Numbered from the stretch's first letter, positions 1 through 64,000 are shown. The stretch is DNA of 64,000 bases from Bugula neritina (GCA_964035545.1 OZ037765.1:12472698-12536697), one strand, 5' to 3'. Notes: a model not told the origin generated them from the letters alone. Numbers and translations: made by a program.

Positions 1-824
1 TAAATAAATAAAAAACTCCTTACACAGACCCAAGAAAATATAATATTGTAAACAACTTCCTTCTACACATAACATGACAAATCAACAGTGAGTGACACCA
101 CCATATTATTATTTCAACATCTTACTTTACTAAATTATTATTAAAAAAAATATTATTATTTTTATTATAATTATTACTATCGTTTTTACTATTATAGTTA
201 GTCGTAGAAGTCATCGTAGCAGTCGTTATTATTAAATTCCCTATATAGACAAAATGATTATTAGCTTACCTCTAATGAGTTCTAGTCTCTCCTCAGCTGA
301 AGTGATCTCAAAACACTTGAGTCTGGAACATTTGCAGTCCAGTCCTGTTACATGTTGAGAGACTCTTCTCTTCTTAGCAATGCTCTTTTGGCTACCTAAT
401 ACTTTTCTCTTTTTTGGCTTATCTGTAAACTGTGGGTGTTCACCTTCTTCACTACTACTGTTGCTAGCATTCATGTCTATTTAGAATGTGTTCTAACTCT
501 ATTAAACTGAAAAAAATGCTTTCTTCTCTAATCTTGCTGCACACAACACAAAAACTACCTCTGACTTCCTGTTTCACATGCGCACCGTCATTGGTCAATT
601 GTTATCACATGACTGGACATAAGTTATTTTTCTTTTGTGATGACTGGACATAGGTCTTTGTTGCTTTGGGGTGGGTTTCAAATCCAGCCTTAAAACCATG
701 GACAAAATTTGTTTTTCTCTTTGATAATTTTATGACTAAAACTTTAATACTTGAGCTATCCAAGGGAAGAAAAATCTCATTTTTTTTGAAAATGGACAAA
801 TGTCGTTTTTCTTTTGAGGTCTTC
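1..824 (-). mobile_element. Sola-like DNA transposon, 5' end (continues off the window)
   Basis: Minus-strand exon 474-270 (MNASNSS...GLDCKCSRLKCFEITSAEERLELIR) ends at a GTAAG donor and resembles the Cys-rich N-terminus of Sola-type transposases. A terminus-like ...GACAAATGTCGTTTTTCTTTTGAGGTCTTC is followed by ATAT (AWWT-type target). Family assigned from memory of motifs. Confidence 0.5.
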
Positions 825-837
825 ATATATATATAGG

Positions 838-840
<3 letters not shown>

Positions 841-914
<74 letters not shown>
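841..914. repeat. (AT)n microsatellite
   Basis: Pure AT dinucleotide run of about 74 bp. Confidence 0.98.
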
Positions 915-922
<8 letters not shown>

Positions 923-959
923 TTCAGATTGTTGAAGATATATATATTTTTTATTTAAA

Positions 960-1398
960 AAAATCTCACACGACTAAATAGTTTCGTGCAGTAAGCTGCA
1001 CTTGTCAGGTGTCAGACTAAAAATAAATAAATAAATACAATATATAAAGCATTCCGATTATAAAAGGATTAGACTATAAAAGCTAGTTATTCAATAGAAA
1101 AAAGCTAATTTATAATAGGTAATAAGTGCTTGAATTTTTATGTAACATTGCCCAAGTAGTGCTTTCGTGCATGTCTGCATGTGGATAAAATTTCATTCCT
1201 GTTATTAAGGGAAGATGTACTGGGCTGGTATACTATGAAATACTTTTCCCATAGGCAGAGGTTGCACCTTTTAGTAACTTTGTTGTATGAGTTAGTCTTT
1301 ATAACAACTCGAGCACTTATTACCTATTATAAATTTGCTTTTTTTATTGAATAACTAGCTTTTATAGTCTAATCCTTTTATAATCGAAATGCTTTACA
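960..1398 (-). mobile_element. Penelope-like element 3' fragment with inverted partial pLTR
   Basis: Minus strand 1310-1138 translates RVVIKTNSYNKVTKRCNLCLWEKYFIVYQPSTSSLNNRNEILSTCRHARKHYLGNVT* (CxLCxxEK...LNxRxE...CRH, a PLE endonuclease C-terminus). 1043-1132 and 1309-1398 are inverted copies. A hammerhead motif lies at 964-1016. Confidence 0.75.
964..1016 (-). ncRNA. Minimal type I hammerhead ribozyme motif (G8->A, probably inactive)
   Basis: Reverse complement: UCUGACAC-CUGACAA-GUGCAG(cuua)CUGCAC-GAAA-CUA(uu)UAG-UC^GUGUGAGA. Stems I-III pair, but the core is CUGACAA rather than CUGANGA. Confidence 0.75.
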
Positions 1399-3170
1399 CT
1401 TGACACTGCTTTTGGGCTGAGATAGTTTGCATGCATTTAGCGTTTGATTATTAAATTGTTCCTTCAGTTTATTCACATTAGTTAGAACTTCATTGGCAAA
1501 CTGTCCTGTTATGTCTTCAGGATTTTTTTCTAGAACAGCCTTTCAAGTCTTACAGCACTTTAGGGGTGTAGCTAGCTTTAAAATGTCCACGTTCCCATTT
1601 TTAAGCTGCCACTTTGTTTTGTGTTTGCTGAAACACTCTATGCATGATCCTGCTGATGGTGAAAGCTTTTTGAAGTCAACTAGTGCCTAACCTTTTTTTG
1701 CCTCTTCCTCTGTTGAAATAACTGGATTTTTTCATTAAATGACTTATTGTCTGTTTTCTATTTCTGTAGTCATTCTTTGTTGATGATTTGTTTATTATGC
1801 CATGTGTCAGCAATCCTGTTTTATAAGTAAGTTTCATTTTGCTTCATGGTACACACAGACTGAAGTTAGCCTGAAATAAATGCCAACAAAGACTTATTAC
1901 ATTTTGAAAGTAAACGGAAATTAGCCTGAAATATTCCCAACCTTGCCACATTTTGTATGTTGTGACTGCAATAAATTATACTTTCTCCCTATTTTTTTAA
2001 TGTTCATTAATTAAAAGTTTTGAAAAACAAATATTTTTATTCGTTTATGGGTAAATTCATGTTAGCTCTTGGTAGCACCACAGTTTCTATCTTGCATTAG
2101 CACTATTCAGGTAACTTTTCATTATTAGACAATCTGATTTCTTTAAGATGGCTTTTGTCAGCCTAAAGATATTATAATAAGTATAATTCACTCTGCCTAA
2201 TTCAGTCCAACAATGATTTTTGGTGCTGAAAAATATTTTATATCAAGCTCAAATGTTGGTTGCATTGTTGTTTTATTATATTCAAATACTTCATAAAAAT
2301 AGAAGCCTTTAATTACTAGTATTTTGGACACTGTTACAAGTTGCAAAGTTACCAATATTTTTGACAATGAATATTATCAGTTTATTCAATAATATTATTC
2401 ACTAATAGAACAAAAAATATAAGAGAGTATAAAATAACGAGTTTTCAATATTTGCTCTGCCTTCAAACAATTCATCATACTAGCAACTGAAATTATTCTT
2501 CTCGCCGGACAAAATTGTGAATATAGGACAAAAGTTTATTTGGAGAAATTTTCTATCTTTTACTTTAACCCTTTTGTTTTTTTTGTTTTGTCTTGTTCAA
2601 TGTTTAAATTTTTCTAAATGTATAAATATTTCTTTTCAAAAACCACAATATAGAGTATTTTCAAAATACTTTTCAGTAAAGTGTTTAACGCCCAACCACC
2701 ACTTGAAAGTTTCATGATTGAACAAATATTATGTTTACATGAAGACAATCTTCGTATGAAGTTCAAGCTATTTTCTCTAGTTTCAGTTCATATTTCATCA
2801 AGTATCTGGTAAAAAAGTATTTTCTCATCAATTGCTTTGTAAAAAGCTGGTGGAACCAAATTCTGCAATAATACGCCCAGCATTATTAGTATTTAGCTAT
2901 TCAAGGAATACAAAAAATATCGCAGGGCTCCTTTTTAAAAAAAAATGTGGAATGATGAGCTGGAATGATTAAGTAAATAATGCAGTCGCAGCCAGGATTT
3001 TACCTCACAGGCCTGTTACCACAATATGCTTTCTATTTGTTTGAAGATGTAATTAATAGGCCAACTTTCTTCTACAAACTTTCAGTAATGTGGTTGCAGC
3101 TCCTACTGCTTAGCAGTTGCGCAGTTTTATTAAACAAATTCATGCTGTAATAGGGTCATTTTATTTAATA

Positions 3171-3539
3171 TAGTACACACTGGAAATCTCTAGCTTTTAG
3201 CTATTTTTACAATTTAGCTGCTGATGGACATGGGTTTTTGTCTAAAACTGGTAAAATATCAATAAATACACCTAAATAATCAAGGTTCTTTTTAATTTTC
3301 ATGATTTTCCAGGCTTTTTCCTAATTATTCAGCTACTTTCAATTGCGGACTGTTACGGTTTTTTTCGCAATGGTCTGAATAAATAGGAAAAAAACATGGG
3401 AAATTAGGCAAAATTAAAAAGAACCTAGATTATTTAGGTGTATTTATTGATATTTTATTGGTTTCGGGCAAAAACCCATGTTCGTTGGCAGCTAAATTGT
3501 GAAAAAAAGCTAAAAACTGGAGATTTCCAGTGTGTACTA
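3171..3539. mobile_element. MITE with ~130-bp terminal inverted repeats
   Basis: TAGTACACACTGGAAATCTC at 3171 is a perfect inverted match to GAGATTTCCAGTGTGTACTA ending at 3539; the inverted similarity extends about 130 bp. Confidence 0.85.
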
Positions 3540-4800
3540 AGTTAAGTAAAATGACCCAATAAGAATATGTTTATTTGCCACCTGTAGTAGCAAGGTTCAA
3601 AATGCAAGCTCGCAAGCTGCTTATCATTGTCTTTCCATTGCTTTCCATTGCGCAAATTGGTGCTCGTATGGATGCGTTTGAGGTTGTGATTTTTTGAACT
3701 TATGGTTGTGCTTTCATTTGATCCAACTCTTTCCAAGCATCAAATCAAAATCCATTTGCATAATGGGAAGCTGGAAAATGTAATGTATAAGCCAACTCAC
3801 TTTTTGAGTTGTATAGTTATTCAAGCTGTCAAACTGTAGCGTCGCCACTAACTATAGATGAGTTGTACTGGTGTTGGTGTTAGTAACTTTATTTTTGCTT
3901 ATTCCAACTGCCGTCGGAGACTGTAAAAGTAGATTAATATATGCAATTATAATAGGTTTTTAAAATAAAACCAACAAAAAATTGTTCATGACGTAAAGTA
4001 TTCAAACATATCTACAGATTTTGGATTAATCACCTCTTGCATTCTTTTAGTGGCTAGCTAGGGTGAGTTTGACTCTAGGAAACGACATTGTAGGTCTACT
4101 GAAAATATTAAAGTTTATCATAAAAATGGCATTAAATGATAACTACCATAGACAAAGTTAAGTATTATATCAGTTAGGACAAGTAATAGTGCATGTATCA
4201 CATAAACAAAGATCAAACTTATATTCAAAGTCGACTTGAATTAGTAGTTGCAGTAAAATACTGTTATGAGTAAAAGTAAAACTTCAAGCTACCAATTAGG
4301 GTACTATCTTGTGACAAACTGATCAATAACTGGAGAGCCTGCCTTAAGAATTCATAATTTTATGAGAAATATATTATATAAAGTTAACGCATAGCAATGA
4401 ATTCTATCATGCACCGACCACACTGGCATTCCAAACTTGTTAAACTCCTAAACATGTTAAATAAACCAAATATTTGTTATTAAGTTGAAATAGATGAAAA
4501 TACTTAAGGAAAGGTTCAAACTATTACAAATACTGAAAAACAAAACTAAACTGTGCCTCTTTAAGTTAATTCCAATTCAAATTCATTTTTATATTTTGTT
4601 AATTATATCAATAAAATTAATTGTTATTGATGCGATGGAACTTGCATTGCTAGCGCGCTAATATTCTATTAGCTGTAGGTTCAACGTCTGCACTGAACAT
4701 CCGAGTTGCTAAAGCGTAAAGCCACAGCCAATGGGCGAGGGCATGCTGCTATTTAATTAATGAATTGAGAACAGTCATTGCGGAGGCCGGAATCAAGTGA

Positions 4801-5340
4801 TGTGATAACCTATTTGAGTGAAACGTTATGCTAAACGCAACGCTGATTGCTTAATAAACTGTTGGATATTCATTACGTTATGCTGCTTTTACAACTTGTA
4901 ATAACTTTACACTCCCCCCTTTGATTCGTCCTAGATTGGCAAATCAAAACCTGACACTGCGTCTACTGCATTACTTCTATGGAGTGACTTGGTCTCCCCA
5001 GGTAGCTAAGGTTAGATTTCAGTTTGCCGTTTTTATCTAGACTGTCAGCCAGGAGTAGTTGAACCTTTCGAACCTCTCGCCATCGTTTTCTTGGCGGGCG
5101 TAAACCAACACGGTGTTTGTAAATTGTTTCCTGTAGCAGAATGTTAGATTCCTCGTCTGAGATTGCCTCAGGATGGCCCTTACATAGTGTAGTGTCATTC
5201 ATGAAAACTGTATACTCCTGCATGAACTCTGGCTGCTTTGACGATTTCTGTTTTACCAAGAGGAACCTTTTTGTGTGGAATCAATTTAGTATTAGATATG
5301 CCAGGCTTCCACTTCAAGGGTAGGGGCATAGTGTAGATTC
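4801..5340 (-). mobile_element. BEL/Pao LTR retrotransposon 3' remnant
   Basis: ORF 4963-5259 ends VRKVQLLLADSLDKNGKLKSNLSYLGRP, like a BEL integrase C-terminus. It is followed by a purine tract AAAGGGGGGAG and TGTAAAG (LTR start at 4911). The far LTR end is uncertain. Confidence 0.55.
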
Positions 5341-5776
5341 CATCTTCTCGTTTGATGCCGTTATGACTACAATGCGAAGGGAAAAATTACAGGCACACAG
5401 TGTGATCTATGCACAATGCAAATCCAAGGCTATGTGAATTGCAGAGCTACAATGCACTGCAAGTACTGTTTTCCTACTAGTTTGTCTAGTTATGGTGACA
5501 TTGCAAACTCCCTGTTAATTGGTCAGTTTCCCACTGACAATAGGTATGAAAAGTAGCACACTAATTTATCACAAACAAACAATATTCAAAGTGATTCAAC
5601 TCAAATAGTTTAAATCAGCTCATCAAGTACTTTGATAATAGCTCAGGATAGTAAATTGCTCTTTCATAAGAGCTAGGGTAAAACAATTAAAATGACCTTT
5701 TGATTAGATTCCTCATTTAAAAACTTTTACTTGGACTTTACAGTAAACTAGCCTTATCAGCTTAATACTATATGAG

Positions 5777-6050
5777 ATATGGAGCAGGTGTGCTCAGCTG
5801 TCTCTCTAAGGAGTTTATTGCTGAAACTTCCTGGTGATTTGCTAAGATTCCTCAGGACAGGCCTCTATAGAATTATTTAGCTGTTGTCTCACAGATGGTG
5901 GATTTTCTTACTATATATGGAGCAGGTGTGCTCAGCTGTCTCTCTAAGGAGTTGATTGCTGAAACTTCCTGGTGTTTTGCTAAGATTTCTCAAGACAGGC
6001 CTCCATTGAATTCTTTAGCTTTTGTCTCACAGATGGTTGAGTTTCTTACT
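5777..6050. repeat. Two-unit tandem repeat, 138-bp period
   Basis: ATGGAGCAGGTGTGCTCAGCTGTCTCTCTAAGGAG... starts at 5779 and again at 5917. Confidence 0.9.
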
Positions 6051-6560
6051 GTAGCTGGAATAAGTAAAAATAAAGTTACTAACACCAACATTAGTACAAC
6101 TCATCTATAGTTAGTGGCAACGCTATGGCTATGTGTTTACTTTATAATATATTTTTCATAAAATTATGAATTCAAAAGGCAGGCTCTCCAGTTATTGATC
6201 AATTTGTCACAAGATAGTACCCTAATTGGTAGCTTAAACTATAAAACAATCTTTAGACAGTAAAAGTTAGCCTAGGAGTGTGCACTTTTTGATTATCCAA
6301 TGTGCTTCGAAAATAAATATTTTGCTTGAATCTATGTAAAGCTTTATCTTGGAGAACTAGTAAGTTTTTCTATAAAGAAAGTGATTGTTAAAATATATTA
6401 TATTAATAATTATTGCATTTTTTAAAGGTTTTCTAGTTGTTTTGTAATAATGTATTATTCTTAGTAATTTGTCTGAATACTTGTTATTTGGATTGTAATC
6501 GAAGGTTATATGCAAAAGATATTATAATATTATTTAATAATGGCATCTAAATAATTCCAG

Positions 6561-9500
6561 GTTTTTACCATTGAGCTTGGAGGCGTCAAGAGAGTGGTTA
6601 TATGTGGTTATGAGATCGTTCATGAAATCCTCTGTAAAAATGCAAATTTTTCAAGCAACAGAAAAACTGATTCTATGCCAAAACATCATTCCAAAATAGC
6701 AGAAGTAACACCAGGTAAAGACAAATGGGTAAACAGAACAAGTTTTGAAATTACAATCCAAAATTATAACTAGAAAAGCATTTATATAACCTGCAAATGA
6801 GTGCCTCTACCTGTAGATGCGTCACTAAAATAAAGTATCAGTCTAGTTTTCGTGGTTGCTCCGAATATGTTTTTACTCTATTATGCACGAGTTCATATTG
6901 TATTGAGTTCATTTAACATGAAGATTGAGGCATCTTTTTGGTTTGAAGAATTTATTGAACTAATTGCTTATGATTAGCAGGTTTTAAAATGGAAATATCT
7001 ATAAATATATTTTACTCTGTGCGACTTGGTTTATGGAGAACTAATATTGCTTGAATGCACTTAGTAATTGTCCACAGTAATAATGAGCTAAATTCTAACA
7101 GAATAAACAAATAAACAGAATTGGGTTATTGAGTTTCATTTCATTCATGCATTATCATCAATGATTAGTATTTAGTAAACAGTAATTCTTTACTGTTTAC
7201 TGGACTGCTGATTCCTGACTTGTAACACAAAAAACTTCTTTCAGCTAGTTTATAATAATTTGTTTCCAATTGTTAAAGCGGTAGGGGATAACTAAAATAT
7301 ATATAAGTATTTCAATACTTCATAAGTTATCTTTATGATGTCATTGGAATGGAACTGTTTCCACGCAATGATATTTTTTATCTATATTGAGTAAGTAAAT
7401 CCAACAATTTTTATGTTTTATAGGAATATTTTGGGCAGAATATCCACATTGGAAAACATTGAGATCGTTTGCTTTAAGCACACTGCGAGAAGAAGGAATG
7501 GGTAAATCTCATCTGGAGCCACGAATAATGCATGAAATACACGCATACATTGACCACTTTATCACACCTCATGTAGGCCAACCAATAAACTTGTCTGACA
7601 GCATCATGCTGGCTACAGCTAATGTGATAAGTTCCATGATACATGGACACAGAAAGAATTACACAGATGCCTTTTTTAAACTCTGGATGAAGCAATTCAG
7701 AGTTTCATTGGAAGCAGCTACAACGGCAGCCATAGCACGGAATATTCCATTTGCAGCATACTTTCCTGGTGATTTTACTGGTGAGTATAATGCAGGGTTG
7801 GGGTCAATTACATGTCAATGTAATTAATTACAATTACAATTACATGAAGATTTGTCAATTACAATTACAATTATAATTACAGTTAAAAAGTAATGTAATT
7901 AATTACAATTACAATTACATGGTAATGTAATTAATTACAATTACAATTACTTTTGTTCTCACAAGGAATAATCGGAAGTTATACAATGTCACTTCTGGGG
8001 TCCAACTACCAGAGGCAATGTTGACAGTGGTGAACCTCCTTTGTTCCCAATAGTGACACTATAGGGTCAATCCATGTCGAATCAACCAAATTTTAAGGGG
8101 TCCCACACTTTTGCTTCTCAGATTTTGCTCATATTTACACCAAACGGACCTACACATGTCCGTAGTACTATTCGTGAATATTTCTGACTTGACACGAAAA
8201 CTTTTTGAGAAATGACTACTTTTATGAACAAAAGTTGGTAAATATTTTAAGGAAAATTTGTGATTTATACTTTTAGACCAAGTTATAAACGTCTATATCT
8301 CGATCGTTTTTCTAGACTGAGCCTAAAATTTGATGTGGAGAATATTTAAAATTGTTTCAAAATTTACAAAAATTTGCCCATATTTAATTTTTTTCTCATC
8401 TATTTCTGCTTTGTCCTATTCGGGTAACAGGTAGCCCACATTCAATGGCTTGGAATATATGCACACGAAGTATTCTGTAGTATGTGTTGCTACTAGTGCA
8501 AATTGATATATATTATCAAATCGCCCGGCAAATTTTAAGTCTCTCTCTAGAAAAATGGTTAAGATATAGACATTTATAAATTGGTCTAAAAGTAAAAATC
8601 ACAAATTTTCCTCAAAATTTTTCCTCACCTTTGTTCACAAAAGTAGTCATTTCTCAAAAAGTTTTTCTATCAGACCAGAAATATTTAAGAAGAGTTCTCA
8701 GTACATGTGTAGGTTTATTTGGTGTAAATATGAACTAAAGTCTGATACACAAAGGCGCCAGCCATTTGGTGAGTTGGCATGGAATGACTCTATACTATAC
8801 TGACTTAATCTGAACTTGTTATTTAACAGTAGGCATGGTAGGAAAAGAAAGAACTTTTTAGGATTTAAAAGTTTGAAGTAATTGACATGTAATTATAAAG
8901 TAATTGTAAAAATCAATTACATTAGATATGTAATTAATTACAATTACAATTACATTTTTATACATCAATTACAAATTACATTCAATTACTTGAATAAATG
9001 TAATTAATTACAACCAATTACAATTACAAATTACAATTACCCCAACCCTGGTATAATGTGTTTGCTCATTGAAATATATTTAAAAGTTGAAATCTTGTTT
9101 GCTTTTTTTTCTGTTTGAAATGATAATAATTTCTTGTTAGGACTAATTTTTGTTAAAATATTTGTTTTCATAAAGCAAGACAAAAAACTAGGCTCTCAAT
9201 GAAGGCAGTCCCTAATGTTTTTTATTTGCAGTAAATACACAGGTTAGAGCATTGGAAACGCATTTTGTGTGTTCACTTCAACTTCTTGTAAATACAATAT
9301 TTATTGGTCTATTTTACATGCATATTTAATACCGAGCTATACTATGATTTCATAAGACCGTTTGTATTTAGGAGTAAAGGCTGATATAAAAGCTTCAGAA
9401 GTGACTATCCCAGAGGCCAGGAGGCAGGTTGAGACTCACAAGGCTAATTTGGATCCAAACAACCTGGTGACTTACATTGATAAGTTTCTATACCATGCTC

Positions 9501-12500
9501 AGAAGAAGAAAGGGGATGAAAACTTGTTCACAGGTATCTAGGTCACCAAGTTTTATAGAAACTGTGTACTTCGAAGCCCAAGACATTTTCATGATTATTC
9601 TGACATGATACCAATCAATACACTTTCACTGTTATTGTGATAAACTTTGTCTCCCATTCTGTTGAATGACCATAAACATTTTTTGAAACTGTATAACTAT
9701 CATTCAAGTTTCACTAGGTATTTTAATAAAATGGTAAAATTGGGCTGAACATTATTGGTATGATTTTGGGTTATGTCGACAATGTTAATTATATCCACCA
9801 GAGTATTTGATGTCAGTGAAAAATATCGGAACATATTTGCTCCTGTTTCAGGAAGAGAACATGCTCAAATCATGCTGCCTACAACATCCACAATACTCAT
9901 TTTCACAGAAACTGTAATTATCAACTGATCTGAGGCAATATCATGGAATCTTGAAAGTAGGTTAGAATAGACCCCTTTTCAGAGGTCCCCAGTGTGCCCC
10001 CCCCCCCCCCCCCTTGCAATTAATAGGTGTGTCCTCCCAAAATAAAAATTGTTGAAGAAAAAAACTTGAACTCATTTTTGTTGTTTTGGTTGCTGAGCAA
10101 TGCTGAAGTGGCACTTCTATAGCATAATTAGAATTTTAGTAGAGCCAAACTTTAAATTCTTAATGAGTTTGCTTTTTATACAAAAGTTCAACCTGTTCAC
10201 TTTCAGAGGACACAACTCTTGAATGTAAAAGCGATATCGGGGACTTCTGAAAAGGGTCTATCCTGTTTTACAGACATAATATCATAATGTTGCAGATGGG
10301 AATGCTGGAATGTCAATGCTGCAACTGTACATTGCTGGTACAGAGACCACATCAACAGCACTAACATGGGCCATGCTTTATATGTGTGCACACCCAGATG
10401 TACAGGTCAAAGTTCAAGAAGAAATAGACAGTGTCTTAGGTTAGCCAGTTAAGTTCTCCTTAATCAAATTGGTAAACCTTTGATAACTATGAATATTATA
10501 AATTAAGATCCTGCATATTAGTTGAAGCTTTTCACTGTCATTTTGCTTGAAGGAACAAATGAAGTGAGATATCAAGACCGATTCACCCTCCCATACACAG
10601 AGGCTGTAATTCTAGAAACCCTTAGGTTGGGAAATATTGCACCTATGGCATTGCCACACACATTGGAGGAAGAGTATACTATTGATGGCGAGGTAAGGAT
10701 TGTTAGATATTCTACTCAGTTCTCTGTAATCAGGAGGTATTTGATATATTTTGAATATTTTTATTATTCCATCACTTATTAATTGTGCTTAAAACCTTCC
10801 AATGTACTTATGGGATGACCAGTTGTTTTTATAATAGTTACTCATAAATTGCTACCAATTTTATACTTATGACTTTGCTAATTTTATGACATCACTATTT
10901 CTATGACATCATTAATCTCATGGCATTAATAGTTATTCCTATGATATTCCTTGTTCTCACACTTGGTTCTTAAAATTGAAGTCATCATCATAATGAAGTT
11001 TTTTGTCGTTTTGGCTTTAATATATACACTCTATAAGTCTGGGCGTTTAGAGTGATGTTTTCATTCAATAAAAATACTCTGTTTTAAATTTATGTTTAAT
11101 TCTCCAGTGGATGACCTGTATTAAGGAATTCTTGACCCACCCCATTTATTCGGTAATAAAGTATTTACACATATCTGAACTGTTATCTACAGGCTGTTTG
11201 AAGGTTGTATACTCAAACAATTTTGTTTTATAAAAATTATATGCAAACATGTCTTACCAATATAATAATGTAATGCCCTCTTCATTATAAAATCGTTGGT
11301 CAAACAGTACTCCATATATTCAGTGCTTGTGTTGAAAGCAGTTCAAAAAAATACATTTGATTGTAATTTTGCAGACATTACCTGCTGGTTGTGAACTAAT
11401 GATAAATATGGCTTCCTTACTGTGGGATGAGAAGGTCTTTGAAGAACCCAACAAGTTTAAACCTGAGAGATACTTGAATGGAGATGTGACTTTGAAGAAA
11501 AACAGAACACTTGCTTTTGGAACGGGTAAGTATTTTTCGTGTGCAAAAAATTGTTATGATTATAATTCCCCTCCAGGTCTTGAAGTTAAATTGCTATTAG
11601 ACATTACTCATAAATTGCTATGGATCTCAGTACAATTTTAACTACTCATTTATTTATAACACATTTAGATATTTTTAATACAATTACCGTCGGCATGGCT
11701 CACAAATTAAAACTGAACCTCCAATTAATATACATATATGTTTCATTGTATAATCCTGGAGACTGAACCCATGGTTATATTCCATATGTTTGTGATAGGC
11801 TTTAGATGTGTGTTTAAAATTGTTTTAGTTACCTAAATTAAGAATACATTGTAAATAAGAGATCGCACTAAAAAGAACAAAAACAATCTACGCTTGCTGT
11901 TACTGACATGAATTCACAACACGAGTGAAGCCTCAAAAGTGGCAGTGTAATAATCACTTTGCTCTTTTACCATGTTTTGTTTTATAGTCTGAAAACAAAG
12001 ATGTAGCTATTGCACACAAAATATAAAGTGTGGTATTTAATCTCTATTTTGATATATATTTCTTTTGCATCATCTTCCTAAACTATTCTTGGTTGAAGCT
12101 GCTGTGCCATAAATAATTACATATCTGGTGGCTGGTGTAGACAGATGTACATTTCTTATTCACCTGAAAGCATATTATGTGAACCTTTTGGTACACAACT
12201 AACCTATCTAGTCCATTTCTTTTCAACTCAAAATAAAATAATTGAGCCAAGTGTTATCTTTATATGTAATCTAATGCTGAATAATTTACTCTTCCATCAG
12301 CACTTATATGATAACTTTTCTGTTATCTACAGGAAGAAGAGCCTGTCTGGGTGAAGGTTTAGCAAGGATGGAACTCAGTCTATTCTTTACTACATTCATG
12401 CAGAGGTTTAAAGTCAGTTTACCAACTGGCCACATACCGAATCTAAATGGTGTATGTTCTATTGTGAATGCACCGGCAAAGTTCACAGTTATTTTTACTA

Positions 12501-12508
12501 AAAGATGA
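6561..12508 (+). CDS. Cytochrome P450, clan 2 / CYP2-like, copy 1 (exons 2-8; first coding exon not found in window)
   Basis: GT-AG exons 6561-6714, 7424-7780, 9372-9533, 10296-10439, 10553-10692, 11375-11525 and 12333-12508 join in frame. Motifs: WKTLR (WxxxR), AGTETT (I helix), ETLR (ExxR), PERY, and FGTG|RRACLGE (haem Cys). AATAAA near 12744. Confidence 0.95.
7793..9050. mobile_element. Non-autonomous hAT element with (AATTAC)n subterminal arrays, in CYP copy 1 intron 3
   Basis: TIR CAGGGTTGGGGT / ACCCCAACCCTG; perfect 8-bp TSD GTATAATG (7785-7792, 9051-9058); absent from copy 2. Confidence 0.92.
8064..8790. mobile_element. MITE nested in the hAT element
   Basis: GGGTCAATCCATGTCGAATCAACCAAA versus inverted TTTGGTGAGTTGGCATGGAATGACTC; long imperfect inverted arms; flanked by TATA/TATA. 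Confidence 0.8.
9969..10259. mobile_element. MITE (AT TSD, ISL2EU/Harbinger-like) in CYP copy 1 intron 4
   Basis: AGACCCCTTTTCAGAGGTCCCC ... GGGGACTTCTGAAAAGGGTCT, flanked by AT/AT. The empty site is visible in copy 2 (TTAGAATTCTGTTTT, ~57676-57690). Confidence 0.85.
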
Positions 12509-13380
12509 AATTATACACAGTGTGTTATGCTGCAATGCTTAAGACTTACCAGTAGGAGTTTTCACATTAATTGATACTAGCTCATTTTTATCAAGTATTT
12601 TTCTTAAAACCATAATTTGATGTAAATATAATATAATCTTATTTTTTGTGTTGTTAACTATTCATTCGTATTCTATTCTGTGATAAATAATTTCAAATAA
12701 CAGGTGAATTGATTTAATAAAAGAATATTTTTTCTGAAATTGAAATAAAACATTAATCCATATAATCTATTTGACACTTTGACTTTTAAACGTATGACAA
12801 TAGTCTAGGCGCAGTGTGAAAATTTAGGTTTTCCATAAAAATTTCTAAAGACAATATTTAATGTGTATTACTTTTAAGCTTTATATAAGTTATAATACAT
12901 TGTGTAAACTTAAAAATAATACATGGCAGTATATTTAGGAAAGGCATATACAATGCATAAAATAAAAAGTTATGCAATTTGCTTAAAGTAACATATACAT
13001 ATAATATGTATAAAAACCTGATGTATTAAAACTCGTACATTTAAACAAAATAAGATGCAATCGGTCCTTCCAGCTCCTCAAATTGACTACAACTTAAGAT
13101 TGGTATTTTGACAACCACACAATTCTGCTAATATAATAATATAGACAACAATTTCATTAATTTTCAAGTAATGCATTACAATATTATAGTAATATTTTGA
13201 TAAGAAAAATACTAACATATTAGTATAATAAATTATATTGCAAATTTCACAATTTCTGGAATGCAGCTATGAATGCAAAAATTTCAACTTTGTTGAGTGC
13301 AACGTCACTACTTTGCTTGTTAACTTTGTTGTTACTTGTGAATTTTGCGGAATCCTATCTTCTCTATTATAACTGTCATA

Positions 13381-14530
13381 ATGTGTATACTAGAAGAAGA
13401 GTTCTTTGATTGTGTTGAAGAGATTGTGGAAGAGTATTTTGATGCTCTGGAAGAGTATTTTGATGCTCTGGAACAGTTAGGTAAGATTCTCAATAAGCAT
13501 GTAACATAATTATGACAGCCATAAGTTAATATGTTTATCATTATAATGAACACTGAATAACTGCTAAGCTATATAATTGTTGTTATCATGGGCATTTAAT
13601 TTCTGACAAATTATTAAAACTGTGGTAATTTTTGACCAACATCACATAGTATAACTTATCCCATGCTATTCATCTAAACTTGACTTATATTGTATTGCTG
13701 ATATATATATATATATATAAACTTGAAGGTGATGAAAAGCCAATTTCAACTCATCTGCCAGAGCAGGCTAAGCTTAATGGCCAAAAAGAACTGAATGATG
13801 AGGGTCAAACCCAACAGCTCCTTTTTGCTGTAAACATTGAACCAGGAGTGGTAAGTTATTTATTCTATCCAGCGTATTATGATATCAATTTATTCTATTG
13901 TGACTTTTTACACTGAAAGCATAAATTTCAATTCGAAGCCGTTTATCAAGATTTCAAATTCCAGCAAGAGAGTTTAAAATATCATGTGCACAAATTAATG
14001 TGTTGCTTGTTATTTGTGTCACATTATTACTTGTGAAATTATATAATCTATTGCAGAAACCCACAGTCACACATGCTAAGGCCCAACCAGAACATGAGTT
14101 TATCGAAGTATGTTAACAGTAGATCCCTATACAGTTTAAATAACTAATATTACAATGATCAACTGGTATTAAAGGATGATTAAGCATAAAAATTGGTTAT
14201 TAACAATCACCTAAAGGTACAATTATAAGCAAATAATATTTCAGGGCTGCTATACTGGGCATTGCCAATTATGTTTCATGGATAGAGGGGAACATGATAG
14301 AAAGAGAGACCAGAGTAAGTGCACTACTTTTTAATAGACTTTGATTTTAACTTGTAATAAACTGTGAATATTTTGTCAGAGTATAACTTTATAGCAAAGG
14401 GTAAAAACTATTTTATAATTCTGTAGATTACAGAGGTAGGAGGTCTATGAAGAAAAGACTCAAGGGGTTTTTCAAAACTAAATTATGTTGTTGCCTGTTT
14501 CCGAATGATAATGATGTTGATGTGCTTTAA
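13381..14530 (+). CDS. Uncharacterised 148-aa protein with tandem FFAT-like motifs, Cys/His cluster and polybasic-CCC tail, copy 1
   Basis: Exons 13381-13480, 13729-13850, 14057-14107, 14245-14314 and 14427-14530, all GT-AG, phases 1/0/0/1 consistent, 447 nt. Protein: MCILEEEFFDCVEEIVEEYFDALEEYFDALEQLGDEKP...[68 protein letters not shown] at 14558. The start could instead be an upstream exon spliced to the AG at 13392-13393. Confidence 0.8.
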
Positions 14531-14860
14531 TTATTTATTGTATTATATTTGATATACAATAAACTACATTCAGTTATTTGAATTTTATTTGCAAAATTTG
14601 ATCAATATTTAATTCAAACTTATTATCAATATATAGGACAGCAGTGTTTACTAAAAACATAAGATACCTTCAATTTTTTTTACATTTCGTTGTTATAATA
14701 CTTTGTAATACTTCCAGCATAATATTCACGGATACAGACAGTTGTAGGCAGATGCAGTGTTTGAGCTGAATCTTATTTTATAATTGATATATCGTTAATT
14801 TATGTTGTTATATGCCAAATATCAGTAGATATTTATATACATACATATTACATAATATAC

Positions 14861-15072
14861 AAAAAAAAAACTCACAAAATTTTATAGTTGCTATCCTTGT
14901 GAGAAAACCCCTGATATAAGAAGTTTTTTGTTAAAGTGGGCTAATTAGGACTTATTTAAACGAGGCACAGGAACATTTATGTCTGGATGCTCTTCCTAAC
15001 ATCACCAATGGCCTTTGCTCGGGCTCGAACCTATGACCTCGTGTTTACAGGCAAACGCTCTAACCCCTAGAC
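14861..15072 (-). mobile_element. tRNA-derived SINE (head split by hAT insertion; remainder ~16623-16639)
   Basis: Reverse complement shows A-box (GTCTAGGGGTTAGAGCG) and B-box (GGTTCGAGCCC) motifs, the body shared with 15494-15706, and a T-tail. Confidence 0.75.
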
Positions 15073-16622
15073 CAGAGATGGGCAAATGGTGGCCTTCCTA
15101 TTGTTTTAATCATGCCCTCAACCAAGCACCAGCAATTCTTAATTTCATTGGTTTCTTAACCATTCACAGAATGTGTGCACTATGCAACACTGGCCAATCA
15201 TGAACATGACTCATGAGAAGATTCTGGCCAATGTATAGTTACTGAAAAGGTTTCATCCCAGTTAGACGTTATTTTTTATTTTGGTACCGTAATAATGTAT
15301 AGATAGCTGTTGTATTGATTGCTAAAGAGCTAATAATTATGCTAATAGCTATAATAGCTGATATAAAGTATCTGGAATAATAGCCCACTTTTCAGGGTTT
15401 GTGTGGGGCAAAAATCAGTAATACATTATTAATAGACATTATTTTTAATAAATACTTATCAACGAAATACTTTTTCCCAATGACTAGAAGTATAGAAACC
15501 GTGGTCCAAGGGTTAAAGCGTTTGCATTGTGAACGCAAAGTCATGGGTTTGAACCGACAAAGGCCATTGGTGATGTTAGAAAGAGCATCCAGTCATAATT
15601 GCTCCTGTGCCTCATTTAAACAAGTCCTTAGCCCATTCTAACAAAAACTTTTTCCATCAGCGGTTTCTCGCAGGGATAGCGACTATAAACTTTCGAAGGT
15701 TTTTTTAGAAGTATGGAATATGCAAAATTAATAATTTAATACAGAAAAAAGGAATTTATTTATGTGCCAAGTAGCAAACAATTGATCCAAATTTATTTAA
15801 ATATACATATATTTCAATAATATTCAAATAAATTGCACATAAAATATATACTGTATCGAAATAAATAAATAGCGTCTAACTGAGACGACACCACTGATCA
15901 GTGAGTATAAGTATAGCGCAGCATTACAACTATAGATACTTGATGTTGCTGCAACAACAGCTAGCTTCTACATTTCACCAGTTATAACCAGTGAAAAGTA
16001 CCCCACAATAGCTAAACTGGGACTAAGAGTACTGAGCATATCTGGTTATGTTTATAAATGTGAATGCATGTTTCCTATTTTGGACCATATCAAAAAATAG
16101 TAACAGAACACAACTAGCTCATTGATGAGCATCTGCAAGATTTGCTTTGAGTAGTGTTATTGTAATATTATGGTTGCGGATGAAGTGGATTATATTTTGT
16201 TAACGAACACGAGCAAGTATATTATTTAACATGGCGATAACTTTATTCAAACTGACGGTAACCTTGACCTAATAAAAGCGTAACATTATAGCAAGTACAT
16301 TATAATACAAAAAGTGTTTTTCATACTTCTCACTAATTATAGTAGGCCTACTATAAGTGTCCCCAACAAATTTTTTGCTGCATTCTTGCTCATAAGTGAA
16401 CTATATAAAACTTGTTTTTAAATTAATAAACTGCCATCTTTTTTATTCTGCATCCACACTCTTCAATTTATACCTTCAGCCTTGGAAATGGAAAAAAAAT
16501 TATATATATTTGCATGTGGTCATGCAGCATTGTACCTTGCATTTACTACAAACAAACCTGGCCCTTCTTACGCCTTCAATCTTGAGATCTGGCCCCATTT
16601 GAGAAACATTTGCCCATCCCTG
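15073..16622. mobile_element. Old non-autonomous hAT (Charlie-like) element
   Basis: TIR CAGAGATGGGCAAA / TTTGCCCATCCCTG; degenerate 8-bp TSD CCCTAGAC / CTTTTGAC; the interrupted SINE head resumes after it. Confidence 0.65.
15494..15706 (+). mobile_element. tRNA-derived SINE
   Basis: A-box TGGTCCAAGGG, B-box GGTTTGAACC, T-tail, and TSD AGAAGTAT (15486-15493, 15707-15714). Confidence 0.85.
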
Positions 16623-16729
16623 CTTTTGACCATAGCTCTTCCCTATTACGTAATTCACGTGTTATGTTATATATTGATATAATATAATATACATGTTGTA
16701 CAATATATTATATGTTTTTGGCCCGTCTC

Positions 16730-17120
16730 ATATGTCTCAATAAATTTACCAGTAGGTCTTGGTGAGCTCTAGATGTCAAAGTATGGATCCTCTTTATCTT
16801 GGAGTTGTTGCCTGATTTTCTTGATCTCATATGATGGGTGGGTAGACTTATGCCCCGACACACTTTCCTGGGCAGGTAATCTCTGTGGGCTAAATATATG
16901 ATAAATAACTTTCTCAAAGTATTGCAGCCAATTGTTGATCAGATAGAAGGTTGTTGTGGTACATGACATAAACATTCAAAATCTGACTTCATAGTTGATA
17001 AAAACACTGTTGCATAGACATACAACTATTGCATGGCCTAGATTGTAGGATGTCATCTGTAGTCGGAATGACTGATGAAGGCTGCTACTGCTTACTGTTC
17101 ATTCAACTTGAGGTTTATTC
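16730..17120 (-). pseudogene. Decayed exon(s) of an unknown minus-strand gene, paralogous to 63650-64000
   Basis: AG|...YEIKKIRQQLQDKEDPYFDI*SSPRPT|GTAAAT. Differences from copy 2 across EIKKIRQQ fall at third codon positions; this copy has an in-frame TAG. Confidence 0.45.
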
Positions 17121-18997
17121 TAAAAAAATTACTGTTTTATTTCAACTAGACCATGTCTTGACTAGAGACATAGATGTAACACATGACAATGTTTCTTACC
17201 GTACCAAATTTAATGTTATTAATTAACTGCTTTGCTGTATTCCATGTATAATAATGTATAATATACTATATGCAATTTTTACTATATAAACTATTTTGAG
17301 TCATTCCAACCCTGACATTGAGCTCAGAAACGTAATTTCCAATCTATTATTGTATTCTGTGTCAAGAAAGATAAAACATCTGTTTTCACCAACCCTGGTT
17401 TCCTATTCAAACTCTTATTTCAGGACCGTAAATATTCTAGTAATCTATTAAAACGTTCAACAATATTAAGGTTTATTTAATGTAGTTTATGTTAAATGGT
17501 TCTTAAATTAGTAGAGAATAAATAACAATACATTGTACAGATAAATTTAGCTTCAATATCTTTTACATTGTTGCATTGTTGAAATGTTATGAAACCTCAG
17601 TGTGTGTATAACTGCCAGCTTTGAAAATGTAATACCACCTCTTTTGACTAATTTAATGAGCTAACAATTGATTGGGAAACTAGGTAAGTTTATCCTCAAA
17701 TAAGAAGTCATTTAATTGAGATAATTTATATTCTTTTTAATTTATGGAATATCAGTAAATCATACTATACTAAAATTAGCACTAGCTCTAGCTTGACTTA
17801 CTTTGAGATAATAATAAAGTTTACAGTTCAGCAGAGTTATTAATTAGTCTTAGAACCTAGGCCCTAGAGGGTATGTTGTAAGAATCGAGAATGAAACGTT
17901 TACCTGTGAATAAGTAAAACCGATTGTGATTAGCAAGGTGAAAACTTTGCTGTTCTTACTGTTGTTTGTATTCCCTCATACCTATAATATTGCAAAGCTT
18001 AAAACAAAAAAATATAACTGCAGACTTAAACTGAAGATAAACCAGCTGTACTTAGAATAATAATTTTTGTCAGGCTAGCACATTAAAACAATTTTGAATT
18101 TGCTTTTTATAGTGTTATACTGCTTCTATAAAAATGATTATCTGCATGCACTGTTTGGAAAATCTAGTATTTTGCTTATGACATAATTATTTTCAAGAGC
18201 CAATCTAGTCGCGAAGAAGTTACCACTGGTGCGTTCTAAATAGTGTAATAATATTTAGGAAAACACAGTTGTAACATGTGACCGATGACCTCTCACTAGA
18301 TCTGGCGCAATGAACTTGAAAATTAATTATTATTTCTAGTTCATCCAATAAAGCAGTAAATATCGGCGAAACCTATCCAGTGCTATCACAACAGGTTTGC
18401 CAGAATTATTCTTTAAACAGCTTTCAGGTCGGGGTGAATTAGTGCACAAGCGTGGGACTGTCAAGTCTTGAGTTGGGGAACATAACTTTTAACTCGAGAT
18501 CACCGAATCACTGCACCCAGTGAACCCCCAACGCGTAGCTGCGTATAGAACGTTTCTATTGTCTTTGGATGTCTCAAAATGGATGAAATCCGTTATGGCG
18601 TTAATTTGAACTTTATGGTGACAGTACTACTCCACCAGGGATAGTAATACTTATAAGTTATAGGTCATAGTAATAGTGTTATGCTCATATTCATACTGAA
18701 ACTGAGTGTCAGTGAGTGATTGTGTTGTTGATCGGTTGAAAGCTTGAGGTGAGAGTTACTTTTACTTTTTATTCAATTAATGAATTATTCATTATTGTCT
18801 TTTAGTTTTAGTAAAACTTTTAGTTTTACTTTTAGCCCAAATTTAGAAATAGTCAAATACTGATACTTATACTGATAATAGCTAATAAATAACACTAATA
18901 CTAATAGTAATAGTCTTGTCTTGTCTTGTCTTGATTTAGTTCCAAGACCCCAAATAGGGGAAAGGTGGAACTATCGGATGTTCAGGTCTTTTTTTTA

Positions 18998-21740
18998 TTA
19001 GTCTGCTAGTGTTTCTCCCGTGCGTAGTTCACGGGCTGTTCTAATGAGGAAGCTATGCAGGAACTTATTAGTATTACAGGATATTGAATTAAAAGAGTTA
19101 CTGTCCCCAATATTGGTATTACGGAGAGATTTCATGGAGTTAAGAGTGTTAATTAGGTTAGGGAAGAATGCTTCATGCTGCAACACTTTGAAGAATAGCG
19201 TGAATCTGTGTTCTTGTCTGGATTTATTTAAAGCCTTTAAGTTTAACTCCGCCTTGGATTCGGTCACTGAGACATCCCAGCCTTTTAATTTTTTTATACA
19301 AAACGTACTGCCTTGTTTTGAACTTTCTCTAGATTGTTGCTTAGCATGAGATGTGCAGGATCCCAAATTTCGCAGGCATACTCTAGAAGCGGTCTACACA
19401 GGGTAGTGTATGCTATGAGCTTAACTTTAACTGAAGCATCATAGAGTACATTTTTGATTAATCCTAAAATACGCATTGCTTTATTGACTACTGAGTTTAT
19501 GTGATAATCCCACTTTAGATCATGTACCAAATAGATTCCTAGGTATTTTACACAGCTACTTTGTACTAATTGTTCGTTGCTCAAATAATAAGTGTGCGTT
19601 ATAGGTTTAGGGCTTTTATCAAACGCAATGATGTTGCTTTTTGTTGCATTGAATTTCATGGAATTTTTAATACTCCAGTTGTGTAGAGCGTTGAGGTCAT
19701 TTTGCAAATTTTCCTTGTCTTCGTCTTTAGATATATGCGTATATAGTATAGTGTCATCCGCGAAAAGCCTTACAGTGCAGTATTTTACACATTTAGTGAT
19801 GTCATTAATGAAAAGTGTGAAAAGTGCAGGCCCTAAAACGCTACCTTGAGGAACACCTGAAGTAACAGCTACAGCATCAGATTTGTGGCCTTTAATCACT
19901 ACTCTCTGAAAACGACTGGTTAGAAACGAGGATATCCATTTTACTAAAAGAGGATTTACTTTGTACTCAATAAGTTTCTGAATCAACAGATGATGGGGAA
20001 CTAAATCAAAGACCTTAGAGAAATCTAGCACTGCCGCATGTGTAGCCATTCCATTGTCCATATTACTCAATATGTCATGTGTTAGGCAGGCCAATTGAGT
20101 TGTGCAAGACAGGTGACTTCTAAAACCATGCTGGTTTATGGACAGGATCTCATTCAATTTGTTTTGCATAAGGTGAAGTATAATGTGCTCCATCATTTTA
20201 CAGACTATTGATGTTAAGGATATTGGTCTATAGTTAGAGGGCAACTCATGATTTCCTTGTTTGAATATTGGTGTGACATGAGCCAGCTTCCACTCTGATG
20301 GAAGTGTACCTGTTGTTAATGTATAGTTGTAGATGGAAGCTAATAGGGAAGAAATAATTTCAGGGGAGAGCAGTAGCTTTTGTTTGCTAATAGAGTCTGG
20401 CCCTGAAGCTTTACCATTTTTGAGAGACTTAATCAATTTTAACACACCTTCACAAGTTACTAATATGTTATCTGCATCAGTTGGAGCCGGAGCTTCTGGG
20501 AGCACACATGCTGGTGTAAAAACACTGTGAAAATACAAGTTCAAAGTATTAGCAATGTCAGATAAATCATTAGAGCTGGTCTTTTCACTAATTTGAATGC
20601 TTGAAATACTGTTATTGTTGCCTTTAATTTCTTTAACATATCTGTAAAAAGGTTTCGAGTCTCCATTTGCCAATGGGTAGTATAACTTTTCACACATGAA
20701 GTCTTTTTTGAGTATTTTAAATAGTTTTTTGTTTTCACGCCTTAGTTTTTTGTATTTGTCAAATAAAACAGAATCACCTGTGAGCTTGTATCGTGAGTAA
20801 AGTTTTCTTTGCTTGTTGCAAGCTCTTTGAGCATCTTTATTAAACCAAACAGGTTGAAAATGTTTTCTAGGTTTAAATTGCTTTTTAGGTACATGGTCAG
20901 TTATTGCCGAATGTAATCCATTTCTAAATGTAGACCAAACAGTATCAATGGGCTGTACATCGTTTATTAGAGAGTTCACTTCTGAGAGCAAGGCTGCCAT
21001 TGAGGAATCAAAACCGTTTCTATTTATTTTGTGGCACACAAAAGTATAACTATCTTCTACACTTTCTTTAAACTTTTGGGGTGCTTCTATTGAGCATTCA
21101 ATCATAAAATGATCACTGACACCTGGTTGGATTACATTTAAGTCGCAAATTAAATGTTTAGAATTAGTGCAAAGAAGGTCAAGTATATTGCCAGCTATAT
21201 GAGTTGGCTCATTAACAATTTGATCCATGTCTAATTCCGATAACAAATCTATGAAGTCATTGTAAAAAGGTCTCCAACTGTTAGAGAAAGTGAAGTCATT
21301 CCAATTGATGCCAGGTAAATTAAAATCGCCAGTTAGAACTATTGTTGACCCTGGAAAAAGTTTTTTGATTTTTAACATGTAATCTACAAGTGGTTTAATG
21401 TTGTATGTTGAAGGCGGTCTGTAGTATGTTACCAAAATATAAGGAGCTACGTTAGATTCAAAATTAAACTTGATTGCTGTTATTTCTGCTTCAGATGGTA
21501 TATCTATTGGAGAATGTGAGATTTGCGAATTAACAGCTATTAGTACACCCCCTCCATATTCATTCCTATCTTTTCTGTAAACCAGTTTGTTATTTGGATG
21601 GAAGATTTGAGCATTAGCATAGGATGGGTTTAAATGAGTTTCAGTGATAAACATCACATCGTAGTCAGAAGCTATAGCTTGTAATTCGGCAATTTTACCT
21701 TTGATTGATCTTGCATTGAGGCTAATTAATCTGTAGATAT
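18998..21740 (-). CDS. LINE ORF2: AP endonuclease + reverse transcriptase (frameshifted near C-terminus)
   Basis: LNARS, ITETHL, GDFN, SDH, NYRPISLTS, QHGFR, GVPQGSVLGP, FADD; the C-terminus continues in ORF 18998-19366. Confidence 0.9.
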
Positions 21741-22577
21741 TTTGACTATTTGGTTTTTCTGTATTTTGTATGTGCTTCGAGGATTCTGTTTTCTTACGTC
21801 TCTTAACTGTTGTCTCAACTGAAAATCCTTGTTTTGCTCTTCTTTAGTTAAGTCTAGGCGTGCAAAAGTACCTGGTACTTTGAGATTGTTGATACGTTTT
21901 AAAAGTTCCCACTTGTCAAACTCTGAGTCAAGTGAGAGTCTAACAGGTCGAGGTTTATCTACTTTTTTAGCCCCTAGTCTAATAGTATTAGATTTTGTGG
22001 CATTAAACATAAATCTACACTCAGAAATCATAGAATTTACCAGTTCGACTGTGTCAGCAGGGGATGATTCACCCTCATTGATGCCAAATATGATGACATT
22101 CTTCGCTCTGTTTTCAGTTGATAAATCATTTCTAAGATTTTTTATTTGTTTTTCTTGGCCTTTTATACATTTCTCTTGGTCATTTAGATGCTTGCTTAAA
22201 ACACCTTCAGATTTTTCAATTTTGGAAACTACCCTAGCATATGTTTCATCACTCTTGGACTCTTGTGTGTCAATAAAAGTTTCAAGCTTTGTTTCTAATG
22301 CTTTAAACCTAGAGTCAATCGAATTGAGAACATGATCACACTTATCACAAAACCAGTGGAATCCCCTCTTTTCAATTGTGTTCATATCACTCGCATCTAA
22401 ATCCACGCATCTAATATGAAACCAGTTAAAGCAGGACTCACACTCGATCGTTTAGTCACTCAAGGTTTTATTGCACTTTTCACATTTTGATTTTTCAGTA
22501 TTTTTCCTGCTACTAGCAGCATCACCAGAGGCAACACTGTCCACACGACCTCTTCTTGTTTGCGTTTTGGGGGGCAT
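21726..22577 (-). pseudogene. LINE ORF1 (PHD finger + coiled coil + RRM-like), one nonsense codon
   Basis: ATG at 22577 (MPPKTQTRRGR) is in frame with ORF 21726-22406, interrupted by a TAA near 22452; RAKNVIIFGINE and RLG...PRPVRL motifs. Confidence 0.85.
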
Positions 22578-23354
22578 ATTAAAATAAAAGAGATAGAATG
22601 AGAAATATAAATATTAAACTTATAAAGAGAAAAGAGGGTATGGAAAGGAAAAAGAACAATAATAAAGTTGGTTAAAGTTATAATAATAATGTTAGTAGTA
22701 TAGTATAGTTAATTGTTAAGTATAGTATTAGTAAAAGTATAGTATTGAAGACAAGGAAAGAGTTCACCACACTTCCTCCGCAATAGTCCAGCCAGATTCA
22801 ACCACTGCTGAGGTCCCACTGGGCGCAGACAGAGCTAGCAAGCCAACTCTTGGTGCCTGTTCCTCACGATAGCACACCCAACCCTACCAGTGTCCAAATC
22901 AAATCTCTGTAAGCAACAGCTCCTTGAAGGCATATATTATTCAAATTTAAAGGTTGTACAGGTGTCTTGAAAATCGTAGCTTTTTATGGTTGAAATGTTC
23001 GCATCTATGATAGATATGGCGATGAATAGCCGGGGTTGTTCTATATGCAGTCGGCTGGCTCAGCATTCAGCGGGTATCTCTAGTATTACTTTTACTATTA
23101 TTATTAGTAATACTAATAGTTACTGTTAGTGATAGTGTTACTGTTAGACTTTCACTTCAACTTATTCTTAGAGTTAGGGTTAGACTATCACTATGAGTAA
23201 GAGTAAGACTGAAGAGTCGCTTATCTTTAATTATGTTTCAACTTATTGATGCTTATTTATCTGCTGCAATTCATTTGTCGAGTTTGTAATTACCGGAATA
23301 AAGTAATTATTGTAATATATTTTATTTAAACACACACAAGAAACTATCTCTCAG

Positions 23355-26300
23355 TGTTGTGGTGGGTTTTGTATAAATTCGGAGTATCGTAAACTCACCG
23401 AATAACATATAGGTTGTAGCCTTTGCGTGAGCTTTGGGTCGGTGTGCAGTTATGGGTTAACGACTTGGCTGCGAGCTAACTCCAGCTCCAGTCGTCCGTA
23501 GGGGTGAAGTTGAGACTCTGGATGAGAGTAGTTGGCTGGTAGTGCTCCTCAGTCTATGATCTTGGGCTAGCACTCACTAACGTACTCCAACACATTCTAA
23601 TTGGGTCACATGCATTCTATACAAATATCCTCAATCGTTCCCACTCAATGAAAATTTACAGTTCCACCTGTAAATACTTAACTAGGCACATTGAGATTTA
23701 AGGATAAAGATTGCAGTAACTAGGTCACACTATTAGATATGTAATAACTTTAGGATTATTAGATATATTAAAACTTGTAATATATTAGACATTAAGTATA
23801 ATTGATAATAGATATGTTGGAAATTATTATATACATGATAATCTTCATATAATAGCTGTAAGTGTCTATTAGCGTCATAGCCATTTAATAGGCCTGTGGG
23901 ATTTGCAACTATTATTGACCAAATTATTTGAACTTCTTGTCTATTAGAAGTTGCAAACCTCCCTTTGATAACATTTTAAAAATAAAGCCTACCAAATAAA
24001 TGCTATAGATGCATGTGTGCTATATAGGTAATATGTATGTTGGAATTTTTTTTCTTTAAATCACCTTGTGCTTTACTTTATGTTCTATTAAAAAAATAGT
24101 ATAATAAATATTAGTCTGTACTTCTGTGACTATAATTACACTTGAAAAAATTGAAACGTTTATTCAATAAATAAAACCATCTGTTAATGCATGTAGCATG
24201 CAAAATCTTAACAATAAAACTTGAATAAGCCAAAACTTAGGTAGAAATATCTCTTCATAAGTCAACGCTTTAATTTTTGCAGTAATTGCATAAATTTCTA
24301 TTCTTCAAACTACACATAATTATAATTATGACCTGACAAAACACAATGAGTAAAAAGGCTATTTCCTTCCATAATTTAATTTTAGGGGCTATATTTTTTT
24401 AATAAGAAAGTTTTTGAAACTTTAGTGGTAATTTGCCTATTCCTATACTGTACCTATTCCTTGGTCGAGACGACTGTTGGGGCACCACTGTTGATCTTGG
24501 CAACCAGCTCTCTCCATCCCTTTCTGTTCTCTGGCCTCCTTAAGTTGTCGCTCAATGTCTTTACCGTCCACTTTGTGATGTCCTCCCATCTCTTTCTCTG
24601 CCTGCCTCTCCTTCTCCCTCCTTGTACAGTTCCTTGTAGAATTGTCTTGGCAAGTCCTGTGGATCTTGTGACATGCCCATCCCACTTCAGTTTCCGTCTC
24701 TTCACAGTTGTCAAAAGATCTTTGTGATGTGCCACTGCGTTTGTGACTCTATTCCTTACCTCAACATTTGTGATGTGATCTTTGTAGTAGATGCCTAGGA
24801 GCCTGCGGTAGCATCTCATTTCAGTTGTCCGTATTCTTCTTTCCAAATCTGCTGTCAGTTTCCATGACTCACAGGCGTACAGGAATATGGAGATGACCAG
24901 TGATCGCATCAGTTCGATCTTTGATCTAAGCGTGATATTTCTGTCATTCCAAACAGGCCTCAGTTTTGTCAGGGCGGCTGTTTGCGCGATCCTGGAGAGA
25001 ATTTCAGGCTTTGATCCTTCATCTGATACGACTAACCCAAGGTACTTGAAGCTCTTGACAGTTCCAAGTTTCTCGCCATTGACTTTGATGTCTGTGTTGA
25101 TGCCGTCGGTATTGTTGGTCATCAGCTTAGTTTTCTCGGCACTGATATCCATGCCGTACGCTGTTGAGGTTGTGTCCAATCGTTCTACAAGTTTGACGAG
25201 CTCTTGTTCTTCCCCTGCTAGTCCGTCAATGTCGTCGGCAAAACGCTAGTTGGTAATTGTTCTGCCTCCAATGCTGGTTGTTCCATTGTGCTCTTCTAGT
25301 GCATCAGTCATGGTTCTTTCCAAAAAGATTTTGAAGAGAATTGGAAAAAGCAAACTGCCTTGTCTGACCCCGACCGTTGTCCCGAACCAGTCTCCTATGC
25401 TTCTGTTGAGGTAAACTGCGCTGGAGGCCTTTTCATATAGTTGTTTTATGGTGTTGATCAGATTGACGTTGATGTTATACATCCTCATGGCTGCCCACAA
25501 AGCTGCATGCCAGACTGTTGAAGGCCTTCTTAAAGTCCACAAAGACATGGTAGAGGTTCTGTTGGTGTTGGAGGTACCTCTCGCACAGTATTCTGAGGTT
25601 GAAGATCTGTTCTGTTGTACTGCGCCCTGCTCTGAAACCTGCTTGTTCTTCCGCAATGATCTTCTCTTCATGTGGTTTCAGTCTGTTCAGTAGGATCTTC
25701 AACATGACTTTACTGGGGTGACTTATTAGGCTAATAGTGCGGTAATTCTGGCACAGCTGTAGGTTGTCTTTCTTGGAGAGCGTAATCACTAGTGATTGTG
25801 TCCATGGTGTTGGCCATTCTCCTGTCTGGCAGATCTTGTTGCAGATGATTGTCATGGCGTTGATCATGGCCTCTCCCCCTGCCTGCACTAGCTCTCCTGG
25901 TATATTATTCACTCCTGCTGACTTCCCTTTTTTCAGTGCCTTGATTGCTGCTTCAACTTCTTCTTGAAGAATGGGATGGTCATCGGTGTTGGTTGCTGGT
26001 GGGACGTTCAGTACTTCTGGGTTTCCTTTGGCTTTGTACAGTTCTGAGCAGTACTCTGTCCATCGTTTCAAAATGTCCTCTTCCTCTGTCAGGCACTTCC
26101 CTTCTTTGTCCTGTATGGTGGTGGCGCGTCTCTGTTTTGTAAATGTCAGGTCTTTCACTAGTTGGTATGCCTTTTTGCTGTTATTTGTCTTCAGGTTGTC
26201 TTCTATTTCTTTTGACTTTTCAATCCAATTTTCTTTTGCCCTTTTCATGCCTCTTTTAATTTCCTGGCTGACTGCCCTTTACTGTTTTGCACCTTCTGGT

Positions 26301-29153
26301 GCCTTCTTCAGTTCTCTTCGTTTGTCACACAGGTCAAGAATATCAGCTGTGACCTAGGGCTTTTTGACAGTTCGGTGTTTGCCAAAAATCTCACTGGCTG
26401 TTTCGGTCACAGCTGTGTTGAAGGTGTCGATCAACGTGTCCATATCTGTGTCACTGTCAGCATCAATGACAGTGAGAGGTGCAAACTTTCCTCCTATTGT
26501 GGCTTCGAAGTCTTCTGCTATCTCTGGGTCCTTCAGTTTCTCGAGGTCAAGCTTTATTCTCCTGTAACCTTGTTTTTTGACCCTCTTCGGATGGAGGCGG
26601 AAGGTCATCATCACGAGGTCATGGTCGCTTCCTACATCTGCTCCTGCTCCTGTTTTGCCAATATTGACACTGGATTGGAAGCACCTTTTTACCATGATGT
26701 AGTCTATCTGGTTGTGATAATCTTTATCTGGGCTGTGTCATGTCCATCTCCGGGATGCTTTGTGTTGGCCAAATGTGTTTGTTAGCATCAGATCATTGTA
26801 GTTGGCAAATTTCAGAAGCCTTAGGCCTCGTTTGATTCTGTGTTGCAGTGTTGTTCACATGTTCCTTTCCAGTTCTTGCAAGCATCTCTTCCTACCTTTG
26901 CATTCCAATCCTCCTGCACAACAACTATATCTTTCTTTGGGGGTCTGGTCTATTACTTCTTGTATCTGGTCATAGAAGCCATCCACAGCCTGGTCATCAT
27001 AGTCTGACGTTGGGGCCTATGCTTGTATGATGGTGGTGTTGAACGGGGCTGCCTTTAGGCGGATGGTAATAAGCTGTATATAACTATATATATGTATGCT
27101 ATTAAACCTAAATAACCAACATTTTCCTTTTTCTTATTTTCTTTTGAACCATTTGCTTTTGGCATAACTGTATTTTGAAATGCGGGTGAAAAGGCAGCAT
27201 TACTGTCAATTGATAATATATTATAGAAAATGAATACGTAAAAGCCATACAAGCAACTTCAAAATGTTGAAGGTTTTTTCTGTTAAAATTTTAACTGTAT
27301 ACTAGAGTGATCCATCTTTGACAACTTAACTCAATTAAATGGTTGCACATCGTTATATGTTATTGGGACAAGCACAAAATGTGTTTTGAAAAAAATTCTA
27401 TATGCTGTAAAAGTTGAATAAGTTTAAACGACCTAAATCGAAATTTCATAGTTAGCTAACCATTATAGATTCAATCTTAAAATTAGAGCGTATGTAGGGT
27501 ATTCTTAAACTACGTGATTTGTAACGATATATAGCCATTTGCAAATGGGTTGTGGCTGTGTAGCACCTATCTTCAAAAAAAGTATCAACTACAATTATTC
27601 TGAATTAATGAGATTATATGAGACATCTCCAATCTAATTAAAGGCTTACTTCCAAGTGCTGGGTGCTTCCGGCAGGTTCTGGGGTGGAGAATCTGAACTC
27701 AGGGGTCTAGATGTTTGATTCTTCATCTGCCGGTCTGCACTCTGAACCTACTTTAGTAATAATACTGGCGCAGATATGGCATTTGAATGGTTTCCTACTT
27801 GGATTGTCCACACTGTGCTTATAGCCGAGAGAGAACAACTCATCTATAGTTGGTGGATTTTAAAACCTACCAGCCAGCTGTGGCAGCAAAATGTAGCTTA
27901 ACTCACGGTTACCTACGCCAGTGGCAAAAGTCTCACCTATAATAGTACGTCTTGAGCCACTATCTAACATGTAAATTATTACCCTCATCAATTACTCTAC
28001 ACAGAAAATCTTCTGTTGACTCGTGGGCCCTGATACGAAGGTCTAAGAATTTTTTCATTTTAGTAGAGTGGCTATTATAATTGTTGAACTTGATGTCAAG
28101 AACATTGATGAGACCGGTAAAAGTAATACAGTTGTTATTGGCTCGGACTATGTTGGTATAACTTTTCTTAGCATCACCATAAAGACAAAGGCCTAAGAAC
28201 TTGACTTTGTGCTCTTCTGTGAGATTAAGAGCTTTTGCTCTGTGGCAAAAGTCAGTTTTAGTTTTATACCAGTTGTCTGAAATGTTACCAAAGTGGTGAA
28301 CAAATGCCCAGCTTTTGGGGCATCTACATAAATGGCACCAGTCACTACATGTGGCCATTGTGTGACAGAAAATGATATATGGGCTAATTATGTAGTTGGG
28401 TAAGAAATTTGTTTATATAGTTGCCTATGTATAGTTAATCGTTTTGCTTGCACAATACATAATATAACATTTTCACCCCATGTTTAAAAACAGACACGTC
28501 CTCGTGTCAATTTGTGCACGAATCAATAGTAAGAGAAAAAAACAAGCCACATATAATACGAATAGGAAAAAACGAACTATACAGGACAAATCTAACAAGA
28601 TATAACTTCTATGGTAGTCTCAACTAATAAAATACACAGATAGACTGGGAAACTGGAGCGGTGCACGAGAAAGAGTGGCACCTCCACCAAATGTTGTGGT
28701 TGGTTTTATGTAAATTTGGAGTATCGTAAACTCACCGAATAATATATAGGTTGTAGCTTTTGCTTGAGCTTTGGGTCGATGCGCAGTTACGAGTTAATGG
28801 CTTGGCTGCAAGCTAACTCCAGCTCCCGTCTGTCCGTGGGGTGAAGTTCAGAATCCGGGTTAGAGTAGTTGGCTGGTGGTGCTCCTCAGTCTATGATCCT
28901 GGGGTAGCACTCACTAATGTACTTCAACACATTCTAATTGGGTCGCATGCATTCTGTACAAATATCCTCAATCGTTCCTCTATCAGTCTACAATTCCTCG
29001 ATTCTACCATTTACACTAGTCTTTATAGTTACAACACTCACACAAGCCACACTCACACTATATCAAATATTTATGTCAAACTCTGAGTTGTGCACCCCAC
29101 ACACAAGCAACAACAAGAGAAGACAACTACACACACCTATAAATCCCAATACA
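23355..29153 (-). mobile_element. Non-autonomous/degenerate LTR element B inserted in the 3' LTR of A
   Basis: LTR 28692-29153 (TGTTGT...AATACA) and a truncated copy at 23355-~23640; TSD TCAG (23351-23354, 29154-29157); PBS TGGTGGAGGTGC (tRNA-Ala type, 28678-28689); gag-like ORF 27960-28358; no pol seen. Confidence 0.88.
24433..27074 (-). mobile_element. 5'-truncated RTE (BovB-like) LINE, frameshifted, inside element B
   Basis: APE (GADVGSDHDLV), RT (NYRTISLISH, EEQAGFR, VGVRQG, RFADD) and C-terminal QGTVQGGRRRGRQRKRW, spread across ORFs 24454-26695. Confidence 0.92.
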
Positions 29154-29200
29154 TCAGGAATCAAAAATCACAAAAACTAACTAACTTTTGGCAAACTCTA

Positions 29201-32200
29201 TGATGATGATGATGAACTCTTTATTTGATAAAATAGTACACGAAAAAAGAGAAAATACCTGTATTAGTAAGCAAAGATGAAAGGTTAATGTTTCCGAATG
29301 TATAAAAATGCAATCTATAGTATAATTGCTTTCTGTACAACAGTTATCACAAATATTATAAGGTACATAAAATATTATAAAATACAGTAGGATACTTGAA
29401 AAGGCAGATCATATTGAGTATAAAGATTGTATTGAGTATTAGAATGGTAATTATTTGAGATTTTTTTTCAAAAGAGTTATGTCAGTGGTTGTGCTGCGTA
29501 TTATCTGAAGTTGAGGTCTGCGGCACTAGTCTCCAATTCATAAACAGACGGCCCTAGTCGCCGCAATACCAAACCTCAAGCACCAGTTTGTAACTTCAAG
29601 CTATAGCGTTGCCAGTTACGCCCCAGTGGAGGTATAGCCTTGTTATAGCCTGGCCTTGGCGGTAATTAGAACATCAGCCTTCTAGTGAGATTCAGGAATA
29701 AAGTGACTGATTCCCAGTTGTATGTGGAGGGGTTAGTACGAGCTCTGGCGGTATCATAGTCCGCACACAAGTACATGTAGTGATATGTTGTTTCTTCTTC
29801 TATTAAACAGGTACATACTGGGACGTATGTAAGGTTTATCCTGTATTGGAAGGAAAAACGCCTGCTATGACCAGTATGAAGGTCACATCCTTTCTCCTGT
29901 TGTTCAATGGTAGTGGTTGGTGGAACAAATGTTCCGGTTCCAGAACAGGGAGTATGCCATATGAGCACATTCCATTTGCGAGCTGTGAATTCCATGGGTG
30001 TGTCCAGTCATTCTGTTTACAGTTAGCAATCTTGTGCCTTGTAAGATCTACTGGTTGTAGATCTGTTAACTTAGCTGTCCGGTGGACCAGTTTCTTTATG
30101 TCTGACATGAACTTTAGGGTAAGTGCGCTTCAAGGTGTGTCCGAGAGCATGGATATGTTATCAGTTTTGACCAATCCTCTGATTAGTTGCAATCTTTCTT
30201 TGGTGTATACAAGGTTTACTGGTGGGATGCTTGCCAACAAGTGTAGTGATTCGATGGAAGAGTTGTAGTGAGCTCAGAGTAGCAGTTTGACATAAGTGTG
30301 CAGGGAGATCTTGGTCTTGTAGTCCCATAGAGAGGCGCCGTAGAGAGCTTTTTGCAAGATCACTTGTGTAAGAATTTTTTTGAGGTGCCTGAGCTAAGCC
30401 TAGCGTAAATCAACGGTTTCAGCATATTCATACGTTGAGTGAGACATTTAGTACTCATGCTGTACTGTTTTTCGAAGGTTAGATGGTCATCAACAGTTAT
30501 ACCAAAAACCTTGAAGGAGGTAGAAATTTTTATGGTGTTAGCATTTATAATTGGGGGTGTGATATCTTTATTGAATACCACAATTTCTGTTTTCTGGCAG
30601 TTGATGAGTAGGTTCCATCGATCCATCCAGGTTTGCATCTGTTGGCAGATCTCAATTTTCATCTGTAGTTCTGAAGAGTCTTTTCCAGTCATCAACACAT
30701 GGCAGTCATCGGCATATTGTAATCCTCTACCATCTATGTTTGACAGCATGTCTCTGATGTATATGATAAGGAGACGTGGAGATAGCACACTCCCTTGTGG
30801 GAGGCCTATCTGACGTTTTGTTGCTGGGTGGATGTGGTTGTTGATTTTAAGGCTGATTTCTCTCTTGGTGAGAAAGGAGTCAATAACATGGAGGTAGTTA
30901 CCTTCCAGTTCTACTTCTTGCAGGCGGTAAATCATGTGTTGGTGATTGACTGTGTCAAAGGCCTTTTGCAGGTCTAAGAGCAATGCAGCCGTACATAGTT
31001 TGCTTTCAATGTAGTGTGTGGTTTCAGTCAGAAAGTCGAGTAAATACATCAATGTGCTTCTTCCCTGTCTGAATCCAAATTGTGTGTTTAATATAAGTGA
31101 CCAAGTTTCAAACAGTGATCTGAGACGTTCCATTATTCTCTCTAGCGTTTTTCCAACAGGAAAGCTTATTGTGAGAGGTCTGTATGAGCTGACATTTTTG
31201 TAGTCTTTCTTCCCGAGTTTCCTTAGGAAAATGACCAGGTTTGATGAATTCCATGGCCATTGATGAGTAGAGAGAATCTTGTTGAATAAGCAATGCAGAG
31301 CAATCAGAAGGAAGTTCTTTCTCTGTTTCAGCATTTTTGGATGGATACCATTGAAGTCACTGCTTTTTCCTGAGCATTTTAGTTTGGCGAATGCTTGCGT
31401 TCTCTCTTAGATTGTGACGGGTTGACTCAGCTGTTGAATCTGGCTGTTGATAGGTATGGCAGACTTTTGGGTCATTTTTGGTGATGTTGAAGGACAATAG
31501 TTACTTGATCCCCCAAATATTCGGTTGAACATGTGTTCTACTTTGTTTACGTCATCTTCAATGATCTCCCCATTTGCACTGACAAGATCTCCTATTAGGT
31601 TCTCTCCCTTGTTATAGAATAGCGATTTGAAGTCCTTCCAAAAGATTTCTCTATTGTGGTCATTGAGTTTTTTTGATTTCGGCTCAAGGTATCTTTGCTG
31701 AGCTGCAGCTAGCATCGCTTTGAATTGTGCTTTAATATAGTCTAATTTATCTTCATTTACGTAAGAAGATCGATAATTGAGCTGTCTCCTTGCCTCTCTG
31801 AGCCATGTTGACAGCTCAGAAAGTTCATTGTTCTAGTAAGGTTTATCATGGGCATTAGAAACTGCCATTGAAACATAGAGCTCTTTACACTTGAGTAATA
31901 TCCTCTGGAGAGTCTTCTAGATGTTGTCAGGATCTGATGACGTACAGAAGTCTGGCATGTGCTGTTCACACATGGTTTCCACTGTGTAACTTAACGAGTA
32001 CCAGTCAGCTTCGTTCCATCTAAAGTACTTCATAGCCATGTCTGTGGACTTTTGTCTGTCAGGCGTCAGGATTATTGGCACATGTCTTCTATGAGGAGCG
32101 CCTGTGAAAAGTTCAACTGTAAATTGATTCTTGCAATGCCTGGCTATATTTTCGGTAGCAACAAATAAAACAATGTAGCTTTAGCCATTGTCACACATGA

Positions 32201-33063
32201 ATGTGGGTTTGCCGTGTTTGTAGGCAACCTCCATGTTTAATCTTTGTATGAAGTCAAGCAGGGTGATACCAGCACGGTTTTGTTTATGGTCTCCCCATGA
32301 TTATGACAAACATTGAGATCACCAAGTAACATGAGACCATCCACTTTCATGGATGGCATGTGGTTTATGATATTCTGTGTGGCTGTTAGAATGTCCTGCA
32401 GTTTATCACTCTCATTAGGCGAAGCATACAAAAAACAAATGAAGTAGTGAAGGCTTGCGACTCGGCAGATAGTGACTATCATGTCTGCATTTAATTGCTC
32501 CAGTTGTGAGTATCTGGTAATATGAATGTTTAGCGCTGGATTGGGTCTAAGAATTCATTTCTTGTTTGGTAGACTACCATGTGGGAGTTCAGCTACTTTA
32601 GTTTCTGAAGGGCACATTATGTCTAAATCTCTACTCCAGATATATCTTTCAAGGGCGGTTATAGTGTTGTTTGACATGCCATTAATGTTCAGTTGACACA
32701 CACTAGTCGCCATTTTGAAGCTTTTGGTGTCATTGAGTGATTTTAGCTAGTCTTCTACTGAACTCGCTGCATTTGTTTCTTTGATCCAAGCTGTGGTTGC
32801 CTTTGCAGTTTCTACAAGTAGGTTGTTTAGCGCATATTAAATGAGAGCTGATATTGATGCCTTCCCCACAGTGTGGGCAGGCTTTCTCACTTTTGCATTG
32901 TGTTGATGAGTGTCCAAAACGCCAGCAATTTGTACAGTGCCTCACATGAGGCCTCCATTTCAGGGCCTCGACTTGAACATATTGGCTCTGACTGGCTAAT
33001 TTTATACCTCCCTCAATTGCTTTTGTTAGGTCTTCTGGAGACTTGCAGAAGATCTTCACATCA
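29201..33063 (-). mobile_element. 5'-truncated I/Jockey-group LINE inserted in the 3' LTR of A
   Basis: 10-bp TSD GCAAACTCTA (29191-29200, 33064-33073); (TCA)n tail; ORF1 with CCHC knuckles (32730-33059); APE (GDLN), RT (GLPQGSVLSP, YADD) and C-terminal CxC...H...C; many lesions. Confidence 0.9.
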
Positions 33064-36000
33064 GCAAACTCTAGTTAAAACAAAAACTTCAAATCAAAAC
33101 TCTGGTAGTTCATCTTAAACAAACCCAAAAGAAATTGAAAAATTAGTCTGACACAACCACAAAAAAACTAAATTTATTAAAACTTTTCATCTAAAAAAGA
33201 CATCATGAATATTATTGCAATTAAAATGAACTTGCTTTTATTTTCTTAACTAACACAACCAGCAATTTTTTCTCGTTGTTTTTATTTTTGAGTTGTCTAT
33301 GTTTGCTTCATTGCTCCCTCCACAAAAACTTCGTCTTCGAAGTCGCACAGCAGTTTATCCATTTGATAACTGCAAAATTGAACAGGGGGATGTTTGATTT
33401 GATCTGACCTCAACATTTCATTATCTGGGATGCTTTGTTTCAGGGGAGTTTGTCTTTTCATTACAGATGGTGTAAGTGGCACTGGTTCCGAATCTGGCAT
33501 CACTAATGAGCCTGGGGGTGCAATAACTGCAAAGTCATCAGCATCGTAGTAAGAGAAGCATAATCTGTTCGCACTATAAAAAGTCTGCCGTACAGCTGAG
33601 GTTTGAAGTGTGCGATGTTTTTAATTATAGCGATCAACTCCTGTCTGGTCACACAATAGTTTTGTTGTTCGGCCGACATTTTTGAGTAATAGGAGATTAC
33701 ACATTCTTGTCCATCCTGCACTTGAGAGGACTCCTCTGATACCAACAGCACTCGCATCAGTGTTCAAAATGAAAGGTAAAGAGTAATCAGGGTACGCTAA
33801 GATAGGTGCTGTAGATAAGTGCTTGCGTAGCAGATCAAACGCCTGCTGTGTGCTGACACTCAGGGGTCCAGTTGAATTGAAATTTTCTTAAACTAACTTC
33901 GCTGAGAAGTCTACTAATTTCAAAGAATATTTTAATAAATCTCTGGTAATAACTGCAGATTCCTATGAAAGACCTGACATCTTTTTTGTGCTGAGTGCGA
34001 GGCCAACTCTTAATGGCCTGTATATTTTCATCCGTTTCAATTCTCTGACTACTGACTGTGTGTCTTAGGTACTTTACCCTCTCAGCAAATGAGGTGCATT
34101 TCTCCGGAATCAATTTTAAGTTGGCTGTTCGGAGCTGGTTAAATACTTCTTCTAATCGGTGAATATGTGTATCCATATCTGGAGTAAAAACAATGATATC
34201 GTCTAAATAGGCTATATTAAAAGATTTTTTCAATGAAGTCCTTTAAGGGCGGTCTCTATTAACTGCTCAAATATGGAGGGTACTGATGTGAGGCCAAAAG
34301 GCAAAACCTCCCATTTGTAGAGATCAGATCGAGTTGCAAACGCTGCCTTTTTCTTGGCATCGGCATTTAGTTGTACCTGCCAATAACCACAGTATTTTTT
34401 CTAAGCGTATCTAAGCTATCATTAATGCGTGGTAGTATGTACGCATCCTTTGAAGTTACTTCATTTAACTTGCAAGAGTCTACACAGAATTGCCTAGTGT
34501 TATCTCTTTTCTTGACTAAAATTAGGGGGGAACTCCACGCACCGTTTCCTTTGGAGATAAGACCTTGTGCTTGTAATTCCTTTACTTGTCGTTCTATTTT
34601 CTCCTCTTGAGCGTGACCATGTCTATAGGTGTGCTGTTTTATTGGTCTAGCACCATCAACAAGTAAAATCTTGTGCCGAGCAAGATTCTTACGGCCCAGA
34701 TCATATTTATCCATGCTGAATATATATTGGTGTTTTTGTAAGAGGAGTTTGGTTTTTTGTTTTTCTCTGTAGTTCAAGTTAGCATTCTGGAGAAGCTTTT
34801 CCAATTGTAGGAGAAGTGTCTGGTGGTCAAAGGAGTTGGTACCAACATCATCAATAACTTGAGCTTGGCTACAAGTCGTGATTGTTTTCCCTTGTGGAAG
34901 TTCTAGTGTATCAGAAGAGATATTGCAAGCCCATGCCCAAATATGATTATCTTTGGGCTGATAAATGGAGGCTGCAATTATTTTTTGTTCGGTCTATTTG
35001 CTTCTATATAAGCTTTTTGAGGGGTCCAGTGTTGGTTAATACAGGCCGGGATCATCACCTCTGAGTATGGGAGTATTTCTACATACTGCGCTAAATGAAC
35101 ATTAACGTATTGGCTCACCGTATGCATCGCAACAGTTGTGACTCGCACCAGAGTGAGTAAAGCATGCCCTTTGAAGTCCAAGTGACAGTTATGTTAAATA
35201 AAAAATCTAATCCTAATAAAATATGTTGCTCTAAATTAGCTACTGAGAACGATTGAGTATAAGCTTTGCTTTCTATGCGGAGAGTAAATGTGGTGTTGCC
35301 TTCGATAGGTAGTCGGTTGCTGTCGGCGAGTACACCCCTTGCAGTAGTTGGCACGAGGGGGAAGCCCAACTCCGGTTTAGTTATTGCTATAGTTGGGTTA
35401 GCATAATTGATTTCAAACATCCGCTGTCCAGTAAAAGAATTACATCTGCATAGTCGATTTGTCTAGTGAAATAGTAAGCTGTGGCGTTCATGCCAGCTTG
35501 TTTAGCGCCCAAGGGAATTAGTTGTTGGAGCCCGGAGTTGTATGGGACTTCTAACGCCGCGATGGGCCAGTTCTCGGCTTATGTGTATAAGGTCAGTCTC
35601 TGGCAAGATGTTCTACTTGCTGACATCTCCAGCATTGTCTACTCTCTGTTCGGCGTGAAAAATTTCTGTGCGGTTGTTGGCAAGCTGATGGATAGATTCT
35701 TCTCTCATGTCCTGAAGGTAGACTCTCCTCTCAGGCGATCATAGCTGGTGTGGGAGGTTGGCGCACTTCTCGTACTAGGGTGAGTACCTCCTTCAGCACT
35801 TCTTGTTGTTGCTGTTGTATCTCAAAGTTTTATAATGATATAGTTTGTGCCAAGTTAGGAGTTAATTCTACTGCTTCATAGTTTAAAAAAATAAGGTTTG
35901 TCTTGCTGTTAGTAAATGCCTCATATGTTTCTTTGTAGTCGGGGGTTTGACTCGTAGTGCCCACATAGCAGGGTGATTGGCTGGTATCTGTGTCAACAGC

Positions 36001-37509
36001 TCCTTGATAGCCATCGCCTCCAACTCATCATCACCCAAATTAGAATGGGCAATAGGCAATATCATCCGTAATTTGCTAATAAACGTATTTATAATTTCTA
36101 GTTTAAATTTCATTTTCTTGAGCATAAGGTAAACTTGACTTTCTCTCAAGCCGTATCTGTGCAACAGCTAATTTCTTATTTCTGCATCATGGTCAGACAC
36201 TACGCATTTAGCAGCTTCACCATGTAATGCTGATCTTAGCCGAAGCCCTTTTTCATTCGCTTCCCAAATGTTGTGTGCAGCTGTGCTGTCAAATTGACGT
36301 AGAAAGGTTTCTACATCCGTAGTGCCATCATAAGTTGGGGCTGGTAGTGGTTGCTTCTTGGGCTGTCTAATGTGAAGCATTTGGGCTCGGAGTAGCTGCA
36401 CCAATTGTTCATTTACTTCACCTGTGTTATTGCAATCTGTAGTGTCTAGTCTTTGTTGTGGAGGGTACATCTCCTGCTGTAGCCATCTTTGTGAAATTAA
36501 AGTTCGTCTAGTAATAATAGATCAATCTCACCGCTGCCACCAGTGAAAAGTCCAGTATCTTTAGTTATGTTTCAACTTATTAATGCTTATTTATCTGCTG
36601 CAATTCTTTTTTCGAGTGTGCAATTACCCAAATAAAGTAATTATTTTGATGTATTTTATTTAAACACACACAAGAAACTTTCTCAGAAATCAAAAATCAA
36701 ACAAACTAACTTTTAGCAAAACTCTTTGTAAAAACAAAAACTTCAAAACGGAACTCCAGTAGTTAATCTAAAACAAACGCAAAACAAATTGAAAAATTAG
36801 TCCGACACAGCAACGAAAAAACTAAATTAATCAAAACTTTCTATCTAAAAAAGACATGTCATGAATATTATTGCAATTAAAATAAACTTGCTTTTATTTT
36901 CTTAGCTAACACAACCAGCGATGTTTTTCGTTGTTTTTATTTTGGAGTTGTCTACGTCACTTCAAGACTTACTAAGAGTAAATGTTACTGTTAGTGTAAA
37001 ACTTACTCTAACTTACTATCTAACTCTTAGACTTGGAGTTAACAACTACAAGTACAATTTAGATTTATGTGATAATGATATAATAATTATAATCATAATT
37101 GTGGGCTGTAAGTATGCCGATGCCGTTAGCGGCGCAGCAAGATAGAGTGCTTAGGTACACAGCAGGGGTCAAGGACTTCTCCTCGTGCTGCGCTGCGAGA
37201 TAAAAGCCTCTATCAATCGTGTGACAGTGTTGGACTGAGAACGTTTATATCTATTAGAGAGTTTAGCAAATTCAAGTTTCTGGTCATTGTATTCTGGGCG
37301 AATACGGTGATTTGCTGGGCAGATCACGGGTGGAGATTGGGGTGACTAAGGGGTGGTTTGGAGGTCACGGTGACAGCTTGGGGCTGTCGATATATTATTA
37401 TTCGTATTATTATTATAATTATTATTATAATCATTATTATAAGTTACTGCTAGTCTCCGTTATTTGTTTTGAGTTTGACTCTCATATTAATTTGCACTTG
37501 CAGGTAACA

Positions 37510-37521
37510 AGCTATTTCGGC
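37510..37521 (+). promoter_or_regulatory. Atypical primer-binding site (AGCTATTTCGGC)
   Basis: Directly abuts the 5' LTR and lacks TGG. It is the exact reverse complement of GCCGAAATAGCT, nt 1-12 of the conserved animal tRNA-Phe(GAA) as I recall it. Confidence 0.6.
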
Positions 37522-37708
37522 AGCATTATCATTATTATTGCTATTATTACTATTATTACTATTATTACTTTATGGTTAGTAACAACGTGATATAATCATA
37601 ATATTACTGCTGTTTCTTACTACTACTTAAACGTAGTTAGTAAGCTTGTGCATTCTGGTTCTCAGTCAAATAGTTTATTACTCATACTTGTTGACTGTGG
37701 AGAACGGA

Positions 37709-38713
37709 ATGTCACGGGAAGGAGAGAAAATTGAAGGCAAGGACTCTCCTGGGGAGAGTTCGGCAGTTGGTGGCGCTTCCGACCTTGGCGGGCCATCATC
37801 TGCGGGCACTGGGCTTGCAGCTCCAGTTCTGTTGGATGCGAGGGTCTTGGCTAGCATCCTCAATCAGGCAAAGGGCCCGATTCTGTCGAGAATTCGACAA
37901 GCCACGCCCCAGTTTACTGGCGATGGCAGTGTAGATGTCACTGCGTGGATCAGGGAGTTTGAGGGACTCTGCGAGGTAGAACAGATTGCCCCAACGGAAA
38001 TCCTCATCTACATGTTGGGTGGCAATGCTGCTCGTGTCTACAGCAGGATGCGTGTGGCCGAAGCATCCCAATGGGATGTAGTAAAAGCGGCCTTGGTGGC
38101 CGAGTACGCCATGCCTATGCAGGAAGCATGGCGTAGGTTCACTACCTGCCGCATGGAAGACGGGGACACGATTGACGTGTACCTGGACCGCTTGGAGCGG
38201 TTCGGTGGGCGAGTCGGCATGACCTGCAACGATCTGAGTTTTCGAGCTCAGTTTTATGAAGGCTTGCCGGCCTCTGTCTACGAGTGGGCAGTAACCCTCG
38301 AAAGTGCCTACAAGGCCGACTTTGGGTCAGTTTTGGCACGTGTGCGAGAAAGAGTGGTCTCGCGCAGGGCTGTTGCACGCCGTTCTAGATCTGGGCAACA
38401 GTCGGGGGAAGTCGCTGCTGCTTCTGGAAGAGCGCAGCAGCAGTCAGGTGCCAGTTCCTGCTATCGGTGTGGCGGTGCACACCGGGTAAAGGATTGCACC
38501 GAGAGCAGGCGGGCTTCTTTCAACAAGCGGCCCGTGAGAAACTCTTCTGGGAAGAGAGCTGGATGCTTCCGGTGCGGAGGCATCGACCACTGGGTTCGGG
38601 ACTGCCCGAAACCGCCTGCAGTAGCTGCAGGGCTGGAAGGTAACCAGCCGGGTTTTCAGGCGGAGGATGCAACTCGGGGCGCCGCATCCTCCAGCATGGA
38701 TACCACAGTTTAG
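37709..38713 (+). CDS. gag: Gag (334 aa) with two zinc knuckles
   Basis: ATG at 37709; FTGDG..W...FE capsid-like motif; CYRCGGAHRVKDC and CFRCGGIDHWVRDC. Confidence 0.93.
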   Translation: MSREGEKIEGKDSPGESSAVGGASDLGGPSSAGTGLAAPVLLDARVLASILNQAKGPILSRIRQATPQFTGDGSVDVTAWIREFEGLCEVEQIAPTEILIYMLGGNAARVYSRMRVAEASQWDVVKAALVAEYAMPMQEAWRRFTTCRMEDGDTIDVYLDRLERFGGRVGMTCNDLSFRAQFYEGLPASVYEWAVTLESAYKADFGSVLARVRERVVSRRAVARRSRSGQQSGEVAAASGRAQQQSGASSCYRCGGAHRVKDCTESRRASFNKRPVRNSSGKRAGCFRCGGIDHWVRDCPKPPAVAAGLEGNQPGFQAEDATRGAASSSMDTTV

Positions 38714-41700
38714 GCGTTAACCGCCGAGGGCCTTGCTCTTTATCGATGAGCGAGGTTCTGAGCGGTGCATGCGTACCGCGGGATAGCTTGGCGCTATCTG
38801 GGGCAATTAGTAGGACTACCACAAGTAGCCGTATGCCCGTCATTCAGGCAGTGCTGAACGGCCGTTGTTTCTCGTGTCTTGTCGACACTGGAAGCGAGCG
38901 GACTCTGGTAAGTCCGCGGGTGGTTGGTGGGAAACGGCTCAAAGCAGGCCGGCCGTTATTAACGGCTGATGGCAGTGCCTCTCACGTGGAGGGCACTTGC
39001 CGAGTTACCGTTGGACTGCAGGGACACTGCTTCAGTGTCTCGGCTCCTGTCATGAGCGAGTTGGGGAACCTTGGCGTTGATTGCCTCATTGGTGGTGATG
39101 CCATCGACCATATGGGAGGTGTGACTGTCAGGAGAGGCTCTGACTCGCGATACTCTGTTGTCTGGGGAAAGCAGAGTTCAGCTGGCTGCTGTGACTTTCC
39201 TCGTCAGAAAGTTGCCAGCCCAGGCCTGGCCTGTGGGGCTACGACAGCTGTCAATGATAGTCGTAGCAGTGACTTGGGGTCGCTGCGAGTGGAGGATCCC
39301 GATTTCGTGGCCAATTTCGACAATGGTCGATGGACCGTCAGTTGGCGGTGGACCGGGGAGTCTCCATCAAAGCTCCAAACTCGTGTGTCAGAGTACAGGT
39401 GTACTCAGGCGCCTCAGATTCATGAACGCTACTGCGCAGAGCTGGAGAGCTGGATCTCCAAGGGTTGGTTAAAGCGATGGGATGGCCCAGTTGAAGGGGT
39501 TATCCCTTTGCTTGCAGTGTTCCAGCCAACTAAGGACAAGGTGCGGCCGGTCATGGACTACCGTGAGCTGAACAACTACGTGGAATCTCACACTGGCGAT
39601 GACAAGGTTGCGGTGTGTAGTGAAAAGATTAGAAAGTGGAGACAGTTGAAAGGTAACCTCCGAGTTGTGGATCTGAAGTCAGCCTATCTTCAAATTCACA
39701 TAGCCAAAGATCTGTGGAAGTACCAGGTCGTTAGACATAAGGGGGTGCACTACGCCCTGACTCGGCTCGGTTTTGGACTGTCGTGCGCTCCCAGAATTAT
39801 GACTTCGATTCTTGGTAAAGTACTGTCGATGGACGACCGGGTTCGTCGGGCAACGGACCACTACATTGATGACATAGTGGTGCAGGAGTCTGTTGTCGGT
39901 GCTGAGGAAGTACGAAAGCATCTAGCCAAGTATGGGCTCGAGACTAAAGAGCCGGAAAGTCTTGATGGAGGTCGACTGTTGGGAATTGCCCTTAAAAGCG
40001 ACAGTCGCGGAGAACTACGAATGATGAGGGCAACAGCCCTCTCAGAGATCCACTTGAAGCCAAAAAGCCTCACAAAGCGTGGCCTCTTCTCCCTTTGTGG
40101 TCGGTTGGTCGGTCACTATCCGGTGGCCGGATGGCTCCGTATGCACTGCAGCTTCCTCAAACGATTAGGATGTGGTGGGGGTTGGGATGCTCCTGTTGGA
40201 AATGCTGTCAGCAATCTGGCTGCAGAGTTGCTGAACAGAGCTAAGCGAGAGGACCCTGTGCGGGGGTGCTGGCGAGTGAATCCAGGGGGATCTGTTACAG
40301 TGTGGACAGATGCTAGCTCCATAGGGATAGGCGTGGTCCTGGAGGTAGATGGCAATGTTGTAGAGGATGCGTCATGGCTACGGAAGGAGTCCGATCATTC
40401 CCATATCAATGTTGCCGAGTTGGAGGCTGTGGCTAGAGGAATCAACCTGGCGGTCACGTGGGGGTTTAAAACCTTCACGCTAGCAATCGACTCGCTCACG
40501 GTCGTCAACTGGATGGGAAACACTGTTGACGCCCGTAGTCGCGTAAGAACAAAGAGTGCTGCAGAGATGCTCATAAAGCGTCGTTTGGGTGTAATCCGAG
40601 ACACGATCACCGAGTTCGACCTTGAAATATCAGTTCGTTTTGTGCCGACGGCAGAAAACAAAGCTGATTGCATGACTAGGGTGGCTAAGCAGTGGCTTGG
40701 GAGCCGTGGACTTGGCAGCACCGACATGCAGGTGATTGCAGCACTTTCAACAGGGGAAAGTGTGGAAGATGCCATTTGGGCGGCGCACCTGCCTCATCAT
40801 TTAGGCGTTGATCGGACGCTTTACCTTGCTCGACAAATTCGTAGAGATCTGTCCAGAGAGCAAGTGAAGTGCGAGTTGGCTGGGTGTGAGACATGCCAGA
40901 GGGTCGACCCCGCCTTAAGGTCTGAGAACATTGTCCCGACAGGAAGCTTGTCAGTAGAAGGAAATTGGCAGAGAGTTGCGATTGATGTAACCCACTACGA
41001 TGGCAGACTGTTTCTGTCGATGGTCGACTGTGGTCCGTCGCGACTGGCCATCTGGCGACGTCTTCAGAGTGAGTCTGCAGAAAAAATTGTTGCTCAATTG
41101 CGCAGCGTTGTGATTGAGCGAGGGCCATGTGAAGAGTTGCTCTTGGACAACTCCATGGCATTCAGGTCAGCATCTGTTGAGGAGTTTGCTGACGAGTGGG
41201 GAATATCTCTTCGATTCAGAGCCGCTTACGCCCCGAGCGGCAACGGGATTGTCGAGAGAAACCACCGGACAATCAAAAGGATTGCGGAGAGAGGGGGGAT
41301 TTCTCCCGAAGAAGCCACATTCTGGTATAATGTGACACCCAGGAAGGACGCAGATGAAGGTTCGGTGCCTTCTAACGTACTCTTTCGATACCCTTGGCGG
41401 GTACCATTTGATATTAATACCACAGAAGCTGGCGTTTGTGGTGACTGTAACTTCGCCATTGGCGATGAAGTCTGGCTGAAGCCACCAACACCCTCGTGCA
41501 CCAGGCAGTGGGCACTCGGTGAGGTCACCGGGGTTGTATCAAGACACACAGTGTGTGTGAATGGGGTACCACGGCATGTCAGAGACGTGCGAAAGCGTCG
41601 CCATGGTGGAGAGCTTGCTCAGCACGGTGGAAGGCGCCATCAGGGTGGCCTCTCTGCTCGTGTTGATGATCAGCATATACCCTATGCTGGGCCTCCAGGG

Positions 41701-41967
41701 GATCTGCCGTTAGTGTTGAGCGAGGAGCATGGCGAGGAGGCCAATGCGGGTCAGTATGCTATTCGGGAAGACCCAGCCCAACCCGATGCTGATGTGAATG
41801 GTGTAAGGTGTCCAGAACGCCCCACCGAACAGGTTGGAGTTGATGCTGAGGAGAGCGAGAATGCAGATGTGCCGCTGCTCCATCATGGACGGCCGCAACG
41901 TGTGCGGCGGCGACCTGCGTACTTGGCTGATTATGTTGATTGGCCAGAGGTCGTGGCGTCTCCATAG
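38644..41967 (+). CDS. pol: Pol (protease, RT, RNase H, DDE integrase), -1 frame relative to gag
   Basis: The frame is open from 38644. Motifs: LVDTGS; VDLKSAY...YIDD; TDAS...HINVAELEAV; HLPHH...CETC, IDVT, LLDN, VERNH. Confidence 0.95.
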   Translation, partial: PAGFSGGGCNSGRRILQHGYHSLGVNRRGPCSLSMSEVLSGACVPRDSLALSGAISRTTTSSRMPVIQAVLNGRCFSCLVDTGSERTLVSPRVVGGKRLKAGRPLLTADGSASHVEGTCRVTVGLQGHCFSVSAPVMSELGNLGVDCLIGGDAIDHMGGVTVRRGSDSRYSVVWGKQSSAGCCDFPRQKVASPGLACGATTAVNDSRSSDLGSLRVEDPDFVANFDNGRWTVSWRWTGESPSKLQTRVSEYRCTQAPQIHERYCAELESWISKGWLKRWDGPVEGVIPLLAVFQPTKDKVRPVMDYRELNNYVESHTGDDKVAVCSEKIRKWRQLKGNLRVVDLKSAYLQIHIAKDLWKYQVVRHKGVHYALTRLGFGLSCAPRIMTSILGKVLSMDDRVRRATDHYIDDIVVQESVVGAEEVRKHLAKYGLETKEPESLDGGRLLGIALKSDSRGELRMMRATALSEIHLKPKSLTKRGLFSLCGRLVGHYPVAGWLRMHCSFLKRLGCGGGWDAPVGNAVSNLAAELLNRAKREDPVRGCWRVNPGGSVTVWTDASSIGIGVVLEVDGNVVEDASWLRKESDHSHINVAELEAVARGINLAVTWGFKTFTLAIDSLTVVNWMGNTVDARSRVRTKSAAEMLIKRRLGVIRDTITEFDLEISVRFVPTAENKADCMTRVAKQWLGSRGLGSTDMQVIAALSTGESVEDAIWAAHLPHHLGVDRTLYLARQIRRDLSREQVKCELAGCETCQRVDPALRSENIVPTGSLSVEGNWQRVAIDVTHYDGRLFLSMVDCGPSRLAIWRRLQSESAEKIVAQLRSVVIERGPCEELLLDNSMAFRSASVEEFADEWGISLRFRAAYAPSGNGIVERNHRTIKRIAERGGISPEEATFWYNVTPRKDADEGSVPSNVLFRYPWRVPFDINTTEAGVCGDCNFAIGDEVWLKPPTPSCTRQWALGEVTGVVSRHTVCVNGVPRHVRDVRKRRHGGELAQHGGRRHQGGLSARVDDQHIPYAGPPGDLPLVLSEEHGEEANAGQYAIREDPAQPDADVNGVRCPERPTEQVGVDAEESENADVPLLHHGRPQRVRRRPAYLADYVDWPEVVASP
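38650..38692 (+). promoter_or_regulatory. -1 programmed ribosomal frameshift signal
   Basis: G GGT TTT heptamer in the gag frame (38650-38656), 5-nt spacer, and perfect 9-bp stem GGAGGATGC/GCATCCTCC (38662-38670 / 38684-38692). Confidence 0.85.
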
Positions 41968-43125
41968 TAGCTTTGTAAGAAGCTAGGGGAGATGTGGGCT
42001 GTAAGTATGCCGATGCCGTTAGCGGCGCAGCAAGATAGAGTGCTTAGGTACACAGCAGGGGTCAAGGACTTCTCCTCGTGCTGCGCTGCGAGATAAAAGC
42101 CTCTATCAATCGTGTGACAGTGTTGGACTGAGAACGTTTATATCTATTAGAGAGTTTAGCAAATTCAAGTTTCTGGTCATTGTATTCTGGGCGAATACGG
42201 TGATTTGCTGGGCAGATCACGGGTGGAGATTGGGGTGACTAAGGGGTGGTTTGGAGGTCACGGTGACAGCTTGGGGCTGTCGATATATTATTATTCGTAT
42301 TATTATTATAATTATTATTATAATCATTATTATAAGTTACTGCTAGTCTCCGTTATTTGTTTTGAGTTTGACTCTCATATTAATTTGCACTTGCAGGTAA
42401 CAATAATTACAATTATATCATATTGATAATCAATATGATTATGAAAACAGAATATAAGTATCACAATGTGAATGTCGTCAGTTACTGTTGGCACAATCAA
42501 AATAGTCAATACTGTGTTATGGTAAGCCTATACACAATTAATATCAATATCATTATGGTTATAATGCTTTGTCTTACTATTATCTATAACTCCTAGCATC
42601 ATTATAGGTATTATTATGTGCCAATTGCCTGTCACTCTAGAATTTCGAACTTATATAATATTTTCATCAAATCTAACAGCTACACTGACTAAATTTTTAA
42701 AATTTTCAATAAAATGGGGATATCGTTGTTCTGTGAGCCTTTAAATCATGCTGTTGAAAGATTACGAGTTTATAAGTAGTCTTTTACTTTCTAGCATTGT
42801 AAATTGTCTGCTTAAGATAATACCTGAAAGTTCAAATTGGAAATCATTTGTTACACTATAACCATGCTACTGCTGAGCATGAAAATGTGGTTCTGTAGAT
42901 AAATGATTTTCATACCATAATTTCTAGCAGCATCACATCAAAACCTTTTTGTGGTGTCAGTTTTAATTGATTGTCAGTTTTTATAATTGTTGCTATTTTA
43001 AGTGTGTTCCTAGAATTTAAAAGCAAATGCAAATAAATGTAGATAAAACTCGCTCTAATATAACTTAATGACCCTTGTCATGTCTCTGCAGGTATTTTTT
43101 GCATAGAGGAAGTAAGACAACTAAA

Positions 43126-46100
43126 ATGGGCACAGTTATCACTACTTTGTCATCACAAGACCTGTCTACACTAGGACTGGTTATAGTGACTCTTATACTG
43201 ACATACTACTTCTATGCTAGAACTAGTACTAAACAGCGCTACCCACGTGGACCTCCTACTATTCCTATACTTGGAAATCTTCCTCAGCTTCTTATGTCCA
43301 AGGATATGAATATGATATACTTTTTAGAAGATAGTCGTAAGAAGTATGGAAATGTAAGCTGAAAACATATATTGCACTTTTGAAACTGATATTTTAAAGC
43401 ATTTAATCGTGTTGGTACCATATACCAAGTTTCAGTTACTTCAAATCTACTGAGTACTCTTTACTGATTTTCTTGTTGAAATCATTTAAGGATGCAAAAA
43501 GTAACTTGGCGCCACAAGTAGAAAAGTGTACACTATACGCGAATTTTATGCGTTGAGATTGCTGAACAACAAGTTTAAATATTTTCTGCTGTCGTTACTT
43601 AATTGGCTGGCCTTATTTAGCGAGCCCACTTTGCTTTAGTGCTACGAATTACAAGCATTGGCATCACTGCATGATTCAGCATTCTAAATGCGTGTAATTA
43701 GTGTACATTGGACACCTTTTTCTACCTATGGTGCAAATTATCGTTTGTGAAAAAACCCTCGTGTGGCCTTACACTAATACAAAACTCTCTTTGAGATTAT
43801 GCCCTATAATCATTGTCATATGTAGTGTCTCGATTTTGTGCAACTATTGACACTGTTGAAAGTTTTTATTCTAAAGAGCTATTTAGGATCAATTAAAACT
43901 ATTGCACAAGGAGGTATTCTTGAAAATTGAGCTCTCTTCTATTTTTTATGCAATTTATATCCTTTTGAGACCCGAAAAGTTTCAGTGGGAAAATAGCAGT
44001 GAGAACCAATTTTTAATTACTTTTTCATGCAAACACAAAATCATAATTTTTCATAAAATTTGTTTGTTATTTTTACTGTAATAAGGCGTCCCCTGTGGGG
44101 AACGCCGCTACTCAGTTACTAGAAATTAGTGAAATATATTTGAGCTAGTACAATGTCATTTTTAACTCAAAATGAGTCATCTGGATTACTTTTTGTGGAA
44201 CAAGAGAAAACAGTTTCTACTTACATTAATGCACAAAAACCATTGCATTTTGTGCAGCGCACACTGGTTTTGTCGGGGCAGCCTTTTCTCCTGCAGTGAG
44301 CACTGTTCGAAAGCTTAATAAACTCTGGCAGGTGTTTAGCTCCTCTACTTCTGCAATTGATTGGTAGCGGCACTGGAACTCTGTGTTTGCTTGTCTCACC
44401 CTCATCTGTATCACTACAAGTACTATCTCCAGCTGTAGCAAGCAGTTGCTTCCCCATTAGAAACCTGTAGTCACACAACTGCACAGACTTGTTTGCTGGG
44501 TTTGCAGCTCTATGTATTAGCCAGCAGTTTTTTACAGCTAAATTCAGCAAATGCATAATGACTCAACTGGCCAGCTCTTGCACCTTGCCGTCAGTTTATA
44601 GTATATAATAGCTTGGTCACAGAGATCGACGCCGCCCATTGATGTATTGTATCAACCAACAACTGCTGGTCTTGGGATGGTAATGTATTCTTTTTTATGC
44701 TTGCACCATCTTTGACAGTCCTCTACAGGTTCTAATCCATGCAATGATGATGCCATTAAAATCCCTTTGGTGTCAAACCGTTTCACCATGCTGATCGGTT
44801 CATCATCTTTGGCGTTTGTTATAAACTGCTCCATAGATCCTCCTCTTTTAGCCTTCATCTGCTTGACTGATAAAAATTGCACAGGTACATATTTCGGGCT
44901 TATTGTTCCTGTTAGCGAAATGTTTGCATGTGCAAAGTGTTCGATCAATGGGATAGTTGTGAAAAATCGATCACAGAACACATGTTTCCCTGGTCCTAAG
45001 CCATTGGTTGGTTGCAGTACAGCTCCCACTATTTGTCCTCCTGATCCATCTCCCAACTTAAAATCTTAAATTGACCCCTCTCCTTGGTAAATTTCAAAGT
45101 CGTAAACTACACCATTACAGCCTGCAAGAACCAAGTTTTTTAAACCTGTTGGGTATGGATTTCGTGGTACTTATTGTCTTGTGGGGCGTCTACCAGAAAA
45201 TGAGATCATCTGCTCATCTATACTCGTGTTGCTTTCTATTAGTAATTTATTGCAGACCTCACGGATATGTTTAACATAAGGTGTTATTTTCCATGACCTG
45301 TCTGATGTCTTCATTTCTGCTGTTACAAGAGTGTTGTCTACCACTTATAGGTTGCTTCTAATCTTGAAAAATCGATCCCTTCGCATAGCATTAGCAATAA
45401 TTGGGATGCTAGTTAGTCTTTCTTTAGCCGTTTCATGTTGATGCAGCCCATCAACAAACAAATACCAAAGAAAACTTCAGTTTTAGCAGGAGTAACTTCA
45501 AGATATTTCCTAATGTTTTGAGCATGATAGCGATTTGTTAGGTCAGCCATCAAAGAAAAAACGTCATCAATGAAGTATTTCTTAAGTTCTCCCACCGCAC
45601 TGTTATCTGTTTGAATTGGTAAAGGCTGTGTTGATTGCTCAAATTTACTAGTAAAATGAGTGCTTTTTTTGAAGAAGTAAACTTTTTTTGTTGTTTTTTT
45701 TATTTCTTAGCGGGTTTTGGTTGAAATTTTTCATAGTCTCGGGGTCAACAGATTGAGTGTCAGAGCAGGTAGGTTCAAAGTCACAGTCACCATCACTGTC
45801 ATTTGAACAAAAATCTGTCAGAATTGTCAAGCATGTCCGACATATGAATAGCATCATTTGTTGAGAGATTTTTTGAGATCCGGTGGCGTGATCCTTAAAA
45901 CAAAGTCAAAATAAGTACGATATGCAAGTATTTAAATGATTAGGCAAGAAAAAATCAACCAAAATTGATAGTCTAAAACATTACTTAGAAGTAAAATATT
46001 GAAAAAGTAAAAAAAACAAGATCTAGTGAACTATTAGATGCCTTTAAAGACATTGAACTCAATCGTACTTTTTACTGAAGTTGTAGTCGTTAGATCCCCA

Positions 46101-49100
46101 TGTCCTGCTCAGGGGACATAAAAAAAAGATTAATAAAACTAAAACAAAGAGTGATATCTGGTATATTTTAAAATTAAAGTGTGCAGAACCGTGTTATAAA
46201 CAAGAATAGATGATCAAAAATCTTGTTAACTTGACTTATGGGATTAAAATATCTTTTACCTGTAGAAGTTGAATCACATGTTCTATCTTTCTGGGAAGCC
46301 ATTTTGTAGTTCTTGCAGCGCTTTGATAAAAAAGGGTGGAAAGACAAAACCAAAAGGAAACAACTCCCCAATTGTCCCTTGAAAGAGCTCAATGCAATGC
46401 AGAGCAAAGTGAATAAAAGTATTGTACGATAAAGTTTTATTTAACTCTTCCATTACTATTAGTTTCATGGGCATTATATATACACACAATCATCAGATAA
46501 AATGTGAAAATGTAATACAGTAAGATTAAAAATACATACTAGATATATGAAAGAATATGTGACTGCTGCTGTCATTTTTGGTTTCTTGGGGAGGGGATCA
46601 TCCAAGTTTTTTACTTTTTAATATTACTGTACCCGAGATACGCCAGCCTATACACAAAGAGGTTCAGAAGAGTTAATAGAGGTGGTTTTTAATGCTGATA
46701 ATGAAAAAAATAATTAAATACTCACATCTGCTATATTTTAATAAATATTTTAGATCGGAGTTCAGTCTAATTAGAACAACTTCATTGTTGACAACCACTA
46801 TTAATCGCCAGTGTAAACTTGGCCAATTATTTCATTCTTTGTTTGCATCTCCGCTGTGCTGTCTTCATTTTCTCTATCTACAGTATACAGCAGCTTTACC
46901 TACCAGCTCTGATTTACTTGAATATTTTAGTTGAAAACAAATTCACCAGGTGGCCAACCATGTACGTCAATCTGCAAGCTCACCTTCCGGTATGGGACAC
47001 ACTAGATCATGAGTTTCAGGACTGCAAAATTCTCTTATCTCCTTTGCTAACTACTGTTGACATTCCTTAGGTAATCCTGCTTGCACAATTTCTTTTGGCA
47101 TACCGGTGGGAAGTTTAGTTTGAGTCATTAGCTGATGATCAATTGAATCCACTATCATGAAACATTTCTGCTGTCAGTACACCTAACAAAATAATATAAT
47201 GACAGTAATGCAGCAACGAGCAAACAAATAACTAGCTGGACATATGGAAACGCAAACTTACCAGGTTTGTTGCTAGGCATGCAAAACTGGTGGTATTTCT
47301 CAATTCCTTGAAACCTGCGGCACACAAGAAATGAATTCAGTCATACACCGGTGCAATTACTGTTCCCTATTGGTCTCCAACTAATTGAACATGATTTCCC
47401 TTAGCTGAGCTTGTCACAGCCTACAAATAAATGATCTTGCTTAGCTTAGATCTTCTTGCTGTCCTTAGCTTAAGAGCGCACATTAGAACTGAAACTTAGT
47501 ATAAATATTTCATGCACCCAAATTTTGCTGTATACAAAAATTTAAGTACAACATTGCTTCTCGAATTCCATCAAGTGATGACAGCCTGGTATTGCATGTC
47601 TTCTTTTTAAGTAACCAAAGTGCATGTCGCAGTAGAACTTGGTGTGGCCAGCGATGAGAAAGTTCATTTCTATTGAGGTACATTGGTACATCTTCAAATA
47701 AGGTAACTCATCATTACTTTGGCCCCTGAAAAATCAATGCAAATGCTATAAACTCTAGATACCGAAAAATATCACGATAAAAACTAGAAATAATACCAAG
47801 TCTTATACACTGTTAGATATGTGTAATAAAAAGTCCCGCAGTGGTCAGCATGTAGAATTATCCTTTGCTCTTTCAGACCCCAGCTCTCAAAGAAATGGTT
47901 GCGGTATGATACAACAGCATTTGTGTCTTTGGTAATCATTACCGATCATCTATCAGGTAATTCACCTGAGTTGACAGTGAAGGCAGCAAGCGCCAAATTT
48001 TGCAAATTTCCTAGGAGTTTTAAAGTAAATTGGGCTTGGCTGGTGAGGGTCATATGGTTAGTGGATCTGCATAAACAGACTAACTTTATAATGACCCAAT
48101 GATTTACCTACCGAGGTTTCTAAAATTTAATACAAGCATATGATAGGGCAAGATCTGCTTGATGTTTCACTAGAAATTTTATATTTACTTGTTGGAGATA
48201 GTCGAAGCAGTAATGTCTAACCTCTGGTCCAGATTTATGTGGGCAGGTATTCCGGGTCAGGGTTTTGATTGAGTCAGGTAAAACCATGGAAGCCAGCTCA
48301 ATGCAATTATTCATGTGCACCTGAGCTTTAGTAGAGCATTCTAGATGCAACTTTTGCTTGGTTGTATGGTCTTCTCTTCCAGCTTCCGAATGATTCATTA
48401 AACTACAAGGCATAATATTATCAAATCAAATAGCTAAAATACCTACTGCAACTGCGAATATTTCAAAAATAGTTCATTGAAACTCACAGGTTATAATTGT
48501 AGTTATGCTGCTGGCAAGTCCAGCACAGATCTGTTGTAAGCCTAGATATGATAATAGTGGGCAACACATCTTCCCACACTATTCTAAACGACATCAATGC
48601 ACGAAAAGTTTTACCAGCTGCACGACAACTATCAAAGTAGTCCCAGTAAATAGACTTCACAGTTGAATCAGAAGGCAAGACCTGGACATCAGTTTTAGAG
48701 AATCCTAGAAAATAAACCAACTCCGTATGACTGCTATGTTTTATCCATATCACAGCGACAAAACTAACTATTATGCTCACTGTACCTGGTACACGTCCAG
48801 GAAGAGCTAAGGCATGTATGCTGGCTACAGACTTGAGAAAGTCAATGATAGATTGTGCTTCCTCAAACGTGATTGATTTGTTGTTATGCTCTTTGTAACT
48901 CATGTGACGTGGTACAACGCCTTTTTCTTTGTAGTGCTGCGTCAATTTTGAGAGTATTGCGAGACACGCAGTTGATGTAGCAGAATGTATTTCTGCAAAT
49001 TGCTGATCTTACAAGCAACTGTTGGTATAAACTACAATCAGTAGATACGCAGCATTCTTAATTTCGGAAGCCTTACCGTTTTTGTTACTACAAAAAATTC

Positions 49101-52100
49101 TGATTAGTTTTGTATATCTTTTTTACTGACCTTCATGTTCGTAACAATTTTTAGTAAGCAGCGTTTCTTTATTTTTTACTCTAGTGGTAGTCTCACTCCT
49201 GTTAATGGTGACTGAGAGCTTAATAGCTAGTGCCATTATATCTAACTCACGTTTCAACAAACTTTGGCCGTTTAGTCTTATAGTGGCTGCTTCAACATGA
49301 GCAAGGCAGTACTCTTTGCAGATACAGTTTGACATAGACCTTACATCTGTTGCTTCACTCTGCTGGGCACTACCAGCCTTACTACTTTTCATCTCATCAT
49401 GATCATCTGTAGCTGATTTTTTTTCATTGTCATTGTGATGGCCAGAGAGATTATTATTATACTGCCTCAGTTGTTGCATATTTAAACCCAACTCTTTTGC
49501 ACCACTGTTATCACCAAGTTCATCATTACTGTTATCATCATCACTTTCCACTACTTGTCCTTGATTTTCAAAGTAAACGTACTTTTCTAAATTGTCAAAA
49601 TCTGCAGTGTCTATTAACTTGTTGCTTGCTCTGGTCGCCGTGTTTACATTAGTGACAATCCTGAATTAAATTATCCTAAATTACGTTGAGGATAAAATGA
49701 CCCCGTTATTTCAACTATTGTTAGAACATTCTCTTCGATGCTCTAATCACGTAACCTGCTTGGCAACCAGAGATTGGCTCATAAAAACACCAATCATTCT
49801 AAAACCATAGCAGATATCACAAAACTGATTTGACAGCTGGAAAGAGCACATGTGAATTGACTATTACAACACTAAAAGACACACACATATAAACATCTTT
49901 AATGGAAACAGTCGCTTGGTACACCATGTTCAACAAATTTGTTCCTCTAGTCTGTTGGCATTAACAGTTTACTTTGAATCAATTTTTGGCTTCTCCGCCT
50001 TTGGAGATTGTGTTTTGCATGTAATATTTTTCAAGCATTTGCAGTACCAATAATATTTCGCCTAAAAGCTGTGGGGTGCAACTTGTTGCGCTTGCTGCAT
50101 TGGGCTCGATTTTCACTCTGACCTTGTTGCCTTGTCTTCAAACATCCATATCACAGCCTATTCTCTCTCAGAAGGGTATTCTTTTCGTCACTTGCATTTG
50201 CAAGTGTGCTGTATTCCGTTACAGCAAGGTGACCCTTTTTGTAGTAGAGGCAGCGGTTCTTTGGGTTGCTCATACTAGTATATTATAAATCAGCAGTTTT
50301 TTTCTGTTGTCAGTTTTGAAGGATGTCTCGCCTTTTCTAGATCTCTCAAGTTCTTTGTCAACACTCCAGCTTTGTGTGCTACAAAATCCACATACTTAGC
50401 AAAAGTGTAAATGTAGCCCTGTTATTGATCCATGCCATAATATGTCAACCTGTTATTTAGCTACCCTGGCAACGTTTTTTTGAACTATTTAGTCTTTTTT
50501 CTCTTGTATTTTAGGATTGATAGTGTAAAACTTGCCTTTTAGGCTACTAGTCATTGGTTCAAAAAGTAAGAATATTATTTGAGGGTAGCGTAGTCTTTAT
50601 TAAGGATTTTGGGCCAGTTCTCTAGCTTGTCCCTACACCTTTTTTCAATCGCATCTTCTCCACTAAACTTTTCCTGAAGAGTAATTTAATGCCTCTTCAT
50701 GAGTATTGGAGATCTGTAGCTTAAAGTAACCACTCATAACTCACCTCGCAGTTTCACGAACATATTTTTTTAAACTAAATAGTTATATTTATTTGCTGAT
50801 CCTCTCTTATAAAGAATTGGGCTGTCAAAAAATACTCGCAATCCGCGTATTTGGTTTTCTGGCTTAGAAATAGTACACTGGTGCAAATCTCTTTGCTTTA
50901 TTCTTTCCCGAACTTTTTTAAATTATTCAAGGTTGTGGCTTGGTAAATAATTCAGTTTTGTTAACAGAACTGTGAAAGTATCTCAAATTGCTTAAGGATT
51001 TTGTGCTACAAAATCAACCTAGTGCAATATAGAAGTTTGATTTGAGCTTATAAGTTTTTATGAATATCTTTCATGATTCCCATAAATGTGGTTTTTTGAT
51101 TGATTATACTAAAATTGTAAATATCGAAAAGCTTCCTGCATTTTAAATGTTGCTCAATGGATTTCTATCATTTTTTAATTGAATTAGCAATATCAGCGTT
51201 ATTAGTTAAACCATTTTTTTTCTTTTTTGTTAGTAATTCTGAGATAAAGTTAATGTTCCCCCAAGTTAAACACATACATTTTCATTGCAAATATTGTAAT
51301 AGATTTGCAAGGAAGAATTAGTTATAAACTGTTTGTTCCATTGATTGCATAAGAATTATTAATTAAAAGCATGCATGGTTTTAATATGTCCTAAAAGATT
51401 GAATCTTTAACTAAATATACTATTACAGCTATGGGATGCAAAAGTTTGCACATTATGCCATACAATGGCTAAAAATTATTGATCTTCCAAACATCATGCT
51501 CATTGTCTTCGAGTTGCTGTCATGACTTTTTTTCTCAATTTTTTGGCAAACGCACCCACAAACTTCATCTCCTCAATCTGTATGCCACTGCTAAGCTCCA
51601 TGCATACAGACATATCCATTTGCTCATCTTTCATTAAAATAGGTTGTTTAAAGGTTGTTTTTTGTCCCAGCTGTAGAACTTGAACCAACCTATCATAATT
51701 TAATCAAATTTTATGTTGACTGAAATAAAAAAAAGTCAAACAATAAAATATTTATGGTACTCGCATTGCATCACAGCAAAAGGTATTTCCTCTGACGTCA
51801 ATATATGTATAAGAAGATTTGTTCCACTCCTCATCACATATCTTGTAGCAGCTAATGCATGCTCAGCACACTGAAGACAATTGAGCAGGCTACTTGACTC
51901 AGCCAGTTTATGTTGTAAACAATTGCATGTCCTTCGATGCGCTAGTCAGCCATTTTTCTTTAGGCTCAAGACTAAAATAGTGAATTAAATTTTTATAGAA
52001 TATCATTTAAAAAATTGTGTCCAAAAATGGACAATAATAAAGAAATAAAATTTTTTCCACACCTTTAACCGATTTAGATTTCTTTCACACCATCTTACAA

Positions 52101-55100
52101 AAAAAGTTCAATAACAATATTTTGTTGTATTTCAAATATATAATAAATAATTACAGCACATCGACATCATTGTCATTAGTGAAAAAACAACAATACCCAT
52201 GCTTTTTAAAAAGCCCTTGACCTTCTACCTCTGTAATCTACAAAGTTATAAAATGGTCTTTACCCGTTGCTATAAAGTAATTCTCAGACAAAATATTCAC
52301 TGTTGAAATCAAAGTCTTTTAAAAAGTAATGCACTTACTCTAGTCTCTCCTTCCATCATGTTCTCCTCTAGCCATGAAACAGAATTGGCAATGCCCAATT
52401 TGGCATCCTGAAAATATTATTTACTCATAAGTAGCTTTTGGTGATTGTTGATGATCGATTTTGATGTTTACTCATCCTGTGATACCAATAAAATAATTTA
52501 TTATGAATAATAAACAATGTTATAAGGCTTTATGGTTAACGTAATTCGACAAACTCGTGTCCAAAGCTGGCTAATTTTTGTGGAGGCCTTGTCACTGGGT
52601 TTCCGCAAAGGATGAATATTTCTCTGTTTATTATAACAGAAAACAACAAGCAGTACAATAATTTGTGCCTTTGATGATATTTGAAGATTGTTTTGCCTGA
52701 ATTTAAGTTGCCAGTGGACTGCTGCTTTAAATTCAAATATTTGAGTTGAATATAGAAAATAATAAAGTTTAGCCTACCACTCCTTGTTTAATAATGTTGT
52801 TTTATTAATAATAATGTGTTTTATCACTACAAACTGCTTGATGATGTTGCAATATTATTGCAGTTGCTATATATTTGCATATGAAACATTCAGTACCCCA
52901 ATCTATAATTGAAATTTGCTTGGTTGAGATAACAGTGTTTTGTCCAATATATAACCCACAACAAGCATTATATATTGATAGTGTTTATTATTTTATTAAT
53001 TTGATTCGCTTGAACTGCAATGCTGCTCTGTACGGTGTTTTGCCCTAGATATAAACCACAATATTTTGATATCAATGTAGAGTTAATTGATTTATCAATT
53101 TGATTCATGTGCTTTGTAACATTGCTATCTGATGTCCTGTTAGCTTTTTTTCAACAGCTACCCTAAACATGGCTTTGGCAATAATATCATTGGCCTCTCA
53201 AGGGAAGTTTTCTAAAATGATTTCTTTTATCAGGGAATTATATTACTAGTAATACGGGGCGACTAAGCATTTGATTTTCGTTTTGTTGGTCTTTTTTATG
53301 ACAAGTTTGCATTCAAGTTTGGATATTTGATCATTTTTGACAAAAAAGATATTTGTCAGTATCCTATGCATATGCAGTAAAATGACAGCTTGTAGCTTAG
53401 TTTGTGAAATATTTTTTTGCAACCTGGGACTGTCCTGAAACTATCCTCAGTGTTTCTGGGAGATGTACAGTTATGCAATAAAATGGCATGCCAAGCATTG
53501 CCCCCTTACTGCAAGCCTTTGGCTCTTCGAATAGTTCAATGCATTTCATCGCAAATATAAAGCTATGATTATATGCTCTTTGAATATCATCAGTGTTTAT
53601 AAAGATCTACTGTCTGTCTTTATAGCTTGATTGGCTAAAGAAGCATTGTTTAAATTGTCCGGTCATCAGGGTTGAATTCAAATGGTTTTAGCAAAACAGC
53701 TACTTTTGCCAAGTTCATCCAACTTTCCATGCCCTTCATTTCTTGGTTTTGTGCTGTGATAGAGAGTATTCCTTTAACCCTTTCATAAATTAATTATTAA
53801 CCGCCACCCGATCAGGATATGGCGGAGAAAGCTGAGAAATGCATGAAATATTATGTAATCGAAAATTTGTTTTTTTTCTTCTTGAAATTGCATAATTAGT
53901 GTGTATAAACATGTAATCAGCAGTTTTTTTAATACTGTCCTTTTACATACTAAAAAAACTTTGAATGTCCACACATGTACATGTTGTGCATTTATTGAGG
54001 TACTCCTATTGTCCACATATATGTATACGAGTTTATCATTTTGCTGCGAATAAATCAATAGAAGATATTTGAACCATTTATTTACATATATTTTTGTACT
54101 CTAACAATATTAGAGCATTATGATGTTTTGAAAACAAAACTTCTAGAGTGTATAAAGTAATATAGAAGCAATTCTTGTTGAATAAACATAGAGTAGATAT
54201 TTTGTGATTTGAGTTAATGAAGTCATTTAGCTATGACTATTTCATGTATGATACTCTTCAAAGCATTCTGGACAGAGATATTGCTTGCATGTAAAGCACA
54301 TATTTCTTGTTTTTCTGTTACAGCTTTGATTTTTGCATCTTGATGCATTCTTTTGAATTAGTTTGGTTGGCCAGTGGCCAAGTGAAAAATTCAACAAGGT
54401 GCTTCTTTTTGTTCTTGGCAGTTTGGTAGAAGGTTGATCAGGTATTGAAACAGGTTGTTCTCTACCTTTCCTAGAAATCATTGGTTTGCCTACTTGCATT
54501 CAGCTAGCTGCAACTCTGTTTCTAAATCCAAGCAAATCTATTTTTGTAGATGGATTCAGCTATTTACAAATTATTCAACTGTTTGTTATGCCAATTTTCA
54601 AAAAGTGAAAAATATTCGAAGGTACCATCTCTTATGTTTTAAAGTATGCCTGCAACATGAGACGAGGAAATCTGTTAAGCCAACACCCCCATGTTTTTAT
54701 TATGAATTATGAACTTTGACTTCTGTATTTCTTGCCTGGCCTGTGTTTTTTTGGAATTTCACTAAACTTTTTTCTCAAATTGAAAGATTTGTTGAACGGT
54801 GATCAATTCGTTGTTTCACTAGAAAGTAAGCTACTTTCAGCTGCTTCTAAAGTACATGTATAATTGCTTAAAGTTTTTATCTGTTTATCCCACTCTGAAT
54901 AAAACTATTTAGTAGAATGTGGAGCTAAGTCATTGTTAATAATTTGGCATGAAACACTAATTAGTAGCTATAATAATTTGTCTATGGCCTTTTCTTGAGA
55001 CATCTTGTGACAGTAACAGATTTCCTCTTGAAACTGCTTCTGGGCTGGAATAGTTTGCATGTATGTCGTTTGAATAATAAATTGTTCTTCCAGTTTAATT

Positions 55101-58100
55101 ACATATGCTTTTATGCTGCAAGATGACTCGGTGAAATTGTCTGCTATGCCAAATTGAATATATTGGCATAATATTATTCAAAACTGGTATCTGAATAATT
55201 CCAGGTCTTCACCATTGAGCTTGGAGGCGTCAAGAGAGTGGTTATATGTGGTTATGAGATCGTTCATAAAATTCTCTGTAAAAGTGCAAATATTTCAAGC
55301 AACAGAAAAGCTGATTCTATGCCAAAACATCATTCTGAAATTGCAGAAGCGACACCAGGTAAGGGATAATAGTTGAACTAAAACAGTTTTAAAATTACAG
55401 TGCAGCATTATAACTGGAAGCGGAAACTAGAAAATCATCTATATAACCTACAAATATTTGCTTGTCTGTAGATGCGTCGCTGAGATGAAGTATTAATTTA
55501 TTTTTAATAGTTGCCTTGTATTCATTTTCACTCTGTTCTGCACTACTCATTCTTGTATTGCATTTTTCTAACCGCAATTTAAGGCATTTTTTAGTTTAAA
55601 AAATTCATTGAATTGTAGCATAAATACCTTCACATATGAGCTTGTGATAACAGTTTTTAAGATGGAAATATCTATAAATATTTTTTTTTCTGTGCCCTTA
55701 GTTTACAGAGAACTAATATTGCTTGAATGTACTTAGTAATTGTCCAAAATAATAATACAAGCTAAATTCTAATCAAATAATCAAACCAACATAATTTAGA
55801 TATTGAGTTTCATTTCATTCATACATTATCGGGAATGATAATAATTAGGTTTTACAATTCACTGTTTGCTAGACTGCTGATTCCTGACTTTAACACAACA
55901 ATATATTTCAGCTACATGTACATTATGTTATAAGGATCTGTTTCCAATTGTTGAAGCAGTAGGGGCTAAAATATATATTATATGCATTTCAATACTTCAT
56001 AAATTTAGAGTGTTGATCGTTCTTTATGATTTAATTGGAATGGAACTGTTTCCAAACAATGAAAATCTTTTCATCTATATTAGGTAAGTAACTACAGCAA
56101 TTGTTATGTGTTATAGGGATATTTTGGGCAAAATATCCACATTGGAAAACATTGAGATCGTTTGCTCTAAGCACACTGCGAGAAGAAGGAATGGGTAAAT
56201 CTAATCTGGAGCCACGAATAATGCATGAAATACACGCATACATTGACCACTTTATCACACCTCATGTAGGCCAACCAATAAACTTGTCTGACAGCATCAT
56301 GCTGGCTACAGCTAATGTGATGAGTTCCATGATACACGGTCACAGAAAGGACTACACAGATGCCTTTTTTAAACTCTGGATGAAGCAGTTTAGAGTTTCA
56401 TTAGAGGCAACTACAAAGGCAGCCATAGCACGGAATATTCCATTTGCGGCATACTTTCCTGGTGATTTTACTGGTGAGTGTGAAGGGTTCGATGGTTTCA
56501 AACAGGGCCGTCCAACAGCAGGCCCTAGGGCTGGATGCGGTCCTCACACTACATTTATGTGGCCCTCAAAGGCATAACAAATCAAATTATTTTTTACACA
56601 TACGAATTACAGTGGAAAACCACCTTTTGAATGTCTTTTTTTATATATGCTAAAAACAAGCAGCCTGCAGTAACTATTGGGACTTCATTTTGTAATGAGT
56701 CAAAGATATTTAAAATAAAATCACTTGAAAAAACTGATGCTATGGCTCCCAGCTGAAGTTAAAGTTTACAATGTGGCCCTTGCCATGAAATATTCTATTT
56801 CTGTGGCCCTCGCTTTGAAAAGGTTTGACATTCCTGGTTTAAGATGGTTTGAAGATCAGAATTGTGTTTATTATGGGAATTTTTTTGTTTTTAATGTTTA
56901 CAATTTCTTTTCGAATAAATTTTTTCTTGAAATAATTAAATATAGTTTTAGTTCGCCTTGGCAACAGTTGGGCTCCGTAATTTAAGTAAAAATAATTGTT
57001 TATTATTTGCATACATACCTACAATAATGACGATTGAAGCGGTCTCTATTTAGGAGTAAAGGCCGATATAAAAGCTGGAGAAGTGACTATCCCAGAGGCC
57101 ATGAGGCAGGTTGAAGCTCACAAGGCTAATTTGGATCCAAAAAACCTGGTGACTTACATTGATAAGTTTCTATACCACGCTCAGGAGAAGAAAGATCATG
57201 AAAACTTGTTCACAGGTTGTGGGTCCCAAAATTCTATCCAAGTGTTTTTACTTCTTAAACTGAGATACTTTCATGATTGCTGTGACAATACCAATACACT
57301 TTCATTATTATTGTGAAAAACTTAGTCTCCCATACTGTTGAATGACCCTAAACTATTTTTCAAACTATATAACTATCATTAAATGTTTCGCTATTTTAAT
57401 AAAACATTAAGATTATTTTATTAATGAAACCTGACTTTGAAAACACTGACTGAACATTATACGTATGATGATGGGTTAGGTTGAGAGACTGGTTAATCAT
57501 ATCCAACAAGGTATTTGATGTCAGTAAAGAATATTTGAACGTAATTCCTCCTGTTCCTAAACATGTGCAAACTATACTGTCTACAACGGCCACAATGCTC
57601 ATATTCATTTACATTTTCACATAAACTGTAATTATCAACTGGTCTGAAGCAATATCATGGAATTTGGAAAGTAGTTTAGAATTCTGTTTTGCATACATAT
57701 TATATCATAATGTTGCAGATGGGAATGCTGGAATGTCAATGCTGCAACTGTATGCTGCCGGTACAGAGACCACATCAACAGCACTAACATGGGCCATGCT
57801 TTATATGTGTGCACACCCAGATGTACAGGTCAAAGTTCAAGAAGAAATAGACAGTGTCTTAGGTTAGCCAGTTAAGTTGTCCTCTAAATCAAATTGGTAA
57901 ACCTTTGATAGCCAGCAATAAATATAAATTAAGATCCTGCATGCTGACAAAGATTTTCACTCTCATTTTGCTTGAAGGAACTAATGAAGTGAGATATCAA
58001 GACCGATTCACCCTCCCTTACACAGAGGCTGTAATTCTAGAAACTCTAAGGTTGGGAAATATTGTACCTATGGCATTGCCACACACATTGGAGGGAGAGT

Positions 58101-60090
58101 ATACTATTGATGGTGAGGTAAGGTTTGTTAGATATTCTACTCAGTTCTCTGCAACCAGAAGGTATATAGTTTATTTTGAATATTGTTATTATTCCATCAC
58201 TTATTAATTGTGCTTAAAACCTTCCAATGTACTTATGGGATGACCACTTGTTCTTATGATAGTTACTCATAAATCGCTACAAATTTCATACTTATGACAT
58301 CACTATTGTGACTCACTAGTTTTCCTTATGCTACTACTTGTTCTCACGCTTGGTTCTTGAATTGAAAGTCATCACCATTTTGAGGCCCATTGCCGTTTTG
58401 TTATATATATATATATATATGTGTATGTATATATGTGTATGTATATATGTGTGTGTGCGTGTGTGTGTGTGGATATACTATAGTTTTATAGGTTAAAATT
58501 AACTAAAATTTTTATTTTAAAATCAATCACTTACTAATTTGTTTCATAGCATAAAAACTTCTGCAACTTGTCAGGGTGATTTATATATCACCCTGACGAG
58601 TGGCCAAGTTTTCATGCTACGAAACAAATTTGTAAGTGATGATTGATTTTAAAATAAAGATCTTAGTCAATTTTAACCTATAAAACTATAGTATCTAGCT
58701 CAATTTTCTCAAAAAATTTATATATATATATATCCGAGCTATTATCTACCAACTGTTTGAAGAGTGTATGCATAGACAATTTTGTTTTATAAAAAATTAT
58801 ATGCAAAGAAATCTTACTAACATACTAATGTAATGCCCTCTTTATTATAAAAATCATTCGTGAAACGGTACTCTATGTATCCGGTGCTTGTGTTGAAACT
58901 TAAAAGCAGTTCAAAAAAATACATTTGATTGTAATTTTGCAGACATTACCTGCTGGTTGTGAACTAATGATAAATATGGCCTCCATACTGTGGGATGAGA
59001 AGGTCTTTGAAGAACCCAACAAGTTTAAACCTGAGAGATACTTGAATGGAGATGTGACTTTGAAGAAAACCAGAACACTTGCTTTTGGAACTGGTAAATA
59101 TTTTTAGTGTGCAAATACTTATTATGATTATAATTCACCTCCAGGTCTTGACGTTAAATTGCTATTAGACATTACTCATAAATTGCTATGGATCACAGTA
59201 GAAATATAACTACTCATTTATTTATAACACATTTATATATTAGTTATTACATTTTTACGTCGACATGGCTCACAAACTAAAACTGAAGCTTTAATTTATA
59301 CATGTATATATTTTATTGTATATTCCTGAAAAGTGACCTTGTGGTTATATTCCTTATGTCTATGATCGGCTTTAGATACGTGTTTTAAGTTGTTTTAAAT
59401 TAATTAAGAATAAATTGTAAATAAGAGATCGCACTAAACAGAACAAAAACAAACTACCTTTGCTGTTGCTTACATAAATTCACAGCACAAGGTGAAATTT
59501 ACCAGTGGCGGTGTAATCACTTAGCTCTTGATCCACATTTTGTTTTATAGTGCTATATTATAGTCTGAAGACATATACAGAGCTACTTGCATACAAAACA
59601 TAAATGGTGATATTTATTCTACATTAACTAACTTGTTTATATTTATTTGAATCATCTTCCTAAACTATTCTTGGTTGAAGCTGCTGTGCCATAAATAATT
59701 ACATATCTGGTGGCTGGTGTAGACAGATGTGCATTTCCTATTCACCTAAAAGCATATTATATGAACCTTTTGGTACTCAACAAACCTATCTAGTCCATTT
59801 CTTTTCAACTCAAAATAAAATAATTGAGCCAAGTGTTATCTTTATATTTAATCTAATGCTGAATAAGTTACTCTTCCATCAGCACTTATAGGATAACTTT
59901 TCTGTACTCTACAGGAAGAAGAGCCTGTCTGGGTGAAGGTTTAGCAAGAATGGAACTCAGTCTATTCTTTACTACATTCATGCAGAGGTTTAAAGTCAGT
60001 TTACCAACTGGCCACGTACCAAATCTAGATGGTGTCTGTTCTATTGTTAATGCACCAGCAAAGTTCACAGTTATTTTTACAGAAAGATGA
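43126..60090 (+). CDS. Cytochrome P450, clan 2 / CYP2-like, copy 2 (complete, 503 aa)
   Basis: Exons 43126-43353, 55205-55358, 56117-56473, 57054-57215, 57719-57862, 57978-58117, 58943-59093 and 59915-60090 total 1512 nt in frame. N-terminal membrane anchor, [13 protein letters not shown] hinge, [30 protein letters not shown]. An acceptor-like site at 43091 suggests a 5'-UTR exon further upstream. Confidence 0.95.
43502..43740. mobile_element. Old MITE
   Basis: TAACTTGGCGCCACAAGTAGAAAAGTGT versus inverted ACACCTTTTTCTACCTATGGTGCAAATTA. Confidence 0.5.
43960..46676 (-). mobile_element. Degenerate piggyBac (PGBD-type) transposon
   Basis: [26 protein letters not shown] and a C-terminal Cys-rich domain (ORFs 44221-45857); right end GGTTCAGAAGAG-TTAA; the left end is degenerate. 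Confidence 0.85.
46900..49750 (-). mobile_element. Degenerate intron-containing Sola-type transposase
   Basis: [43 protein letters not shown] and [12 protein letters not shown] blocks, separated by short GT-AG-like gaps; boundaries approximate. Confidence 0.7.
49900..50800 (-). mobile_element. BEL/Pao gag remnant
   Basis: Broken frames give [26 protein letters not shown] and a decayed triple knuckle (LRENRL*YGCLK...KLHPT). Confidence 0.65.
52151..52790 (-). pseudogene. Third, 5'-truncated pseudogene copy of the small FFAT-motif gene, antisense in CYP intron 1
   Basis: Reverse complement matches the end of exon 2 and exons 3-5 with their introns ([31 protein letters not shown]). Exon 3 splice sites are mutated, and there are indels and a TAG. 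Confidence 0.85.
53778..54840 (-). mobile_element. piggyBac 3' remnant
   Basis: TTAA-CCCTTTCA terminus at 53774-53785; KNMGGVGLTD...RWY; CKNQSC...[17 protein letters not shown]. Confidence 0.8.
56503..56836. mobile_element. Old hAT (Charlie-like) MITE in CYP copy 2 intron 3
   Basis: CAGGGCCGTCCAAC ... GTTTGACATTCCTG; GTGGCCC subterminal motifs; degenerate TSD GTTTCAAA / GTTTAAGA. Confidence 0.7.
58402..58471. repeat. Compound (TA)n/(TG)n microsatellite
   Basis: Direct reading. Confidence 0.9.
58475..58694. repeat. ~220-bp palindrome made of two divergent hammerhead-bearing (Penelope pLTR-like) arms
   Basis: Arms 58475-58580 and 58587-58694 are inverted copies around a short AT-only spacer; absent from copy 1 intron 6. 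Confidence 0.85.
58587..58640 (+). ncRNA. Minimal type I hammerhead ribozyme motif with intact core
   Basis: AUCACC-CUGACGA-GUGGC(caaguuuucau)GCUAC-GAAA-CAAAUUUG-UA^AGUGAU; palindromic stem III; C.A mismatch at the first stem I pair. Confidence 0.7.
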
Positions 60091-60130
60091 AATTATACAC
60101 AGTGTATTATGCTGCAATGCTTAAGACTTG

Positions 60131-60587
60131 AGTTGTGTTTATACCTCGACTGGAAAAAGTTCCAAGTTTCAGTTAATAACACTTGTCCGAGTACCCCTTT
60201 ATAGTCAAACTGAAACTCCGTGAAATCATATTAATGCGGAAGCTTACTTTCTAAAAGTGAAATCTGACTCGCCTAATCGCCATTCGATGCCCTTTGAAAA
60301 CGTCGTGAATTAGTAAAGTGAACAGCATAAGAGCGATAATAAAGAAGACGTAGGCGATATGATTATTAACATATAAGTACGTCATCTAATCGACAAAGTC
60401 TTAACTAAATAACGGTATTTACAAGGAGTTATTACTCTTTTTATCTATTATTCTGAACTCGCCCGATTAAGTTATTACAGTACAAATATTTTTACGAGTG
60501 GCTTTTACAATGCAATGCAACTTAGAAAAATTTCAACTCGGCCAAATTGAATTTCTGACTGAAAATCGTGAAGGTATAAACGCAACT
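60131..60587. mobile_element. PIF/Harbinger-like MITE in the 3' UTR of CYP copy 2
   Basis: TIR AGTTGTGTTTATACCT / AGGTATAAACGCAACT; 3-bp TTG/TTA target duplication; empty site GAC-TTA-CCAG in copy 1 (~12543-12552). Confidence 0.85.
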
Positions 60588-61436
60588 TTACCAGTAGGAG
60601 TTTCTACATTAATTGATACCATCTCATTTTTATTAAGTATTTTTCTTTAAACCATAATTTATTGTATATATATAATCTTATTTTTTGTGTTGGTAATTAT
60701 TCATATTCTATTCTATGGTAAAATATTTCAAATAACAGATGAATTGCTGTAGTAAAAAAATATTTTAGTAGTAAAAAAATTTTTTTTTCTGAAATCGAAA
60801 TAAAGCAAAACTCCATATAATCTATTTGACACTTTGACTTTTATACGTATGAAAATAGTCTAGGCGAAGTGTAAAAATTTACGTTTTCCAAAAAAATTTC
60901 TAAAGACAATATTTAATGTGTAATACTTTTAGGCTTTATATAAATTATAATACATTGTAGAAACTAAAAAATAGTACATGGCAATATATTTGGGAAATGC
61001 ATTTACAATATATAAAATAAAGAGTTATGCATTTTTTTAAAGTAACTTATACATATATGTATAGAAAACTCAGTTCTTAAAACGCATACATTTAAACAAA
61101 ATAAGATGCAATCAGTCCTTTCAGTTCCTTAAATTGACTACAACTTATGATTGGTATTTTGACAACCACACACTTGTGCTAATAAAATAATGTGGACAAC
61201 AATTTCATTCATTTTTAAGTAATTCACTACAATATTATAGTAATATTTTGATCACAAATACACATAATAACATATTAGCATCATACATTATATTGCATGT
61301 ATTGCATTGTCTTGAATGCAGTTACGAATGTAGTAATGTCAACTTTGTTGGGCACAACGTCACTACTTTGCTTGTTAACTTTGTTGTTACTTGTGAATTT
61401 TACGAATCCTATCTGATCTCTATTATATCTGTCATA

Positions 61437-62560
61437 ATGTGTATACTAGAAGAAGAGTTCTTTGATTGTGTTGAAGAGATTGTGGAAGAGTATTTTGATG
61501 CTCTGGAACAGTTTGGTAAGATTCTCAATAAGCATACTACATAATTATGACAACAATAAGTTAATATGCTTATCATTATAATGAACACTGAATAACTGCT
61601 AAGCTATACAATTGTTGTTATCATGGGCATTTAATTTCTGACAAATTATTAAAACTGTGGTAATTTTTGACCAACATCACATAGTATAACTTATCCCATG
61701 CTATTCACCTAAACCTAACCTATATTAAACTGATATATAATATATATAAACTTGAAGGTGATGAAAAGCCAATTTCAACTCATCTGCCAGAGCAGGCTAA
61801 GCCTAATGACCAAAAGGAACTGAATGATGAGGGTCAAACCCAACAGCTCCTTTTTGCTGGAAACATTGAACCAGGAGTGGTAGGTTATTTATTCTATTTA
61901 GCGTATATTATGATATCAATTTATTCTATTGTGATTTTTTACACTCAAGGCATAAATTTCAATTTGAAGCTGTTTATCGAAACTTTAAATTCCAGCAAGA
62001 GAGTTTAAAATTTAATGTGCACAAATTAATGTGCTGCTTGTTATTTTTGTCATATTATTATCAGTGAATTCATATAATCTGTTGCAGAAACCCACAGTCA
62101 CATGTGCTAAGCCCTCACCAGAACATGAGTTTACCGAAGTATGTAAATTCTTATATACAGTTTTAATAACTAATATTACACTAGAGCTAATCAACTGGTA
62201 TTACAGGATTAGTAAACATAAAAATTGGTTATTAACAATCACCAAAAGGTACTTATGAGTAAATAATATTTCAGGGCTGCTATACTGGACATTGCCAATT
62301 CTGTTTCATGGATAGAGGGGTACATGTTGGAAGGAGAGGCCAGAGTAAGTGCATTACTTTTTAATAGACTTTGATTTTAATTTGCATTAAACTGTGAATA
62401 TTTTGTCTGAGTATAACTTTATAGCAATGGGCAAAAACTATTTTATAATTCTTTAGACTTCAGAGGTAGAAGGTCTATGAAGAAAAGACTCAAGAGGTTC
62501 TTCAAAACTAAATTATGCTGTTGCCTGTTTCCAAACGATAATGATGTTGATGTGCTTTAA
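61437..62560 (+). CDS. Uncharacterised 141-aa FFAT-motif / polybasic-CCC protein, copy 2
   Basis: Exons 61437-61515, 61758-61879, 62088-62138, 62275-62344 and 62457-62560 use the same splice sites and phases as copy 1. Last-exon differences are mostly synonymous. AATAAA at ~62588. Confidence 0.8.
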
Positions 62561-62959
62561 TAATTTATTATATTATATTTAATATGCAATAAACCATATT
62601 CTGTTATTTTAGTTTTATTTTCAAAATTTGATCGATATTTAATTCAAACTTGTTACCATTATAATATAATGGTGATATAGTGATATAATTATATTATATA
62701 CATGATAATTCATTAGAACAGAAGTTAAAATGAGATGACAACTACAAACAAGAATAACTCAAATCTCCCATAATATAATTTAACAGCTGCTCATAATATT
62801 TCATGGTATATAAAACCAGCAATTTACATGAACTTTGATTATTTAGTTAAACAGAATGAAATTGGAAATAAAAGAAAACTGACATGTTGAACAGCCGTAA
62901 TGAAGCACAGAGTTACAGGTCATGTTGAACTAAATATTTCTGTTAGATTAGAATGAAGA

Positions 62960-64000
62960 AGCTAAAGTAGAGGTTTCTGGTCTTTTTGGTTTATTATATG
63001 GAGCTGATGGCATCTCGACTGTGGCTTTCTTAGGGCTGAGATTTGGAAGTCTTTCTGTGCTTTCTCCTTTATATATTTTCCCATCAATTGGCCAACTACC
63101 ACATGGTTATGCACATTTATAGTTGGGTAGGGACTAGTTTGGTCAATTGTGCATTCTTGAATTACCTGGATTTATTTTATACTTTTAATAGTAATTTTTT
63201 TCAGTTGAAATAAAACGTACCAGTTAGGAAAGCAGTGATTGCTAAAACACGAAATACCCTTAAAATTTCTTTGCAATTTCTAATTTAAAATTTTCAGGTC
63301 AATGCAGAAAAGGGAAAATAGCTGAAGATTTCCAGTTCCCAGTTCATTAGCATTGAGAAATATTTGGAGCACAAGCAGCATGCTGTTTTTCATATATAAC
63401 TGATTTAAATTCGAAACAGTATAGAATTAAAAAACTTATCTATACACCTCTACACCAACTGGTTGAGTTGTAATATATGTAACCGTAATGTAAAATGCAT
63501 AGATAGTTTAAACAAGACCTAGAACATGGTTCTAAGAAATAACATTTTTAGACAAGCCCTTATATTTAGTGTTATACTCGTATTGTAACGGTCAGTAGAT
63601 AATTAGATACATACTACATAATATGCAAACTAGTATATTACAGGGTTGTAATTCTTGGCTTGTCTCATGTGTCTCAATGGATTTACCATAGTGTAGGTAC
63701 CACCAGCAGGTCTTGGTGAACTGTAGATGTCAAAGTATGGATTCTCTCTATCTTGGAATTGCTGTCTAATTTTCTTTATTTCATAAGTTGTGTATGGGTG
63801 GTACGTCTTATGTCCCGACACACTCCCTTGAGCAGGTAAACTCTGTGGGCTAAACATAATTATGATAAATACTTTCATAACTTCCTTAAAGTATTGCAGC
63901 CAATTGTTGATCAGATAGAAGGTTGTTGTGGCACATGGCATAAACATTCAACATCTGATTTTATAGCTTATAAAAACACTCTTGCATAGACATACAACTA
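62960..64000 (-). pseudogene. Exon-like remnants of an unknown minus-strand gene (paralogue of 16730-17120)
   Basis: AG|PQSLPAQ...YEIKKIRQQFQDRENPYFDIYSSPRPAGGTYTM|GTAAAT (~63850-63687) and a further CAG-flanked exon-like block at ~63165-62965. Confidence 0.4.

What the first reader, a model, noticed from the sequence alone, without database searches (positions are those of the whole stretch)
13381..14530. Hidden 5-exon micro-gene with the architecture of an ER-membrane contact-site tether, co-duplicated with the P450
Seen: five short exons, never assembled by the ORF track, splice in frame in both cassette copies (13381-14530 and 61437-62560) with conserved GT-AG sites. The last exon differs mostly by synonymous changes (AGG/AGA, TTT/TTC, TGT/TGC, CCG/CCA, AAT/AAC). 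The N-terminus has EEEFFDCVE and EEYFDALE repeats, the middle is low-complexity, then come CYTGHCQ(L/F)C..H, a basic stretch RGRRSMKKRLK(G/R)FFKTK, CCC, and terminal NDNDVDVL. Known: EFFDAxE in an acidic tract is the FFAT motif that binds ER VAP proteins; polybasic plus clustered Cys is a typical palmitoylation/plasma-membrane anchor; D-x-L-COOH fits a class III PDZ ligand. Inference: a minimal lineage-specific VAP-to-membrane tether. I recognise no family for it, and it sits <900 bp behind an ER-anchored P450.
Basis: partly seen in the sequence, partly recalled or inferred. Interest (0 to 1): 0.8.

Follow-up and report, generated by a model that had tools for sequence, protein, structure and literature searches.

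The report
Unannotated small FFAT-motif gene family
The five short exons are a real, so far mis-annotated small gene family found only in the bryozoan Bugula neritina complex; its protein starts with two high-scoring ER-VAP-binding (FFAT) motifs and ends in what looks like a charge-plus-lipid membrane anchor, but neither expression nor the proposed ER-to-membrane tether role has been tested.

Summary
Observation confirmed and extended. Both window copies splice in frame with GT-AG introns, giving 148 and 141 aa. I found five more full-length copies: two elsewhere on this chromosome and three in the public Bugula neritina draft assembly. All 28 introns keep GT-AG, exon indels are multiples of three, and stop codon and AATAAA are conserved. 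Five of seven ORFs are intact.

A codon model gives omega 0.42 for exons 2-5 (p=7e-8 against 1) and 0.14-0.26 for exons 4-5, so this is a protein-coding family under purifying selection. Neither Pfam nor 1.84 billion representative proteins gave a match. NCBI's two models are chimeric.

By the published scoring, the N-terminal motifs score 1.0 and 1.5, the strong class, in essentially all copies. The genome encodes two VAP-type MSP domains. The same 25 residues are also predicted to form one strongly amphipathic acidic helix, which is a caveat for FFAT binding.

The PDZ-ligand reading is not conserved, and one intact copy stands alone without a P450. Exon 1 and its flanks stay about 96% identical among paralogues that differ by about 30% elsewhere; this is unexplained. 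No RNA evidence could be obtained. The tether model is plausible (about 0.3) but untested.

The parts
13381..13480 (+). Copy c1, exon 1: start codon and the acidic N-terminus. It holds FFAT-grade motifs at 13399-13419 (EFFDCVE), 13432-13452 (EYFDALE) and 13453-13473. The third motif comes from a c1-only 21-nt tandem duplication (13427-13447 / 13448-13468).
13729..13850 (+). Copy c1, exon 2: fast-evolving, indel-rich, low-complexity linker.
   Evidence: Indels among paralogues are multiples of 3; omega is 0.35-0.76.
14057..14107 (+). Copy c1, exon 3: linker, 17 codons.
14245..14314 (+). Copy c1, exon 4: conserved Cys/His element G-C-x-x-G-H-C-x-x-C-x-M.
14427..14530 (+). Copy c1, exon 5: RGRRS, polybasic-aromatic stretch (14432-14482), invariant CCC (14486-14494), acidic tail and TAA stop.
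14558..14563 (+). AATAAA polyadenylation signal 28 nt after the stop codon, conserved in the aligned paralogues.
13300..13530 (+). Homogenised 5' block: about 80 nt upstream of the ATG, exon 1 and about 50 nt of intron 1. It is 95-98% identical in all seven copies, although the rest of the gene differs by about 30% between clades.
13269..13409 (+). Upstream ORF for a hydrophobic 46-aa peptide that overlaps the main start codon out of frame. It is in frame with the main ORF only in copies p3 and p4.
61437..61515 (+). Copy c2, exon 1: two FFAT-grade motifs at 61455-61475 and 61488-61508.
61758..61879 (+). Copy c2, exon 2.
62088..62138 (+). Copy c2, exon 3.
62275..62344 (+). Copy c2, exon 4.
62457..62560 (+). 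Copy c2, exon 5 (CCC at 62516-62524), followed by AATAAA at 62588.
52219..52560 (-). Degenerate fragment of a further copy: exon 4, intron 4 and a frameshifted exon 5, with no exon 1 or 2. A pseudogene remnant.

Best explanation
SHOWN: 13381-14530 and 61437-62560 are two members of a small, young family of real five-exon protein-coding genes. This genome has four full copies and at least three fragments, all on one chromosome between 12.19 and 12.54 Mb. The family is known so far only from the Bugula neritina species complex. Each gene encodes a 141-154-aa protein with three parts: an acidic 26-residue N-terminus (net charge about -10) carrying two FFAT-grade motifs, a fast-evolving disordered linker of about 70-85 residues, and a conserved C-terminal part of about 57 residues. 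That C-terminal part has a Cys/His element, an RGRRS site, a polybasic-aromatic stretch, an invariant CCC and an acidic tail. The basic stretch has a net charge of about +9.

INFERRED (most likely mechanism): the protein is cytosolic and attaches to a non-ER membrane through its C-terminus, by electrostatic binding plus S-acylation of the Cys cluster. Its tandem FFAT motifs bind the MSP domains of ER-resident VAP, possibly both subunits of a VAP dimer. It would then act as a small adaptor or tether, or as a competitor for VAP, at ER contact sites. The RRxS-type site next to the basic stretch could switch membrane binding.

I put the gene being real and coding at about 0.85-0.9. The confidence figure given for this explanation is for the full VAP-adaptor mechanism.
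For: Gene reality:
- Both window copies splice in frame with GT-AG introns.
- Seven full-length copies exist in two assemblies, and 28 of 28 introns are GT-AG. The stop position is conserved, and five ORFs are intact.
- Exon indels between clades are multiples of 3.
- AATAAA is conserved 28 nt after the stop.
- Codon-model omega is 0.42 for exons 2-5; the likelihood-ratio test against omega=1 gives 2dlnL 29.2, p=7e-8. Pairwise omega is 0.14-0.26 for exons 4-5, and bootstrap values never reach 1.
- The stand-alone intact copy p4 shares only about -200 nt to +67 nt around the ORF, which outlines the gene unit.

FFAT:
- With the published penalty table (PMC3261905 Table S2A), motif 1 scores 1.0 in 7 of 7 copies. 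Motif 2 scores 1.5 in six copies and 2.5 in p4.
- That paper counts only 15 human motifs at <=1 and sees targeting up to about 2.
- Composition-preserving shuffles reach <=1.0 in 0.01% of cases.
- The only hits at <=1.5 in the six-frame translation of the whole window are these motifs.
- Even permutations that keep the amphipathic pattern give two motifs <=1.5 in only 0.02% of cases.
- Partner present: two loci encode MSP domains with the VAP signature FKVKTTAP.RY.VRPNSG.

Anchor:
- RGRRS, K/R positions, FF and CCC are invariant in six copies.
- This region has the lowest omega.

Linker: AlphaFold2 predicts the part after residue 28 as disordered.
Against: - No RNA evidence.
- Residues 4-28, which hold both motifs, are predicted as one helix (pLDDT 79-91, single sequence). 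The hydrophobic moment is 0.52-0.60, reached by 0.04% of shuffles. FFAT motifs bind VAP in extended form, and the scoring paper marks down helical motifs.
- Conservation of the motifs cannot be credited to protein-level selection. Exon 1 has dS about 0, and its non-coding flanks are equally conserved.
- In p3 and p4 an upstream ATG is in frame and would add a hydrophobic N-terminal extension.
- Palmitoylation and membrane binding are inferred from sequence pattern alone.
- Recent pairs have omega of about 0.5, not significantly below 1. One copy in each genome carries a frameshift, and there are several fragments.
Confidence: 0.32

Rival explanations
1. The gene is the same, but the N-terminus is an acidic amphipathic helix that docks onto another partner, dimerises, or folds back on the protein's own basic C-terminus. 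The FFAT likeness is then a by-product of an EE-(aromatic pair)-D-(hydrophobic pair)-E repeat. The protein would be a small lipid/charge-anchored scaffold or regulator that does not involve VAP. By analogy, from memory, this resembles small lipid-anchored scaffolds such as AKAP18-alpha or smAKAP.
For: - AlphaFold2 predicts a helix at 4-28 with pLDDT 79-91.
- The hydrophobic moment is 0.52-0.60, reached by 0.04% of shuffles.
- The two ends carry opposite charges, -10 and +9.
- Given the amphipathic pattern, one motif <=1.5 arises in 7.5% of permutations.
- The two motifs are copies of one 11-residue unit, and c1 shows the unit still duplicating.
Against: - Two motifs <=1.5 arise in only 0.02% of pattern-preserving permutations.
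- D at position 4 and A/C at position 5 fit FFAT exactly.
- The recalled AKAP RII-helix consensus is not matched in any copy.
- Single-sequence AlphaFold2 often draws conditionally folding motifs as helices.
Confidence: 0.3
2. The protein is a secreted or membrane-inserted protein. Translation starts at the upstream ATG, as is possible in copy p4. The hydrophobic stretch of about 33-40 residues acts as a signal peptide or membrane anchor. The conserved cysteines would then form disulfides, or the FFAT region would sit directly at a membrane.
For: - In p3 and p4 the upstream ATG is in frame and encodes a Leu-rich hydrophobic segment running into the MCIL start.
- The same hydrophobic peptide frame is recognisable in 5 of 7 copies.
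Against: - The two frames are uncoupled in c1 (+1 nt) and by a 2-nt insertion in c2, n1, n2 and n3, while the downstream ORF stays intact and constrained.
- Only p4 could make the fusion protein; p3 is frameshifted after codon 4.
- An acidic FFAT-like tract and a polybasic CCC tail are typical of cytosolic proteins.
Confidence: 0.08
3. The copies are decaying relics: not expressed, or expressed without function. What is maintained today is the nucleotide-level 5' block, as a regulatory element or as the hydrophobic upstream micropeptide, rather than the 141-154-aa protein.
For: - The 5' block, including non-coding flanks, is about 96% identical across clades.
- Omega of recent pairs is about 0.5 and not significantly below 1; the middle region of c1/c2 reaches 2.6.
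- There are frameshifts in p3 and n2 and at least three fragments.
- There is no transcript-derived protein in the databases.
Against: - Omega is 0.42 with p=7e-8 over the family, and 0.14-0.26 in exons 4-5.
- Five of seven ORFs are intact and all 28 splice sites, the stop codon and the polyA signal are intact.
- All indels are in phase.
Confidence: 0.12

Closest known systems
Eukaryotic FFAT-motif VAP partners (OSBP/ORPs, CERT, Nir2, Rab3GAP1, AKAP220; Mikitova & Levine 2012, PMC3261905)
   Same: It has a seven-residue core of the form E-[FY]-F-D-[AC]-x-E in an acidic tract. The scores of 1.0 and 1.5 fall in the range of proven motifs. Cys at position 5 is an accepted optimal residue, as in the Rab3GAP1 motif EFFEC-S.
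   Different: There is no sequence homology outside the motif and no lipid-transfer or other domain. The motifs sit at the extreme N-terminus inside a predicted helix. VAP binding has not been tested.
Chlamydia trachomatis IncV (two FFAT motifs, ER-inclusion tether; PMC7610837, PMC9286742)
   Same: It is a small protein whose main recognisable features are two neighbouring FFAT cores plus a membrane attachment. Conceptually it is a minimal VAP tether.
   Different: IncV is a bacterial type III-secreted transmembrane protein. Its acidic tracts are replaced by phosphorylatable serine tracts. The Bugula protein is an intron-containing animal gene with genetically encoded acidic tracts and no transmembrane segment when translated from the conserved start.
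Polybasic plus S-acyl membrane anchors (MARCKS effector domain, GAP-43, paralemmin, Ras/Rho hypervariable regions; from general knowledge)
   Same: It has a cluster of Lys/Arg with Phe residues next to a Cys cluster, and a nearby RRxS-type site that could act as an electrostatic switch.
   Different: There is no homology and no CAAX box or N-terminal acylation motif. The Cys cluster lies 11-13 residues from the C-terminus and is followed by an acidic tail. Acylation is not shown.
NCBI models EB796_013049 and EB796_013057 (hypothetical proteins, Bugula neritina GCA_010799875.2)
   Same: They are the same loci (copies n3 and n1/n2). Both models join exon 1 to exon 2 at the junction I infer.
   Different: Both models are chimeric. 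They miss exons 3-5 and run into unrelated sequence, and one splices in a P450 terminal exon. The C-terminal module is therefore absent from protein databases.

Membership tests
FFAT-motif VAP-binding proteins | The seven-residue core plus the upstream flank have <=2 suboptimal elements by the Mikitova & Levine table. | tested here: met
   Motif 1 scores 1.0 in 7 of 7 copies. Motif 2 scores 1.5 in 6 of 7 and 2.5 in p4.
FFAT-motif VAP-binding proteins | The key residues are conserved among homologues more than their surroundings. | tested here: inconclusive
   The residues are identical in all copies. But the whole exon and its non-coding flanks are kept identical at the nucleotide level (dS about 0), so protein-level conservation cannot be separated out.
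FFAT-motif VAP-binding proteins | The motif lies in an unstructured, non-helical region. | tested here: inconclusive
   Single-sequence AlphaFold2 predicts a helix at 4-28 (pLDDT 79-91), and the hydrophobic moment is extreme. These are predictions only, but they point against the feature.
FFAT-motif VAP-binding proteins | The motif is exposed to the cytosol. | tested here: inconclusive
   There is no hydrophobic leader from the conserved ATG. An in-frame hydrophobic extension is possible only in p4 (p3 is frameshifted).
FFAT-motif VAP-binding proteins | The protein physically binds the MSP domain of VAP. | not testable with these tools
   The partner exists: two VAP-type MSP loci. No complex modelling or assay is available here.
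S-acylated polybasic membrane anchors | A Cys cluster lies next to basic/hydrophobic residues, is conserved and is under selection. | tested here: met
   CCC, FF and most K/R positions are invariant. Omega is 0.14-0.26.
S-acylated polybasic membrane anchors | The protein is actually acylated and localises to a membrane. | not testable with these tools
   This needs acyl-RAC/ABE and imaging.
Class III PDZ ligands | D/E at position -2 and a hydrophobic C-terminal residue, conserved among copies. | tested here: not met
   Six copies end in D-V-L, but the intact paralogue p4 ends in I-V-L.
Any curated protein family (Pfam) or any sequence relative | A significant profile or sequence match. | tested here: not met
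   Pfam gave no hit, searched exon by exon. The exon-5 profile gave 0 hits in 1.84e9 representatives and 0 in metagenome contigs. The word search found only the Bugula models.
Part of the neighbouring cytochrome P450 gene | Shares the P450 transcript or reading frame, or always accompanies a P450. | tested here: not met
   The P450 ORF ends at 12508 and has AATAAA signals at 12716 and 12744. Copy p4 is intact with no P450 within 10 kb.

The most novel reading that the evidence does not exclude
An orphan gene born in the bryozoan lineage encodes a minimal ER contact-site adaptor built only from short linear motifs: tandem FFATs, a disordered spacer and a polybasic S-acyl anchor. Its FFAT-encoding first exon, with promoter-proximal and intronic flanks, is kept nearly identical among paralogues that differ by 30% elsewhere. 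That could arise by localised gene conversion and/or nucleotide-level selection.
Probability: 0.25. Interest if true: 0.6.

Novelty: new member of a known kind. Interest (0 to 1): 0.42.

Why it matters
If the protein binds VAP, it would be one of the smallest natural VAP adaptors. It would also show how a new gene can gain a cell-biological role from short linear motifs alone, and it would be easy to test with peptides and simple mutants.

Independently of function, three things follow. The finding corrects two chimeric public gene models. It adds a family to the poorly annotated bryozoan proteome. And it shows a sharply bounded 230-nt block of concerted or constrained evolution at the 5' end of a young gene family. 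Outside contact-site biology and orphan-gene evolution the interest is modest.

Tried and rejected
Searches were exon by exon by reference. The only spliced piece used was the natural exon 1+2 stretch of database protein P0001. So no whole-protein profile search, no whole-protein fold and no VAP-complex model were made.
- Pfam on exons 1, 2, 4 and 5: nothing. Exon 3 is too short to scan.
- Word search anchored on exon 1: only three Bugula-derived entries.
- Exon-5 profile: 0 hits against 1.84e9 representatives and none in JGI metagenome contigs. A 33-position profile has limited reach, so distant relatives are not excluded.
- ESM Atlas look-alikes for exon 1+2: no usable feature hit, and the structural rows are meaningless for a helix plus coil.
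- Rfam on 13100-14700: nothing. The RNA fold of the conserved block gives only z = -2.3.
- An antisense ORF as the reason for the conserved block: rejected, because the same indels break it.
- High-copy repeat or transposon origin: rejected. There are only 4 full and about 3 partial copies, all in one 345-kb region.
- AKAP RII-binding helix consensus (recalled from memory): not matched.
- Class III PDZ ligand: not conserved.
- Alternative 3' exons of the P450: rejected.

Full report
**What is there**

The window is G000:C1:12472698-12536697 of a 216-Mb assembly. The only database relatives are named Bugula neritina. The public B. neritina draft (GCA_010799875.2, contig VXIV02001929.1) is about 85-90% identical to the window at the DNA level. 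The window therefore comes from B. neritina or a sibling species of that complex.

The window holds a duplication of about 8 kb, 6524-14633 against 55168-62663, at about 82-92% identity. It carries a multi-exon cytochrome P450 followed by the stretch in question.

- Copy c1 (exons 13381-13480, 13729-13850, 14057-14107, 14245-14314, 14427-14530) gives 447 nt and 148 aa.
- Copy c2 (61437-61515, 61758-61879, 62088-62138, 62275-62344, 62457-62560) gives 426 nt and 141 aa.
- Every intron in both copies is GT..AG.
- The length difference is a 21-nt tandem duplication in c1, which adds a third EYFDALE unit.
- Between c1 and c2 the exons differ at 6.1% of aligned sites and the introns at about 8.7% plus indels. 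That contrast alone is weak.

**More copies give the decisive test**

A DNA search of the whole genome found two further full-length copies.

- p3 lies 34 kb upstream of the window on the minus strand, again downstream of a P450.
- p4 lies about 290 kb away with no P450 within 10 kb. Its similarity to c1 runs only from about 200 nt before the ATG to 67 nt after the stop.
- There are also fragments: window 52219-52560 on the minus strand, and two just upstream of the window.
- The public draft assembly adds three more full copies, n1, n2 and n3.

Outside exon 1 the seven copies form three clades that differ by about 30%, with about 10% divergence within clades. Despite that divergence:

- all 28 introns keep GT-AG;
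- the stop codon sits at the same place;
- an AATAAA follows 28 nt later;
- exon length differences between clades are all multiples of three;
- five ORFs are fully open.

Copy p3 has a 2-nt insertion after codon 4 and is otherwise open. Copy n2 has a 1-nt deletion in exon 5. An open frame of 141 codons has a chance of about 5e-5 at this composition.

**Selection**

- Pairwise NG86 omega is 0.24-0.37 between clades.
- By region, exons 4-5 give 0.14-0.26 (no bootstrap replicate reaches 1) and the linker gives 0.35-0.76.
- Recent pairs give about 0.5, which is not significant.
- A GY codon model on exons 2-5 of six copies gives omega 0.42. Fixing omega at 1 costs 2dlnL = 29.2, p = 7e-8.

This is a protein-coding family under purifying selection, strongest on the C-terminal part.

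**Relatives**

- Pfam finds nothing in exons 1, 2, 4 or 5.
- A word search anchored on exon 1 found only three entries. Two are NCBI models (EB796_013049 and EB796_013057). The third is a read-through ORF on a 948-bp JGI contig that is 99.7% identical to n1.
- Both NCBI models join exon 1 to exon 2 exactly as in my model. They then leave the gene, and one includes a P450 terminal exon. Exons 3-5 are missing from them.
- A profile of exon 5 (alignment A1) finds only the known copies in the own genome. It finds nothing among 1.84 billion representative proteins and nothing in metagenome contigs.

A whole-protein profile search therefore remains undone, and short exon queries have limited reach.

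**The N-terminus**

I scored the motifs with the published penalty table (Mikitova & Levine 2012, PMC3261905, Table S2A).

- EFFDCVE with its flank scores 1.0 in all seven copies.
- EYFDALE scores 1.5 in six copies and 2.5 in p4, where a flank Glu is Lys.
- The paper lists only 15 human motifs at <=1 and sees ER targeting up to about 2.
- Shuffles of the protein reach <=1.0 in 0.01% of cases.
- In 96,000 residues of six-frame translation of the window, the only hits at <=1.5 are these motifs.
- The genome encodes at least two MSP domains with the VAP signature FKVKTTAP.RY.VRPNSG.

So the FFAT reading passes the sequence test and the partner exists. Three caveats apply.

1. Residues 4-28 are predicted as one helix: AlphaFold2 on the natural exon 1+2 stretch of P0001, single sequence, pLDDT 79-91. 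The segment has a helical hydrophobic moment of 0.52-0.60, reached by 0.04% of shuffles. FFAT motifs bind in extended form. Permutations that keep the amphipathic pattern still give one motif <=1.0 in 2.3% of cases, but two motifs <=1.5 in only 0.02%.
2. Conservation of the motifs cannot be read as protein-level selection (see the 5' block below).
3. The choice of start codon is not fully settled (see the upstream frame below).

**The 5' block (unexplained)**

From about 80 nt before the ATG to about 50 nt into intron 1 (13300-13530), all seven copies are 95-98% identical with no clade structure. Identity falls to 40-50% on either side in between-clade comparisons. Exon 1 has dS of about 0, against about 1 elsewhere.

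A 2-nt indel at -22 is shared by c2 and all three copies of the other assembly, cutting across clades. This shows gene conversion at least in part. The equally sharp borders in all copies suggest constraint as well. There is no Rfam match, and the RNA fold gives only z = -2.3.

**The upstream frame**

An ATG about 100-112 nt upstream opens a Leu-rich hydrophobic frame.

- In p3 and p4 it is in frame with the main ORF.
- In c1 a +1 insertion uncouples the two frames.
- In c2, n1, n2 and n3 a +2 insertion uncouples them.
- In most copies it is therefore at best a short upstream ORF (13269-13409 in c1).

The MCIL ATG is the only start shared by all copies, so I take it as the start. 5' mapping is needed to confirm this.

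**The C-terminus**

- Exon 4 keeps G-C-x-x-G-H-C-x-x-C-x-M.
- Exon 5 keeps RGRRS, most basic positions, FF, CCC and D-V-x-V-L.
- The charge is about +9, against about -10 at the N-terminus.
- A polybasic-aromatic stretch next to a Cys cluster is the usual make-up of electrostatic plus S-acyl membrane anchors. This is general knowledge, not something tested here.
- The class III PDZ reading fails in p4, which ends in IVL.

**Verdict**

The VAP-adaptor/tether mechanism is the single most likely function, but it rests on motifs only (about 0.3). A VAP-independent role for an acidic amphipathic helix is nearly as likely.

Linkage to the P450 is simple adjacency in a tandemly duplicating cluster. 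It is not evidence of shared function, because the intact copy p4 stands alone.

**Limits**

Noticed in passing
window 13300-13530 (and 61356-61565 in copy 2): A sharply bounded block of about 230 nt (5' flank, exon 1 and the start of intron 1) is 95-98% identical in all seven paralogues and orthologues, although they differ by about 30% elsewhere. A shared 2-nt indel cuts across clades. The cause could be gene conversion and/or nucleotide-level constraint; it is unknown.
   Followed up: partly
window 13269-13409; equivalents in L003, L007, L016, L017: A conserved upstream ATG opens a Leu-rich hydrophobic frame of 26-46 codons. It is fused in frame to the main ORF only in p3 and p4. It could be an upstream ORF, a micropeptide or a lost signal/anchor segment.
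   Followed up: partly
window 13427-13468: A perfect 21-nt tandem duplication specific to copy c1 adds a third EYFDALE unit, scored at 2.0.
   Followed up: yes
window 52219-52560 (-); L004 about 1170-2130 (-): There are degenerate partial copies holding exons 3/4-5 only. They have a frameshifted or truncated exon 5 and, in L004, a tandem repeat of the exon 4-5 unit. The family is undergoing birth and death inside the P450 cluster.
   Followed up: partly
L016 10001-11469; L017 10001-15160 (GCA_010799875.2, VXIV02001929.1): The public gene models EB796_013049 and EB796_013057 are chimeric. They join exons 1 and 2 correctly and then run into unrelated sequence. One inserts a P450 terminal exon between exon 1 of one copy and exon 2 of the next.
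   Followed up: yes
window 14340-14420 compared with L003: Intron 4 of c1 is 92-97% identical to that of the otherwise 30%-divergent copy p3, higher than the flanking exons. This looks like a second gene-conversion tract.
   Followed up: no
window 37100-37510 and 41993-42403: Two direct repeats of 411 bp are 100% identical.
   Followed up: no
window against L016/L017: The window genome and the public B. neritina draft differ by about 10-15% in non-coding DNA of this cluster. This suggests different sibling species of the B. neritina complex rather than haplotypes.
   Followed up: no
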